Positions 1-38,116 of a stretch of 38,116 nucleotides of DNA are shown here, one piece after another. The stretch spans positions 1-38,116 of the IMG/VR virus record IMGVR_UViG_3300014960_000001, one strand, 5' to 3'. The translations under genes and the position numbers were made by a program. The notes beneath the pieces were generated by a model that had not been told where the DNA came from, ran no database searches, and saw nothing but the letters and a program-made list of their open reading frames with translations. The stretch is from a virus. The stretch's first letter is position 1; the number at the start of each line of letters is the position of its first letter.

Positions 1-99
1 CAGGAACGACGACGGATCTGCATAGAGAGCCGCCAGTTTGTCGCGGTAAGGCTGACCCATGGCCGCGTATTTGTCGGCCGCTGCGGTGTAGGCATCGGC
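1..99. repeat. Terminal direct repeat, copy 1 (identical to 38018..38116); circular-assembly overlap
   Basis: A base-by-base comparison of 1..99 with 38018..38116 shows a perfect match that ends exactly at the window end. Confidence 0.95.
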
Positions 100-1581
100 C
101 TGCTTGTTGGCTGCGTAGGCACCAACGCCAGACGACAGCAGCGTGCCGAGCAGAGAGCCAAGGCCGCTGTTGGCGGATGATGTGCCGCTGACGCCACCAA
201 TCAGCTTGTCCAGCCAGTCAATGCCGGTCTTTCCCGTCCCTGCAGCCGCCGTACCACCGCCAAGTGCTGCCATGGCCGCCTTCAGGGTAGAACCGGGATT
301 CTTCGCTAGGTAGTCGAGCACGGCATTCGGCGTCAGGCTGCCGGTATAGGCTGAGCTGAGCAAGGGATCAACGGCCGTGCTGCCTGACAGCGCATCGAGC
401 CAGGTGCCACCAGATCCAAGTTGGTTATACGCCTGCATGGCCTGCATGGCCTGCTCCTGCGTCATGGCACCACTGGCGACCTGATCTGCAAGGTAGTTGC
501 CGATGTCGCCAGTGCTCATCGATCCCATGTTGCCGATGGAATTCGACAGCGTGTCGCTGGCGCCGCTCAATAGGTCTTCAAACATGCCACTACCTCCTGT
601 TGTTCCTGCAGCTGCACCAGACGCAGCGGCCAATTGCGATCCGGTAAGCGCTGACGAGCCGTCGATGGCTGAGCCTATGGACGACAGCAGGCCGTAATCA
701 GCGGTTGGGGTCAGTCCGGTTGCTAAGGCTGCTTGCTCAAGGCCAGATGCAACGGGAATCGATTCTGCTGCAGCAGCACCACCAAATAATTCAGGGGCAA
801 GCGCATAGCCGCCATATGCCAGAGCAGCAAGCGTCAGAAGATCGCCAAGTCCGCCACTGAAAAGGCCGCCTTCACCGTCATCTTCTGCGGCAGGGGAAGT
901 CCCATATTGGTATTTGCTTGCATCAGCAGCAATCGAACTAGGATTGATTATTTGTTGAAGTGCTGTATTAAGCGACGGGGTAGTGCTGGCAATATTTGAC
1001 CAATAAAGATTAGGCGAGAACGTGCCTGCCTGCGCTGTGTTGTCGCCATTGGTTGCGCGGTAGTCGATGTTTCCGACAAGCTGGATTCGTTTTGCAAGAG
1101 GAAGCGAAGCGAGGTAATCAGCAATCGGGTCGCCCTTGTGGGCGGCTAACCATTGATCTGTGACGCGAGGATCGGCAGCTCCATAGGCTTCAGTCAAGTC
1201 ACGATCAGCAGACATCAATTGGACAACATTCTGCCAATTGCCGTTTGCGTCCTGTTGCTGCACATAACCGTTATAAGTCCGCAGGCCGGTAGCAAACGGG
1301 TTAGTCGCGGCGTATGGGTTGTAATCCCAAGCGTCAGGGGCAATATTCTGCGAAGCAGTGTTATAGCCAAATTCAGACGACGCAGATGGGTTGATGCCCT
1401 GCCATGTACTCCAATAGTCGCCACCAGAAGATGGAGTCCAACTTGCCAGCGTACTCGAAGTCAGTTGAGGCTTCGGTGGCGTCGTGTAGACCTCAAAACT
1501 TCCAGTATTCGCGTTATATGGTGTGCCATATTCGTCATATCCGACTTGGACAGGATTCCCCTGCGCATCGTAATAGGTCAT
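1..1581 (-). CDS. N-terminal part of a junction-spanning Gly/Ala/Ser-rich internal virion (ejection-type) protein; continues at 37655..38116; 647 aa in the closed circle
   Basis: I checked every plus-strand triplet starting at 1,4,7... up to 1581 and found no tta/cta/tca. The ATG is at 1581-1579 and an in-frame stop lies upstream at 1590-1588. The ORF is missing from the track because it runs off the edge. It is in frame with 37655..38077 through the 99-nt overlap. Confidence 0.8.
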   Translation of the reverse strand, partial: MTYYDAQGNPVQVGYDEYGTPYNANTGSFEVYTTPPKPQLTSSTLASWTPSSGGDYWSTWQGINPSASSEFGYNTASQNIAPDAWDYNPYAATNPFATGLRTYNGYVQQQDANGNWQNVVQLMSADRDLTEAYGAADPRVTDQWLAAHKGDPIADYLASLPLAKRIQLVGNIDYRATNGDNTAQAGTFSPNLYWSNIASTTPSLNTALQQIINPSSIAADASKYQYGTSPAAEDDGEGGLFSGGLGDLLTLAALAYGGYALAPELFGGAAAAESIPVASGLEQAALATGLTPTADYGLLSSIGSAIDGSSALTGSQLAAASGAAAGTTGGSGMFEDLLSGASDTLSNSIGNMGSMSTGDIGNYLADQVASGAMTQEQAMQAMQAYNQLGSGGTWLDALSGSTAVDPLLSSAYTGSLTPNAVLDYLAKNPGSTLKAAMAALGGGTAAAGTGKTGIDWLDKLIGGVSGTSSANSGLGSLLGTLLSSGVGAYAANKQADAYTAAADKYAAMGQPYRDKLAALYADPSSFL

Positions 1582-1597
1582 CTTAATTCACCGATTT

Positions 1598-1987
1598 TCA
1601 AATCTCATACGATCCGCACAACAGGAACGTATTCCCGCTGGCGACCTGGGTCGGCAGATAGCACCTCGAGGTCGACACATCGATGTGGCAATTGCCGACC
1701 GCTATATTGGTGGTGTCGTTGCTCATGATGCAGATGCCGGCCAGACCCTTTGCGGTCACCGGAAGGGTCAGATAGTCTGTGCCGGCCACCGATGCGATTG
1801 ACGTGGCCGCCTTGAACGACACCTGGAACTGCAGCGACTTGCCGATGATCCGGTAACGCCCCGAGTAGGTCGTGCCACCAACCACGGTGAGCGATCCGAA
1901 TACCGGCGTGAAGGCGTTCCACTTGTCCTGGCTGAGCAGATCACGCCAGGCGAAGCCGGACTGGTCGATGTTGTCAGGAAGTTCCAA
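1598..1987 (-). CDS. Small virion-module protein (129 aa), function unknown
   Basis: ORF-track entry with a TTG start preceded by GGAAGGGAAGG. It is tightly packed between virion genes. Confidence 0.6.
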   Translation of the reverse strand: MELPDNIDQSGFAWRDLLSQDKWNAFTPVFGSLTVVGGTTYSGRYRIIGKSLQFQVSFKAATSIASVAGTDYLTLPVTAKGLAGICIMSNDTTNIAVGNCHIDVSTSRCYLPTQVASGNTFLLCGSYEI

Positions 1988-3485
1988 CGGTGGCCTTCCC
2001 TTCCAGCGCCCTGATCCGCATCGGCGTATCGTCCGAATGATTCAGTACCCAGGCACGGCGGCGGCTTGAGCCAAGACGCTGCGCCCGCGGCATGTTGGTC
2101 GACATGTCCAGATTGCCCCACACGGTATAGGTCTGGTAGTCGTCATCGCTATAGGAAAGCTCGATGTTCGAAGTCGTCGACTGTTTGTCGCCAATGATCC
2201 GCAGCTCTTCCCATGTCTTGCGATTGGATGTTCCAAGGTCCATGGAATCCAACTGCATCAGCGCGGTGAACGTCGTGCCGGCATCCTTGAATGACAGCGC
2301 AGACGGATTCATGGAATAGACGATGCCGGTGGTCAGGCTGTTGGAAATGCAGTAATTCACCATCGTTCCGCCCTTGGACACGCCGACACACTTGTACCAG
2401 GGAGCCGTCGAGCTTGACCATTCGTGCCACATCTTGTCCTCGACACAAAACACCATGGCGGTGGTCAGTGCCTTGACGATGACGAACGAACGGCCGTAGA
2501 AGCGGATGGTGGTCAGCGTGATATTCGATGCGCCCGCAAGGATCAGGATGGCATCGATTTCAGGTGTGGAAATGCGCCCGATGCCGCCGTCGTACTGGAA
2601 TATCGACAGGCCGCCTTGAGGCGACGAACCGCACCAGAACGTGGTGTCTGCGATCTGCGCAATAGCATCGGCCGAGACTGCGCCGACACGCTGCGTCATC
2701 GATGGAACCTTGGAGAATGGGAATGGCGTCAGGCCGGCGTTCTGGAAGAATTCGACAGACTCTGTGCCGAACGCCATGATCAGGTTTCTGTGCCGGACAC
2801 ACCCGACGCCAAGGTCGGGATAGGAATTGGCCGAGCCGAAGCTGGTGGCCGTCCAGCTGGTGACGCTGTTCAGGTCTGAAGCCCACAGCGTCCCGGTGGT
2901 GTCCATGATGACGGCGTAACCGTCCATGTGGGCGAACGTGCCGGCAAGCGTCCTGCCTGCATTGCCGGGGAAGTCGGCGTCGGCAATTTTCGTTACCGTC
3001 CCTGTCGGAACGTCGTAATACCAGGCCGTGTTATCGGTGCTGGTGATGGTAAGCGTCGGCGTGGATGAAACGAACGTCTCGCTGATGCCGGTGGCTTTGC
3101 CGGTGATCGTGCCGAGCGACGTGGTGGTGTTGTAGATGGTGGAATTGGTGGCACCAAAGGCCGATATAACGCTGTCGCCTGTGCTGTAGCCTGTCCATAT
3201 CAGGATGGCATTGCCGATGGCCGCTGAGCCGGATGTGATGCTGGCAGAGAAACCCGGACGCTTGACCATATAGACGGAAGACTGGCCGGTCACGGCATCC
3301 ACCACCGTCTCGGAAAAGCAATTGATGAACCGTTGATCCTTTGCCGATGCGTCGGTGGTTTTCCCAACCACCATGACGCCAACGATGCCCATGCCGACAT
3401 AGCCTGATGCGGCATTGAGGATGTTGGTGGCTGCGACGCGGTTGTTGATCGAACCGGCGACAGGAATGCGGAACGGCTGGCTCAT
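1974..3485 (-). CDS. Virion structural protein, putative tail tube/nozzle (503 aa from the ATG at 3485)
   Basis: Long ORF in the late operon. The ATG at 3485 overlaps the upstream stop as TAATG. The functional call rests only on size and position downstream of the adaptor-like gene. Confidence 0.55.
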   Translation of the reverse strand: MSQPFRIPVAGSINNRVAATNILNAASGYVGMGIVGVMVVGKTTDASAKDQRFINCFSETVVDAVTGQSSVYMVKRPGFSASITSGSAAIGNAILIWTGYSTGDSVISAFGATNSTIYNTTTSLGTITGKATGISETFVSSTPTLTITSTDNTAWYYDVPTGTVTKIADADFPGNAGRTLAGTFAHMDGYAVIMDTTGTLWASDLNSVTSWTATSFGSANSYPDLGVGCVRHRNLIMAFGTESVEFFQNAGLTPFPFSKVPSMTQRVGAVSADAIAQIADTTFWCGSSPQGGLSIFQYDGGIGRISTPEIDAILILAGASNITLTTIRFYGRSFVIVKALTTAMVFCVEDKMWHEWSSSTAPWYKCVGVSKGGTMVNYCISNSLTTGIVYSMNPSALSFKDAGTTFTALMQLDSMDLGTSNRKTWEELRIIGDKQSTTSNIELSYSDDDYQTYTVWGNLDMSTNMPRAQRLGSSRRRAWVLNHSDDTPMRIRALEGKATVGTS

Positions 3486-4204
3486 TACCAATAACCACCA
3501 ATGAAGATGTTTGACTTCTTCTTGTTGCCCATCACGGCAGCCGGGAAGTCCATCGCCATGCCTTCCTTGTCGAAGTTCTGGCGCTTGACTGACTTCAGCG
3601 ATGTGGCTGCCGTCTTGATCACCAGCGGCGACGGCTGCACGCCGTATTCGGGCGCAATCTCGACAGCCAGGTTGAACCGAAATGCCCGCAGATAGCCGGG
3701 CGGTGCCGTCAGCGATGTCGACAACGACGCAGGCTGTGCAAGCTCTTCAATCGAAATGAAGTGCCACTCAAGTGCCTTGGTCGGAATCGGGTAGAGGTAC
3801 ATGGTTATGTCGGGCATATCCATGTTGACGAACAGCATCTGCGGATAGATGTTGGTCAGGTTCTTCAGGGCGATGGAATCCCATTGCAGTTGGCTGATGA
3901 ACTTGATCGGGAACGACATCTCAATGGCGGCGTCCCGGTAGTAGGTGGATTCCTCAAGCGCCACCGGACGATTTCCGACAAAGTTCCCGGTCGGGCCTAG
4001 CGTGCGGCTTTGGGTATTCGCCGGCCAGGTGAATTGCTGGTCCTGCGTCGCATAGATGCAGAGGCGATCCGTGTTCCAGGCATCGATCATCTGATTCAAT
4101 GCCTCAAGGCCATCGGCCAGCATGGTGGCGCTGGGCGTCTCACCATCGGCAATGACGCCGAGCAACCGGAGCGATCCGGTTATCAGTTCCTGAGCGGTCG
4201 CCAT
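3485..4204 (-). CDS. Putative head-tail adaptor / tail tubular A-like protein (239 aa)
   Basis: The N-terminus ITGSLRLLGVIADGETPSATMLADGLEALNQMIDAWN resembles the N-terminal motif common in podovirus adaptor/tubular proteins. It lies after the capsid genes. Confidence 0.5.
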   Translation of the reverse strand: MATAQELITGSLRLLGVIADGETPSATMLADGLEALNQMIDAWNTDRLCIYATQDQQFTWPANTQSRTLGPTGNFVGNRPVALEESTYYRDAAIEMSFPIKFISQLQWDSIALKNLTNIYPQMLFVNMDMPDITMYLYPIPTKALEWHFISIEELAQPASLSTSLTAPPGYLRAFRFNLAVEIAPEYGVQPSPLVIKTAATSLKSVKRQNFDKEGMAMDFPAAVMGNKKKSNIFIGGYW

Positions 4205-4207
4205 GGC

Positions 4208-4366
4208 TTAGCCCTTCTTCGGCCGTCCCGGCTTTCTCGGTTCTTCCGCTTGATCGTCCTGGCCCTCTTCGGGCTGCACGACAGTCCAGCCATTCGCCAG
4301 GTACTTTTCCAGCCACTTTTCCTCGATGGATTGCGGCGGATATTTCGGGTGGGTTACGTTGATCAT
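4208..4366 (-). CDS. Small protein (52 aa) with an acidic/basic tail, unknown function
   Basis: I translated this by hand: MINVTHPKYPPQSIEEKWLEKYLANGWTVVQPEEGQDDQAEEPRKPGRPKKG. A GAGAGG RBS lies 5 nt upstream. It is too short for the ORF track. Confidence 0.5.
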   Translation of the reverse strand: MINVTHPKYPPQSIEEKWLEKYLANGWTVVQPEEGQDDQAEEPRKPGRPKKG

Positions 4367-4391
4367 GTGCGCCTCTCGACCATTCGTTTTG

Positions 4392-4424
4392 AAAATGCCC
4401 CCGCCACCCGAAGGCAGCGAGGGC
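4392..4424 (-). terminator. Stem-loop with TTCG loop followed by AUUUUCAAAA; attenuator/terminator after the capsid gene block
   Basis: The minus strand reads GCCCTCGCTGCC-TTCG-GGTGGCGGGGGC, a 12-bp stem including G-U pairs, followed by ATTTTCAAAA. Confidence 0.45.
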
Positions 4425-4446
4425 GTTACGATTACGACGTGGCCGA

Positions 4447-4947
4447 TTACGACGTGGCAGCAGGCGTGGCGACGGTGCCGGAACCGATGAGGATGCCCTC
4501 AATGGCCCAAACGGTCGAAGACAGCGCCTTGAGTTTGTAGCGCGAGCCGATGATGCCCCCGGTCGTGGTGCCGTTGGACGAAATCGCCCGATGGGTCGAA
4601 CCATCAAACGAGAAGCCACCAACCGTCGCCGTAGCGATCGTGGCGATTTCCACGGCGCCGAGGATGAACACGCTGGCCGAGTTGGTGATGACCTTCGCCG
4701 CGTTGCTGGTGATGGTCGTGGTAGTCACAAACTCGAATTCCATGCCGGCAACAGGCGTCGGCAGGGTATAGACGACACCCGAGGCGACGTCGAACAGGCA
4801 GGTCGCGCCGGATTCTTTCGCCAGCAGGGTGCGCGTCGAAACGGCGTCAGAAATGATCTGATTCGCCTTGGCGCGATGGATGGACAGGTTCGGGCCGCTG
4901 TAGGACAGCTGCTCGTAGTTCTGCATCGTGTTGGAAGAGAAAGCCAT
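4447..4947 (-). CDS. Putative capsid decoration/cement protein (166 aa)
   Basis: It lies immediately downstream of the coat gene with a GAAGGAA RBS. It is Thr/Ala/Gly-rich and looks beta-rich. The call is positional only. Confidence 0.4.
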   Translation of the reverse strand: MAFSSNTMQNYEQLSYSGPNLSIHRAKANQIISDAVSTRTLLAKESGATCLFDVASGVVYTLPTPVAGMEFEFVTTTTITSNAAKVITNSASVFILGAVEIATIATATVGGFSFDGSTHRAISSNGTTTGGIIGSRYKLKALSSTVWAIEGILIGSGTVATPAATS

Positions 4948-5012
4948 GATTTGATTCCTTCTGTAAAGAGTTCGGCCCTAGCGGTAGCGTCGGGCCGTGA
5001 TGCTAACTACGA

Positions 5013-6239
5013 TCAGGCCGAGGCCGAGCCGATGAGACGGCAGGCCCACTCAGGACGCAGCGCGGCAAATCCGTAGAGGATGTCGATACGCATCAAGAGT
5101 TCGTCGTTTCGGATGTCGCTGGCTTGCCAGACACGCAGCGACAGACCATCCTGGGTGCGACGCACGCACTTGTTGGCGTCGTCCATCAGCGGCAGGTCGG
5201 CCGTGACGAACTGGAACGCTTCCTTGTGGTACATCAGCGGGTGGATGTAGCTGGTCGAGGCGTTACCAACGAACGCCGGCACGTTGCCGGTGCTGTCGAA
5301 GAACGTCGTCGCCAGCTGCGCACCGGCAGCCGAACAGATGTTCTGGTTCGGGCCGGTCAGGTAGGTCGGCGGGCTGATGGTCTGCGTGGTGGTGGAAGGC
5401 GTGACAATGGTGAACTGCTGCAGCACGCCGGTCGAAGCCTTGGTTTCCGGATGACAGGCATAGACACCGGGGATGGTGAAGACAGCGCCAGTGGCCGGTG
5501 CGGCCGACAGCGAAGCCATCGTCATGTTGGTGCCGCCGTCCGTCACCGCAGCCGAAGCGGCCAGGGTACAGGTCACGTCCGAACCGTTCGTGAGAGTCCA
5601 CATGCGGTCGTTCTCGTACCAGTCCGCCATGGCGGTGCGGCCGATCATGCCCTCGCGGTACTGTTCCTTGATCTGCGTGGAATCCTGGAACAGACCCTTG
5701 AGGCCGTTGACCAGAGCCGACATGGTGTTCGAGTCAGCCTGAATGCAGCGGTTACCGTCTTTCGGCGCGAGGCCGCGGTTCAGGTAGGCGCGGGCGTTAC
5801 CGACAGCCGCCAGGTCGTTGATGGCCGAACCGGCGGTGCCGGCGCAGTTGTACGTCGCCTTGGTGGCATAGGCCAGGAAGTCCGACTCGATACCGGACAC
5901 CAGAACTTTGACGGCCGGCTCGATGTAGCGCTTGCTGATCTCGTCGATAGACAGGGCGAGTTCAGCCGAGTTGAAGCGCATGTCGACGTGGTCCTGCGTC
6001 GCCAGCGTGATCGTGCCGGTGGCTTCGGTCTGGTCCTGAACGTCCATGACACGCGAGCCGGTGGTGCGGGTGTACTTGTTCGGCTTGCGGACGCGCAGGG
6101 CGGTGCCGATCTTGGCGCCGGTATTGGCGAAGCTGTCGTCGTATTGACGATCAACCGTGCCGATGAATTGACACTGTTCATGGGCGACACGGAGCGCTTC
6201 GCGCGTCACCATGTCAATGGTTACAAGGCTGTTGGCCAT
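5013..6239 (-). CDS. Major capsid protein, P22 gp5-like coat family
   Basis: The N-terminus MANSLVTIDMVTREALRVAHEQCQFIGTVDRQYDDSF is characteristic of the P22-coat family. The 408-aa ORF directly follows the scaffold gene. Confidence 0.8.
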   Translation of the reverse strand: MANSLVTIDMVTREALRVAHEQCQFIGTVDRQYDDSFANTGAKIGTALRVRKPNKYTRTTGSRVMDVQDQTEATGTITLATQDHVDMRFNSAELALSIDEISKRYIEPAVKVLVSGIESDFLAYATKATYNCAGTAGSAINDLAAVGNARAYLNRGLAPKDGNRCIQADSNTMSALVNGLKGLFQDSTQIKEQYREGMIGRTAMADWYENDRMWTLTNGSDVTCTLAASAAVTDGGTNMTMASLSAAPATGAVFTIPGVYACHPETKASTGVLQQFTIVTPSTTTQTISPPTYLTGPNQNICSAAGAQLATTFFDSTGNVPAFVGNASTSYIHPLMYHKEAFQFVTADLPLMDDANKCVRRTQDGLSLRVWQASDIRNDELLMRIDILYGFAALRPEWACRLIGSASA

Positions 6240-6314
6240 GATTTATTTCCTTTCAGCGCCTCTCGGCGTTAGAAAAATGGGATCCCGGCGCCTCACGGCG
6301 TTAGGGATGTTTGT

Positions 6315-7088
6315 TTAGCGTCGCTGAGCTATCTGGCGTCTACGCCATGCCGCAAACTCGGCATCGGTCATTTCGGACGGGTCTTTCGATCCGCCTTTAT
6401 TCCCGCCGATTGGCTTGATAGGTTCAGGAGCCTTTGATACTTGCGGAGCACTGGAAACCTTGGCTTCCAGCTTTCCAATAGCCGCCGCCTGCCTGATCGG
6501 GTTCATCTGAGCGATCTTCGCTACCTCGTCCGGATTGGTGGAGAGGTAGTGCATCAACTTCTCAGGCACATCGCTATCAACGATTGCCGCCGCGATTGCG
6601 GGTGTGAGTGGCAATTCGTCGAATGCTTCGCGGTCAAAGCCGGGAATCTCTGATGCTTTCGCATAGATGGTTTCCGTCTTCGAAGCCGTCGCCTGTGCCT
6701 GGCGCTGTTGCTGCTGCTGCTTGAATGACTGTTCCCGCTGGGCAATCTTCCAGTCGGCCATGGCCTCGACATAGTCGTCATCGTTCGCATATTGGGAACG
6801 GGTTGGACGGCCATCTGTCGGCTGTGCTTGTGGTTGCTGCTGCTGCGGGACCAGGCGTTCAAGAGTTTCCCGATACGCCTTCAATGCCCTTCGGTCGGCA
6901 ATGGCGGCTGCCTTTGCCTTTTCTTTCTGAACGATGGCATCCAGCTCTGCTTGAGTGAATGTTTTCTGCTCAGCCTCCTGCGGTACGTCTTCCGATTCAG
7001 GAGTCTCTATCGGAAGAGTCGCTACGGGGTCCGGCGTAGCTTCCGGCACTGCATCAGGCGTAATGACGCCTGTCGTTTCTTCAGACAT
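6315..7088 (-). CDS. Scaffolding protein
   Basis: A 257-aa acidic, Gln/Ala/Glu-rich, predicted helical protein immediately upstream of the coat gene. Confidence 0.7.
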   Translation of the reverse strand: MSEETTGVITPDAVPEATPDPVATLPIETPESEDVPQEAEQKTFTQAELDAIVQKEKAKAAAIADRRALKAYRETLERLVPQQQQPQAQPTDGRPTRSQYANDDDYVEAMADWKIAQREQSFKQQQQQRQAQATASKTETIYAKASEIPGFDREAFDELPLTPAIAAAIVDSDVPEKLMHYLSTNPDEVAKIAQMNPIRQAAAIGKLEAKVSSAPQVSKAPEPIKPIGGNKGGSKDPSEMTDAEFAAWRRRQIAQRR

Positions 7089-7162
7089 GGTTACTTCCTT
7101 TCGGACGCCTCACGGCGCTGCGAAGACCCGGATATCCTCCGGTGGGGTGCTGCGGGTATTAC

Positions 7163-7705
7163 TTAGTTCGGCGCGACTTCGAAGGACACGTCGAACGCAA
7201 TATTTCCAACCGACGCCACGGCGCCCTGAACAACGCGGATGCCATAGCCAGCCGGAAGGACGATTGATTCGCTGGCAGAGGTGCGGGCAACCATTTCGTT
7301 AAGGCTGCCTTGGTAGGCTTGGCCGGTTTCCTCAGTGAATACTTCAGCCATCGCAAGAACGGCGCCGGCCGTAGCGCCACCAGAAGGCGTCAGACGAGCC
7401 GTGATGCCGGACGGGATTGCCGACGCACTCGGCGTCATGGGAGTAATCGTGCAGGCCGTAGGATCGGTCCCGCTGTACGTTGCCGCCGTGCCGCCAGTAC
7501 CGACTGCGGTCGTATAAGTGAGGAACAGATCGACACCCAGCACGCCGACCACAGCGACGGCACCCGACACAATCGGCAAGACGGAATTGATCCGCACTTT
7601 GCACGCGCTAGTCGACGAGTTGAACAGGTCAAAATAGACGAGGTTCGCGTTGACTGCCTGCTTGGGGACGAACAGTTTGTATGCTTGCGCTCCGGGTTGT
7701 GCCAT
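7163..7705 (-). CDS. Virion-module protein (180 aa), unknown function
   Basis: ATG with a GAGGGA RBS. Ala/Gly/Thr/Val-rich, beta-type composition. Confidence 0.55.
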   Translation of the reverse strand: MAQPGAQAYKLFVPKQAVNANLVYFDLFNSSTSACKVRINSVLPIVSGAVAVVGVLGVDLFLTYTTAVGTGGTAATYSGTDPTACTITPMTPSASAIPSGITARLTPSGGATAGAVLAMAEVFTEETGQAYQGSLNEMVARTSASESIVLPAGYGIRVVQGAVASVGNIAFDVSFEVAPN

Positions 7706-7715
7706 GTTTATTCCC

Positions 7716-8645
7716 TCAAATATGAGCAGCCACCATCATCATGATGTAGGCCACATCGAGTTCCTCAATCTGCTGTGCCGCCGCCTCTGCTTCAAGCTGC
7801 GCGCTGATCAGCAGTTGCTGCAATTGCCTGGCTTGCTGGTTTGCCTTCCTGGCTGCCTTGGCTTCCAGTTGCTGCTGGTAGTGCTCGGCTGCTGCTTCAA
7901 GCTCGACAATGCTCTGCTTGAGCTGCTGAGCGATGCTGGCCGCGTCTGCAAGAACAGCATCGGTTGGATCGTCCTTGATCCGCTTGATGACCTTCTTGGC
8001 TTCCTTGCGAAGCTCAGCTTGACGCCGTGGTCGGTCGGGATAGTCGAACCAGCCGCCTGAGTAGGCTTCGGCAGCCGCACTTCCGATAATCGCTGCGGTG
8101 ATACCGGACGCTGCAGCATCGCCAGCCAAACAGCTTATGGTGACGTCGCTGGAGCCACTGGAGATAACTGCAGTGATGCCATTGGCCGCCGCGTCGCCAG
8201 AAGCAGTGAGCAGCGATAGATTCTCAAGCGCCGTGATACCGAGCGCACCCGCATCGCCGACAGCGCACGTAATCGTGACCGGCGTTCCACCGCCTGTCGT
8301 GATATTCGCCGTGATGCCATTTGCGGCGGCATCACCGACATTCGCAACAATGCTGGTCGGCTCAAGCGCGGTAACGCCAGCCGCGGCTGCATTCCCAACA
8401 CTCGTCTGCAGCGTGACGTTGGCAAGCGCTGTGACACCATTTGCCGCGGCCGTTCCCGCCGTCGTGATGATGGAACGGCTGACAAGTGCCGTGATGCCGT
8501 TTGCCGCAGCATTACCGACGCTGGTTTGCAGCGTCAGGTTTTCAAGAGCCGTTACCCCTGCAGCAGCGGCATTGCCGACTGTGCAGGTAATGGTGGTGCC
8601 ACTACCCGGCCGAAGGTTTAGCTGTTGCTGAAGAGGCAGCAGCAT
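7716..8645 (-). CDS. Repeat-containing virion-module protein: about 8 x 20-aa G(N/D)AAA(A/N)G(V/I)TA repeats plus a C-terminal coiled coil (309 aa)
   Basis: The translation shows about 8 tandem units of roughly 20 aa. The C-terminal half is a Gln/Ala/Glu heptad-like sequence. Confidence 0.65.
   Translation of the reverse strand: MLLPLQQQLNLRPGSGTTITCTVGNAAAAGVTALENLTLQTSVGNAAANGITALVSRSIITTAGTAAANGVTALANVTLQTSVGNAAAAGVTALEPTSIVANVGDAAANGITANITTGGGTPVTITCAVGDAGALGITALENLSLLTASGDAAANGITAVISSGSSDVTISCLAGDAAASGITAAIIGSAAAEAYSGGWFDYPDRPRRQAELRKEAKKVIKRIKDDPTDAVLADAASIAQQLKQSIVELEAAAEHYQQQLEAKAARKANQQARQLQQLLISAQLEAEAAAQQIEELDVAYIMMMVAAHI
8076..8600 (-). repeat. Imperfect tandem repeat of about 60 bp (about 8 units) inside CDS 7716..8645
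   Basis: The core gc(c/g)gt(g/a)a(t/c)(g/a)cc(a/g)tt(t/g)gc(c/g)gc recurs near 8097, 8171, 8231, 8308, 8368, 8428, 8488 and 8549. Confidence 0.8.
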
Positions 8646-8648
8646 GGC

Positions 8649-10040
8649 TTAATACTCGAAGCCAGTAACAACGAAGCGTGTCACACCCTCCAATGTCAGC
8701 GTACCCGTGGGGCCGTAGCCTGCTAGCGTAAAGCCAAGTCCCGTCCCTGCGGGAAACTCCAGCCCATCAGGAAAATTGACCGTGACGGAATCCAATCCGC
8801 CCGTCATTGCAGTCGTAGTCGCACCCGCTCTCGATCCGCATTCACATGACCACACCAGCGGGGAGGCCAGAACTGCCGTGCCTGCCGTGTTTGCGCGAAT
8901 ACGCATCACCGCACTTCCCACCGTTGCGAGTGATTTGGTAGTCATGGTGACACTCGTCAACCGCAGCGTCTTGCCCGTAGGAACAACCGCAGGGGTTGTC
9001 GTACCCGCTACCGCAGCGTTGTTGTACCACTGCACTACGGTTTGCAATGCTTCAGCCACCGGAGCGGCTGTGTAAGCATCAAGCATGAATATGCGAATCG
9101 TTCTTCCAGAGTCCGTTGTCTTCTGGACAGGCAGAGAATACAAAGGCTGCTGGCCCTTCTGAACCATCGGCGTACTTGATCCAGCCGCGATGCAAGAAGT
9201 CTTCACCACCAAGTTGCTGCCTGTTGAACTGAGCCAATACTTGATCGGCAGGTTCGGCGTGCGAATCGACGGGATAGCCTGTGAGTTCGGGTAACGGATT
9301 TGATGCATCAGCACCCAATTGCCGTCCGGTGACATCACTTCAAACTCAACCGGCCCGATGCCCAACCAACCGAACCGAATCCGGTACAGGTTCAGCTTCG
9401 TCGGGTCTAGCGTCTGCACAGCACCGTTGCTGGTGAAGTCGGAACCGACAGCAGACGAACACGGATCGACGTTCCACGATGCCTGCGCTACCGATGTAAT
9501 GACGCTGGCTGTGCTTGAGGAAATGCTGAAGGATGTGCCTTCCATCCCAATCCAAAAGCCTTCAGCTTCGTCCGTTAATCCTACCCGTTGAAACGTACCC
9601 GCAACGCCCGTGGTGAAGCTGGCCGTGAAATACACGAACACTTCTTCACCAGCACGGTAGGTCAGCGTGGTCGCGCTTGTTCCTTTGGCCGTTGATGGGT
9701 TGGTAACGCCCGTGCTGAACGTCGCCATGCCAACCGTTGTACTGCCCCAATCGCTTGCGCCTGTGCCGGTGTTTGCCGTGGTCAGCACGTTGCCAATGGT
9801 GCCGGTAGAGGCGAAGTTCACTTCGATCTGGTTAGCACGCTGACCGATGACCATTGAACCAAACTCGCTCATGGCCCCCTGCATTTCAACAGGGAGGGCA
9901 TTGGCGTGGCTTACATCGCCCGAGTTCTGCCCATCTTGACCATGCACGATCTTGACGCGCTGGAACTTGACGCCGCCAATGTCATCGGAAGCAATAACGT
10001 CGCCGCCAGACCCGGCGTTGAGAGTGGTGTTGTCAGCCAC
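8649..10040 (-). CDS. Large virion-module protein (463 aa), unknown function
   Basis: ORF-track entry with a GTG start, packed between portal-proximal genes. Confidence 0.6.
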   Translation of the reverse strand: MADNTTLNAGSGGDVIASDDIGGVKFQRVKIVHGQDGQNSGDVSHANALPVEMQGAMSEFGSMVIGQRANQIEVNFASTGTIGNVLTTANTGTGASDWGSTTVGMATFSTGVTNPSTAKGTSATTLTYRAGEEVFVYFTASFTTGVAGTFQRVGLTDEAEGFWIGMEGTSFSISSSTASVITSVAQASWNVDPCSSAVGSDFTSNGAVQTLDPTKLNLYRIRFGWLGIGPVEFEVMSPDGNWVLMHQIRYPNSQAIPSIRTPNLPIKYWLSSTGSNLVVKTSCIAAGSSTPMVQKGQQPLYSLPVQKTTDSGRTIRIFMLDAYTAAPVAEALQTVVQWYNNAAVAGTTTPAVVPTGKTLRLTSVTMTTKSLATVGSAVMRIRANTAGTAVLASPLVWSCECGSRAGATTTAMTGGLDSVTVNFPDGLEFPAGTGLGFTLAGYGPTGTLTLEGVTRFVVTGFEY

Positions 10041-10042
10041 GG

Positions 10043-10510
10043 TTATGCCGGCGTGATCGTCAGAATATCAGTGCCTGCGCCCTGGAAGTCGATGGTCAGC
10101 GATCCAGTCACGATACTCGCGCTACCCGCCGCGGACAGCTCGATATAGGCGAATGCACGCTTGTTGGCATCGGTATTGTTGAACAAGATGCCGTAGGCGC
10201 CGTTACTGAATCCCGATGCGTTCTGCGGGATGACAATATCGGTCGCGCGCAGGGTAAGAACACCCGCCACGTTCGTCCAGGTGACGGATGCAAGGCTAAT
10301 CGGGCCGGTATAACCACCGCCAATGCCGACTTGGTTGGTGGCGAAGTTGGTCGTGCCAGTGCCGCCCCAATGCGGGACAGCCGTCGTAATAGACGGGACC
10401 GTTGCGGTCGTCACGATGCCAAGCTGCAGCGTGTCGGACGACAGGTTCATCGCCTTGTTGCCGATAGCGAGAAGGCCATCAGCGAACCACTTTATCGAAC
10501 CAGTAGCCAT
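10043..10510 (-). CDS. Virion-module protein (155 aa), unknown function
   Basis: The ATG overlaps the portal stop by 1 nt. Gly/Thr/Ala-rich. Confidence 0.55.
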   Translation of the reverse strand: MATGSIKWFADGLLAIGNKAMNLSSDTLQLGIVTTATVPSITTAVPHWGGTGTTNFATNQVGIGGGYTGPISLASVTWTNVAGVLTLRATDIVIPQNASGFSNGAYGILFNNTDANKRAFAYIELSAAGSASIVTGSLTIDFQGAGTDILTITPA

Positions 10511-12765
10511 TACATTCCGCCTTCGTTAATCGGCTCGTCTTCAATCGTTCCCTCGTACATCGATCCCGAGGGCGCCATGATCTTCATTCGCTTGCGCATC
10601 AATATTTTCGGCAGCGGCGGCTCTTCGGCTTCGTTGTCGAAGTCGCCCTCGACATCCGCCGTCATGGCAGGGGAAGGCGGTGCCATGCGTACCTTCTGCA
10701 GCTCGACGTAGCCCTTCAGCTCTTCGATTTCCTGGTCGGCCTCGATGTTCATGGCCGCGATCTGCACCTTTACTTCGGCATCCTTCTGCGCCTTTTCGAG
10801 CGCCAGACGGGCATCGATCTCGGCTGCCTTCTGCTTCGCCTCGATCTCGGCAGCCAGTTCTGCGGCCTTGATCCTTGCTTGCATTTCAACCTTCTGCATG
10901 TCGGCAGCATTGCCCTGCTTGGCTTCCTGCAGTTGGCGGTGCGCTTCTTCAAGGGCGGCGCCGGTATGGTCGAGCTGCTGCGTGAGAAGCTGCATCTTCT
11001 GCATCACTTCAGGCGGGATCTGCGGCTGTCCCTTCTGCTCCTGCAGCTGCGGCGGCAGCATCTTCGCCAGACGCTCGGCCAGTTGGTCTGCCATCGGGAA
11101 GTCGGCCGCGCGCATGATCAGGTCGCCAGCCACCTGCATCAGCGCAGGATTGCGGCCGGCCATTTCCGTCAGCGCAGCGAACGCTTCTTGGCGTTGTGTC
11201 TGGAATGCCGGGCCAGTGTCAATGACGACGTCGTACTTGCCGACAGTCGGGTTGAAGATGGCCGTCACGTCGCTTTCGCTGATCTCTGACAGGTCGGTAT
11301 GCGGCTGCGGGTGGGCAGGGTCGAGCATCGCCTGGCTCTGCTGGCCATCGAGGCCAAGAATGCGAACGATGCGCGCCGTGTCGTAATACTTCTGGATCAG
11401 GTCGATCAGCACCTTCGCTTCATAGCGCAGCGCCCTCGCCAGGTTGTCAGGGAAGTGGAACGTCGCAATCTCGCCCTGCACCTTGAGGCGCTGGATGCCG
11501 ATGCCCGAACTGGCCTCGCTCTTGATGCCGAAGTTGCTGTTCTGCTGGCCGGAAGCCGCGCGCATCTCTTCGGTAGACAGCTGCAACAGCTGCACCTGGG
11601 CGGCCGGCATGACCGCGGGCTGCTGCCGTTCCGGACGCGGCAGGGCATTCCCAGCCTCGTCATAGGCATTGAATGGCAGATAGGCTTGGTTCTCGACGTT
11701 CGCCGAGCGCCACACATCCTCATAGCCTTCAATGGCCTCTGCGGCAGCCATGTACGGCACCTTGTTCTGCAGGGCCAGCGTCTGGACCGTCTCGGAATAG
11801 GCGAAGTTGACCATGCGCGCCGGGTCTTTCAGGTCGCGCACAATGCCCTTGCGGACAATCTCGCCGTCGACATTCACTTCCTTGCCGACCACCGCAATGA
11901 TGGGCAGGAAGTCGCCGAGCCATTCGGTTTCGTCGATAGGCTCGTCATGGCCACCGACCAGCTTGCACCAGCGCCACTTCTTGACCTCAGTCGGGCGTTC
12001 CTTGACGACAACAGCGCCCGGCGGAAGCTGAGACTTCAGGCACGTCGAGCCGTCATGAAGCAGGCAGGCCGTGTCCTTTTCATACTCGCACCAGAAATAC
12101 TCGGCTCGCCTGAACGTCTCGTCGCTGACCCAATCGGAATGCTTGCCATCGTCGGCCCAGGATTGCGGGTCGATTTCAGGATGCTCGCGCTTGGCCTGTT
12201 CCTTCGTGATGTCCTCGAAGATAAAGCCCCAGTTGGCGTCCGACTTGTCGAGTTCCTTGCAATCCGGGTCGATATAGACAAGGCTCGGATTCGGAACGGC
12301 CTTGATCTTGATGACCTGATTGAAACTGTCCGGCGACTCGTATTCGGTCACGATGCGCCAGTAGCCTTCGCCGCCATAGACGCTGTGCTCGGCGGCCACA
12401 TCGTGCGCCTCATCGGCGGCAGACTGCACCTGGATATTGCGGATCAGGCCGCCGAGGATCTCGGCCGTCTTCTTGTCCGCGCTGTCGTCGGCCGGGCTGA
12501 CCTTAACGGCCGGCCTGTTCTGACGAATGGCGTTGATGATCTGATTACAGTGCTGCGCGGTCAAATTGACCGTCAGGCAAACGCGCTTGTCCAGCTTGCG
12601 CGTGTTCCGGATCTCTTCCGGCCATTGCCAGTAGTTGTCCGAGTCGCCCATGGCAAAGCGGGTGTCCTGCGCGGCCAGCATTCTGGACGCGGAATAGGCT
12701 TCGCGCGCACGCTCGAACCGCAGCTTTGCCTCTTTGACGAGAGGGTTGGCTTCGGACGTGGCCAT
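10510..12765 (-). CDS. Portal protein with a long C-terminal coiled-coil barrel (P22-like)
   Basis: A 751-aa ORF directly after terL, with its ATG at 12765 sharing one base with the terL TGA. The C-terminal ~150 aa are Ala/Glu/Lys/Gln heptad-like, as in the P22 gp1 barrel. Confidence 0.8.
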   Translation of the reverse strand: MATSEANPLVKEAKLRFERAREAYSASRMLAAQDTRFAMGDSDNYWQWPEEIRNTRKLDKRVCLTVNLTAQHCNQIINAIRQNRPAVKVSPADDSADKKTAEILGGLIRNIQVQSAADEAHDVAAEHSVYGGEGYWRIVTEYESPDSFNQVIKIKAVPNPSLVYIDPDCKELDKSDANWGFIFEDITKEQAKREHPEIDPQSWADDGKHSDWVSDETFRRAEYFWCEYEKDTACLLHDGSTCLKSQLPPGAVVVKERPTEVKKWRWCKLVGGHDEPIDETEWLGDFLPIIAVVGKEVNVDGEIVRKGIVRDLKDPARMVNFAYSETVQTLALQNKVPYMAAAEAIEGYEDVWRSANVENQAYLPFNAYDEAGNALPRPERQQPAVMPAAQVQLLQLSTEEMRAASGQQNSNFGIKSEASSGIGIQRLKVQGEIATFHFPDNLARALRYEAKVLIDLIQKYYDTARIVRILGLDGQQSQAMLDPAHPQPHTDLSEISESDVTAIFNPTVGKYDVVIDTGPAFQTQRQEAFAALTEMAGRNPALMQVAGDLIMRAADFPMADQLAERLAKMLPPQLQEQKGQPQIPPEVMQKMQLLTQQLDHTGAALEEAHRQLQEAKQGNAADMQKVEMQARIKAAELAAEIEAKQKAAEIDARLALEKAQKDAEVKVQIAAMNIEADQEIEELKGYVELQKVRMAPPSPAMTADVEGDFDNEAEEPPLPKILMRKRMKIMAPSGSMYEGTIEDEPINEGGM

Positions 12766-14009
12766 CAGCCCATCCATCCGAGGTTGTGAGTGTGAGCGTG
12801 CATGTGATTCGGTTCCTTGTGTTTGATCGGTTTCGCCCGCCTGGCACCTTCACAGGCATAGCGCACCGCATCGATGATGTGGTTGTTCTTGTCCTCTAGG
12901 ATCGGCAACACCTGTCCGGTCATCGGGTCGGTCTTGTACGAGTACATCGTCAGCTCGTCTATCGTGTGCTGACAGCGCGGATGCACGACGATGTCAAACG
13001 ACTTGAGCCACTCGATACCGTCCTCGATGCTTCCGCTGCCCTTGATGGCAGCGCGGATCTTCGGGAAGCCGTTCTTCAGCATGTGGCTGATCGTTTCCGG
13101 CCGGCTGCTGTCCGCCGTGATCGGCCACTTCTCAGCCTCCGGAATGCTCATAAACAGTTCCGGCAGATTCACAATCTCGCAGCCGATGGCATGGGCCTCG
13201 TAGTCGATATAAAGCCGGTTTCCTTCGATAGAGCAGCGCACCAGCACGCTAGGATCAGTTGCGAAGCCCCAGTCAGCGCCAAGGCGGTAAATCGTCCCAG
13301 CGGGCCGATCAAACTCTTCGATGACCCAGTTCTTGAACACCCGCGCTTCGCTGTTGCGCTGGTATTCGCCAAGCCAGATGTGCGCGAACTTGTCCGGGTC
13401 GCGCCGCTGGTCATACTCGAGATCGCGCAGCAGCACATCCGGCAGCCATGGGTTGTCGCGGTAGTTCGCCTTCACCACCACTGCGCCAGGCGGCAGGTTG
13501 TCACCGCGCAGGAACGCATCCACCGGGTCTGTGTCAAGGTTCGGGTTCCAGCTGAACCACAGCTCAGAGCCGTCCTTGCGGATGGTTGGGCGTAGCAGAT
13601 CCAGCGAACGCTGGCTGAGCGACTGCGCTTCCTCGACCCAGGCTATCGAGTAGCCTTCAAGCGACTTGATCGAATCCGCCGTGTGGTTCTGCATGCCCTG
13701 GAAGATGATCTGCCCGCCATGCGGCGTCAGTATCTTGGATTCCTGAACAACGAAGCCCTGCACACCTAGCTGCTCGATCTTCAGTTCAAGCAACTTCTTG
13801 ACAGACTGATTCAGCGACTTCTGTATCTCTCGAACGCACACCACATCCTCGCGCTTCCGCAAGCAGCGTGCGATGACCATTTCGGCAAAGAAGTGCGACT
13901 TGCCGGACCCGCGACCGCCCCAGGCGCCCTTGTAGCGGGCAGGATTCAGAAGGGGAACAAATGCCCGCGCGACCGGAAGGTTCAGCTTGCCGGATCGACT
14001 ATCTGCCAT
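12765..14009 (-). CDS. terL: Terminase large subunit
   Basis: Walker A motif GGRGSGKS near the N-terminus, 414 aa, and a nuclease-type C-terminal half. It lies between terS and portal. Confidence 0.85.
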   Translation of the reverse strand: MADSRSGKLNLPVARAFVPLLNPARYKGAWGGRGSGKSHFFAEMVIARCLRKREDVVCVREIQKSLNQSVKKLLELKIEQLGVQGFVVQESKILTPHGGQIIFQGMQNHTADSIKSLEGYSIAWVEEAQSLSQRSLDLLRPTIRKDGSELWFSWNPNLDTDPVDAFLRGDNLPPGAVVVKANYRDNPWLPDVLLRDLEYDQRRDPDKFAHIWLGEYQRNSEARVFKNWVIEEFDRPAGTIYRLGADWGFATDPSVLVRCSIEGNRLYIDYEAHAIGCEIVNLPELFMSIPEAEKWPITADSSRPETISHMLKNGFPKIRAAIKGSGSIEDGIEWLKSFDIVVHPRCQHTIDELTMYSYKTDPMTGQVLPILEDKNNHIIDAVRYACEGARRAKPIKHKEPNHMHAHTHNLGWMG

Positions 14010-14410
14010 GCGACCTCTTGCACCTGAACGGGACCGCCGTCAGGGCCGCTAAGCTCATTCAGAACCTTGTCGCCATACTTCTTCGGCGCGACCTTTCCGG
14101 CATACCACTTGCGCGTGTCGATCTGCAGGCGCTGCTTCTGAACGGCCGCCGAATCAAGTCCGCCAGTTGCCGTCGAAGGAATAGGCTCGTCGGCAATTTG
14201 CAGCATTTCATCCACCAGCGCGTCAGCCTGCGCAGCTTTCGCGCGCGCGTACTGTTCCGCAAAGGCGTTCTGCTGACACAGCCACTTGCAGACGGTGGAA
14301 GTCACGGGCATTTTTTCGTCACGACAAACGCCGCGCAGGCTTTCGCCATTGGCAATGCGAGCGCATATCTCGTCAGCAACCTTCTGGTTGAACGAACTTG
14401 GACGACCCAT
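13982..14410 (-). CDS. terS: Terminase small subunit (142 aa from the ATG at 14410)
   Basis: MGRPSSFNQKVADEICARIANGESLRGVCRD... is a typical HTH terS N-terminus. An AAGGA RBS precedes the ATG. The longer track ORF (to 14602) would run through a terminator. Confidence 0.75.
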   Translation of the reverse strand: MGRPSSFNQKVADEICARIANGESLRGVCRDEKMPVTSTVCKWLCQQNAFAEQYARAKAAQADALVDEMLQIADEPIPSTATGGLDSAAVQKQRLQIDTRKWYAGKVAPKKYGDKVLNELSGPDGGPVQVQEVAWQIVDPAS

Positions 14411-14477
14411 GATTTCCTTACCTTGCCGAAGAGGCAGACCCAATGAAGCGCATTGGTACGCCGTAGCGGTGACGAAG

Positions 14478-14506
14478 AAATAAAAAAGCCCGCTGGGGCA
14501 GCGGGC
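14478..14506 (-). terminator. Rho-independent terminator just upstream of terS (tR'-like)
   Basis: The minus strand reads GCCCGCTG-(GGG)-CAGCGGGC followed by TTTTTTATTT. Confidence 0.75.
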
Positions 14507-14593
14507 GAACTTGGCGAGGGGCCAAGGGTGGAGGAGTTTGGTTGCGCTCGCCGGTAACGCTCCGGTTCTCCAGGTTATGGGCCTGGCGTGGGT

Positions 14594-14622
14594 CTTATCC
14601 ACTACCGCGCAATAGGCGTAAA
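14594..14622 (-). promoter_or_regulatory. Candidate late promoter (PR'-like): TTTACG-N17-GATAAG
   Basis: The minus strand carries -35 TTTACG (plus strand 14617-14622) and -10 GATAAG (plus strand 14594-14599). The site lies between two terminators and downstream of a Q-like gene. Confidence 0.3.
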
Positions 14623-14644
14623 AAAACCACCGCGGTGGGTGGTT
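14618..14644 (-). terminator. Rho-independent terminator ending the cro-to-Q early operon
   Basis: The minus strand reads AACCACC-CACCGC-GGTGGTT followed by TTTTT. Confidence 0.65.
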
Positions 14645-14733
14645 ACGTTTCTTTAGGGCGCAAAAGGCCGCGCCGAGAACGGATTATCCATATCGGAAAG
14701 CGCGTGTCAATAGTTTTTTGTTATTGCGGTGCG

Positions 14734-15027
14734 TCATTCAAAAATTGATTTCCTCAGAATGTTTGCTGATGACAATAATTCCTCAAGAAGCTCTTTTGCA
14801 TTCTTTGCGTCCTCGCCACAGATTCCATCTTTTGTTCTGACGGAATCGATAAAGTCCAACACAAGCTCACTGATTGAACTTGTCCCAATAAGCACTTTTT
14901 CTCCATCTCCGTAAAGATAGATATAGATTTCACCAGCATTTTCGACTGGATCGCATCCCCTTCCATCATCCGGCTTGTCTCCACTCCGCCACATAACTGG
15001 TAATGTAATACCGCCTTGAAGACTCAT
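14734..15027 (-). CDS. AT-rich moron, 97-aa acidic protein of unknown function
   Basis: The ATG overlaps the Q-like stop as ATGA. The region is visibly AT-rich compared with its flanks. Confidence 0.6.
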   Translation of the reverse strand: MSLQGGITLPVMWRSGDKPDDGRGCDPVENAGEIYIYLYGDGEKVLIGTSSISELVLDFIDSVRTKDGICGEDAKNAKELLEELLSSANILRKSIFE

Positions 15028-15401
15028 ACCGCTATCCCCTTTCTCCTGGCCCGGATCAAAAACTCGATGGTTCCACCCACCAACATCTCATACGGCTGCC
15101 GCATCCGCCACACATCGGCGTAATAGCGGCACCATATCGCCATCACCTGAACCGTGAGGCCGTCGCGGCCCATGTCATCTAGGATGGCCTCGCTAATGGC
15201 ACCTGTTCGGCGATCTGCTGCGCTCACCAGCTCATCGAAGCTATCTTCGGTACTGGCTCCGCCACAATCAAAGCCGGCCGAGCGCTTGGGATAGCCGAGA
15301 GCGACAACACCGCCCTCGCAGTGCTTCCAGGTTCCCCAGATGCGAAGGATGCGGTCGGCTTCTGAGTGGATGCCGACTTCTTGATTGGATGGGCAGTTCA
15401 T
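15024..15401 (-). CDS. Antitermination protein Q-like late regulator (125 aa from the ATG at 15401)
   Basis: The WGTW...LGYPKRS...ILDDM pattern resembles the phage antiterminator Q family. A GGAGA RBS is present. It sits directly upstream of the terminators and late operon. Confidence 0.5.
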   Translation of the reverse strand: MNCPSNQEVGIHSEADRILRIWGTWKHCEGGVVALGYPKRSAGFDCGGASTEDSFDELVSAADRRTGAISEAILDDMGRDGLTVQVMAIWCRYYADVWRMRQPYEMLVGGTIEFLIRARRKGIAV

Positions 15402-15522
15402 GGCTTTCGTCTCCAGTCTATGCAGGCTATGGTGCGGATGCACCGATAGAGGCGACACCACAGTCGCAGGCCGAGGTAGCGGCGCTTGGTGGTGCAGTGG
15501 GTGCAAGTGGCGCAGGATCGGG

Positions 15523-15894
15523 TCATGCTGGCAGCCCAAGGTAGTCGCGGATAGTGGCTATGGCTTCATCGGCGCCATGGGCGCAAACTGCCATGTAGCC
15601 CTGCTGTTGCATTTCGGCGAGCCAGTCGGCCTGGTTGGCTTGGAGTTGGCCATTTCCGGCCTTCAGTTCTATCCAGAGGCCATGGTGGGGTGCAACTGCC
15701 ACCGGCAGGAAAAGATCGCTTACGCCGGCTTTTACGCCAAGTGCTTTCAATCGTGCCGCTTCAGTGCGCGTGCGCCATCCGCCATTCGGAATATGGAAGA
15801 TGAGGCCGCTGCCTGCACTGGTGGTGCCGTGGAGTCGGTAGGCGGTGGTTCGGCACCACTCGATGACTTTTTGCTGTTCGGCTGCTTCGCTCAT
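15523..15894 (-). CDS. VRR-NUC domain nuclease (123 aa from the ATG at 15894)
   Basis: Contains IPNGG...EAARLKALGVKAGVSDL...WIELKAGNGQL...Q..W, a VRR-NUC type D...ExK core. Confidence 0.7.
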   Translation of the reverse strand: MSEAAEQQKVIEWCRTTAYRLHGTTSAGSGLIFHIPNGGWRTRTEAARLKALGVKAGVSDLFLPVAVAPHHGLWIELKAGNGQLQANQADWLAEMQQQGYMAVCAHGADEAIATIRDYLGLPA

Positions 15895-15910
15895 GTCCGT
15901 CCGCCTAAAG

Positions 15911-16076
15911 TGTCCGGCGTCCGGGTGTCTGTAGACACACCCGGACACGGCGGACAGAATCCTTGGCGGAAATCCGGACAAACCGGACGAATCCGGACAC
16001 AACCGGACACTTAAAGCGGACACTAACCATGCTGTCCGCCTTGTCCGTTTTCGTCCGAATCGGACGTTTCCGGACA
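15911..16076. repeat. Iteron-like array of CCGGAC(A/G) heptamers in both orientations; candidate replication origin
   Basis: Direct copies lie at 15941, 15951(cggaca), 15974, 15983, 15993, 16003, 16016(gcggaca), 16060(tcggacg) and 16070. Inverted copies lie at 15911, 15918, 16033, 16042 and 16052. The four copies from 15974 to 16009 are spaced 9-10 bp apart. Confidence 0.6.
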
Positions 16077-18161
16077 CGCATCGATGCTCAATTCATAGGT
16101 CAGCGTGACGATTCCGGTGCTTGAAACGTTCACAAGATTCTTTGCAATTAGCGCGTCTCTGGTGTCGTAAAAACGGCGTCGGTCTGAAATCCCATGCTCT
16201 TTGCAGGCGTCCTTCCAGTCTTCTACTGTGATGACAGAATCTTCCATGCCATCTTTTGCGCGCCGATAGAAAATCGCTTCAAGAGCCAGGATCGCCTTCC
16301 TTTGATTCTGTTTTAGGCTGGCTAAAACATCCTTTGCCTGATCAACAATCCCGCTGATATCCACCGTCTCCAGCGCGGCGCCGAGAATTTCCTTGCCATC
16401 CTTTCCATGGATCCCGAGGCCGACTTGCTTGATATTGAAACGGCGCTCCAAAGGAATCTCGCCGTCCTTCATCTTCTTGTTGGTGAGGGTGATCATCTTC
16501 GTGCTGTCGTCCATATCGACCATGTATTCCTGATCGAGAGCGCCACGCAGGACGGTGCTGCCTCGGGCTTGTCCAGGGCTGGCCTTGCCGCTGTGATGGA
16601 CCAATAAAACGTGTGCCTTATAAGGCGACCGCAGCAGCGCGTCCAGGTGCTCGACAAAGCGCGCCATATCCGGCGTGCTGTTCTCGTCGCCGCCCATATT
16701 CCTGGCGACCGTATCAACGACGATCAGCGACGGCTGCTGGCCGGTTGATTCCACAATGTCGCGCACTGAATCGGCGACTTCATGGGCGGATGCAATGTCG
16801 AACAGCTGGCAGCTCCGCTGGCTCTTGTAGAAATTGACGCCGGCAAGGTCGGTGTTGTTGTGAATAGCCCAGGCACGCGCGCGCCGAGCGAAGCCGGAAT
16901 GACCCTCGCCGGCAATGTAGATAACGGCGCCCTGCTTCGTCTTGCAACCGTGCCAATCCTTGCCGGTGGCCACGCACAGAGCCATGTCGATCGCCACAAA
17001 CGATTTGCCTTTGCCAGGCTCACCGAAGGCCAAGCCAAGAGCGTCGGCCTCAAGGTAGCCTTCGACAATCCAGTCGATTTCCTTGATCTCTACCGAATCA
17101 ATTCGGATCAGCTCGAACTGGCGCTTGATGGTGGCAACCTCGATGCCAAGGCGCTTGCGTACCTCTTCGATTCCCAATGCCACATGGATGTCGTTCCAGT
17201 CGGTCGGCTTGCCGCTGATGCCTTCGGTATTGGGAACGATGACCTGGCCGCCGACCAATGCCGCGGCATCAGTGGCGTGCTTAACGCCTGGATTTGATCC
17301 ATCGGCATGCCACTGGTCATTGTCGGCCGCCAGAATGACGCGGCTGGTCGGATTGTGCTTGCGAGCGTATTCGGCCGTGCGTTTCAGGTTGCCCGTATCG
17401 AACGCCACATAGACATGGCTTCCTGTGGCTTCGGCCAACGTGGCTCCGGTCGCCCACCCTTCGCAGACATAAACAACCGCGCTGCTGCCGGGTATCTCAT
17501 AAATCCCCTTTGGCAATTGATACCAGTTTTTTTTCTCGCCATCGGGATAAATGCGCTGGATGCTGCACAGTTCGCCGGTTTCATCGTGCATCGGTATCAG
17601 CAGCTCGCCGTCGCCGTTGATCTTGATTCCTGGCGTCATCCGGACGGCCTTGCGCGTCACATAGGGATGGTCTGCCGGTGCTTCGGATGATCGGGCCAGA
17701 ACATCTAACGCCACCTGGATAGCGCTCTCGGCATTGCGCTTGCGCTCTTCCTCGCGCTGCTTCTTGGCATCTTCCATCCGCTTCCTGTTTTCCATCTGCT
17801 CAGAAAGCGAGAGCGTGGAGACAGAGCGCGCGCACCAGCTGGTGGCGATGCCAGTCTCGTAATCGCCGAACGATCCGGCAGGGATTCCATCCGGATAGAA
17901 CACATACCAGCCGTTTTTCTTCTTCGGCTTGCTGACGGTGGCGCACCGGACGATGCGTCCGGTGGCCTCGATGCCGTGCTTGATGACGAGGCCGGCAGCG
18001 GTAGCCGCGCGCTCGAAATCCATGGCGGCATTGAAGGTGCTGACTTCGGCTGGCGACATGGCAACCGAAGATGCCAGGAATCCGCCATTGAAGAATTGGG
18101 TGAGGTCGGTGGTGGACATCATCCGGCCGCCTGACTTGGGAACATGATTTCGCCCTTTCAT
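16023..18161 (-). CDS. Bifunctional primase-helicase (Toprim domain plus RecA-fold/AAA_25 helicase domain)
   Basis: Toprim-like motifs VCEGWATG ... AADND. Walker A motif GEPGKGKS with a DnaB/RepA-like C-terminal half. 712 aa; the start could instead be the MMST methionines. Confidence 0.75.
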   Translation of the reverse strand: MKGRNHVPKSGGRMMSTTDLTQFFNGGFLASSVAMSPAEVSTFNAAMDFERAATAAGLVIKHGIEATGRIVRCATVSKPKKKNGWYVFYPDGIPAGSFGDYETGIATSWCARSVSTLSLSEQMENRKRMEDAKKQREEERKRNAESAIQVALDVLARSSEAPADHPYVTRKAVRMTPGIKINGDGELLIPMHDETGELCSIQRIYPDGEKKNWYQLPKGIYEIPGSSAVVYVCEGWATGATLAEATGSHVYVAFDTGNLKRTAEYARKHNPTSRVILAADNDQWHADGSNPGVKHATDAAALVGGQVIVPNTEGISGKPTDWNDIHVALGIEEVRKRLGIEVATIKRQFELIRIDSVEIKEIDWIVEGYLEADALGLAFGEPGKGKSFVAIDMALCVATGKDWHGCKTKQGAVIYIAGEGHSGFARRARAWAIHNNTDLAGVNFYKSQRSCQLFDIASAHEVADSVRDIVESTGQQPSLIVVDTVARNMGGDENSTPDMARFVEHLDALLRSPYKAHVLLVHHSGKASPGQARGSTVLRGALDQEYMVDMDDSTKMITLTNKKMKDGEIPLERRFNIKQVGLGIHGKDGKEILGAALETVDISGIVDQAKDVLASLKQNQRKAILALEAIFYRRAKDGMEDSVITVEDWKDACKEHGISDRRRFYDTRDALIAKNLVNVSSTGIVTLTYELSIDACPETSDSDENGQGGQHG

Positions 18162-18249
18162 CCCCGATCTTTGTTATTGGGAGTCGCGGAGCAGCGGGGA
18201 AAGGGGAAACCCGCGTTGAAGGAGCTACCTCGCCCCGCGACTTAAACGG

Positions 18250-18456
18250 TTATCGCCGGTCAGCCTCCGAAATGGTCGGATTGATACCGGCAACACGGCA
18301 GATCATCATGGCTTCATGAGCCTTGTCTTTAGACCAGGCAGCCAGGAGAGATCGGATGACTTCGGAACGCGACTTGCCAGTGGCCGAGCAGTACCCATCG
18401 AGGACAGCCACGTCGTCTTTCGGAACCTCCAGGCGCAGCTCGGTGGAATCGGGCAT
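18250..18456 (-). CDS. Ribbon-helix-helix (CopG/Arc-like) DNA-binding protein
   Basis: Contains LRLEVPKDDVAVLDGYCSATGKSRSEVIRSLL, the typical RHH beta-strand plus two-helix pattern. It follows cro directly. Confidence 0.55.
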   Translation of the reverse strand: MPDSTELRLEVPKDDVAVLDGYCSATGKSRSEVIRSLLAAWSKDKAHEAMMICRVAGINPTISEADRR

Positions 18457-18457
18457 A

Positions 18458-18643
18458 TCAGGCGTCTGTTTTGTATTTCGGCTTGTATGTCACAAGCGCG
18501 GGGAACACGACAGACAAGAACTGACGTCTGGCATCTGGAATTCCGTCCGTGCGCCACTGAGAGACAGCTTGCGGCTGAACGTCGCAAACCTTAGCAACTT
18601 CATACGTCCCGCCGAGAGCATCAATCAACTCGGAATCCGACAT
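18458..18643 (-). CDS. cro: Cro-like HTH repressor (61 aa from the ATG at 18643)
   Basis: A small HTH protein (YEVAKVCDVQPQAVSQW) divergent from cI. The track start at 18649 is a TTG. Confidence 0.65.
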   Translation of the reverse strand: MSDSELIDALGGTYEVAKVCDVQPQAVSQWRTDGIPDARRQFLSVVFPALVTYKPKYKTDA

Positions 18644-18657
18644 GAGCAAAGCCCCGC

Positions 18658-18714
18658 AAGTTAAGTGCGCTTATCTTACTGCGTCAAGCGCAAGTAATCA
18701 AGTCGGCTTTACTA
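18658..18714. promoter_or_regulatory. OR-like region with two 20-bp 8-4-8 palindromic operators and divergent promoters
   Basis: AAGTTAAG-TGCG-CTTATCTT lies at 18658-18677 and TAATCAAG-TCGG-CTTTACTA at 18695-18714. The minus-strand promoter TTGACG-N17-TTAACT spans 18687-18659. The plus-strand -10 TACTAT lies at 18710-18715. Confidence 0.5.
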
Positions 18715-18722
18715 TTGGACAC

Positions 18723-19430
18723 ATGGAATATCTAAAAGACAGGCTCAAGTTGGCAATGAGCGAAAAGGACGTAAGTGCGGCCGAGCTGAGTCGCGCTTGC
18801 GGCGTATCAAAAACCGCTGTGTCCTATTGGCTTAGTGGAGAAGTGACAGAGCTTAAAGGCCCGAATCTGATGAAGATATCGGCTTATCTTGATATTCGGC
18901 CTGAATGGCTGGAATCAGGATCAGGAACCATGAAGCATCCGATATCTGCCAGAGTTCGTGCCACGGAATCTGCCGACAAGGCAAATGCTCTGATAACGCT
19001 AGACGATCACCCCGACCTGGTATCTATTCGCCGCGTCAGGTTCAAGCTGCAGGCCGGTGTTCAGGGATATGCCATCGAGGTCGATAACGGTAACGCGCCA
19101 CCTGTATTTTTTCGCAAGGATTGGCTCGAATCTCGAGGTTATCGGTCCGAATCACTGATGGCGGTAAAGGTAGCCGGCGCCAGCATGGAGCCTGGTCTAT
19201 TCGATGGCGATCTGGTGGTCGTCAATACGGCTGACACTACGCCGGCCGATGGCGAGCCGTTTGCCGTGAATTACGAAGGCGAAATGGGCGTAAAACGGCT
19301 CAAGCGTGACGCAGGTGAATGGTGGCTGGCGTCTGATAACCAGGATAAAAGGCGCTATCCGGATAAGCGGTGCAATGGCGATGTGCAGTTGATCGGCCGC
19401 GTGATCTACAAGCAAAGTGAACGGGTATAA
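18723..19430 (+). CDS. cI: cI-type repressor (HTH plus S24 LexA-like autopeptidase), 235 aa from the ATG at 18723
   Basis: HTH motif AAELSRACGVSKTAVSYWLSG, with GASMEP (Ser) and VKRLK (Lys) S24 motifs. The longer track ORF would overlap the cro start. Confidence 0.85.
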   Translation: MEYLKDRLKLAMSEKDVSAAELSRACGVSKTAVSYWLSGEVTELKGPNLMKISAYLDIRPEWLESGSGTMKHPISARVRATESADKANALITLDDHPDLVSIRRVRFKLQAGVQGYAIEVDNGNAPPVFFRKDWLESRGYRSESLMAVKVAGASMEPGLFDGDLVVVNTADTTPADGEPFAVNYEGEMGVKRLKRDAGEWWLASDNQDKRRYPDKRCNGDVQLIGRVIYKQSERV

Positions 19431-19433
19431 CAA

Positions 19434-19760
19434 ATGACTCTTAATCGATGGCAGAGAATTGGTGTAATTATTTCTGTCATTTGGGCTGTTGGAGCAGGAA
19501 TCAGTCAAAGAACGTCAGATATTGATTCTGCAAATGAGTTTTCTAGGCTTTCTTTCAGTATATGCGCAAAATCAAAAGACCTTCAAAATGATCAGGATTT
19601 AGGCCCATGCTTCAAGGAAATGTCAAAGAATTTTGACATTTGGATCGATGGTAAATGGGTAAATGTTATTTACGCATCAATCATACCAATTCCTATAGGA
19701 TGGATTGCTGTTTTGGGCTTGGTTAAGCTATTTCGCTGGGTAAAGGCAGGTGAACGATGA
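19434..19760 (+). CDS. AT-rich two-TM membrane protein (108 aa), first gene of the cI-linked cassette
   Basis: It starts 4 nt after the cI stop. Hydrophobic segments are IGVIISVIWAVGAGI and IIPIPIGWIAVLGLV. The gene is strongly AT-rich. Confidence 0.65.
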   Translation: MTLNRWQRIGVIISVIWAVGAGISQRTSDIDSANEFSRLSFSICAKSKDLQNDQDLGPCFKEMSKNFDIWIDGKWVNVIYASIIPIPIGWIAVLGLVKLFRWVKAGER

Positions 19761-19978
19761 TCAATATTCAGCGGATTTGCCCGGACGGCCACGGTGAAAT
19801 GGTGCGCGAAGAAGGATATTTCGCACTTTCAGGGCTGGATCGAATTGCTGGCGGCCTGATTTCTTTCACCGACCCTGCGACATTTCGCATTAACGGAAAA
19901 GGAATTGTTGTAAAGGTCTGGTCATGCAAAACCTGTGGGCTAATTCGCATTTACGCGGACGATTCTGCTGATGTCTAA
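19757..19978 (+). CDS. Small Cys/His zinc-ribbon-like protein (73 aa)
   Basis: ATGA overlap with the upstream gene. It contains CPDGH...CKTCG. Confidence 0.55.
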   Translation: MINIQRICPDGHGEMVREEGYFALSGLDRIAGGLISFTDPATFRINGKGIVVKVWSCKTCGLIRIYADDSADV

Positions 19979-20222
19979 TATCCACTACTTGCAGGGCGCT
20001 GGCGGTTCAGGCAACAATACAAGCAACCAGCCACCTGGACCGACTGATATGGAACTTGCTGAACGAGTTGCTAGGATTGAAACCCGCTTGGAATCTTTCG
20101 CCACGAAAGAGGACTTGCATCGGGAACTCAATTCGCAGACGTGGAAGTTAGTCACGTTCGTCACCGGCTTCGGGACGATTCTTACTGCTGCCGTTTACTT
20201 CATAGCCAAGCACATTGGCTAG
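19971..20222 (+). CDS. Tail-anchored membrane protein with a coiled-coil segment (83 aa)
   Basis: It overlaps the upstream gene by 8 nt. The C-terminal TM segment is LVTFVTGFGTILTAAVYFIA. Confidence 0.6.
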   Translation: MSNIHYLQGAGGSGNNTSNQPPGPTDMELAERVARIETRLESFATKEDLHRELNSQTWKLVTFVTGFGTILTAAVYFIAKHIG

Positions 20223-20243
20223 TTAATCCCTAGCTTCACCATC

Positions 20244-20273
20244 AGCCGCCTCTCAGGGGCGGCTTTATTTTTC
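20244..20273 (+). terminator. Rho-independent terminator ending the cI operon
   Basis: AGCCGCC-tctcagg-GGCGGCT followed by TTTATTTTT. Confidence 0.8.
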
Positions 20274-20278
20274 TCAGG

Positions 20279-20353
20279 AAGTTAAACGGGCTTGACTTCT
20301 TCTGTGCAGATGGTAAAGTGTGCTTACCGTTTCAAGGAAAGTGCGCTTGGCGG
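20279..20353 (+). promoter_or_regulatory. PL-like promoter (TTGACT-N16-TAAAGT) with three cI-type 8-4-8 operators
   Basis: The -35 lies at 20292-20297 and the -10 at 20314-20319. Operators are AAGTTAAA-CGGG-CTTGACTT (20279-20298), TGGTAAAG-TGTG-CTTACCGT (20311-20330) and AAGGAAAG-TGCG-CTTGGCGG (20334-20353). They share the architecture of the OR sites. Confidence 0.55.
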
Positions 20354-20614
20354 TAGGCAAACCGGACGAGTGCCGGGAGTCTCGGAAGGCAAGACAGGAC
20401 CAGCGCCGCTGCAACCCTAAGCCAAACCGATCAAGACACAGCCGACAGCTGTACCGCACCACAGATTTTCGCAGCGCCGCCAGCGTCCCGTAACGACACC
20501 GCTAGTCGGGGGAAGAAAAGCATGGCTACCGTAGGACGGCGCTGCAACCCGACCCTGCATCACGGTGATCCAGGGGCCAGCGCCAGGCAGATGGCGTCGA
20601 AGGGAGGAAGAGAC

Positions 20615-20920
20615 ATGGCAACCGCAACGCTAAACCCGCTTTTTGACGAAATCCTCAGCCGCTTCACTGACGGAATCCCGCGCAACACATGTGCCGGCCC
20701 GATTGACCTTGAGATGAATTACAAGATCGATCTCGGCGAAGCCGGTGAGCACACCTTCTGCGTGTTCTACACGACCGGCACCAACGGCCACCGCTGGCGT
20801 GCCACCGCCATCTACTTCAAGGATCAGGCGATCCCCGCTTGGCTCCAGAACGAACTGCTCGACCAGCTGACCTACGACGCGCACTTCCAATCGGCTTGTG
20901 ATGCCGGCTATCAGGACTGA
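20615..20920 (+). CDS. First early-left gene, unknown function (101 aa; could start at 20522)
   Basis: A strong AGGGAGGA RBS lies before the ATG at 20615. The upstream in-frame ATG at 20522 would add an Arg-rich 31-aa extension. Confidence 0.6.
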   Translation: MATATLNPLFDEILSRFTDGIPRNTCAGPIDLEMNYKIDLGEAGEHTFCVFYTTGTNGHRWRATAIYFKDQAIPAWLQNELLDQLTYDAHFQSACDAGYQD

Positions 20921-20993
20921 TGCCATGGACGCCGACACCATCGTAGTTTGGGCTTGCCTTCTGGCCACCGCCATCGTCTGGAACATCTGAGCC

Positions 20994-21137
20994 ATGAGCA
21001 GAGCCTACTTTTCCCTCGACGGCACCACCTTGCGCCTGCATGTGAATGGCCAGGTGCTTCGCCTGATGCCGTCTGAGATTGCACCACTCGCCAATTGCCT
21101 AGCAATGGCCATTAACGCACTCCGGAGGATTTCATGA
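20994..21137 (+). CDS. Small protein (47 aa), unknown function
   Basis: Translated by hand: MSRAYFSLDGTTLRLHVNGQVLRLMPSEIAPLANCLAMAINALRRIS. Its stop overlaps the next ATG as ATGA. Confidence 0.35.
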   Translation: MSRAYFSLDGTTLRLHVNGQVLRLMPSEIAPLANCLAMAINALRRIS

Positions 21138-21532
21138 ACTTAGCTGATGTATCACTGGCAACCCTGGCGGCGCAGTACGTCGTCGCCAAGGCTCACGAAG
21201 AACAGGCGATTGCCGAGCGCCGCCGCATCGGTCAGATGCTGGTGGATGCGATGCCCGGCGCTGCCGAAGGCTCGGTGTCCGAGTCGATGGACGGCATCAA
21301 GGTGACCGTCACCCGCAAGCTCACCCGCACCGTCGACACCAAGGCGCTGCAGGCCGCCTGGGACGCGCTGCCCGCCAATGTCCAGGAAACGTTCCGCTGG
21401 TCGGCCGACGTCAACACCAAACACTTGCGCGCCCTGCAGGAACTGAATGCGCCTGAGCTGGCTGCCGCAAACCAATTCATCACCAGTAAGCCCGCCGCGG
21501 CTTCCGTCACCGTAGCTTCGGAGATCATGTAA
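21134..21532 (+). CDS. Recombination-module protein (132 aa), unknown function
   Basis: ORF-track entry, translationally linked to the Sak4-like ATPase gene. Confidence 0.55.
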   Translation: MNLADVSLATLAAQYVVAKAHEEQAIAERRRIGQMLVDAMPGAAEGSVSESMDGIKVTVTRKLTRTVDTKALQAAWDALPANVQETFRWSADVNTKHLRALQELNAPELAAANQFITSKPAAASVTVASEIM

Positions 21533-22242
21533 TGGCCATCAAACTCACTACCACCGCCGACGCGGCGCGTGACAACGGCGTCAAGGCAATCGTCTACGCA
21601 GTCGCTGGCGCCGGCAAGACAACCCTCGCCGCCACCTTCGGAGAAATTCCCGTCATCGTCATCAGCGCCGAAGCCGGCCTGCTATCCCTGCGCGACCATG
21701 ACATTCCGGTGATTGAAATCACTTCTGTTAAGGACATCGAGGAAGCCTACTCGTTCCTCACCGAAACCGACGAAGGCAAGGCATTCAAGGCCATCGTCAT
21801 CGACAGCATTTCCGAGCTGGCCGAAACGCTGCTGGCATCCGAGAAGGCAATCAACAAGGACGGCCGCGCCGCCTACGGCGAACTGAACACCAAGATGATG
21901 GAGCTGCTGCGCGCCTTCCGCGATTTGCAGGGCCGCCATGTTCTGTTCATCAGCAAGCTGGAGAAGGTGAAGGACGAAATGAGCGGGTCGGTGCTCTACG
22001 GCCCCTCGATGCCCGGCGCGCGCTTGGGCCAGTCGCTGCCGTACCTGACCGACTTGGTTTTCGCCATCCGTCTCGATAAGGACAGCGACGGCAACACGAT
22101 CCGCTATCTGCAGTGCCAGCCGGATTTTTCCTGGCAAGCGAAGGATCGCTCCGGAAAGCTGCCGCAGTTTTTCCCGCCCGATATGCGCAAGGTCATCGCC
22201 GTCGTTACCGGCGAAGCAACCGCAGATGAAGTTCTGGCCTAG
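21532..22242 (+). CDS. Sak4-like RecA-fold ATPase (AAA_24 type)
   Basis: Walker A motif AVAGAGKTT and Walker B motif VIDSIS. Its size (236 aa) and pairing with a DUF669-like gene fit this type. Confidence 0.7.
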   Translation: MAIKLTTTADAARDNGVKAIVYAVAGAGKTTLAATFGEIPVIVISAEAGLLSLRDHDIPVIEITSVKDIEEAYSFLTETDEGKAFKAIVIDSISELAETLLASEKAINKDGRAAYGELNTKMMELLRAFRDLQGRHVLFISKLEKVKDEMSGSVLYGPSMPGARLGQSLPYLTDLVFAIRLDKDSDGNTIRYLQCQPDFSWQAKDRSGKLPQFFPPDMRKVIAVVTGEATADEVLA

Positions 22243-22293
22243 TGGGTGCGCCAGCCTAAAGCACCCGCCATTCAACGCAAGGAGCAATAAATC

Positions 22294-22761
22294 ATGGCTT
22301 CACTTAATTTTGACGCTAGCAAAGTCGCACCGCAGGAAGGTTTCACCGTCATTCCCGCTGGCACCTACATCGCACAGATCGAGGAATCCGAGATCAAAGC
22401 GACCAAGTCCGGCACCGGCCAGATGCTGAAGCTGCGCTGGAAGATTCTTGACGGCCAGCACAAGAACCGCGTCGTGTTCGGAAATCTGAACATCGTCAAC
22501 CAGAATCCCGAAGCAGAGCGCATCGGCCAGTCGCAGCTCTCAGCCCTTTGCCACGCGGTCGGCGTCCTGCAGCTCAAGGACACCTCGCAGCTCCATAACC
22601 GGCCGTGCAAGATCAAGGTCAAGGTGCGCGTCGATGAGTCGGGCAAGTACGGCGACCAGAACGAGGTCAGCGGCTTCGAGGCGGCGCCTGGCGTTGCGGC
22701 TGCTCCGACGGCTGCCGCACCGGCTGCCGGTTCCGCTCCTTGGGCCAAGAAGGCTGCGTGA
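22294..22761 (+). CDS. DUF669-like single-strand DNA-binding protein partner of Sak4
   Basis: Contains the PAGTYIAQI...KATKSGTGQMLKLRWKILDG pattern typical of DUF669. The RBS is AAGGAG. Confidence 0.6.
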   Translation: MASLNFDASKVAPQEGFTVIPAGTYIAQIEESEIKATKSGTGQMLKLRWKILDGQHKNRVVFGNLNIVNQNPEAERIGQSQLSALCHAVGVLQLKDTSQLHNRPCKIKVKVRVDESGKYGDQNEVSGFEAAPGVAAAPTAAAPAAGSAPWAKKAA

Positions 22762-23813
22762 TGGCTGCAGTGCCAACCCCGCTGCATACCGTGGCTGCTT
22801 CCGTCTACGACTGGTGGAAGCAGCGCGGTGACTCCGAAGCGGAGCGTCCTTATTTGGGCGCCTCCGTTATCGGAGGCCCATGCGAACGCGCGCTCTGGTA
22901 CGGATTCCGCTGGGCCGAAGTCCGCAAGTTCGACGGCCGCCTGTATCGCCTGTTTGAGCGCGGCCGGAATGAAGAAGCGGTGGTCGTGGAAGAACTGCGC
23001 GGCACCGGCTGCGAAGTATCCGACACCGATCCGCATGGCAATCAATGGGGCTTCGTAGCCCTTGGCGGCCACTTCCGCGGCCATATGGATGGCGCAGTGC
23101 GCGGCACGCCGTATGGCCCGAAATCATGGGCGGTGCTGGAGATAAAGACGCATTCGGCCAAGTCGTTCAAGACGCTGACCGACAAGGGCGTGCAAGTAAG
23201 TCACCCCACGCACTTCGCACAGATGCAGATTTACATGGGCCAGTTCGGCATCGACCGCGGCCTGTATTACGCCGTCTGCAAGGACAACGATGCCATCCAT
23301 ACCGAGTGGCTGCACTTCGATCAGGACGCCTACGACAAACTGATGGCGCGGGCCTCGCGCATCATTGGCGCACAAGAACCGCCCGACCGCATCAGCCAGG
23401 ATTCGAGCTGGTTCGAGTGCAAGTGGTGCGACTACCAGGAAATATGCCATGGCACGGCCGCACCGCGGGCAACGTGCAGAACGTGCGCGCATGCGACGCC
23501 AGAACTCGACGGCACGACAGGGCTTTGGAGCTGCGCCAAAGATAATCGGTACTCCGGAACAGAAGCGCAAATGATCGGATGCAATGAGCATCGCTATATC
23601 CCTATCTTGCTTGAGCGCTTTGCCGACTACCAGGGAACGCCTGATGGTGCGAACCCTTGCTACAAAAACAAGCTGACGGGAAACACCTTCGTCAATGGGG
23701 CAGCCCCAGGCTACGCATCGACCGAAATAAGGGCAGCCGCAGACAAGCGCGCACTGGGAGATCCAGGCGTCGATGAGCTGCGTTCTACGTTCGACGCGAA
23801 GGTGGCGGCGTGA
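22761..23813 (+). CDS. PD-(D/E)XK exonuclease, Cas4/RecB-like with a Cys cluster (350 aa from the ATG at 22761)
   Basis: Contains GHMDG...LEIKT (D..ExK) and CKWCDYQEIC, plus the N-terminal Cys in GGPCERALW. The track start at 22740 is a TTG inside the previous gene. Confidence 0.7.
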   Translation: MAAVPTPLHTVAASVYDWWKQRGDSEAERPYLGASVIGGPCERALWYGFRWAEVRKFDGRLYRLFERGRNEEAVVVEELRGTGCEVSDTDPHGNQWGFVALGGHFRGHMDGAVRGTPYGPKSWAVLEIKTHSAKSFKTLTDKGVQVSHPTHFAQMQIYMGQFGIDRGLYYAVCKDNDAIHTEWLHFDQDAYDKLMARASRIIGAQEPPDRISQDSSWFECKWCDYQEICHGTAAPRATCRTCAHATPELDGTTGLWSCAKDNRYSGTEAQMIGCNEHRYIPILLERFADYQGTPDGANPCYKNKLTGNTFVNGAAPGYASTEIRAAADKRALGDPGVDELRSTFDAKVAA

Positions 23814-25423
23814 ATTCGATCACCCTCCGCCCCTATCAGGAACGCGCCATGAATGAGCTTCTGGCGTGGTTCGAGGCCAACGATGGGCATCCAATACTCG
23901 ATGCCGCGGTTGGCTCTGGCAAGTCGGTCATGCTGGCGTGGCTGTGCCAGCACGCGCTGAAGAACTGGCCACAGACACGCATCATCATGCTGGTGCCGAC
24001 GCGCGAGCTGCTGCAGCAGAATCTCGGCAAGCTGCTGGCCATCTGGCCTGAATCACCTGTTGGTGTCGTATCCGCCTCAGTAGGTCGCAAGGAACACGGC
24101 AACGCCATCACCATCGCAACCATCGGCTCGCTCTACAAGCACGCTGCAAAGATCGGTCACGTTGATCTGCTGATTGTCGATGAGTGCCACCTGATTCCTG
24201 GCGGCGATATGGGCATGTACCGCTCGTTTATCGCAGACCTGTCCAGATACTGCCCGGAACTTCGCGTCATCGGCGCGACGGGCAGTCCGTTCCGCGGCAA
24301 TGGCGTCTGGCTGACCTCCGTCGAGGATGCGATTTTTACTGACATCGCCTGTCGCATAACGATGGACGAACTTCTGGCCGCCGGCTACCTGGCGCCGCTG
24401 ACAACGGAATCGACAGCCACCAAGCTCGATGCGGACGGCGTGCGAATGGTCGGCGGCGATTATGTGGTGTCGGAACTTGCCAAAGCCATTGATCGGCCGG
24501 AATTGGTCACCGCCGCCTGCCGCGAGGCTATCCGCTTGGCTGCAGATCGCCAGAAGTGGCTGGTTTATTGCGTCACCGTCGAGCACGCCGGTCATGTATG
24601 CGACGAGCTGCGCCAGCTTGGCGTTGAATGCGACATGGTGACCGGCGAGACGCCGAAGGCCGAGCGGGCAGCCTTGATCGAGGCGTTTCGCAACGGTCAA
24701 CTGCGCTGCCTGGTGAGCGTGGCCGTGCTGACCACCGGATTTGATGTTCCTGACGTCGACTGCATCGTGCTGCTTCGTAATACGCAGTCGCCCGTTCTTT
24801 ATGTCCAGATCATGGGCCGCGGTATGCGGGTTGCTCCAAGCAAGGCCGACTGCCTAGTGCTCGACTTCACCGACACCATCGAGCGGCTTGGGCCGGTCAA
24901 CAAGGTCAAAGGGCGCCTGCCACGCAAGAACAAGGGCGAAGCGCCGGTCAAGGTCTGCGACGAGTGCGGTGCGCTCAATCCCATATCTGCAACAGAGTGC
25001 AAGCTGTGCGGCACGTTGTTTGTGGTGGAAGAAGTTGATCCGCACTCGACAAAAGCCAGTAGCGCGCTGGTGCTCGACATTGGTAAGCCGCGGATTACGA
25101 CCTACGAAGTGACGCACGTCGACTACGGGCTGCACCGCAAGCCGGGCAAGCCTGACTCGATGCTGGTGACCTACTGGAGCGGTATTCGTCAGGTGGCGCG
25201 CGAGTGGGTGTGCTTTGAGCATGACAACGAATGGGCAAGGAATCGCGCTGCTGCATGGTGGGCGCATCGTTGCCAAAACGGTGTAACGCCAACCGTTGCA
25301 GACGCCCTTCATCTGATCAACGAAGAAGGTCTGCAGCTTCGTGAGCCGATGGCGATCATCGTTAATGAATCCGAACAGTATCCAAAAATTATCAACTACT
25401 GCTGGGAAAGGAAAGCGGCATGA
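23810..25423 (+). CDS. SF2 DEAD/DEAH-box DNA helicase with a C-terminal zinc ribbon
   Basis: Contains GSGKS, DECH, TGSP, helicase-C motifs (QIMGRGMR) and CDECG...CKLCG. The start is GTG, in a GTGA overlap. Confidence 0.8.
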   Translation: MNSITLRPYQERAMNELLAWFEANDGHPILDAAVGSGKSVMLAWLCQHALKNWPQTRIIMLVPTRELLQQNLGKLLAIWPESPVGVVSASVGRKEHGNAITIATIGSLYKHAAKIGHVDLLIVDECHLIPGGDMGMYRSFIADLSRYCPELRVIGATGSPFRGNGVWLTSVEDAIFTDIACRITMDELLAAGYLAPLTTESTATKLDADGVRMVGGDYVVSELAKAIDRPELVTAACREAIRLAADRQKWLVYCVTVEHAGHVCDELRQLGVECDMVTGETPKAERAALIEAFRNGQLRCLVSVAVLTTGFDVPDVDCIVLLRNTQSPVLYVQIMGRGMRVAPSKADCLVLDFTDTIERLGPVNKVKGRLPRKNKGEAPVKVCDECGALNPISATECKLCGTLFVVEEVDPHSTKASSALVLDIGKPRITTYEVTHVDYGLHRKPGKPDSMLVTYWSGIRQVAREWVCFEHDNEWARNRAAAWWAHRCQNGVTPTVADALHLINEEGLQLREPMAIIVNESEQYPKIINYCWERKAA

Positions 25424-25611
25424 ACCGCATCGAATTCGATGACCGCATTTCGTATGTCAGGAAGGAACTGGCGGGCCTTGAGGCCGTGCAGACGGGTTGC
25501 ATGGGCTGTTCTCGGTATAGCGACGGCGTATGCAAGCAGCACGGCCCGGTGCCTGCCGACTTTATCCCGACCGGCTGCGACCAGTGGGACTACCAGGACA
25601 CGCCTTTCTGA
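25420..25611 (+). CDS. Small Cys-rich protein (63 aa)
   Basis: ATGA overlap with the helicase gene. Contains CMGC...C...C. Confidence 0.5.
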   Translation: MNRIEFDDRISYVRKELAGLEAVQTGCMGCSRYSDGVCKQHGPVPADFIPTGCDQWDYQDTPF

Positions 25612-25613
25612 TC

Positions 25614-25775
25614 ATGATTTACGACCACAAATGCACCACATGCCGCCACCGCAACGGCCAAGGCGTCCTGGCGCTCTGCACATTGAAGAAAGGCAGAGAA
25701 ACCCAGGTGCGCGTGATTAACAAGATGTCAATCGAGCAAATCAGCACATGCAGATACTTTCGAGAGAGGAAATGA
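25614..25775 (+). CDS. Small Cys-containing basic protein (53 aa)
   Basis: The ATG at 25614 lies 3 nt after the previous stop. Contains CTTCRH...C...C. Confidence 0.45.
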   Translation: MIYDHKCTTCRHRNGQGVLALCTLKKGRETQVRVINKMSIEQISTCRYFRERK

Positions 25776-25960
25776 TGGATCACATCCAGAGACTGACCGC
25801 CAGCAACCGAAAGCTGGTGATGGATTTGAACATGGCGAAGGCGTTCATAGCATCGCTGCTCGATCCGGAAATGTACGGCCACGCCGTATCGGATGAAGTT
25901 CGCCAGAAAGCCCTGCAGCTGCTCAACCGTGAGAAGCCGGTGACGTATGAACACCAGTGA
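25772..25960 (+). CDS. Small helical protein (62 aa)
   Basis: ATGA overlap and a GAGAGGA RBS. Confidence 0.45.
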   Translation: MMDHIQRLTASNRKLVMDLNMAKAFIASLLDPEMYGHAVSDEVRQKALQLLNREKPVTYEHQ

Positions 25961-26039
25961 GCTTGACGAAGTGGCGCTCAACGCTCTGCTCATGATCATC
26001 GTCGCCATTGGCTGCGTCACCTTGGGACTGCTGCTATGA
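25947..26039 (+). CDS. Hydrophobic micro-protein (30 aa)
   Basis: Translated by hand: MNTSELDEVALNALLMIIVAIGCVTLGLLL. Its stop overlaps the next ATG. Confidence 0.3.
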   Translation: MNTSELDEVALNALLMIIVAIGCVTLGLLL

Positions 26040-26212
26040 GACAGATCCTCGCAGATGCTGCCGTGCTGTTCGTCGTGGCGCTTGGATATTTGGCGGTCAA
26101 CGACAGCTTCGCCACAGACAAAGGCGCGAGAGAGCAGCGGCGGGCTACGGAAATTATGTTTGAAAGCTGCGTGGATAGCTGCCGCCAGGGCTGCGCGAAG
26201 GTGCCGAAATGA
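26036..26212 (+). CDS. Small membrane-anchored Cys-rich protein (58 aa)
   Basis: Translated by hand: MRQILADAAVLFVVALGYLAVNDSF...CVDSCRQGCAKVPK. ATGA overlaps occur at both ends. Confidence 0.4.
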   Translation: MRQILADAAVLFVVALGYLAVNDSFATDKGAREQRRATEIMFESCVDSCRQGCAKVPK

Positions 26213-26538
26213 CCGGCCGCCGCGACTACCACTGGCAGCTCATTCGGATGCTCATGGACGGCGCCCAATTATCTGCTGCGCAGATCACCGAATCATTGGG
26301 CTGCAACCGCGGGAACACCGAGCGGATCATCAACAACATGCACCATCATGGCTTGATTTATGTGATCCGCTACAGCAGCACCGCCACCGCAATTCATCGT
26401 GTGTGGGCGTGGCGTGACGGCGATCAGGAAGATGTGCCGCGGCCAAATCGAGTGAGCAATTCGGATCGGTGCGCGAAGTATCGGTGGAATCAGAAAGTGA
26501 AGGCCGGCGAAGTGCGGCTGGGTGTGTGGGGGCTATGA
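26209..26538 (+). CDS. Winged-helix/HTH-like protein (109 aa) immediately upstream of the methyltransferase
   Basis: The LSAAQITESLGCNRGNTERIINNM segment looks like an HTH. ATGA coupling occurs on both sides. Confidence 0.5.
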   Translation: MTGRRDYHWQLIRMLMDGAQLSAAQITESLGCNRGNTERIINNMHHHGLIYVIRYSSTATAIHRVWAWRDGDQEDVPRPNRVSNSDRCAKYRWNQKVKAGEVRLGVWGL

Positions 26539-27482
26539 ATGAGCTGGCTCTTTTCGCAGGCGCTGGTGGCGGAATACTCGGCGGCCATCTGCTCGGATGG
26601 AGAACCGTCTGTGCCGTCGAGTTCAATTCCTACGCCGCAAGCGTACTGTGCGCCCGACAAAATGACGGAATTCTGCCGCCTTTCCCGATTTGGGATGACG
26701 TTCGCACCTTTGACGGACATCAATGGCGAGGGCGTGTTGATGTCGTTTCTGGAGGCTTTCCATGCCAAGACATCAGCATCGCTGGGGGGGGGGCAGGACT
26801 CTCAGGAGAACGATCTGGACTCTGGGTGGAAATGGCCCGGATCATTGGCGAAGTACGACCCAGCTTCGTGTTCGTGGAAAACTCGCCAATGCTCACTCAT
26901 CGAGGACTTGGCACCGTTCTCGGAGATTTGGCCGAGATGGGGTTTGATGCGAAATGGGGAGTTGTGTCTGCTGCCGATACCGGCGCACCTCACCTCAGAG
27001 AGCGAATCTGGATTGTGGCCGACACCCTGCGCGAACGAGCGGGGGGGGGGAATACACCAGGATCACACCTAAGTTTGACTAAAGCAGTCCACGGATGGAT
27101 CAAAGGGCGACCAGGACAAGCGAGAGAAGAATGCAGAATTCCAACACCAACCGTATGCGGGAATTACAACAGGAAAGGATCGTCACCAACATCGGGCGAC
27201 GGTCTGGCGACGTTCGTCAAGATGTTTCCTACGCCAACCGTAGCGATGACCAAAGGCTCATCGGGGGGGGCAATGACGAGAAAAACAGGACGCAGTCGAT
27301 CGAACGACAGATTGGATTACGCGACGGAAGGAGCGCATCCAGAGAATGGCCGCCTGAACCCGACGTGGGTCGAGTGGCTCATGGGGTGGCCGCAAGGGTG
27401 GACAGACTTAAAGCCCTTGGCAATGGGCAAGTTCCGCGAGTGGCAGCAACAGCATGGCAACTTCTCAGAGGTGAGTGAATGA
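26535..27482 (+). CDS. DNA (cytosine-5) methyltransferase, frame open as assembled (315 aa); reads through three poly-G tracts as Gly runs
   Basis: Motif I FAGAGG, motif IV GFPCQ (26757-26768), motif VI-like FVENS, motif VIII-like HLRERIWIVA. Then come IPTPT/FPTPT modules and the motif IX-like LNPTWVEWLMGWPQGWT. The motif X sequence is not in this frame. Confidence 0.8.
   Translation: MNELALFAGAGGGILGGHLLGWRTVCAVEFNSYAASVLCARQNDGILPPFPIWDDVRTFDGHQWRGRVDVVSGGFPCQDISIAGGGAGLSGERSGLWVEMARIIGEVRPSFVFVENSPMLTHRGLGTVLGDLAEMGFDAKWGVVSAADTGAPHLRERIWIVADTLRERAGGGNTPGSHLSLTKAVHGWIKGRPGQAREECRIPTPTVCGNYNRKGSSPTSGDGLATFVKMFPTPTVAMTKGSSGGAMTRKTGRSRSNDRLDYATEGAHPENGRLNPTWVEWLMGWPQGWTDLKPLAMGKFREWQQQHGNFSEVSE
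26539..27072 (+). CDS. Overprinted +1-frame ORF inside the methyltransferase gene (177 aa as assembled), candidate second protein
   Basis: Its own ATG lies 4 nt after the MTase ATG. The composition is protein-like rather than a typical shadow ORF (Trp/Cys/Phe/Asp/Glu/Lys present, few Arg). It ends in SGLWPTPCA just before tract 2, and the same module recurs in frame 0 downstream. Confidence 0.45.
   Translation: MSWLFSQALVAEYSAAICSDGEPSVPSSSIPTPQAYCAPDKMTEFCRLSRFGMTFAPLTDINGEGVLMSFLEAFHAKTSASLGGGQDSQENDLDSGWKWPGSLAKYDPASCSWKTRQCSLIEDLAPFSEIWPRWGLMRNGELCLLPIPAHLTSESESGLWPTPCANERGGGIHQDHT
26784..26793 (+). repeat. Poly-G tract 1 (G10)
   Basis: Counted directly: gct + 10 g + ca. It lies 15 nt downstream of the PCQ codons. 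Confidence 0.95.
27041..27050 (+). repeat. Poly-G tract 2 (G10)
   Basis: Counted directly: the block 27041-27050 is all g, flanked by c and a. Confidence 0.95.
27083..27478 (+). CDS. Third-frame ORF encoding the methyltransferase motif X C-terminus (ATG at 27095)
   Basis: The frame-2 translation ends ...WPPEPDVGRVAHGVAARVDRLKALGNGQVPRVAATAWQLL, which is the canonical GN.VP motif X context. A TAA at 27080-27082 separates it from the catalytic N-terminal half. Confidence 0.45.
   Translation, partial: SSPRMDQRATRTSERRMQNSNTNRMRELQQERIVTNIGRRSGDVRQDVSYANRSDDQRLIGGGNDEKNRTQSIERQIGLRDGRSASREWPPEPDVGRVAHGVAARVDRLKALGNGQVPRVAATAWQLLRGE
27263..27270 (+). repeat. Poly-G tract 3 (G8)
   Basis: Counted directly: tc + 8 g + c. 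Confidence 0.95.
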
Positions 27483-27556
27483 TCGAATTCATGGCATGGG
27501 TGCTTTTCATGGCCATCTTGTGTTTGGCGCTCTGGCTTTATGTGGTGTGCGAATGA
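27479..27556 (+). CDS. Hydrophobic micro-protein (25 aa)
   Basis: Translated by hand: MIEFMAWVLFMAILCLALWLYVVCE. ATGA-type overlaps occur with both neighbours. Confidence 0.3.
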   Translation: MIEFMAWVLFMAILCLALWLYVVCE

Positions 27557-27720
27557 AGCAGCACGAATACGACGACGACGGTTGCTGCATCCATTGCGGT
27601 TTCGACGGTGCTGAATGGCATTGGTGGAAGACATCCACCTACGAAGGGCGCGCCCTAGCCGGTGAAGAATGCGAACCGGGAGATCGAATCAAAGAACCAG
27701 AATGCGTTGAGCGAAAATGA
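27553..27720 (+). CDS. Small Cys-rich acidic protein (55 aa)
   Basis: MKQHEYDDDGCCIHCGFDGAEWHWW... It is in frame with track ORF 27475..27720. Confidence 0.45.
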   Translation: MKQHEYDDDGCCIHCGFDGAEWHWWKTSTYEGRALAGEECEPGDRIKEPECVERK

Positions 27721-27908
27721 AGAAGACACCGTGGTTCCCAAACTCTATCAGGCCCGTGCATAAGGGATGGTATGAGTGCAAATCCTGCTGCGATATGTAC
27801 GGAGTGTCGACTAAACACTATTGGAACGGCAAATGCTGGTGTTGGGCGAAATCTGGATTGCTGATGTATCCAGATGCGGATGTTTCTTGGAGAGGGGTGC
27901 TGAAATGA
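27717..27908 (+). CDS. Small Trp/Cys-rich protein (63 aa)
   Basis: ORF-track entry with an ATGA overlap. Confidence 0.5.
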   Translation: MKKTPWFPNSIRPVHKGWYECKSCCDMYGVSTKHYWNGKCWCWAKSGLLMYPDADVSWRGVLK

Positions 27909-28114
27909 TTGATAGCGAAGCGTGGGTGATTATTGTGAGCGTGGTGATAGTCGCTGTCGCAACTGTCGGAGACATCGTGCTTGACGGGTATGGCTGCGTC
28001 AGCAAGTGGGAAGGCAGCGGGCTTGATCCGCAATACAAGGTGTTCGGGGGCTGCACGATTAAGCTGCCGGATGGAAGCAGGATTCCTACCTCTGCCTACA
28101 AGGTGCTGAAATGA
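27905..28114 (+). CDS. Small N-terminally anchored membrane protein (69 aa)
   Basis: MIDSEAWVIIVSVVIVAVATVG... ATGA overlaps occur at both ends. Confidence 0.45.
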   Translation: MIDSEAWVIIVSVVIVAVATVGDIVLDGYGCVSKWEGSGLDPQYKVFGGCTIKLPDGSRIPTSAYKVLK

Positions 28115-28971
28115 TGATCGCCGCCATGAAGCAAGCCCTTGAGGCGTTGGAATGGATGTACGGAGGGGAGCCGTGCAATACAGAAGCGGCAATCACCGCC
28201 ATCCGATCCGCCATCACCGAGGCAGAGAAGTGTGAGCCGGTGGGGTATATCGACGCCGAACAACTGCGCAGGTGGGATGTGTTGCGTGGAACGGAGTATG
28301 AAGTTGCCGAGCGATGTTATATGCCGTGGAGTCGTGTTCCGTTTCGGTCAGATGTGACGGATTGCTCTTTGCCAGTATTTATCTGCCCACCCGTCACGCA
28401 GCAGGAGCCGGTAGTTGATCTGATTAACGCACCCCGCGATAGGTATTGGCATCGCTACACCACCCCACAACCCTGCCCACGGTGCGCGGAGTTGGAAGCG
28501 AAGCTCAAAGAGCAATCGCTATGGTATCTGGCACGCGACACAGAAGCACACGAACTAGCAAATAGGTGCGCGGAATACGCCAAAGACATATTGCGCTTAG
28601 TTGAAACTGTGAAGTATCTGCGCGGCATTGCTGAACGCGGGACAGGTAATGAATGTCCGCCAGATGAAACGGTAGAGCAATTTGTACTTGGGTATGTCAA
28701 GCAGTTGGAAGCACGGTGCGCGGAGTTGGAGGGTATCGCCGAGTATCACTCCGACGCATTCAAACGCGCACACGATGAAGCGGTTGGTTTCAAGAAGAAG
28801 GTCGCGGAGTTGGAAGCCGAGAACGCGGAACTCAGGCGGGACGCGGAGAGGTATCGGTGGCTGCGGGATACGTTGGCGTGGGATGAAAAACTTGACGTGA
28901 TTATCTGTATGCGCCGGTTCGATGAGTGGGATGCCGCCATCGACGCCGCGATGAAGGAGGAAACGAAATGA
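28111..28971 (+). CDS. Coiled-coil protein (286 aa), possibly Ea22-like
   Basis: ORF-track entry with long Glu/Ala/Leu/Arg heptad-like stretches in the C-terminal half. Confidence 0.5.
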   Translation: MMIAAMKQALEALEWMYGGEPCNTEAAITAIRSAITEAEKCEPVGYIDAEQLRRWDVLRGTEYEVAERCYMPWSRVPFRSDVTDCSLPVFICPPVTQQEPVVDLINAPRDRYWHRYTTPQPCPRCAELEAKLKEQSLWYLARDTEAHELANRCAEYAKDILRLVETVKYLRGIAERGTGNECPPDETVEQFVLGYVKQLEARCAELEGIAEYHSDAFKRAHDEAVGFKKKVAELEAENAELRRDAERYRWLRDTLAWDEKLDVIICMRRFDEWDAAIDAAMKEETK

Positions 28972-29318
28972 GCATGTACCAAAATTATCCGAACCAACTG
29001 CAAGCCTCGCAGCAGAAAGAACAATGGCGCGATGAACTTCCAAAGGCAAATGGCGCTGTATCTGTCGATCCCGTCACGCCTTTGCAAGAGCGGGCGAAGC
29101 AACTCGCGCATGAGTTTGACGAACTGGAAGCCGTCATCGTTGCCTTGTGGAGCAAGTTGCACCCGTTCCTGTACGACGGACAGCCGGCAATGGAAGACAA
29201 GATTCCAGCTAAGGACGCGCCTCATTCCCGCGTGTGGGAGGAATTGAATAATGCTTCTGCTCGGGTAGCGCACAACCGCATCGTATTGGCGCAGTTGCTT
29301 GAGAGGATCGAGGTATGA
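28968..29318 (+). CDS. Unknown protein (116 aa)
   Basis: A strong GAAGGAGG RBS and an ATGA overlap. Confidence 0.55.
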   Translation: MSMYQNYPNQLQASQQKEQWRDELPKANGAVSVDPVTPLQERAKQLAHEFDELEAVIVALWSKLHPFLYDGQPAMEDKIPAKDAPHSRVWEELNNASARVAHNRIVLAQLLERIEV

Positions 29319-29701
29319 CCTCCCTCACCGACTTGAAGCGCCTCGCGGAAGCGGCGACGGCAGGGCCGTGGACTAATCGTGAATTAGAAAACATGGAAGA
29401 TTGCATTCTCGGCTCTGACGGTGAAACATGGGTGCTTTACAACGATGAAATTAACACCATGAAACAGACCGACTCTGATTACGTTACCGCCGCCAACCCG
29501 CAGCAGATCATCGCCATGATCGAGTGCATGGAGAAGATGCAGACGGCATTGCGCTACATCGCAGATTACTACGACCCTGTTGGATTTAGCAGCAGGTTGG
29601 CGCATCAGACCATCGCTGCCTACGACCAGTTCGCCGCGCCGCAGGGGGATAGTTCCATAAGCTCATCCCAGTCGACACCTGCGTGTGCGGCACCCGATTG
29701 A
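29315..29701 (+). CDS. Ead/Ea22-like protein (128 aa)
   Basis: The N-terminal LKRLAEAATAGPW motif is typical of the Ead/Ea22-like family in lambdoid phages. Confidence 0.5.
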   Translation: MTSLTDLKRLAEAATAGPWTNRELENMEDCILGSDGETWVLYNDEINTMKQTDSDYVTAANPQQIIAMIECMEKMQTALRYIADYYDPVGFSSRLAHQTIAAYDQFAAPQGDSSISSSQSTPACAAPD

Positions 29702-29737
29702 TTCGCTATTCGCAAATAACCAACCAGGAGCAAACCC

Positions 29738-29896
29738 ATGCAAGTAACCCTTGACCAGAACGTCACCAAATCACTCGTCCAGCTACTCGCCGCTGCGATC
29801 CATCCGACCACGCCCTTCGCTATGGTGTTTGAACACATCAAGGCGCTGGAGGCGGCGCCTGTTGTCGAGGAAAAGAATGTTTCTGACGCGGGATGA
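29738..29896 (+). CDS. Small protein (52 aa), unknown function
   Basis: Translated by hand, with an AGGAG RBS 8 nt upstream. Confidence 0.4.
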   Translation: MQVTLDQNVTKSLVQLLAAAIHPTTPFAMVFEHIKALEAAPVVEEKNVSDAG

Positions 29897-30071
29897 ACTG
29901 ATAGAGCTGACCGGCTACCACACCAGGCCGAAGTGCCTGTCGTGGCTGACGGTCAACGGCTATCGCTACCATGTCGCAAGCGACGGCTGGCCGCGTGTGC
30001 TAAGGTCTGCCGTTGTCGAGCGCCTTGGCGGCAAGCAAGAGGCGCCGGAACCGCAATTGAGGTTCGGATGA
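29877..30071 (+). CDS. DUF4224-like small DNA-binding protein, probable excisionase/recombination directionality factor
   Basis: MFLTRDELIELTGYHTRPKCLSWLTVNGYRY... matches the DUF4224 pattern. It lies directly upstream of, and overlaps, int. Confidence 0.6.
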   Translation: MFLTRDELIELTGYHTRPKCLSWLTVNGYRYHVASDGWPRVLRSAVVERLGGKQEAPEPQLRFG

Positions 30072-31009
30072 AACTTCCTGCGAAGATGCACTTCAAGCAT
30101 GGCGCGTACTACTACGTCCACCAGAACAAGTGGACGAAGTTGAGCCGCGACTATCCGGAAGCACTTCGCAAGTATTCATCGATGGTATCGAGCGTCGGCG
30201 TCGGCATGGAATCCCTGCTGGATCGCTTCCTGTTGCGTCAAACAGGCGAGGTGGCTACCAGCACCTTGGCGGTAAATAGAAACGCCGTGAAGAGGCTAAA
30301 AACCATATTTGCCGAGTTCTCGCCGGAACAGGTGCAGCCAAAGCACATCTTCGCTTTGCGGAACGAATACAAGGCAAAGCCGGCCTGGGCGAATAGGTTC
30401 CTATACGTCCTGAAGGGTGCCTTCAATCTCGCCATCGAGGAAGGATTGATCGTCGCCAATCCGGTGCGGGACGTGACCAACTTGAAAGAAAAGAAGCGCG
30501 ACAGGTACATCACCACCGAGGAATTCAACGCCATCAGGGAACAGGCCAACGAATCCATGAAAGCCATCATGGATGTTGCCTACCTGACCGGCCAGCGCAT
30601 CGGCGATGTTCTGGCGATCAAGCTAAAAGACTTGCGAGAGGATGGGATTTATTTCCGGCAGAGCAAGACCGGCACCGAGCTGATTGTCGGATGGTCGCCG
30701 GAACTGAGGAAGGCCGTGGCGGATGCGAAGCAGATTCATGCTTCGGTGAAGGGATTCTCGCTATTCAGAACGCGCCAAGGCAATCAGCTGGCCTACAGGA
30801 CGGTTCATGACTTCTGGAACAACGCGAGATTAAAGGCTGGCCTGGTGGATTGCAGAATCCACGACCTGAGGGCGAAGGCGGGAACCGACGCCAGGAAGCA
30901 GGGCCAGGACAGCAAGGCGCTGCTCGGCCACAAATCTGACAGCTCACACAATCGCTATATCCGCGATCCGGATGTGCCGATTGTCGAGGCAGTCAGGAAG
31001 AAAACTTAG
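30068..31009 (+). CDS. int: Tyrosine integrase
   Basis: Catalytic signature: R in TGQRIGD, HDLRAKAGT (H-x-x-R), and LLGHKSDSSHNRY (H...Y). 313 aa from the ATG at 30068. Confidence 0.85.
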   Translation: MKLPAKMHFKHGAYYYVHQNKWTKLSRDYPEALRKYSSMVSSVGVGMESLLDRFLLRQTGEVATSTLAVNRNAVKRLKTIFAEFSPEQVQPKHIFALRNEYKAKPAWANRFLYVLKGAFNLAIEEGLIVANPVRDVTNLKEKKRDRYITTEEFNAIREQANESMKAIMDVAYLTGQRIGDVLAIKLKDLREDGIYFRQSKTGTELIVGWSPELRKAVADAKQIHASVKGFSLFRTRQGNQLAYRTVHDFWNNARLKAGLVDCRIHDLRAKAGTDARKQGQDSKALLGHKSDSSHNRYIRDPDVPIVEAVRKKT

Positions 31010-31200
31010 ACACCTTAGACAAAAACGGCCTGTAAGCCTTGGTACGACTAGGGCGCAAGACGTGTTGTTGGTATCTACGGAAAGATAACTAACTTTCTGC
31101 CACCACAAGGAAAGTTATGGCGGATTGTCTAAGGAACTATGCTATTTGATTACCCGCAAACCCTTGTGCCGCCTAGAGGTGGTTTGCGTTTTTAGACACC
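31005..31200. promoter_or_regulatory. attP-like region with four TTAGACA arm-type repeats and a central inverted repeat
   Basis: TTAGACA occurs at 31006, 31015 and 31192, with an inverted copy (TGTCTAA) at 31126. AACTTTC (31091-31097) and GAAAGTT (31110-31116) flank a 12-nt spacer. Confidence 0.45.
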
Positions 31201-31266
31201 CAAGTTGCGACGGAAACGGCGCATCCACCCGCAGCCGCAGGCAGAGGATGGCGTGGCGGATGAGGG

Positions 31267-31767
31267 TCACGATGCCGTGCCATTCTTCTTGTCGAATGAA
31301 CGCATGGCGCCGATCCCGAGCATCCCGAACAGAACCTGGAAGGTGAGATTGGTGTCGATTACCGGATAGGCGCCGGCATAGTGAAAACCAACCGTGGCGA
31401 CAAACCGGATGATCGGCTCGATTACGCCAACATAAGCCAGAGAAACGCCGCCAACCCATCCGCAGAACGGCCGCCAGCCGGCAACGAACAGGCTGGCCGA
31501 TTTGGCCTCGTTATCATTCACGCCAATCTGCGCGAGCTGCAGCTTGATGCTGTTGTCCAGGCAGAACTTCTGAAATTCGATGTCGATCTTCTTGGCTTCG
31601 AGCAGCTGGTCAGGATTCATGCCGGCGAGGGTTTGCTTGATCCCTTCCACCGTCTTGTCGCTGGCGCCGAACTTCTCAGCAAGCCACTCGATTCCTGAGC
31701 CTACAAGGCCGCCAGCAGGGCCGCTAAGGAACGAACCTATGGCGGGTAGAGCATCAGTCCATGCCAT
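31267..31767 (-). CDS. Holin, GTA-type 3-TM holin family (166 aa from the ATG at 31767)
   Basis: SLFVAGWRPFCGWVGGVSLAY and the preceding helical region match the pattern of the 'holin of 3TMs, for gene-transfer release' family. Confidence 0.6.
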   Translation of the reverse strand: MAWTDALPAIGSFLSGPAGGLVGSGIEWLAEKFGASDKTVEGIKQTLAGMNPDQLLEAKKIDIEFQKFCLDNSIKLQLAQIGVNDNEAKSASLFVAGWRPFCGWVGGVSLAYVGVIEPIIRFVATVGFHYAGAYPVIDTNLTFQVLFGMLGIGAMRSFDKKNGTAS

Positions 31768-31768
31768 G

Positions 31769-32203
31769 CTAAATATCCTCCCTATCCCGCACCACCCGCA
31801 GCTGGTGCGCAGTGCTATGCGCCACAAGCTCACGAATCGCTCTTGGCATAATCACGCAGCCCTCGCTTGCCTTGCCCGATGGATTGGTGTCGCCGTGCAT
31901 GAAAAAGCCCGACCGACCGTGCATGTTGTTGGCAGGATCGGGAATCAGCGGAATGGCGAACGGGCCTAAATGTGACTGCAGAACAGGCTCGCCGAACGTG
32001 TAGATGCCGGTTGGCAGCGGCCCGACGCACTTCACATGGGCCATATCGGGGTTATTCACGCCCACCGGATCTTTGCCGCAGTTCCCGCCTGCGTAGCCTT
32101 TGGCAATGATGGTGGCCGACGGGTCGATCAGCTCGCCCGTTTGCTGGATGTACGTCCACATCAGCGTGGCCCATGCAAGAACGCAGGCCATACGACGGCC
32201 CAT
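31769..32203 (-). CDS. YkuD/L,D-transpeptidase-fold (DUF2778/Tlde1-like) cell-wall enzyme with an N-terminal hydrophobic anchor; putative endolysin
   Basis: MHGDTNPSGKASEGCVIM matches the YkuD catalytic signature HG..P...G..S.GC(V/I).M. The N-terminus ACVLAWATLMW is hydrophobic. The gene lies inside the lysis cassette. Confidence 0.55.
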   Translation of the reverse strand: MGRRMACVLAWATLMWTYIQQTGELIDPSATIIAKGYAGGNCGKDPVGVNNPDMAHVKCVGPLPTGIYTFGEPVLQSHLGPFAIPLIPDPANNMHGRSGFFMHGDTNPSGKASEGCVIMPRAIRELVAHSTAHQLRVVRDREDI

Positions 32204-32622
32204 AGCCAGCTCACCACCGCAATGGCACCCGCGGCCAGCACGACCTTCTGGATGTAAGCCTTGAGTTCCTTGCCATCCTTGCTGTCCTGAATCCAGCTTA
32301 AATGGGCTGTCCTGTGGCCGTCATAATCAGGCTCGCCGGTATCGTCGCGCGGGAAGGCTCTCTTCATGGCACGGATGAAGTCGCCATTGCCTTCGATGAA
32401 CGCATTAATGGATGTGCTCATGTTGGCGAACCGTGCGCTCATTTCCTGATACTGCGCTTCCATCCGGTTCTCGATATGAACGAGCTTGTTTTCAAGCTGA
32501 TCCTGCTTGTCGATGATATCGTCGTAGCGTTCCATTTCGTCAGCGATATGGTTATTAAGCAATTCTGTGAATTGGCCTAGATGCGCTTTTACCCGTCGTT
32601 CCTCGCCGTCCCATTCGCTCAC
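32161..32622 (-). CDS. Lysis-cassette protein with a C-terminal TM segment (153 aa from the GTG at 32622)
   Basis: GTGA overlap with the upstream stop and a GGAGA RBS. The C-terminus is VVLAAGAIAVVSWLWAVVWPAFL. The track start at 32637 is a TTG. Confidence 0.5.
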   Translation of the reverse strand: MSEWDGEERRVKAHLGQFTELLNNHIADEMERYDDIIDKQDQLENKLVHIENRMEAQYQEMSARFANMSTSINAFIEGNGDFIRAMKRAFPRDDTGEPDYDGHRTAHLSWIQDSKDGKELKAYIQKVVLAAGAIAVVSWLWAVVWPAFLHGPR

Positions 32623-32891
32623 GGCATTGATCTCCAATTGTGCATGAGGATGATCCCGTAGAAGCCGATCAGGATGACCAACACCGGCAGCGACTCAGAG
32701 CCGATGAAGAATCCCAGTCCGGTGACAGCAACCGTCTTGATGGCGAGGACGCAGTCAATGCCGAAGTTGTCGAACAGGAATGCCATGATCTTGTTCTGCT
32801 CGTAGCCGCCTTTGGCGATGATGGTGCGGGTGCTGTACCAGTCAAGTAACTGGGTGAGGCACAGTAGGGCGGTGAGGGCAAGGAGGATCAC
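32619..32891 (-). CDS. Small multi-TM membrane protein (90 aa), DUF5658-like
   Basis: Three hydrophobic segments. The GTG start overlaps the tail-fibre stop as GTGA. Confidence 0.5.
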   Translation of the reverse strand: MILLALTALLCLTQLLDWYSTRTIIAKGGYEQNKIMAFLFDNFGIDCVLAIKTVAVTGLGFFIGSESLPVLVILIGFYGIILMHNWRSMP

Positions 32892-34351
32892 GGATGAGCC
32901 TCCAGTTGTTGGACGCGGGCGGTGAGGGATTGGATGAGTGCTTGCTGTTCCTTGATTGCGGCAGCAAGCAGCGGGATCGTGTCGGTCATCGACAGACCAA
33001 GCTGATCGGGGTTCTCTGTCGACACGGCTTCGGGAAGCACGGCAAGAACATCTTGTGCGATAAGGAATGGTTTGCGTGTCTTGCTAGGGTCGAATGACTC
33101 GATGTAGTTGCCGACCACCGTGCGGAGCGTCATCACCTTATCGACTGCATTTGTGATCGGCTCAAAGTTTTCCTTGAATCGCTCATCAGAAACGGCAGTC
33201 CAAGAGGTTGCACCACCACCACTAAGATATACCCCGCCAGAAGTGTTGCGGCACAATAGCTGATGCGTTGCCCCTCCGACGATGGCAGCATAGTCACCAA
33301 CATAAGCAACCGCACTTCCGTTGCCGTTGAAGTTCAATCCCGGCCCGTAACCAGTAGCATTCGATCCGCTAATAGTTATTTGGTCAAACGAATTCCCTGT
33401 GCCTCCTTTACCAACGGTAAGGTTTGCATTACTGTCCAACGTCATCGCCGTTGTCCAAGTGATGGCGTTACCTGCGGTGCCGGAGGCGGCGGTGTACCAG
33501 TTATGCGATCCGTTTGTAATTGCATACTGTCCAGCAGCGAAGCCGCTTTGCGCGTATTTCCATCCAGCGTTGTAATAAACCATTTCAGACAGATACAGCC
33601 CAGCGTTATTGCCGGAAATACTAGACCCTAGTGCGCCTATTTCAATACCTTTAAGCGTAGCCCAAGCACTCGGGCTGACACCCAAGCCTAAATTTCCAGA
33701 GGCGTCGAGGGTGGCTAAAGCGGAGTTGTTATAGCCGATGAAAAACTTACTGCCGTCATTGAACGCAGATAATTCCCATTGCGTACTTGTGTCGCCACCA
33801 ACAAGAGCAATTTGAGCGTAATTTGCCGCTAACGCTTTGACTGTGAGTTGATGATTGGCGACAAGGGACGCTGTACCAACTCCAACACTCCCCGTCGCAC
33901 TCAGCGTCCCACTTACCGCGAGTCCGGTGTTACTTAACGCCGCAGTTTTTGACTGATCCGGTGAATATAGTGTCAACGCACTTGCAGAAAAAGAAAGATT
34001 CCCAAGACCGGAACCACCATTTCCTGCGCCACCAATACTTATAACGCTTGCATCTGAATAGAGATAGCCAACCTTCGCACTTCCGGCAGAACCAGTCCAT
34101 GTTAAAACATCACCACCAGAAGTAGCGCGAGTGAATGCGCCTGCAACAGCAGATGTAGCAGTAAAGTTCCCCGCCCCCGCCGTCAGCGTGCCGGTGCCGA
34201 TATTCCACGACGGATTCCCTGCCGTGATGGCAGTGCGCACGGCGGCCATGTCGGCGGGGTCACTAAAGATCGTATAGTGAAGCCGATTCAAATCGTTAAA
34301 CCAATCGGCGTCGCTGAGCGTGGTCCCATTTATGAACGTCGTAGAACTCAT
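32888..34351 (-). CDS. Tail fibre/spike with a C-terminal S74 intramolecular chaperone domain
   Basis: The C-terminus SDERFKENFEPI...LRTVVGNY...FLIAQDVLAVLPEAV...LLAAAIKEQQALIQSLTARVQQLE is the S74 auto-cleaving chaperone pattern. The body is Gly/Ser/Thr/Ala-rich. Confidence 0.75.
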   Translation of the reverse strand: MSSTTFINGTTLSDADWFNDLNRLHYTIFSDPADMAAVRTAITAGNPSWNIGTGTLTAGAGNFTATSAVAGAFTRATSGGDVLTWTGSAGSAKVGYLYSDASVISIGGAGNGGSGLGNLSFSASALTLYSPDQSKTAALSNTGLAVSGTLSATGSVGVGTASLVANHQLTVKALAANYAQIALVGGDTSTQWELSAFNDGSKFFIGYNNSALATLDASGNLGLGVSPSAWATLKGIEIGALGSSISGNNAGLYLSEMVYYNAGWKYAQSGFAAGQYAITNGSHNWYTAASGTAGNAITWTTAMTLDSNANLTVGKGGTGNSFDQITISGSNATGYGPGLNFNGNGSAVAYVGDYAAIVGGATHQLLCRNTSGGVYLSGGGATSWTAVSDERFKENFEPITNAVDKVMTLRTVVGNYIESFDPSKTRKPFLIAQDVLAVLPEAVSTENPDQLGLSMTDTIPLLAAAIKEQQALIQSLTARVQQLEAHP

Positions 34352-34366
34352 TTAGGTTGCTCCAAT

Positions 34367-34395
34367 AAAAAAAGCCACCGCATCGGGTGGCCTTG
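34367..34395 (-). terminator. Rho-independent terminator between the internal-virion genes and the tail-fibre gene
   Basis: The minus strand reads GCCACC-cgatgc-GGTGGC followed by TTTTTTTATT. Confidence 0.7.
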
Positions 34396-34560
34396 AATGT
34401 TTCTGCAGAAGGGCTATGCTTTACGGCTATGGAACTATTCTTCGCAACGCTGATAAAGCCGTTCTATGCCTTGATTCTTTTCGGGCTTATCTGTCTTCCG
34501 GCCAGACTCGCCGTGATGAAGTGGATGCCTGAAGGGAAGGTCAAACGGTTCCTGCTTATC

Positions 34561-36363
34561 TCAACGGACGGAACGCCCGTTAGAAACCCCTACAGCCGTG
34601 ACGGGCGATAGATAAGGAACGTCCTGGCTTAACAGCTTCATGAATGCATTCGTCGCTGGCGGATTGAGAGCTGCCCGCGCATCCGTTGGATTCAGAACCA
34701 TTTCAGCCAGCTTGCTTTGCACCGCAGGTTCTGACACGCCCCGATAAAGCATGTTCGGAACTTTCATGAGCGTCTGCAGCAGAGCATTTTCACCGAACGA
34801 TTCAGGAAGACCGAGCGGACCTAGAATTTGCCGCAGGATGTTATTGCTGGCGATATTCTGAGCAGTTGGCGAACCGGGCGCCATGCCAAGCTGTGCTGCA
34901 GCTGCTGTGCGGGCCATCTGGTCGCCGACGCCATTGATCGTCGCCATCTGGTCTGGCGTCATCACGGCACCCATAGGCTTGCGGAATCCGGTCACTGATT
35001 TGACGGTATCCGCATCGCCGCGCACCGCATTGGCGAACATGCTCGGCCTTGAGCCAGGCATCGCAATGCCGAAGTCCTCAAGCGCCGGGATCAGTTTGTC
35101 ATAGAGGTGCTGGCCGATCTTCTGCTGATCGATGGGCTTGCTAAGTGCCTCGAATTCAGAGCGGGCAATCCCATATTCCGGAATCTTCGATTCAAGCCAA
35201 TTCAAGAACGCAGACTTCGCATCCTTCTCTGCGGCCGAAGCACTTCGCGCTGCGCCAGTTGTTGGATCAGCAATTAGCGCCGAGTCAATGCCCATCTTCA
35301 GATCGTGAAGGCCAGAACCGAGATAAGCAGGGTTCTTATCGATTGTTCCAGTCACTGGATTAAAAATTGAGCGAGTGAGCTGGAACGGAGCACCACGATT
35401 CGCCGCATTGTTGGTCGCCGCACGCATGCCATCCTGAATGATTGGCCGTGCCAGAAGATCATCGAGCGTTGCATCGCCATCAACGACGGCCTGCTTCGCC
35501 TTGGCATAGTTCGCCTGCACAGCTGCTTCTCTGGCATCAATAGCCGCCTGCTTCTCTGCGTCGCTGCCGGCGATATTTCCAACGGCTGTCTTTATGGCTG
35601 CTTTGTTTGCGCCCTGCCGCGTAGCCAGTGCGCCGGCCGTCTTTGGTTCGGCGTTCTGTGCCGCACGCTGCAATATCGCCAAGCCAGGGTCAAGTGTGAC
35701 TTCGGCTGTCGTTGGTGCAACGCCGGCCACGGATGGAACGAACGAATCAATGGCTGACGTTGCTGCCGCGGGGTCAGTAGCAAAGCGCCGGATTGTTTCT
35801 TCAGCAAGGCGTCGTTGGCCAGCGTCGGTGAATGGATCAACCAAGGCCGCTTTGCCAACCCTGGCAACACCGCTTAGCAGCGGAATGACAGAATTTCCGC
35901 CACCTGAGAACAGCGCACCAGCAGCACGATCACTCGCATCACCTGGCGTTGTCGCTGCGCCATAAACGCCACCAACACTCGCTGCCTGCGGAATGGATTG
36001 TGGCTTTGATAGACCTTCGCCGGTATATCGAAGCGCGCGAGCAAGCAGAGGGTATTTGGCGGCAAGTTGTGAAAAGCCAGCAAGCATTCGGCCGCCACCA
36101 ACCATCGTCGATAGATCGGTGATGCCGGCGCCGACTTGAGCAGCGCCACGCCGCATCAGAGCTTCGTCCGCAGGTTCCGGCGTCCTTAGCCCAAGCGTGC
36201 CAACGTCTTCAGCACGTTTGCCAGCACCAGCGGCGAGCAGTTCGAAAGTCGACATATCTTTCGTCGGGTCATCGGCTGCAATAGGCGCTGATCGCCACGC
36301 TTTTGTTTTGTCGCCACCAAATCCAGCCTTGGCATCAACTACAGGAGCAGTTTGCCATCCCAT
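34561..36363 (-). CDS. Internal virion/ejection protein (600 aa)
   Basis: A large Ala/Gly-rich ORF, last of three large genes after the tail genes. The call is positional. Confidence 0.55.
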   Translation of the reverse strand: MGWQTAPVVDAKAGFGGDKTKAWRSAPIAADDPTKDMSTFELLAAGAGKRAEDVGTLGLRTPEPADEALMRRGAAQVGAGITDLSTMVGGGRMLAGFSQLAAKYPLLARALRYTGEGLSKPQSIPQAASVGGVYGAATTPGDASDRAAGALFSGGGNSVIPLLSGVARVGKAALVDPFTDAGQRRLAEETIRRFATDPAAATSAIDSFVPSVAGVAPTTAEVTLDPGLAILQRAAQNAEPKTAGALATRQGANKAAIKTAVGNIAGSDAEKQAAIDAREAAVQANYAKAKQAVVDGDATLDDLLARPIIQDGMRAATNNAANRGAPFQLTRSIFNPVTGTIDKNPAYLGSGLHDLKMGIDSALIADPTTGAARSASAAEKDAKSAFLNWLESKIPEYGIARSEFEALSKPIDQQKIGQHLYDKLIPALEDFGIAMPGSRPSMFANAVRGDADTVKSVTGFRKPMGAVMTPDQMATINGVGDQMARTAAAAQLGMAPGSPTAQNIASNNILRQILGPLGLPESFGENALLQTLMKVPNMLYRGVSEPAVQSKLAEMVLNPTDARAALNPPATNAFMKLLSQDVPYLSPVTAVGVSNGRSVR

Positions 36364-37652
36364 TATGGCTTCCTTCTTGTCGTGCCATCTGGTGCGACGA
36401 ACTGCGTTCCAGATGGGAGTTTGTCGTAATCTGCATCAGACGTAACCTTTGGCAATCCGCCAGGCTGCGAAGTCACGCCGGCCTTCTTTGCGTTCTGCTC
36501 GTAGGACGGACCAGCTTGGATCTTCAAGGTTTCTTCGGTCAATCGACGCATTTCTGCCTTCTGAGCCTTTACCTCTTCAGAATCGCCCGGCCGCGGGAAG
36601 AACATCGGACCATAGGTGTCATATTCGCTCTTGCTGATTGCCGCGCCAGACTCCTTGCGAAGCACCGCGGCGATGTAGTTCTTCTCGGCATTCATGAACT
36701 GCTGCATCTTCGGCGACACCAGATAGTTTCCGGCAACCGGCGTACTTCCTGCGGCGAATTCGGACGCCTTTGGTGCGAACGGTTTTCCGTCCGCGTCCTT
36801 GATCGAATCCAAGTCCTTCAATGCCTGCCCGGCGCGCAGCGCGAATGCTGTTGCATTTCCCTGCGTTTCGGTCAGCGGCTTGCCAGGAAGTCCTGGAATC
36901 TGAGTAACCGATCCGGTCGGATTTTCCTTGGTCGGCGCAAACACGAAGCCCCCCGCATCCGCATTGAATACCGGCTTCGGATTGTTGAAGTGGCGCTCAG
37001 ACTGCGCAAGCGATTCTCTCGCCCGCGCGTCGGTCATGTTCTGGCCGCGGATGGTGGTGTTGTTACTGGCTACGCTGTCGGGCGTCTGAGTCTTGGTGAT
37101 TGGCGTTGCACCTTGCAACGGAAGTCCGGTCAGGTTGTCCATCGGCCGAATATCGCCGCCTGTATCCGCCCAATGAACATCGGGCTTGGCACCGAACTGA
37201 GACACTTCCTGCGTGCCGTCCTTGTAGGTCATGACGCGCACAGGCTGACCATTGCGCATTTCTGTCGTTACTTCCTTGAGTTCCGGCATCAGCTTGATTC
37301 CAGTATCGCGCATCTTCATGGCTTGGTCGGTTTTCCCGTTGGCCTCGTAGATGTCGGCGATGTCGAAATGCTGCTGAGCCAGCGCCCGAGCAGAACTACC
37401 AGGCGAGCTACCACCGCCAGAGAATATCGAGGCGCCAGACTGCCCCGATGCACCCGCAGCACGACGCTTTGCAATCTCGTCACGAATAGCCTTGTCGCGC
37501 TCAATAGAATCGACAAGGACGGAATTCTGCAGCGCCTCTTTCTGCAACCCCATCAGCTGCGCGAGCTTGTTTAGGCCACCAGCTTCATTCTGCCGATTGA
37601 TCTGATCCTGCTGCAGGTATCCACCGAGGAACGGGACATCAGTTAGCGCCAT
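36363..37652 (-). CDS. Internal virion/ejection protein (429 aa from the ATG at 37652)
   Basis: A GCGGAGG RBS precedes the ATG at 37652. The track start at 37658 is a TTG. Confidence 0.55.
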   Translation of the reverse strand: MALTDVPFLGGYLQQDQINRQNEAGGLNKLAQLMGLQKEALQNSVLVDSIERDKAIRDEIAKRRAAGASGQSGASIFSGGGSSPGSSARALAQQHFDIADIYEANGKTDQAMKMRDTGIKLMPELKEVTTEMRNGQPVRVMTYKDGTQEVSQFGAKPDVHWADTGGDIRPMDNLTGLPLQGATPITKTQTPDSVASNNTTIRGQNMTDARARESLAQSERHFNNPKPVFNADAGGFVFAPTKENPTGSVTQIPGLPGKPLTETQGNATAFALRAGQALKDLDSIKDADGKPFAPKASEFAAGSTPVAGNYLVSPKMQQFMNAEKNYIAAVLRKESGAAISKSEYDTYGPMFFPRPGDSEEVKAQKAEMRRLTEETLKIQAGPSYEQNAKKAGVTSQPGGLPKVTSDADYDKLPSGTQFVAPDGTTRRKP

Positions 37653-37654
37653 GG

Positions 37655-38116
37655 TCAATAGCCTCCGCTTACCTTGTTAGGATTCATCGCCTGCATCAGC
37701 GCGGTCATCTGCTGCGCGGCAGTCTGCGGCGGATTGAAGATGTTGTTGGCGCCGGACCCGAGGGCATTCCACATGTTCGAGCTGGACCCGATGGCCGAAT
37801 TCTCTGCCTGCGGAGCAGCCGAATTGAACGACGACAGGCCGCCGAAGTTGGCAAGGTTCTTCTTCTCAGTGTCGAGCTGGCCCCACAGATTGTTCGTGGC
37901 GTAGTTCTGGCCCTGCTGCAGGGCGTTGCCGGACCCGAACGGGTTACCCTGCATTGAGAGCGAACGCATCAGCGAGTTGGTGCCTTGATCGACAGACGCC
38001 TTGACGCCAGGCGAGGTCAGGAACGACGACGGATCTGCATAGAGAGCCGCCAGTTTGTCGCGGTAAGGCTGACCCATGGCCGCGTATTTGTCGGCCGCTG
38101 CGGTGTAGGCATCGGC
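37655..38116 (-). CDS. C-terminal part of the junction-spanning 647-aa internal virion protein (see 1..1581)
   Basis: The track ORF 37655..38077 starts at an internal Met. The frame stays open to the window end and is continuous with 100..1581 through the overlap. Confidence 0.8.
   Translation of the reverse strand, partial: ADAYTAAADKYAAMGQPYRDKLAALYADPSSFLTSPGVKASVDQGTNSLMRSLSMQGNPFGSGNALQQGQNYATNNLWGQLDTEKKNLANFGGLSSFNSAAPQAENSAIGSSSNMWNALGSGANNIFNPPQTAAQQMTALMQAMNPNKVSGGY
38018..38116. repeat. Terminal direct repeat, copy 2 (identical to 1..99)
   Basis: Perfect 99-nt identity with the window start. Confidence 0.95.

Follow-up and report, generated by a model that had tools for sequence, protein, structure and literature searches.

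A phage cytosine-methyltransferase gene conserved in two reading frames, the second most likely encoding a DNA-recognition chain

Comparison of related sequences indicates that a cytosine-methyltransferase gene carries a genuine second reading frame and that this frame has been conserved across thousands of phages and prophages. Judged from the sequences, the +1 frame most likely encodes the DNA-recognition chain of a two-chain enzyme. The model that we favor, and consider probable, is that a C5 DNA methyltransferase gene is read in two frames end to end, that the two chains assemble into one enzyme and that homopolymer tracts in the gene swap the frames. The copy that led to this model lies in a 38,116-nucleotide stretch of viral DNA (IMG/VR record IMGVR_UViG_3300014960_000001), the whole of which was analyzed and is called the window below. 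The window copy appears to be a rare frame-swapped variant of the gene, and it may simply be defective.

The locus and its reading frames in the window

The gene lies on the plus strand. Frame 0 starts at ATG 26535, and its catalytic half, segment A of the C5 DNA methyltransferase (the alpha chain), spans 26535..27040. As originally predicted from the window, this frame contains C5-methyltransferase motifs I (FAGAGGG), IV (FPCQDIS), VI (ENSP) and VIII (APHLRERIWIV), all together in one frame. Residues 26-184 of the 337-amino-acid frame 0 ORF match PF00145 over profile positions 4-160 with an E value of 7.8e-32. Segment A also matches phrog_363 and phrog_116, and in relatives it aligns with residues 16-171 of M.HhaI. 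Frame 0 is the primary frame over segment A, because it is the frame 0 wobble position that varies most there.

The +1 frame starts at ATG 26539, and both starts were confirmed by a check of the sequence. The dual start ATGAATG (26535..26541, plus strand) consists of the alpha ATG at 26535, the stop codon TGA of an upstream ORF at 26536-26538, which is in the +1 frame, and the beta ATG at 26539. The +1 ORF is open for 177 codons at 26539..27072 on the plus strand, just as had been reported for it, and encodes the N-terminal half of the beta chain (N') and the first WPTP module. Its 177-amino-acid product, MSWLFSQALVAEYS...WPTPCANERGGGIHQDHT, has the abundance of aromatic and cysteine residues that had been pointed out before (Trp, Cys and Phe, 4.0% each), together with 12.4% Ser. 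The ORF is truncated in the window copy, ending 7 codons past the second of three G tracts.

The sequence homologous to the C-terminal half of the relatives' +1 proteins, segment B, follows at 27051..27482 on the plus strand and is in frame 0 in the window copy. It contains two WPTP-type modules, IPTPTV (27138-27155) and FPTPTV (27225-27242), both in frame 0 and at the positions first assigned to them, then a motif IX-like block, LNPTWVEWLMGWPQGWT (27354-27404), and a tail. A third-frame ORF of 127 codons (27095..27478, plus strand) contains a remnant of the alpha linker and segment C, whose motif X, LKALGNGQVPRVAATAWQLL (27407-27466), is perfectly conserved. Motif X (GNGQVP) is therefore present in the window copy in frame 2, unjoined to the catalytic half, the motif IX-like block is in frame 0, and the two are not both in the frame of motifs I-VIII.

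Because the run of 10 G at 27041-27050 is out of phase by one base, translation from ATG 26535 would produce a 315-amino-acid fusion of the catalytic half with the recognition half, with no motif X, and translation from ATG 26539 would produce only the 177-amino-acid N' piece. Addition of one G to this run creates a 313-residue +1 product that continues through the WPTP modules to ...NPTWVEWLMGWPQGWTDLKPL.... This full-length ORF, and the single +1 ORF of 230-350 codons that has both parts in relatives, bear out the prediction that the +1 ORF and the downstream frame 0 sequence belong to one protein. The extra G restores beta. It fails to restore alpha because TAA at 27080..27082 (plus strand), in the would-be alpha continuation frame after this tract, interrupts a linker that is free of stops in relatives.

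A family of two-frame genes

The +1 ORF was predicted to be protein-like and to have homologues, and both are the case. It matches phrog_1008, labelled 'DNA methyltransferase', over residues 32-173 with an E value of 7.8e-14, and the +1 protein of one relative (L001) matches the same profile over positions 35-281 of 329 (E 5e-28). Among protein clusters made at 90% identity, 4444 are homologous to the +1 product, and among those made at 50% identity, 7453; the homologues are 170-500 amino acids long and nearly all begin MSW.... Scans of the +1 product against Pfam, NCBIfam and PADLOC matched no model.

Both ORFs are conserved. In relatives the two ORFs are each as long as the gene, with starts 4 nucleotides apart (NTGAATG), and the methyltransferase gene has in its other frame a second long ORF that is conserved among them. 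In typical relatives, frame 0 has motifs I-VIII, an unconserved linker and motif X, and the +1 frame (MSWLFS...) has the overprinted N-terminal half, the WPTP modules and the motif IX-like block. The two ORFs extend over the gene in phages of Acinetobacter, Salmonella and Pseudomonas, in environmental phages, in about 72 of 76 IMG/VR loci picked on the methyltransferase frame and in 57-64 of 73 loci that came from GTDB genomes spanning many phyla. Among the groups whose prophages carry the gene are Pseudomonadota, Verrucomicrobiota (including Akkermansia) and Planctomycetota. The gene is rare in complete E. coli genomes (4/5426), in which PGAP annotates the methyltransferase frame only.

The beta start position is ATG in 187 of 203 unique relatives. 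At the alpha start position the same relatives have ATG (115), GTG (35), TTG (20) or a non-start codon (33), and 167 have an SD-like purine run upstream. No beta was seen in the absence of intact alpha motifs I, IV and VI (176/184 loci). Megablast with the first 25 kb of the window as query returned no match among GenBank phages, and no description of this phage family as dual-coding was found in the literature searched.

Selection on the +1 frame

From the window alone, overprinting is marginally significant and only suggestive, since the +1 frame was stop-free in 576 of 20000 trials (2.9%) when synonymous codons of the methyltransferase frame were reshuffled with the codon usage of this genome, and since same-strand shadow frames in other genes of the window are open for up to 141 codons (+1) and 190 codons (+2). 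The plus-strand stretch 3031..3501 of the window contains stops.

The relatives provide a larger sample. Seventy-four unique loci were picked solely by similarity to the methyltransferase N-terminal half, and 158 codons were scored. The +1 frame over segment A is stop-free in 74/74 of these loci versus 3.4 expected with the family's own codon usage; the expectation with uniform codon usage is 0.0006 per locus. The +2 frame over segment A is stop-free in 0/74. Reciprocally, in 74 relatives picked on the beta chain, frame 0 over segment B (the alpha linker) is stop-free in 74/74 loci versus 2.8 expected.

Openness of the +1 frame in related methyltransferase genes was one mark of a genuine overlapping gene, and suppressed synonymous variation in the methyltransferase frame was another. 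The latter variation proved to be both suppressed and biased. At four-fold methyltransferase codons under conserved +1 residues the third base is invariant: GTG in 71/71 (W in the +1 frame), GCC in 66/66 (P), GGG in 74/74 (G) and CGA in 60/60 (D). The remaining four-fold sites have a diversity of up to 0.6-0.7. Alpha-synonymous variants are more frequent the higher the BLOSUM62 score of the beta change that they cause (rho 0.37, p 7e-10), and the correlation holds in transitions and in transversions, each alone. Both frames are under selection, and these patterns indicate that methyltransferase-synonymous sites are under protein-level selection for the +1 product.

It has to be asked whether the +1 ORF could be a shadow frame that arose by chance in a GC-rich gene and has no coding role. 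The share of reshuffles that give such a frame, the open shadows of 140-190 codons in other window genes and the AlphaFold2 prediction that N' is mostly disordered would all fit that reading. Yet the frame is open in every one of the independent relatives, AT-rich Acinetobacter phages included, its ATG is conserved, and both the invariance of synonymous sites under conserved +1 residues and the tracking of BLOSUM62 by variant frequency go against chance. By these comparative data the shadow-frame reading is already contradicted, and its probability is negligible.

Alternation of the primary frame and single-frame relatives

Wobble variation shows that the primary frame alternates along the gene. 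It is frame 0 over segment A and +1 over segment B, the motif IX-like block included, and it returns to frame 0 exactly between ...GWTDL and KAIGNGQVP. From KA(I/L)GNGQVP onward the wobble variation sits in the motif X frame, which is the third frame of the window. The alpha linker shows no conservation except the lack of stops, and codon wobble there follows the +1 frame. The two frames overlap reciprocally, with the methyltransferase frame as the passenger over the 3' half, which goes beyond the original prediction. A programmed -1 ribosomal frameshift at C TTA AAG was considered, since the primary frame changes at just this point, and rejected as the general mechanism: the site is forced by dual coding and is absent in one hybrid gene (L251), and such a shift is unnecessary in typical members, in which the downstream frame is reached directly from the alpha start.

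Two rare relatives, P0145 and P0161, are the only ones with all motifs in one frame. Their single chain consists of segment A, the WPTP modules, WVEWLMGWPxGWT and then RLKxIGNGQVP. Many annotated 'DNA cytosine methyltransferases' likewise have the +1 C-terminal half in cis, placed between motifs VIII and X. The place of this half in the single-frame relatives identifies it, as far as sequence can, as the target-recognition region. Segment B is hypervariable between phages with nearly identical segment A, as expected of a specificity domain. Single-frame and hybrid genes keep the N' ORF, about 175-205 codons, open even though their B does not need it any more, which hints that N' may have a role of its own.

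Motif IX and structure predictions

The beta pattern L-N-P-x-W-V-E-W-L-M-G-W-P-x-G-W-T precedes motif X in cis in P0145 and P0161. It fits motif IX of M.HhaI (LHPRECARVMGYPDSY) in length and key residues. Pfam scans of C-terminal fragments, an artificial IX-X fusion included, found nothing even at E values up to 10, and a PDB sequence search with the IX-X fusion gave chance hits only. The motif IX assignment thus stays pattern-based.

Structure predictions were made for monomers only. AlphaFold2 gave no confident fold for the +1 protein alone with 119 homologues (mean pLDDT 56, pTM 0.26, values too low to support a fold search) or for segment B in the single-chain P0145 (pLDDT 38-56). In the P0145 model only the catalytic domain and the X helix (pLDDT 81) were modelled well, and a Foldseek search with this model returned M.HhaI, M.HaeIII and DNMT1. 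AlphaFold2 gives segment B no confident fold, so that its proposed identity as the small domain is based on where it lies, on its motif pattern and on its variability.

The two-chain model and its alternatives

In the proposed enzyme, alpha (frame 0) would supply the elements of the large catalytic domain, namely motifs I-VIII, a linker needing only the absence of stops, and motif X. Beta (+1, starting 4 nucleotides later) would supply those of the small DNA-recognizing domain: N', the variable WPTP modules and the motif IX-like block. Alpha and beta would then assemble as one enzyme, as experiments have established for the bacterial methyltransferase M.EcoHK31I, with N' aiding the association. 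That both frames are translated, that the products form a heterodimer, that N' takes part and that the frames switch within a population is inferred.

The +1 protein might instead be the product of an independent overlapping gene, unrelated to methylation and acting, for example, in regulation or counter-defence, with alpha alone methylating and using the short region between motifs VIII and X for recognition. N' is under its own protein-level selection; its N-terminal M-x-W-x-x-S-x-A is re-created where it no longer lies over motif I (L057, L078, L035); its ORF persists at about 175-205 codons in single-frame and hybrid genes; and, the PHROG label excepted, the family libraries have no methyltransferase-like match for it. 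What makes this reading unlikely is the +1 C-terminal half, which single-frame relatives and annotated methyltransferases carry in cis between motifs VIII and X. Moreover, the alpha linker is conserved only in the absence of stops, with wobble following the +1 frame, so that alpha alone would be without a conserved recognition domain, and beta is never seen without intact alpha catalytic motifs.

Less likely still is recoding, by which a single chain would be made through a +1 shift after motif VIII and a -1 shift after ...GWTDL, whether by ribosomal frameshifting or by polymerase slippage on homopolymer runs, and the long alternative ORFs would be by-products. The strongly selected segments, taken in order, do make up a canonical enzyme, the B-to-C switch is exact at C TTA AAG, which contains an A_AAG motif, single-frame relatives exist, several loci have G/C runs at the A/B junction, and motif X is intact in the -1 frame of 9/9 hybrid genes with DNA examined. 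Recoding, however, has no need for a +1 frame open back to a conserved ATG (187/203) or for a frame 0 open through B (74/74). The C TTA AAG sequence follows of necessity from the two amino-acid sequences and does not have the canonical X XXY YYZ form; L251 has TTA CAG at the shift site; long runs occur in only about 6% of loci, and there is no conserved +1 shift site after motif VIII. The assembly of two chains from the two frames remains the preferred explanation of the family.

G/C tracts and frame swapping

The three G tracts of this gene, G10, G10 and G8, are the sole G runs of at least 7 in the 38-kb window. Tract 1 (26784..26793, plus strand) is inside motif IV-V (IAGGGAG) and is in phase for both frames. 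Tract 2 (27041..27050, plus strand) is at the junction of the catalytic and recognition halves and is the frame-swap point of the window copy. Tract 3 (27263..27270, plus strand) is inside segment B (KGSSGGA), and L251 has a G8 at the equivalent place.

Tracts are enriched and length-polymorphic in the gene family. G/C runs of at least 9 number 12 in the gene (186 kb) versus 2 in the flanks (530 kb; p 5e-6), and long runs are present in only about 6% of loci. The tract 1 site has 10, 11, 12 or 15 G in relatives, the 12-G contigs being frame-swapped there, and the tract 2 junction has C12, C13, C14 or G11, the C12 locus being intact and the C14 and G11 loci swapped; homopolymer lengths in metagenome assemblies can be wrong. 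At +242, G11 occurs in 6 contigs, which are intact, versus G12 in 2 contigs, in which alpha is cut at 87 codons. At +488, L115 has C12 with both ORFs intact versus C14 in L252, which is swapped. Swap points fall on runs in the window, L252, L253, L126, L171 and L222. Swapped forms are a minority, 3/76 of the IMG/VR loci and one A-to-B hybrid in the GTDB set. A search for other contigs of this phage with which to compare the length of tract 2 found none.

The tracts suggest that frame swaps at G/C runs probably occur often and can be reversed, which would make methylation phase-variable. A more specific and tentative proposal, which we hold to be rather doubtful, builds on the openness of both frames over their full length: the runs may form a switch that swaps frames instead of turning a protein on and off, in which a one-base slip would exchange the downstream halves of the two overlapping proteins. 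Its states would be the two-chain alpha/beta enzyme, a fused catalytic-plus-recognition chain (the state of the window) and an N'-plus-motif-X chain.

For the window copy alone there is another explanation, compatible with the two-chain model of the family: it may be a decayed pseudogene, or its contig may carry an error in homopolymer length, and then it is not a regulated variant. No single tract change restores both chains, given the TAA at 27080 in the alpha linker frame, and L251, the nearest hybrid, is likewise interrupted by a stop there. The hybrid ORF is on a single contig (P0121), with no second contig of the phage found, and swapped forms are a small minority. On the other hand, all three long G runs of the 38-kb window fall in a single gene, they are at sites where relatives carry runs, with strong enrichment and length polymorphism, and motif X is still perfectly conserved in the window. 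Decay or a length error is a serious possibility, if short of the probable one.

Comparison with known systems

M.EcoHK31I is a C5 DNA methyltransferase from E. coli that works as a heterodimer (Lee, Kam and Shaw 1995). According to PMC2836561 and PMC3404938, the coding sequence of its beta chain lies inside the alpha gene in another frame, alpha contains motifs I-VIII as well as motif X, beta contains motif IX, neither chain can be dispensed with, and deleting N-terminal parts of beta weakens its association with alpha. By this arrangement, M.EcoHK31I is the closest precedent. The original prediction had neither this published precedent nor the finding that the window copy is atypical, frame-swapped and possibly defective.

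The resemblance lies in one gene with two frames, for which two chains of one C5 methyltransferase are proposed in the phage family. The alpha chain of M.EcoHK31I is said in the original paper to have about 309 amino acids, similar to the 230-350 of alpha in the phage family, and its beta chain reportedly has about 176. There are also differences. The beta of M.EcoHK31I is wholly inside the alpha gene, whereas in the phage family beta starts 4 nucleotides after alpha and the two end no more than a few codons apart. In M.EcoHK31I the TRD is placed in alpha, whereas the phage family has conserved recognition-type modules in beta. M.EcoHK31I is part of a restriction-modification system, whereas the phage and prophage genes are orphans. 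Homopolymer tracts are present in the phage family and are not reported for M.EcoHK31I in PMC2836561 and PMC3404938.

M.AquI and the artificially split M.SssI, M.HhaI and M.BspRI work as two polypeptides cut between the large and small domains (PMC3404938), which makes the proposed assembly in trans physically plausible. Splits of the M.AquI type are sequential, I-VIII / (TRD)-IX-X, in separate or adjacent genes. The phage family, in contrast, would be split by domain, I-VIII plus X versus TRD plus IX, with both chains on the same DNA.

PolyG tracts are known in phage genes, a Campylobacter phage being an example. Like phase-variable methyltransferases with simple sequence repeats, the family has long G/C homopolymers within an ORF, enriched, at fixed sites and variable in length. 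In known phase-variable methyltransferases a slip truncates a single ORF, ON/OFF; here it would exchange the halves of two long ORFs. A Campylobacter Type IIG enzyme with a polyG tract is an example of a phasevarion (PMC4889913).

Like viral overprinted genes of the phiX174 type (PMC8227390, PMC3494269), the gene has a second same-strand frame over an older gene, and N' is predicted to have little order, as overprinted products commonly do. Unlike them, it is a reciprocal full-gene overlap of 230-400 codons, in which either frame is ancestral in one half of the gene and a passenger in the other, and the two products appear to be parts of one enzyme, not unrelated proteins. The out-of-frame HNH of actinophage methylases (PMC11855218) differs in being an inserted mobile element, not a re-framed part of the methylase.

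Significance

If the two-chain model is true, this would rank, among the same-strand dual-coding arrangements of phages and bacteria, with the longest and the most widespread, having an overlap of 230-400 codons and a +1 product of more than 7000 clusters at 50% identity. M.EcoHK31I would go from a curiosity to the founding example of a large class, and a very large 'hypothetical protein' family with no Pfam or NCBIfam model would be explained. Standard annotation, with one ORF per locus, systematically reports half of the gene, either the methyltransferase or the other frame, and specificity predictions for these orphan methyltransferases should, if the model is true, use the +1 frame. The reciprocal overlap, with coexisting fused, split and swapped forms, offers a clean natural system for the origin and resolution of overlapping genes.

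Tract-mediated swaps would be a testable new mode of epigenetic phase variation in phages. The frame-swap switch, if true, would be a new form of phase variation and might produce proteins with altered properties. It could also give phages a heritable, reversible heterogeneity in methylation, which would amount to bet-hedging between hosts with methylation-sensitive and hosts with methylation-dependent restriction.

The methyltransferase locus

The 38,116-bp window is a temperate-phage contig encoding an integrase (29933-31009), a portal protein (10510-12777, minus strand), a helicase (23810-25423), a Cas4-type exonuclease (22740-23813), a primase and a tail fibre. The helicase-integrase interval contains a plus-strand methyltransferase ORF in frame 0, 26469..27482 from a GTG or from ATG 26535, the first half of which matches PF00145 (E 7.8e-32). 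On the same strand a +1 ORF runs from ATG 26539 to 27072 (177 codons), its ATG lying 4 bases past ATG 26535 and directly after the TGA of an upstream 109-aa ORF (26209-26538, plus strand) that has no PHROG match. This TGA is inside ATGAATG, so ribosomes ending there could reinitiate at the start of alpha, the frame-0 C5 cytosine DNA methyltransferase chain, or of beta, the +1-frame chain. The coordinates and peptide strings of the original prediction at this locus were all correct on recheck. The contig's existing gene call is a 315-aa ORF, P0121. Long antisense ORFs (382-496 codons) are also found opposite structural genes in the window, at 5124-6272 (+) versus 5013-6239 (-), 11299-12789 (+) versus 10510-12777 (-) and 36303-37574 (+) versus 36363-37658 (-); these are probably GC-rich shadow frames.

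Two open frames in a large family

In the window alone the +1 ORF is barely beyond chance, and the comparative evidence is decisive. The +1 frame is open in 2.9% of synonymous reshuffles of the methyltransferase frame, and in this 57% GC genome shadow frames stay open for 140-190 codons in other genes. The 5' part of the gene is matched by blastn at 75-81% nucleotide identity in Acinetobacter, Salmonella, Pseudomonas, Ralstonia, Klebsiella and other phages. In 4/4 inspected relative loci both frames are open gene-wide (304/298, 246/240, 244/247 and 239/242 codons). Of 80 IMG/VR loci for which resemblance to the methyltransferase N-half was the sole criterion, practically all keep both frames open for 233-398 codons, and the third frame shuts after 25-51. 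Conserved openness of the +1 frame, as predicted, was found: across 158 codons it has no stop in 74/74 unique loci versus 3.4 expected, and the +2 frame is without stops over the same stretch in 0/74. Among loci collected with the +1 protein, frame 0 lacks stops across the 3' region in 74/74 versus 2.8 expected.

The expected homologues of the +1 ORF also exist. They include phrog_1008 and comprise 4444 clusters at 90% identity and 7453 at 50% identity, 3063 of the latter with E < 1e-10; among the matches listed nearly all start at protein residue 1. Pfam, NCBIfam and PADLOC hold no model for this family. The +1 product is thus a large and so far unrecognised protein family. GenBank annotates the +1 frame as 'hypothetical protein' in Pseudomonas phage VB_PaD_phPA-G (L004, 1505-2233) and frame 0 of the same gene as 'DNA methyltransferase' in other phages (L003, L001, L002); PGAP annotates frame 0 alone in E. 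coli.

The dual arrangement occurs in 57-64 of 73 classifiable GTDB-genome loci, from Pseudomonadota, Verrucomicrobiota (including Akkermansia), Planctomycetota, Acidobacteriota, Desulfobacterota, Bacteroidota and several MAG lineages. The relatives extend from Acinetobacter to Akkermansia, Planctomycetota and Patescibacteria MAGs; that part of the host range which depends on binning short contigs into MAGs may be unreliable. Over its first (5') 470 nt the gene retains a median nucleotide identity of 72% between hosts that differ widely in GC content and phylum.

Distribution of methyltransferase elements between the frames

The primary frame along the gene was read from per-codon-position diversity. 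In segment A, the catalytic half with motifs I-VIII, variability peaks at the frame-0 third base. In segment B, which contains the WPTP modules and the motif IX-like block LNPxWVEWLMGWPxGWT, it peaks at the +1-frame third base. From KA(I/L)GNGQVP onward, in segment C (motif X), the frame-0 third base is again most variable, the switch falling exactly between ...GWTDL and K. By this pattern alpha consists of segment A, a linker merely kept stop-free, and segment C; beta consists of N', the N-terminal half overprinted on A, then segment B and an unconstrained tail. Large-domain elements are therefore in alpha and putative small-domain elements in beta.

Segment B is hypervariable among phages with nearly identical segment A, as expected for a specificity determinant. 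Two single-frame relatives, P0145 (L168, 1501-2478) and P0161 (L169, 635-1702), carry in one frame segment A, WPTP modules, WVEWLMGWPxGWT, a 25-40-residue spacer and RLKxIGNGQVP; this presence in cis shows that segment B belongs to the methyltransferase. P0161 has WVEWLMGWPPGWT and, about 25 residues on in the same frame, WWDTEHDLPRVAVGVPARAHRLRCIGNGQVP, which resembles the other-frame reading of the WVEWLMGWPPGWT block in dual genes. These blocks suggest either a duplication that resolved the overlap or a deletion between offset repeats that created it.

Selection on the overprinted half

N' is more than a mere passenger. In a sample chosen on the methyltransferase frame, the third base of four-fold methyltransferase codons does not vary at sites with a conserved +1 residue: GTG in 71/71 (+1 Trp), GCC in 66/66 (Pro), GGG in 74/74 (Gly) and CGA in 60/60 (Asp), with CCA in 71/74 (Gln). 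Diversity at the remaining four-fold sites of the same sequences reaches 0.6-0.7. The predicted suppression of synonymous variation is also seen in that methyltransferase-synonymous variants are commoner the more conservative the beta change (Spearman 0.37, p 7e-10), a correlation kept within transitions and within transversions. Of 203 unique contexts, 187 have ATG at the start of beta. At the position of the alpha start 115 have ATG, 35 GTG and 20 TTG, and 33 have no start codon there.

Three loci encode a +1 protein with an N-terminal extension (L057, 1501-2385; L078, 1453-2433; L035, 1474-2448). The 12-16-residue extension re-creates M-(S/T/A)-W-x-x-S-x-A away from motif I. The old copy of the start motif, now internal, has degenerated, and a separate, dissimilar extension (MAIQQSTDGLRELALF) is present in the methyltransferase frame.

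An AlphaFold2 model of the +1 protein with 119 homologues (mean pLDDT 56, pTM 0.26) counts against a folded domain; confidence is moderate solely at the IX-like helix (pLDDT 81-85) and the SWKTxQCSL beta-hairpin (about 70).

Homopolymer tracts and the frame swap

The window gene contains three tracts on the plus strand, G10 at 26784-26793 (tract 1), G10 at 27041-27050 (tract 2) and G8 at 27263-27270 (tract 3). They are the sole runs of at least 7 G in the 38 kb window, span about 490 bp of one gene, and are accompanied by no C run of at least 7 in the window. Across 212 unique loci (186 kb of gene, 530 kb of flanks), G/C runs of at least 9 number 12 in the gene versus 2 in the flanks (p 5e-6). 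With positions in every locus counted from the conserved motif-I landmark ELALFAGAGGG, runs recur at the tract-1 site, +242/243, where a clade 83-91% identical has 10, 11, 12 or 15 G, and at the A/B junction, +488 to +505. At tract 1, six contigs have G11 and an intact gene; in two with G12 alpha is cut at 87 codons and the beta start is fused to the rest of alpha. L115 (C12) is intact versus the homologous L252 (C14), which is swapped. In six swapped genes (the window, L252, L253, L126, L171, L222) the swap point is a homopolymer run. Judged from sequence, this recurrence and length variation is the signature of candidate hypermutable contingency tracts.

Compared with the normal form, tract 2 of the window lacks one base or has two extra, and frame 0 consequently passes from segment A straight into segment B, giving the hybrid P0121. 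The +1 ORF stops 7 codons past the tract. Motif X is stranded in a third-frame plus-strand ORF of 127 codons with its own ATG (27095..27478; LKALGNGQVPRVAATAWQLL); a hybrid relative, L251, has a similar ORF beginning soon after a stop. Adding one G at tract 2 restores a 313-residue beta with a junction (WPTPCANERGGGNTPGSHLSLTKAV) similar to the modules seen in relatives. In that case alpha hits TAA 27080, so no single tract change returns the window copy to the normal form.

Alternative explanations

A chance shadow frame was excluded by the openness in relatives together with the selection on N'. N' could still be an independent overlapping gene of unrelated function. Its ORF persists in single-frame and hybrid genes. 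Recoding of the two frames into a single chain agrees with the order of the selected segments, but leaves unexplained the uninterrupted length of both ORFs and the separate start codon of each, and no shift site is conserved (L251 has TTA CAG at the B/C boundary).

The window copy itself may be a pseudogene or reflect a tract-length error, and a homopolymer assembly error may affect any single contig. Frame-swapped forms are a minority, 3/76 IMG/VR loci and one A-to-B hybrid among the GTDB-genome loci. Similar hybrid ORFs are present in Pseudomonas, Acinetobacter and E. coli genomes, where they are annotated as DNA cytosine methyltransferases.

A proposed two-chain enzyme

The closest published case to the phage alpha/beta arrangement is M.EcoHK31I, which requires both of its chains and whose beta binds alpha more and more weakly as its N-terminus is shortened (PMC2836561; PMC3404938). 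On this precedent we infer that the phage alpha and beta would be translated, assemble into one active enzyme, and that N' would contribute to their association. Co-dependence of the chains is supported in two ways: beta, located by its own motifs, stands beside intact alpha motifs I, IV and VI in 176/184 loci, and the linker of alpha has no conservation able to supply a recognition domain. Segment B is modelled without confidence even in a single-chain relative.

A literature search found no description of this phage family as dual-coding. The dual-frame principle is already known from one enzyme, M.EcoHK31I. What is new is how large the family is, an overlap that is reciprocal and runs the full length of the gene, the placing of conserved, putative recognition modules in the +1 frame, protein-level selection acting on N', and the link to homopolymer tracts at which the two frames are swapped.

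Follow-up and report, generated by a model that had tools for sequence, protein, structure and literature searches.

Poly-G tracts at the frame junctions of a phage cytosine methyltransferase gene coded in two overlapping frames suggest a multi-state contingency locus

Introduction

M.AquI is a two-subunit C5 cytosine methyltransferase (C5-MTase) whose subunits carry motifs I-VIII and IX-X (PMC3404938). M.EcoHK31I of E. coli, as far as it is presented in later papers, is a naturally heterodimeric C5-MTase (Lee, Kam & Shaw 1995, via PMC2836561, PMC3404938); in the same accounts, its large chain carries motifs I-VIII and X, its small chain, which the same DNA encodes in a different frame, carries motif IX, and both chains are required (PMC2836561, PMC3404938). 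The phage family described here would resemble M.AquI in being a C5-MTase made of two chains with the split in the variable region, but places motifs I-VIII and X on one chain (alpha) and motif IX on the other (beta), the two genes being fully overlapping. This is the layout described for M.EcoHK31I, with two polypeptides from overlapping frames, and it is by layout and description that 67 of 85 relatives of our gene are likened to that enzyme. In contrast to M.EcoHK31I, however, the phage beta chain is co-extensive with alpha, their starts lying 4 nt apart and their ends within about 15 nt, and it comprises a conserved N-terminal part of about 165 aa overprinted on the catalytic domain, plus PTP modules. 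Moreover, the family is phage-borne and orphan, and homopolymers at frame junctions are not described for M.EcoHK31I in the accounts cited.

Phase-variable Mod, Type I and Type IIG methyltransferases control the phasevarions of Haemophilus, Neisseria, Helicobacter and Campylobacter (PMC4889913, PMC9577141). As in our gene, simple-sequence repeats lie within the methyltransferase ORF, and in phasevarions their slippage changes methylation stochastically. Nevertheless, those enzymes are chromosomal N6-adenine restriction-modification methyltransferases read in a single frame and truncated when out of phase, whereas here a phage C5-MTase is coded in two frames, with a tract at each of three module junctions and full-length chimeras as predicted products. 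Hypermutable polyG tracts are also reported from Campylobacter phages, where they create phenotypic heterogeneity of the population (Sorensen et al. 2021, Cell Rep 35:109214, via PMC12823448). These too are phage-encoded poly-G tracts but, in contrast to those of the methyltransferase analysed below, they are reported to lie in receptor-binding protein genes and to act on/off, and they do not connect two overlapping frames.

Results

Three poly-G tracts in a single gene

The window, i.e. the whole 38,116-nt stretch of viral DNA that was analysed, contains only three G/C runs of at least 8 nt, the poly-G tracts 1, 2 and 3 (Table 1). Their lengths and coordinates, given by an earlier note on this DNA, were borne out by a run scan of the window, as was the statement that a single 948-bp gene encloses all three. 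The longest remaining G and C runs measure 5 and 6 nt, within the 5-6 nt that the note had reported, although its assertion that no further homopolymer exceeded 6-7 nt must be amended for a T8, and tract 3, which it had read as Gly-Gly-Gly, is actually read as Ser-Gly-Gly-Ala, with two Gly codons. Third-order Markov simulations of the window gave an expectation of 0.05 G/C runs of at least 8 nt and of 0.003 for at least 10 nt, and none of the 300 simulations held three runs of at least 8 nt. Homopolymers of potentially mutable length (8 nt or more; G10, G10 and G8) are found within a coding region, as in methyltransferases whose phase variation is mediated by simple-sequence repeats (SSR). Two other readings of the tracts, as G-quadruplexes or as two-colour poly-G read artefacts, were rejected, since the tracts are isolated single runs in conserved coding sequence at homologous sites.

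Table 1. Positions of the tracts, motifs and reading frames discussed in the text.
Feature	Position	Strand	Frame or content	Remarks
T8	17527-17534		T8	within primase gene on minus strand; run scan of the window
Assembled ORF	26535..27482	+	frame 0, 948 bp, 315 aa	ATG 26535, translation
Dual start ATGAATG	26535..26541	+		alpha ATG 26535, beta ATG 26539
beta(N) ORF	26539..27072	+	frame +1, 177 aa, MSWLFSQALVAEYS...SGLWPTPCANERGGG...	inside the alpha catalytic half, ending shortly past tract 2
Motif I	26553..26573	+	frame 0, FAGAGGG
Motif IV	26751..26768	+	frame 0, GGFPCQ	catalytic Cys
Tract 1	26784..26793	+	G10, Gly in frames 0 and +1	33 nt past motif IV codon start; family hot spot 1
Motif VIII	26997..27017	+	frame 0, RERIWIV
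Tract 2	27041..27050	+	G10	7 codons past motif VIII; in-frame alpha(N)-beta(C) junction; family hot spot 2
TAA	27080..27082	+	sole frame +2 stop past tract 2	+1 G at tract 2 would cut alpha to motifs I-VIII
Frame +2 open stretch	27083..27478	+	131 codons, alpha(mid-C) and motif X	first ATG 27095; entered from frame 0 via +1 at tract 3
Tract 3	27263..27270	+	G8	109 nt upstream of motif IX; family hot spot 3
Motif IX	27369..27392	+	frame 0 in the window, VEWLMGWP	beta frame in relatives
Motif X	27416..27436	+	frame +2 in the window, LGNGQVP	alpha frame in relatives; overlaps beta tail DLKPLAMGKF

The assembled ORF is a chimera of two frames

The gene had been taken for a plain in-frame orphan C5-MTase, a description that has to be replaced by that of a two-frame alpha/beta gene, in which the ORF as assembled joins alpha-N to beta-C and lacks motif X. 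In the Pfam profile search, PF00145, aligned to motifs I-VIII of M.HhaI, covers residues 4-162 only of the 315-aa product (E = 6.5e-32), and the match to TIGR00675, with a score below its cut-off, also ends at residue 162. The large-domain motifs I (FxGxG), IV (PCQ), VI (ENV) and VIII (QxRxR) are present as FAGAGGG, GFPCQ, ENS and RERIWIV. Motif IX is found in the same polypeptide (LNPTWVEWLMGWPQGWTD, frame 0, 27354-27407), while motif X (GNxVP) is absent from the frame-0 product, which ends DLKPLAMGKFREWQQQHGNFSEVSE. The window ORF is thus composed of the alpha catalytic half (I-VIII) up to tract 2, followed by beta-type PTP modules, motif IX and the beta tail. The beta(N) ORF falls in phrog_1008, and the stop codon of an upstream ORF (26209-26538; TGA, 26536-26538) overlaps the alpha start and directly adjoins the beta start.

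Both frames are open past tracts 1 and 3, and past tract 2 one is fully and the other nearly open. Because the frames past the tracts stay open, slippage would swap modules instead of simply truncating the product. This bears on the reading of the locus as a plain ON/OFF switch of the phasevarion type, in which the 948-bp ORF would be an active orphan MTase that any slip truncates. Such a switch would be in keeping with tracts of at least 8 nt within an ORF carrying motifs I-VIII and with the truncation of the product of the alpha ATG by several slips; nevertheless, the assembled ORF lacks motif X and has a C-half that belongs to the family gene's other frame, full-length alternatives (313-315 aa) are predicted to result from slips at tracts 2 and 3, and relatives retain both downstream frames open, which makes ON/OFF switching a decidedly unlikely explanation.

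According to the phase table, motifs I-VIII, IX and X are never all expressed in any one phase combination of the window; in the stretch that separates tract 2 from tract 3, frame +1 is closed. The window copy may be partly decayed, and its assembled state may not be the ON state. The absence of an all-motif phase at the DNA level would be resolved by recoding during expression, through transcriptional slippage or ribosomal frameshifting at a fixed fused:split ratio per genotype (cf. dnaX and the phage tail chaperone G/GT), as alpha, beta and the fusion would all be made from one genotype; it is also true that the G run encodes Gly in every frame and that two downstream frames are open. Efficient RNA polymerase slippage, however, has been documented for A/T runs and is not known from G/C runs, and the differences in tract length between contigs reported below are heritable and at the DNA level, so that recoding appears highly improbable. 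The possibility that motif IX is joined to motif X by programmed -1 ribosomal frameshifting, at the CUUAAAG that follows GWTD, was also considered and set aside: it would leave only 2 residues between these motifs, which are separated by 9 residues in M.HhaI and by about 40 in the relative L013, and conservation of the CUUAAAG site is inseparable from the dual-coding constraint.

Models of AlphaFold gave a pLDDT of 51 for beta and of 33-57 for the C-half of the window fusion, i.e. low confidence and no usable non-catalytic fold, and they lent no support to a complex of alpha with beta.

Two-frame coding across the family

Motif IX lies in the +1 frame in the 67 relatives mentioned above, whereas the window and 10 further "fused" loci have motif IX in frame 0 and carry motif X in frame +2. 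Both frames are open over 240-400 codons in nearly all of the 85 loci. Over the N-half (163 codons), frame +1 has no stop in any of the 84 unique sequences, while frame +2 has a mean of 9.0 stops; permutation of synonymous codons gives a mean of 3.0 stops in frame +1, with a probability of zero stops of 0.0245 per sequence. The beta ATG is retained in 82 of 84 relatives; the alpha start is ATG in 43, GTG in 16 and TTG in 16, and 9 have no start codon. Furthermore, third positions of alpha codons are fixed where beta needs them, as for Val114 (GTG in 75/75, beta W), Ala133 (GCC in 70/70, beta P) and Gly136 (GGG in 84/84, beta G), and mean third-position entropy is 1.21 bits, against 1.5-1.96 bits for the pooled values. 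The evidence for translation of beta is evolutionary, namely the kept ATG, the stop-free frame and the synonymous constraint. Dual coding probably explains the unusual 75-80% nucleotide identity of the gene among phages of unrelated hosts.

The database contains at least 7855 beta-type proteins, and PHROGs separates beta (phrog_1008) from alpha (phrog_363), while no family matching beta was found in Pfam or NCBIfam. The named beta proteins among the 120 matches listed (of at least 7855) are labelled hypothetical, and PGAP labels the chimeras "DNA cytosine methyltransferase". Whether a gene caller reports alpha, beta or a chimera is largely arbitrary. Therefore, the family is mis-annotated on a large scale.

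The window phage itself is isolated. Megablast against INPHARED retrieved no close relative, protein searches gave best matches of 64% amino acid identity for the window product (with P0001 a singleton) and of 57% for beta, and exact-protein look-ups returned no record. The gene occurs in four complete E. coli genomes, too few for an analysis of polymorphism.

Tract length and phase in relatives

The earlier note had proposed looking for the tracts, and for variation in their length, in relatives. The outcome was positive, as the same three sites carry tracts whose lengths vary and shift the phase; these variations at sites 1, 2 and 3 are those of relatives of a window phage that has no close one. 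G/C runs of at least 8 nt number 26 in 76.9 kb of gene and 1 in 229 kb of flanks, a 78-fold enrichment, and the 22 of 86 loci with at least one such run have them clustered at three sites, which are the three tract sites of the window. The carriers at each site are not monophyletic, and uninterrupted tracts are kept across lineages that are merely 83-91% identical. The closest relative (L088) likewise has G8 at the site of tract 3.

At site 2, the homopolymer ranges from G9 to G18 among the 55 unique sequences of one clade and, as sequencers and assemblers make errors in long homopolymers, part of this spread could be technical; the tracts of the window (G8-G10) are shorter than the G11-G14 typical of this polymorphic clade. 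Sequences with 100% identical flanks differ in their tract (G13, G14 and G18 in L164, L182 and L153; G10 and G12 in L129 and L146). The three phases are about equally common in the clade, with 18 fused, 16 split and 21 third-phase sequences, so that natural populations contain all of them. At site 1, eight IMG/VR contigs have G10 or G11 at the same offset, two of them with identical flanks and mutually out of phase (G11 in L134, G10 in L135). Among other loci, a split locus with C12 (L053) compares with a fused one with C14 (L085), and G10 (L017) with G9 (L087) between identical flanks. A pattern scan of IMG/VR for site 3 matched unrelated sequences only. L013 has three tracts, and changes at two of them are required for a complete I-VIII-IX-X product.

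As the window comes from a metagenome assembly and the length of homopolymers is prone to error, it might be argued that sequencing or assembly produced wrong tract lengths, or even the tracts as such. The probability of such an artefact is close to nil, as homopolymers recur at the same sites in dozens of independent assemblies, three identical contigs all have G11, the tracts are bordered by conserved coding sequence with frames that stay open, and G8-G10 is inside the usual accuracy range of short reads.

The near-equal phase frequencies fit a contingency locus, and they fit an absence of selection on phase as well. The tracts could indeed be a neutral by-product of a gene open in both frames, in which the MTase is accessory, frameshifts are tolerated and homopolymers arising by mutation pressure drift unselected. 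The 18:16:21 ratio agrees with this idea, as do the many tract-less fused or frameshifted copies in bacterial genomes, some of them clearly damaged (motif VIII is lost from L091, and a stop interrupts L089), and the window copy, in which no phase expresses all motifs. Nevertheless, neutral drift does not readily account for the 78-fold enrichment over the flanks at three specific junctions, for uninterrupted tracts that persist at such divergence and sites that recur in unrelated branches, or for the state of the unused alpha(mid-C) frame, whose retention goes with the presence of a tract: it is open from the tract to the end in the fused loci that have one, but does not stay open in the tract-less fused L005. 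We therefore consider this explanation unlikely.

Discussion

Proposed frame-rejoining contingency sites in a probable split methyltransferase

Taken as a whole, the best explanation, to which we assign a probability of roughly 0.6, is that the gene is one of a family of split C5-MTases, widespread in phages and coded in two fully overlapping frames, and that its three tracts are frame-rejoining contingency sites. Alpha (frame 0) would provide the large catalytic domain, with motifs I-VIII and, past a short linker, motif X. Beta (frame +1, from an ATG 4 bases past the alpha start) would provide the conserved N-terminal part, motif IX and the PTP-type modules. The analogy with M.EcoHK31I suggests that alpha and beta probably make up the active enzyme together. 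The three poly-G runs are located at junctions after motif IV, after motif VIII (the boundary of the large and small domains) and about 35 codons before motif IX. Since a homopolymer is read as Gly (or Pro) in every frame, a one-base slip could join alpha and beta modules seamlessly, without truncation, wherever both sides have two open frames.

With its tracts at 10, 10 and 8, the window would give an alpha(I-VIII)-beta(PTP, IX) fusion without motif X, plus the 177-aa beta(N) protein. G11 at tract 2 is predicted to give full-length beta and an alpha cut after motif VIII, and G9 at tract 3 a I-VIII-PTP-X product, while a length change at tract 1 would break the catalytic domain. The tracts most likely act as sites of replication slippage, and the phage population would in this way be heterogeneous in the form and activity of its methyltransferase. 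The benefit may be bet-hedging against host restriction or methylation-dependent defence. Judged from sequence, the locus looks like a multi-state hypermutable switch more than a simple on/off one. The hypermutable switch of the earlier note is accordingly supported in relatives by their length and phase polymorphism and may extend to this phage, but not in its plain on/off form, because slips would rejoin modules of the two frames.

More tentatively, and as a possibility that we would not yet favour, the frameshift-proof two-frame gene with tracts at its domain boundaries could make each tract a programmed three-state switch between a split alpha plus beta, a single-chain fusion and a swapped chimera, so that one genotype would continually spawn varied methyltransferase forms.

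Implications for phage biology

Phase-variable methyltransferases were previously known on bacterial chromosomes, and E. coli had provided one split C5-MTase with overlapping frames, M.EcoHK31I. Both ideas meet here in a very large phage gene family, in which a fully dual-coded gene makes homopolymer slippage productive, not destructive. Should activity differ between the phases, a stochastic DNA-modification switch would be in the phages' own hands, which bears on their escape from restriction and from methylation-dependent defences. The three-state switch, if true, would be a phage-borne combinatorial device for epigenetic bet-hedging, possibly with varied activities or specificities, and the window, where each of the three junctions has a tract, would then be the most elaborate example among the loci examined.

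Poly-G tracts and reading frames of the methyltransferase gene

The window has 38,116 nt with 57% G+C, and its homopolymer listing places three long poly-G tracts within the methyltransferase ORF, the next-longest runs in the whole window being 5 for G and 6 for C. Third-order Markov simulations put the expected number of G/C runs of at least 8 at 0.05 per window; 0 of 300 yielded three such runs. The tracts described in the earlier note are confirmed. Their presentation there as the only long homopolymers holds for G/C runs, but a T8 (A8 on the coding strand) inside a primase/helicase gene had been missed; no further homopolymer in the window reaches 8. Moreover, tract 3 encodes Gly-Gly, and not Gly-Gly-Gly as had been stated for all tracts.

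Features of the window discussed in the text
Feature	Position	Strand	Description
Tract 1	26784-26793		G10
Tract 2	27041-27050		G10
Tract 3	27263-27270		G8
Frame-0 ORF	ATG 26535 to stop 27482	+	948 bp, 315-aa product
Frame +1 ORF	26539-27072	+	N-terminus MSWLFSQALVAEYS
Frame +2 open stretch	27083-27478	+	131 codons; C-terminal end ...EPDVGRVAHGVAARVDRLKALGNGQVPRVAATAWQLL, C5-MTase motif X
Stop/start junction	26535-26541		ATGAATG
ORFs without PHROG match	26209-26538, 27475-27720, 28111-28971
T8	17527-17534		A8 on coding strand
Primase/helicase gene	16023-18161	-
Integrase	29933-31009

In the all-frame translation, the frame-0 product carries motifs I, IV, VI and VIII, then IX (VEWLMGWPQGWTD), without X; motif IX likewise shares the frame of motifs I-VIII, with motif X in frame +2, in 10 other loci. 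The PF00145 (Pfam) match is confined to residues 4-162 of the product, the TIGR00675 score is below cut-off, and AlphaFold gives a confident model for the catalytic half only (pLDDT 80-95, against 33-57 in the window protein's C-half and 51 for beta on its own, beta being the product of frame +1, whose ATG lies four bases downstream). The window ORF is the catalytic half of alpha (the frame-0 product with the catalytic motifs) joined to the C-half of beta, with the junction at tract 2. The gene had previously been taken for a C5-MTase read in frame; it is a two-frame gene, and its ORF a cross-frame chimera without motif X.

A two-frame gene family in phages

Within the window, nucleotide similarity to known phages is confined to the methyltransferase gene, which shares 75-80% identity with genes of phages that infect Acinetobacter, Salmonella, Pseudomonas, Ralstonia, Klebsiella, Microcystis and others (Lacticaseibacillus and Arthrobacter are further unrelated hosts). 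A dual-frame constraint on synonymous sites is a likely cause of such identity across phages of unrelated hosts. All 4 annotated relatives opened contain two completely overlapping ORFs of 240-300 codons: alpha starts with MNELALFAGAGGG..., followed by motifs I-VIII, a short linker and ...GRVAxGVxxRVDRLKAxGNGQVP, and beta, in frame +1, runs from MSWLFSQALV... through WPTP modules to ...LNPxWVEWLMGWPxGWTDLKPLxMDKFxxW. With the comparison set enlarged by 80 IMG/VR loci to 85, both frames were open over the whole gene in nearly all loci and frame +2 was closed.

The database holds at least 7855 beta-type proteins; among the 120 listed, none has a Pfam domain and the named ones are labelled hypothetical. 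In PHROGs, beta (phrog_1008) and alpha (phrog_363) are two distinct families. Annotation is uneven: only the beta frame is annotated, as 'hypothetical protein', in Pseudomonas phage phPA-G (L004, PP083311 23175-23903), only the alpha frame in ABMM1, S9-5 and MW202462 (L001-L003), and PGAP names the cross-frame chimeras P0018, P0053 and P0081 'DNA cytosine methyltransferase'.

Stops were counted in 84 unique N-halves of 163 codons each: none in frame 0, none in frame +1 (84/84) and a mean of 9.0 in frame +2. Synonymous-codon permutation within each sequence gave a mean of 3.0 stops in frame +1, with 2.45% of permutations stop-free. The beta ATG, which sits within an alpha Asn-Glu (AAT GAG), is retained in 82/84, and the alpha start is ATG in 43, GTG in 16, TTG in 16 and a non-start codon in 9. 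Furthermore, alpha third positions do not vary where the beta residue depends on them (Val114 is GTG in 75/75, giving W in beta; Ala133 is GCC in 70/70, giving P; Gly136 is GGG in 84/84, giving G), and third-position entropy at 47 conserved four-fold columns averages 1.21 bits vs 1.5-1.96 bits pooled. Together, this fixation and the low entropy argue that beta is under purifying selection at the protein level.

In M.HhaI, the large domain comprises motifs I-VIII plus X, and the small domain the variable region and motif IX. In the phage family, beta holds motif IX and the PTP modules, and motif IX lies in frame +1 with motif X in frame 0 in 67/85 loci. The overlapping alpha and beta frames resemble M.EcoHK31I, where motifs I-VIII, X and the TRD are found on alpha, motif IX is on beta, and activity requires the two chains (PMC2836561, PMC3404938). 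By analogy with this precedent, and from the motif distribution, most family members would probably encode a split enzyme of the M.EcoHK31I type. The canonical motif order is seen in L013, a distant relative with IX, the beta tail and then EPEGVPRVAVGIPQRVNRLKAIGNGQVP all in one frame. This GC-rich locus (IMGVR_UViG_3300037067_007801) has poly-G tracts at other positions (G9, G10 and G9 at 2035, 2138 and 2362); as assembled, both its frames end at about codon 244, and the complete I-VIII-IX-X product (387 aa) requires changes at two tracts.

Some prophage copies are damaged. In E. coli PCP07014 (L089, NZ_CM129871 2951116-2951877), the record marks the copy as a pseudogene containing an internal stop, and adjacent stops cut alpha and beta at the same spot (...SPLLV*IGL and ...CLFE*DLQ). 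The fused copy of a Pseudomonas chlororaphis prophage (L091/L092, P0053), next to an integrase, lacks motif VIII, retains an intact motif X frame in frame +2 and looks like a recent deletion derivative.

Tract positions and lengths across the family

G/C runs of 8 or more number 26 in 76.9 kb of gene vs 1 in 229 kb of flanks (86 unique loci), a 78-fold enrichment, and 22/86 loci carry at least one. The runs are grouped at three sites. Site 1 lies at +32/33 nt counted from the start of the motif IV codon (window, L035, L074, L081), site 2 at +278 to +290 nt, 4-7 codons past motif VIII (window, L006-L011, L016; L053 and L085 with poly-C), and site 3 103-109 nt before motif IX (window, L088, L087, L059, L017, L019, L022). 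The window tracts coincide exactly with these sites, and among the loci examined only the window has all three occupied. The carriers of each site are not one another's nearest relatives, and the sites were therefore hit repeatedly. Where a fused locus bears a tract, the alpha(mid-C) frame that is not in use stays open from the tract to the end, so that one added base restores alpha and beta; in the tract-less fused L005, it is open for the last 40 codons only.

Differences in tract length change the frame relations. A C12 in L053 goes with separate alpha and beta, and a C14 at the same place in L085/L086 with an alpha-PPPP-beta fusion; L017/L019/L022 have G10 (split) vs G9 in L087 (fused), with identical 12-nt flanks. 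A site-2 pattern scan of one clade (35 IMG/VR and 40 metagenome stretches) left, once duplicates and non-family matches were dropped, 55 sequences with pure tracts of G9 (1), G10 (2), G11 (13), G12 (14), G13 (13), G14 (8), G15 (2), G16 (1) or G18 (1). Here, tract length sets the frame relations exactly: 3n gives the fused phase (18 sequences), 3n+1 split alpha and beta (16), and 3n+2 a beta(N)-alpha(C) chimera together with truncated alpha (21). With 100% identical flanks, L164, L182 and L153 have G13, G14 and G18, and L129 and L146 have G10 vs G12. The first three (JGI contigs Ga0255071_1000529, Ga0255064_1000876 and Ga0255076_1000276) have neighbouring sample numbers and may represent a time or space series. 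Among pairs with both flanks at least 97% identical, 24/27 differ in tract length, a proportion in which equal-length duplicates are under-counted since identical records were pre-collapsed. At site 1, L134 with G11 is out of phase relative to L135, which has G10 and shares its flanks; all seven carriers besides L134 are in phase. Homopolymer miscalls may account for part of the length spread. Conversely, G11 is shared by three IMG/VR contigs that are identical throughout, which speaks against assembly noise as the sole source. The comparison among relatives that the earlier note had proposed supports its idea of hypermutable tracts, and those of the window would by extension be candidates.

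Predicted products and phage context

The predicted products were computed for all 27 +/-1 combinations of the three tracts.

Predicted products of the window gene in selected tract states
Tract state	From alpha ATG	From beta ATG
10, 10, 8 (assembled)	I-VIII-PTP-IX-tail, 315 aa	beta(N), 177 aa
Tract 2 +1	I-VIII, ends at TAA 27080-27082, 182 aa	full-length beta, 314 aa
Tract 3 +1	I-VIII-PTP-X, 314 aa	beta(N), 177 aa
Tract 1 -1	alpha(I-IV)-beta(N) chimera, 178 aa	truncated, 135 aa
Tract 1 +1	I-IV, truncated, 137 aa	beta(N1)-alpha(VI-VIII)-beta(C) chimera, 314 aa

Either slip at tract 1 parts motifs I-IV from VI-VIII, so the catalytic domain is broken. None of the 27 combinations expresses I-VIII, IX and X together, and between tracts 2 and 3 frame 0 alone is fully open. 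We know of no characterised C5-MTase in which motif X is dispensable; if it is needed here, the assembled state, with motif X out of frame, is probably not fully active. The window copy may be partly decayed or, alternatively, may need slippage while it is expressed, or re-initiation at ATG 27095.

The upstream ORF (26209-26538) ends in a TGA that shares bases with the alpha ATG and immediately precedes the beta ATG, and the same junction, with an upstream ORF of 40 codons or more, occurs in 42/81 relatives; an SD-like GGAGG precedes the alpha start in many of the loci listed. This layout suggests that one initiation or coupling site serves both starts. In relatives, unrelated upstream genes (adenine methylase, HTH protein, hypotheticals) terminate precisely at the TGA within NTGAATG, which places both starts at a conserved junction of termination and re-initiation; GTG or TTG is frequent as the alpha start, and beta starts with ATG.

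The window is a temperate phage. It carries an integrase; upstream of the methyltransferase lie genes for a Sak4-like annealing protein, a Cas4-type exonuclease and a helicase, and a tail fibre and primase are encoded elsewhere. Three neighbouring ORFs scanned against PHROGs gave no family match, and so nothing there is recognisable as a restriction enzyme.

Relation to known switching systems

Literature searches found no description of an overlapping-frame methyltransferase combined with junction tracts, a weak negative since they covered open-access text only; the combination may thus be undescribed. The closest known parallels for the tracts are the repeat-driven methyltransferase switching of bacterial phasevarions (PMC4889913, PMC9577141) and the poly-G tracts that Campylobacter phages carry (Sorensen 2021, cited in PMC12823448). 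In this phage family, the tracts mark junctions at which the two frames are re-joined.

Follow-up and report, generated by a model that had tools for sequence, protein, structure and literature searches.

Poly-G tracts as candidate contingency switches in a widespread two-frame phage C5-cytosine methylase gene

The virus record IMGVR_UViG_3300014960_000001 of IMG/VR, whose full 38,116 nt are referred to here as the window, carries a C5-cytosine methyltransferase gene with three G tracts. On balance, and with moderate confidence, we regard these tracts as contingency switches that break or re-wire a two-frame phage C5 methylase gene of wide distribution. Since runs of this type differ in length from one related phage to another in nature, the tracts in the methylase gene are, judged from the sequences, probably a mutational on/off or re-wiring switch. 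One frame of the gene encodes the methylase chain and the +1 frame a second protein that we named P1, and analogy to a known heterodimeric enzyme makes it most likely that the two proteins form one methylase as its alpha and beta subunits. As P1 belongs to a huge conserved family and is likely the second subunit, slips in the tracts probably break this two-subunit enzyme rather than yielding eight useful isoforms. If the tracts are real switches, phages would vary their own DNA methylation by the same trick that bacterial pathogens use in their contingency loci, and with two proteins sharing every nucleotide one slip would rewire both. The analysis moreover exposes a very large conserved family of overlapping genes. 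P1 is embedded in a gene that ranks among the most widely transferred phage methylases, has no family in Pfam or NCBIfam and is mostly labelled “hypothetical”, and standard gene callers report only one of the two frames or present frameshift chimeras as normal proteins. This has a bearing on phage genome annotation, on the interpretation of methylomes and on overlapping-gene research, and Salmonella phage S9-5, Acinetobacter phage ABMM1 and the E. coli K1 phages are cultured test systems.

Three G tracts in a single methylase gene

The three tracts (Table 1) are the only runs of more than five Gs that the 38-kb window contains, all of them lie within the methylase gene, and no G or C run longer than 6 is present elsewhere in the window. 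The 8-mer GGGGGGGG matches seven times versus 1.0 expected, a number that is reached in 0 of 100 dinucleotide shuffles. The gene therefore harbors long homopolymers beyond chance, as they characterize contingency loci. The assembled ORF is identical to the database protein P0001, and Pfam PF00145 matches it with E=6.5e-32 at residues 4-162 only. The methylase N-half (MT_N) contains the motifs I (FAGAGGG), IV (GFPCQD), VI (FVENSP), and VIII (RERIWIV), corresponding to FxGxGG, PCQ, ENV and RxR of the catalytic N-half of C5-methyltransferases, and in a PDB profile search it matches M.HhaI and M.HaeIII. Both start codons of the double start overlap the stop codon of the upstream gene (TGA, 26536-26538), and the double-start arrangement is also present in relatives.

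As assembled, tract 1 is in phase for frame 0 and frame 1 alike, and tract 2 joins MT_N to the C-half of P1. With G10 at tract 2, the N-half of P1 (P1_N) runs into the TAA at 27070, and the linker frame of the methylase (frame 2), which is open in relatives, is blocked at 27080 in the window. Frame 0 continues after tract 2 with IPTP (27138), FPTP (27225), and then LNPTWVEWLMGWPQGWTDL. Tract 3 decides on the C-terminus, with G8 leading to the motif-IX-like end and G9 to the motif-X end. Motif X, RVDRLKALGNGQVP, is located in frame 2 at about 27395-27436, including LGNGQVP, and is thus in the -1 frame as assembled and reachable from neither start. In 145 of 165 related loci, motifs I-VIII and motif X (GNxVP) share one polypeptide, which is not the case in the window.

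The preliminary description of this DNA had placed the three tracts at frame hand-over points, named the two stop codons behind tract 2 and described the assembled product as a hybrid with PTP modules and a motif-IX-like end that lacks motif X. All of this holds, and the coordinates given there are right within about 1 nt, except for the start of motif X, which has to be moved from 27398 to 27395.

Table 1. Features of the methylase locus in the window (frames numbered from position 26469).
Feature	Position	Strand	Description
Assembled ORF	26535..27482	+	315 aa from ATG 26535; methylase N-half and P1 C-half; without motif X
Double start ATGaATG	26535..26541	+	methylase ATG 26535, P1 ATG 26539
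Methylase N-half (MT_N)	26535..27020	+	frame 0; Pfam PF00145, phrog_363, tblastn mapping
P1 N-half (P1_N)	26539..27072	+	frame 1; 177 aa; MSWLFSQ...GLWPTP; TAA 27070
Tract 1, G10	26784-26793	+	after motif IV; AGGGAG in frame 0, LGGGQ in frame 1
Tract 2, G10	27041-27050	+	directly 3' of motif VIII; Gly stretch, first P1 PTP module
P1 middle region	27051..27262	+	frame 0; PTP modules IPTPTVCGNYNRKG and FPTPTVAMTKG
TAA, frame 1	27070..27072	+	terminates P1_N after tract 2
TAA, frame 2	27080..27082	+	closes methylase linker frame
Frame-2 ORF, methylase linker and C-end (WPPEPDVGRVAHGVAARVDRLKALGNGQVPRVAATAWQLL)	27083..27478	+	matches to phrog_32758 and phrog_363
Tract 3, G8	27263-27270	+	last P1 module, KGSSGGAMTRK
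Motif-IX-like LNPTWVEWLMGWPQGWTDL, P1 C-end	27354..27410	+	frame 0

The gene belongs to a large dual-coding family

In the family of this gene, one frame (A) carries motifs I-VIII of the methylase, followed by a linker and motif X, and frame A+1 encodes P1. P1 starts 4 nt downstream of the methylase start and is built from an N-part, PTP modules in repeated copies and the motif-IX-like LNPxWVEWLMGWPxGWT. Of 165 viral and metagenome loci, 145 have both ORFs intact, as have 67 genomes of a census of 80, which were picked solely by similarity to the methylase N-half. That the overprinted frame equals the methylase frame +1 had been noticed for both sides of the window tracts. This relation is confirmed there, and of 164 further loci from viruses and metagenomes that were classified, 163 obey it and only L013 does not. 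When synonymous codons are shuffled, about six stops are expected in the +1 frame and the probability of zero stops is 0.003 per locus, whereas 0-1 stops are observed in 133 of 141 loci. Furthermore, codon choices without effect on the methylase protein are fixed to the benefit of P1. Codon 2 of the methylase frame encodes Asn in 95% of 185 sequences and is AAT in 176 of 176 sequences with Asn, and since AAT at this position supplies the ATG of P1, the synonymous choice serves P1. Codon 136 is GGG and 100% conserved among the 185 sequences. In the middle region the identity across relatives is 29.9% in the P1 frame versus 15.6% in the methylase frame, which is an about twofold difference. Intact ORFs and codon constraint in relatives therefore show that the two-frame architecture proposed in the preliminary description is real, i.e., the same DNA contains in another frame a second ORF under selection, which is interrupted at tract 2 in the window. 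The overprinted protein proposed there exists as well, but as a member of a huge conserved family and not as an oddity of the window.

P1 has 38,523 cluster representatives at E of 0.001 or better, and homologs of P1_N are found at full length with 50-57% identity. The residues of the motif-IX-like C-end are invariant or nearly so within the family, which comprises orphan phage and prophage genes across many phyla. PHROG 1008 matches P1 and is labelled “DNA methyltransferase”, with no mechanism given. Using hhalign, the P1 C-end aligns with gp83 of the Arthrobacter phage Colucci (probability 94.6%, E=7e-8), in which the aligned motif is followed by motif X in the same frame. Sequence and profile searches against the PDB with P1, the P1 C-end and a hypothetical IX+X fusion gave nothing significant. 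The AlphaFold2 model of P1 has low confidence (pLDDT 57.9, pTM 0.27), and that of the window hybrid has a confident N-domain and a low-confidence C-half (pLDDT 31-64). The methylase chain may be active by itself. A -1 ribosomal slip at GAC-TTA-AAG, which would join motif IX to motif X, was set aside, because the heptamer is forced by Leu-Lys coding in both frames and its conservation is therefore uninformative. Literature searches for such dual coding or for poly-G methylase switches of phages yielded no description, and M.EcoHK31I is the only precedent found.

Tract length varies among relatives and decides which halves are joined

Across relatives, the density of G or C runs of at least 8 is 0.206 per kb within the gene versus 0.005 per kb in the flanks, with clusters at offsets near 250, 495-510, and 860-895 relative to the gene start. 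At the site of tract 2 the relatives have G10-G15 or C8-C14, with independent G and C tracts and with all three phases represented. A flank-based search found eleven IMG/VR contigs with identical flanks at this site. Four of them, with G10 or G13, have both ORFs in the normal arrangement, three with G12 lead from the methylase N-half into the P1 C-half, three with G14 lead from the P1 N-half into the methylase C-end, and the remaining one has G13 and ends too early for classification, whereby sequencing or assembly errors could account for part of the G12-G14 differences between these metagenome assemblies. The survey of relatives that had been suggested thus shows that natural tract lengths vary and that the length determines which halves end up together. 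Similar differences are present in other sets, namely C12 (normal) versus C14 (shifted) in a poly-C pair at the tract-2 site, and G8 (normal) versus G7 and G11 (both shifted) in another set of G tracts. At a tract-3-like site, L017, L019, and L022 have G10 and L274 has G8 with a shifted frame, the pair compared there being normal with G10 and shifted with G8. Hence, homologous tracts in relatives differ in length between close relatives with a change of frame.

The tract-1 site recurs in eight relatives with G8-G11, and in the database protein P0215 two parts are joined to a chimera at this position. A swap of the N-terminal modules by tract 1 had been proposed as well. It finds no counterpart among the contigs from the tract-1 flank search, all five of which are in normal phase. 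The poly-C flank search gave one contig only. When the whole window was searched at the nucleotide level against known phages, only the methylase gene gave matches and no close relative was found, and exact-flank searches of IMG/VR with tracts 2 and 3 of the window had 0 matches. The idea that all relatives with G tracts are in the hybrid phase was rejected, since the flank-based search shows three phases and the impression had arisen because the query was a hybrid protein.

Products of the tract-length combinations in the window

Tract lengths of 9-11 (tract 1), 8-12 (tract 2), and 7-10 (tract 3) were enumerated for stop-free products of at least 280 aa. Exactly eight distinct products result, in agreement with the up to eight mosaics that had been predicted. 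The assembled state 10/10/8 yields motifs I-VIII with two PTP modules and the motif-IX-like end (315 aa) together with the 177-aa N-fragment of P1, and one additional G at tract 2 restores full-length P1. The state 10/10/9 yields motifs I-VIII, PTP modules and motif X. It had been taken for the canonical methylase, but the IX-like motif is missing and the arrangement is not that of the methylase chain in relatives. Since the TAA at 27080 closes the linker frame, the normal methylase chain cannot be restored at any tract length. Thus, no tract state of the window restores the normal two-protein arrangement, which looks more like decay than like a working switch. Motifs IX and X are never both expressed from a single DNA state of the window. 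With 10/10/8 the window is in a shifted state, most likely with the methylase off or altered.

How the tracts may act

According to the explanation we favor, the catalytic chain would derive from one frame, with motifs I-VIII, an unconstrained linker and motif X, and the +1 frame would give rise to P1 as a putative second subunit by analogy with M.EcoHK31I. The G tracts would be hypermutable homopolymers at recurrent hot spots of the gene, where slipped-strand gain or loss of one G would shift both frames together. As neither frame contains a stop anywhere in the gene, such a slip would re-join the halves into a long chimera and would not cause truncation. In the window state 10/10/8, the methylase N-half would be fused to the P1 C-half, the P1 N-half truncated and motif X left untranslated. 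A plausible benefit would be bet-hedging, as methylation would protect the phage against methylation-blocked restriction enzymes of its hosts, at the cost that a methylated phage would be exposed to hosts with methylation-dependent restriction enzymes. A more far-reaching version would be a new type of phage epigenetic switch, in which one-base slips re-partition the two-frame methylase into alternative chimeras, with the catalytic half connected to differing recognition or C-terminal halves, or the two-subunit form, and mixed methylation states or specificities within a phage population hedge between hosts with methylation-blocked and with methylation-dependent restriction. We consider this version speculative and rather unlikely.

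The tracts could also be non-adaptive mutational hot spots. The window allele would then be a frameshifted, decaying copy, and the chimeras would be functionless and long because both frames happen to be stop-free. The TAA at 27080 in the methylase linker frame, which puts the normal chain beyond restoring, is consistent with decay, as are the likewise common homopolymer-free frameshifted chimeras, whose junctions are scattered (L005, L166, L167, and many proteins), and the locus L013, which has three tracts and is stopped in every frame. However, the tracts are about 40-fold enriched, and independent lineages have them at the same three sites, as G or as C, and this enrichment and recurrence is the signature of selected contingency tracts. 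Moreover, both C-ends are intact 3' of tract 3 in the window, and the unused linker/motif-X frame is open over 100-150 codons in chimeric relatives. We consider non-adaptive hot spots with decay rather unlikely.

Quite improbable is programmed recoding, by which slippage of the RNA polymerase or of the ribosome on the G runs would generate several isoforms at a time from one DNA state, among them chains with motif IX and others with motif X, so that the enzyme would be active whatever the assembled tract lengths. Motifs IX and X would be co-expressed in the window only with frame mixing at tract 3, and the out-of-frame motif-X frame is intact and open in chimeric relatives, which both point in this direction. 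Yet 77 of the 80 census loci have no G or C run of at least 7 in the gene, and the 67 census loci with both ORFs intact have each ORF read from its own start. Tract length ranges from 10 to 15 among relatives, unlike fixed programmed slippage sites, and a slippery tract of fixed length that is conserved across the relatives needing it was not found. For the host of the window phage, efficient slippage on G runs is not known to us.

The assembled hybrid might be the intended single-chain methylase, composed of the N-half, the PTP modules as target-recognition region and motif IX in cis, with the tracts being incidental. Numerous hybrid-type proteins, including those of Pseudomonas, E. coli, and Acinetobacter isolates, cover 97-100% of the window ORF, and some hybrids have interrupted tracts, e.g., PPSPP and PLPPPLP. 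The many hybrids in the protein search are due to the query itself being a hybrid, though, and in the unbiased census such hybrids account for about 1 in 80. The hybrid has no motif X, yet a perfectly conserved motif X is kept in the -1 frame, and the junctions are scattered, with motif VIII being lost in some cases (L166), which makes an intended hybrid enzyme very unlikely. Hardly credible is an assembly miscall of homopolymer length in a phage that really has the normal two-ORF gene. Homopolymers are indeed error-prone, and one more G at tract 2 would give full-length P1, but the TAA at 27080 prevents any tract-length combination from restoring the normal methylase chain, and G8-G10 lengths are usually called correctly in short reads.

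Comparison with known systems

M.EcoHK31I of E. coli HK31 is a naturally heterodimeric C5 methyltransferase, of which the alpha subunit contains motifs I-VIII plus X, and the beta subunit, whose coding sequence lies within the alpha gene in an alternate frame, provides motif IX (PMC2836561). Going by the architecture described there, the family of the window gene is similar, as one gene is used in two frames, with motifs I-VIII and X in the methylase and a motif-IX-like element in the +1 ORF. Unlike in M.EcoHK31I, the P1 ORF spans the whole gene from a start only 4 nt further on and contains repeated PTP modules. Target recognition resides in alpha of M.EcoHK31I, whereas the alpha “linker” is unconstrained in the window family, and no homopolymer switch is described for M.EcoHK31I in PMC2836561.

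Phase-variable methylases, i.e., phasevarions and the poly-G genes of Campylobacter, Neisseria, Haemophilus, and Helicobacter, likewise have a homopolymer within the methylase coding region, and here as well the tract length differs between close relatives and shifts the frame. For Campylobacter, poly-G phase variation has been catalogued (PMC6321876). These methylases are located on bacterial chromosomes and switch one ORF between on and truncated, whereas the window family is phage-borne and dual-coding. Because of the dual coding, every phase of the window gene gives a long chimera and two proteins are hit at once. A further difference is the presence of up to three tracts in one gene in the window.

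Similar to the window family, gp82/gp83 of the Arthrobacter phage Colucci have the N-half (I-VIII) and the PTP modules plus motif IX offset by +1, and their motif-IX region and that of P1 are homologous. In Colucci, however, the N-half ORF ends right after motif VIII, motif IX and then motif X follow in the same frame, and there is neither a full-length frame overlap nor a tract. Comparable split or two-ORF methylases are the alpha/beta methylases of the M.AquI type. In Kagunavirus (E. coli K1 phages), ORF29, a “C-specific methylase”, has the “Mte8-like protein” ORF28 embedded with a +1 offset. This overlap is already annotated in GenBank (GU196280 and NC_041898), and literature searches on ORF28/ORF29 found no functional interpretation of the pair. 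It is distant from the window family (30-38% identity), its embedded ORF starts 88 nt downstream, and it has no tracts. ORF28 matches the C-half of P1.

The methylase gene and its poly-G tracts

Besides genes for a portal, a large terminase, a major head protein, a primase/helicase, a Cas4-type exonuclease, a helicase and a tail fibre, the window, a phage contig of ~38 kb that is identical to a whole JGI contig, contains a C5-cytosine methyltransferase gene (table). Compared with the phage genome collection searched, only this gene (window 26400-27600) matches any phage at the nucleotide level, with 72-81% identity to genes of phages of Acinetobacter, Salmonella, Pseudomonas, Ralstonia, Klebsiella, Microcystis and others. 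The only runs of more than five G in the whole window are the three tracts listed, all inside the methylase gene. That poly-G tracts sit at frame hand-over points, as the preliminary description had proposed, is confirmed; its assignment of the three frames around them likewise agrees with the window sequence in every statement. The 8-G word occurs seven times versus 1.0 expected, and none of 100 shuffles reached seven.

Features of the methylase locus (frames counted from 26469; tract offsets as in related loci)
Feature	Position	Content
C5-cytosine methyltransferase gene	26535-27482	Pfam PF00145 on N-half only, residues 4-162
Tract 1	26784-26793	G10; site at offset ~250, directly after motif IV; also in 8 other loci
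Tract 2	27041-27050	G10; site at offset ~495-510, directly after motif VIII, Gly/Pro stretch of first PTP module
Tract 3	27263-27270	G8; homologous to site at offset ~860-895, last PTP module
Frame 0 before tract 2		Methylase motifs I-VIII
Frame 0 after tract 2	27354-27410 (LNPTWVEWLMGWPQGWTDL)	PTP modules, then LNPTWVEWLMGWPQGWTDL
Frame 1	stop at 27070	MSWLFSQ...GLWPTP
Frame 2	stop at 27080, then open until 27478	RVDRLKALGNGQVP at 27395-27436

When the tract lengths in the window sequence were varied by ~1 base, the number of stop-free products that reach 280 aa or more was exactly eight. The expected eight mosaics can thus be enumerated, but nothing supports eight useful isoforms. As assembled (10/10/8), one product comprises motifs I-VIII, two PTP modules and a motif-IX-like end without motif X, and the other, initiated at the second start, is a fragment of 177 aa, so that the window has neither a normal methylase chain nor the full P1, the conserved +1-frame protein that overlaps the methylase. 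The TAA at 27080 closes the normal methylase chain whatever the length of tract 2, and motifs IX and X are never co-expressed from a single DNA state in this enumeration. The other longest homopolymers are T8 at 17527-17534, which the primase/helicase ORF on the minus strand (16023-18161) spans, and A7 at 14620-14626 and 34367-34373, each time immediately before ccaccgc.

Two selected reading frames in the relatives

The relatives carry two full-length ORFs on the same DNA. The methylase ORF runs from motifs I-VIII through a linker to ...RVDRLKAxGNGQVP, and P1, in the +1 frame, uses the second ATG in a conserved ATGaATG as its start and reads MSWL..., SWKTxQCSL, FSETWPRWGxMRNG, PTP modules and LNPxWVEWLMGWPxGWTDLKPLxxDKFxxW. 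Four reference segments were placed by tblastn in 165 viral and metagenome loci and their relative frames compared: 145 loci have this normal layout, 13 the window-type layout and four the opposite shift, one is a tandem and two are incomplete. The proposed relation "overprinted frame = MTase frame +1" extends from the window to both sides of all classified loci except the tandem L013. In a census free of C-terminal bias, for which similarity to the methylase N-half was the only criterion in picking 80 species-representative genomes, 67 genomes have both ORFs intact, with hosts including Proteobacteria, Chloroflexi, Actinobacteria, Verrucomicrobia, Planctomycetes, Bacteroidota, Saccharimonadales and cyanobacteria. 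The methylase N-half retains 70-84% protein identity across genomes of at least eight phyla, and by sequence comparison the gene is unusually conserved and widely transferred.

Both frames are under selection. If synonymous codons in the methylase frame are shuffled, ~6 stops are expected in the +1 frame (P(none) 0.003 per locus), and 133 of 141 loci have 0-1; for the reverse shuffling the expectation is ~10. Codon 2 of the methylase, which provides the P1 ATG, is AAT in 100% of the Asn-bearing sequences, the Gly136 codon is GGG in 185/185 sequences of 47 to 67% GC, and Asn116 and Phe50 are encoded by AAC in 97% and TTC in 94%, respectively, all of them synonymous choices for the methylase. 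The better conserved frame is that of the methylase in the N-half (79% vs 50% amino-acid identity in the P1 frame) and that of P1 from motif VIII to the C-end (29.9% vs 15.6% for the methylase linker, which has 29 to 191 aa and an off-frame-like composition).

In the window, the two starts (ATGaATG, 26535-26541) overlap the TGA (26536-26538) of an upstream 109-aa ORF, and therefore translation of both methylase and P1 could be coupled to that of the upstream gene. Some relatives (L005, L006, L012) start the methylase with TTG or GTG, the P1 start still being ATG. A variant P1 tail, …DLKPLEMAKSHSAQPQHG in place of …DKFQQWQQQHG, is present in L007, L009 and several other proteins and looks as if two frameshifts had compensated each other within the last 15 codons.

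P1 as putative second chain of the methylase

Database homologs of P1, mostly labelled "hypothetical", number at least 7,968, and 38,523 cluster representatives match it with E of 0.001 or better. PHROG 1008 labels P1 "DNA methyltransferase"; no family model was found in Pfam or NCBIfam. In Arthrobacter phage Colucci (MF185718, 645-2662), gp82, a "DNA methylase", consists of motifs I-VIII only and ends after motif VIII, and the next gene in the +1 frame, gp83 ("hypothetical protein"), encodes many PTP modules, LNPAFVEWMMGLEAGHVTD and then, in frame, LKALGNGVCPQQA, which is motif X. The two are either a split methylase or a methylase that needs a frameshift. Since the P1 profile aligns to the gp83 motif LNPAFVEWMMGLEAGHVTD that precedes motif X (probability 94.6%, E=7e-8), the C-part of P1 is probably the counterpart of the recognition region plus motif IX of a C5 methylase. 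M.EcoHK31I of E. coli HK31, whose beta chain, bearing motif IX, lies in an alternate frame of the alpha gene, requires two chains, and its alpha chain contributes the recognition domain together with motifs I-VIII and X (PMC2836561). With this precedent and the correspondence to gp83, we infer that the family is a two-chain methylase encoded in two frames with P1 as the second chain, and the "overprinted protein" of the preliminary description is better seen in this way. As structure predictions for P1 and the window hybrid are of low confidence and PDB searches with P1 gave no match, the methylase chain alone might be sufficient and P1 have another role. The finding combines, in a phage, two known things, phase-variable methylases with simple sequence repeats and alternate-frame alpha/beta C5 methylases; no description of the methylase/P1 dual coding was found in the literature searched. 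E. coli K1 phages likewise have the embedded ORF, annotated without explanation as "Mte8-like protein", a name whose origin was not traceable. In Escherichia phage K1ind2 (GU196280 / NC_041898), GenBank lists ORF29 as "C-specific methylase" and the overlapping ORF28 as "Mte8-like protein", and RefSeq names both "DNA methyltransferase".

Tract length and frame state in nature

Across the 165 loci, 30 runs of at least eight G or C lie in 146 kb of gene versus 2 in 382 kb of flanks (0.206 vs 0.005 per kb), and they are concentrated at the three tract sites given in the table. At the tract-2 site, one clade has G12-G15, a separate one C8-C14 and another G7/G8. An exact-flank search of IMG/VR at this site (TGGCGCACTCCAGACAC-(N)-ACATCTGGA) found 11 contigs, one of which (G13) is too short to be classified. 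Both ORFs are normal with G10 (one contig) and G13 (three), G12 (three) fuses, like the window, the N-half of the methylase with the C-half of P1, and G14 (three) fuses the N-half of P1 with the C-end of the methylase, a state also found with G11 and the same flanks in a Burkholderiaceae MAG. Within the poly-C clade, C12 (L053) is normal versus shifted C14 in two different samples (L168, L169) with near-identical flanks, and in a further pair G8 (L206) is normal versus shifted G7 (L227). At a tract-3-like site, three contigs with G10 are normal and L274 with G8 encodes a chimera of P1 N-half and motif X; at the tract-1 site, all five flank-matched contigs are in phase. Frame state thus varies with tract length in nature. 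The interpretation in the preliminary description has partial support: its frame-switch logic is real, and so is natural variation at homologous tracts. Part of the variation between contigs may stem from sequencing errors at G12-G14, but such errors cannot account for the fact that the tracts exist, where they lie and that they recur.

Chimeric proteins and the window allele

Searching with the window's own protein returned dozens of full-length hybrid-type "methylases" (methylase N-half plus P1 C-half), including isolates of Pseudomonas chlororaphis, P. aeruginosa, E. coli and Acinetobacter soli. Hybrids amount to ~1/80 in the unbiased census, and the reading that all G-tract relatives are in the hybrid phase was rejected as an artefact of querying with a hybrid protein. 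The junctions cluster after motif VIII; others lie before motif VIII (L166), near the C-end (L005) or at the tract-1 site (database protein P0215). The out-of-frame methylase linker and motif X are still open and intact in all hybrids inspected. Since both frames are open, chimeras are common, and from their sequences we read most hybrids as frameshift variants that gene callers passed as normal proteins; some are possibly functional.

The tracts are most likely slipped-strand hot spots at sites where homopolymers evolved repeatedly, and a one-base change would move both frames at once and re-join the halves, the assembled window allele representing a shifted state. Because this allele lacks a normal methylase chain and a full P1 and never unites motifs IX and X, it may be an off or altered state of a phase-variable system, or may belong to a decaying lineage. 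The two-frame architecture, the tract enrichment and the natural length variation in relatives are shown by the sequences; from these we infer the two-subunit model, switching within a population and any possible advantage, for instance a hedge against both methylation-blocked and methylation-dependent restriction.

The tandem locus L013 (IMGVR_UViG_3300037067_007801, 1501-2613) has three G tracts (G9, G10, G9) and, as assembled, a stop in every frame; within a single frame, its C-end has a P1-type end and a methylase motif-X end arranged in tandem (…VEWLMGWPVGWTSLEPL…DDEPEGVPRVAVGIPQRVNRLKAIGNGQVP).
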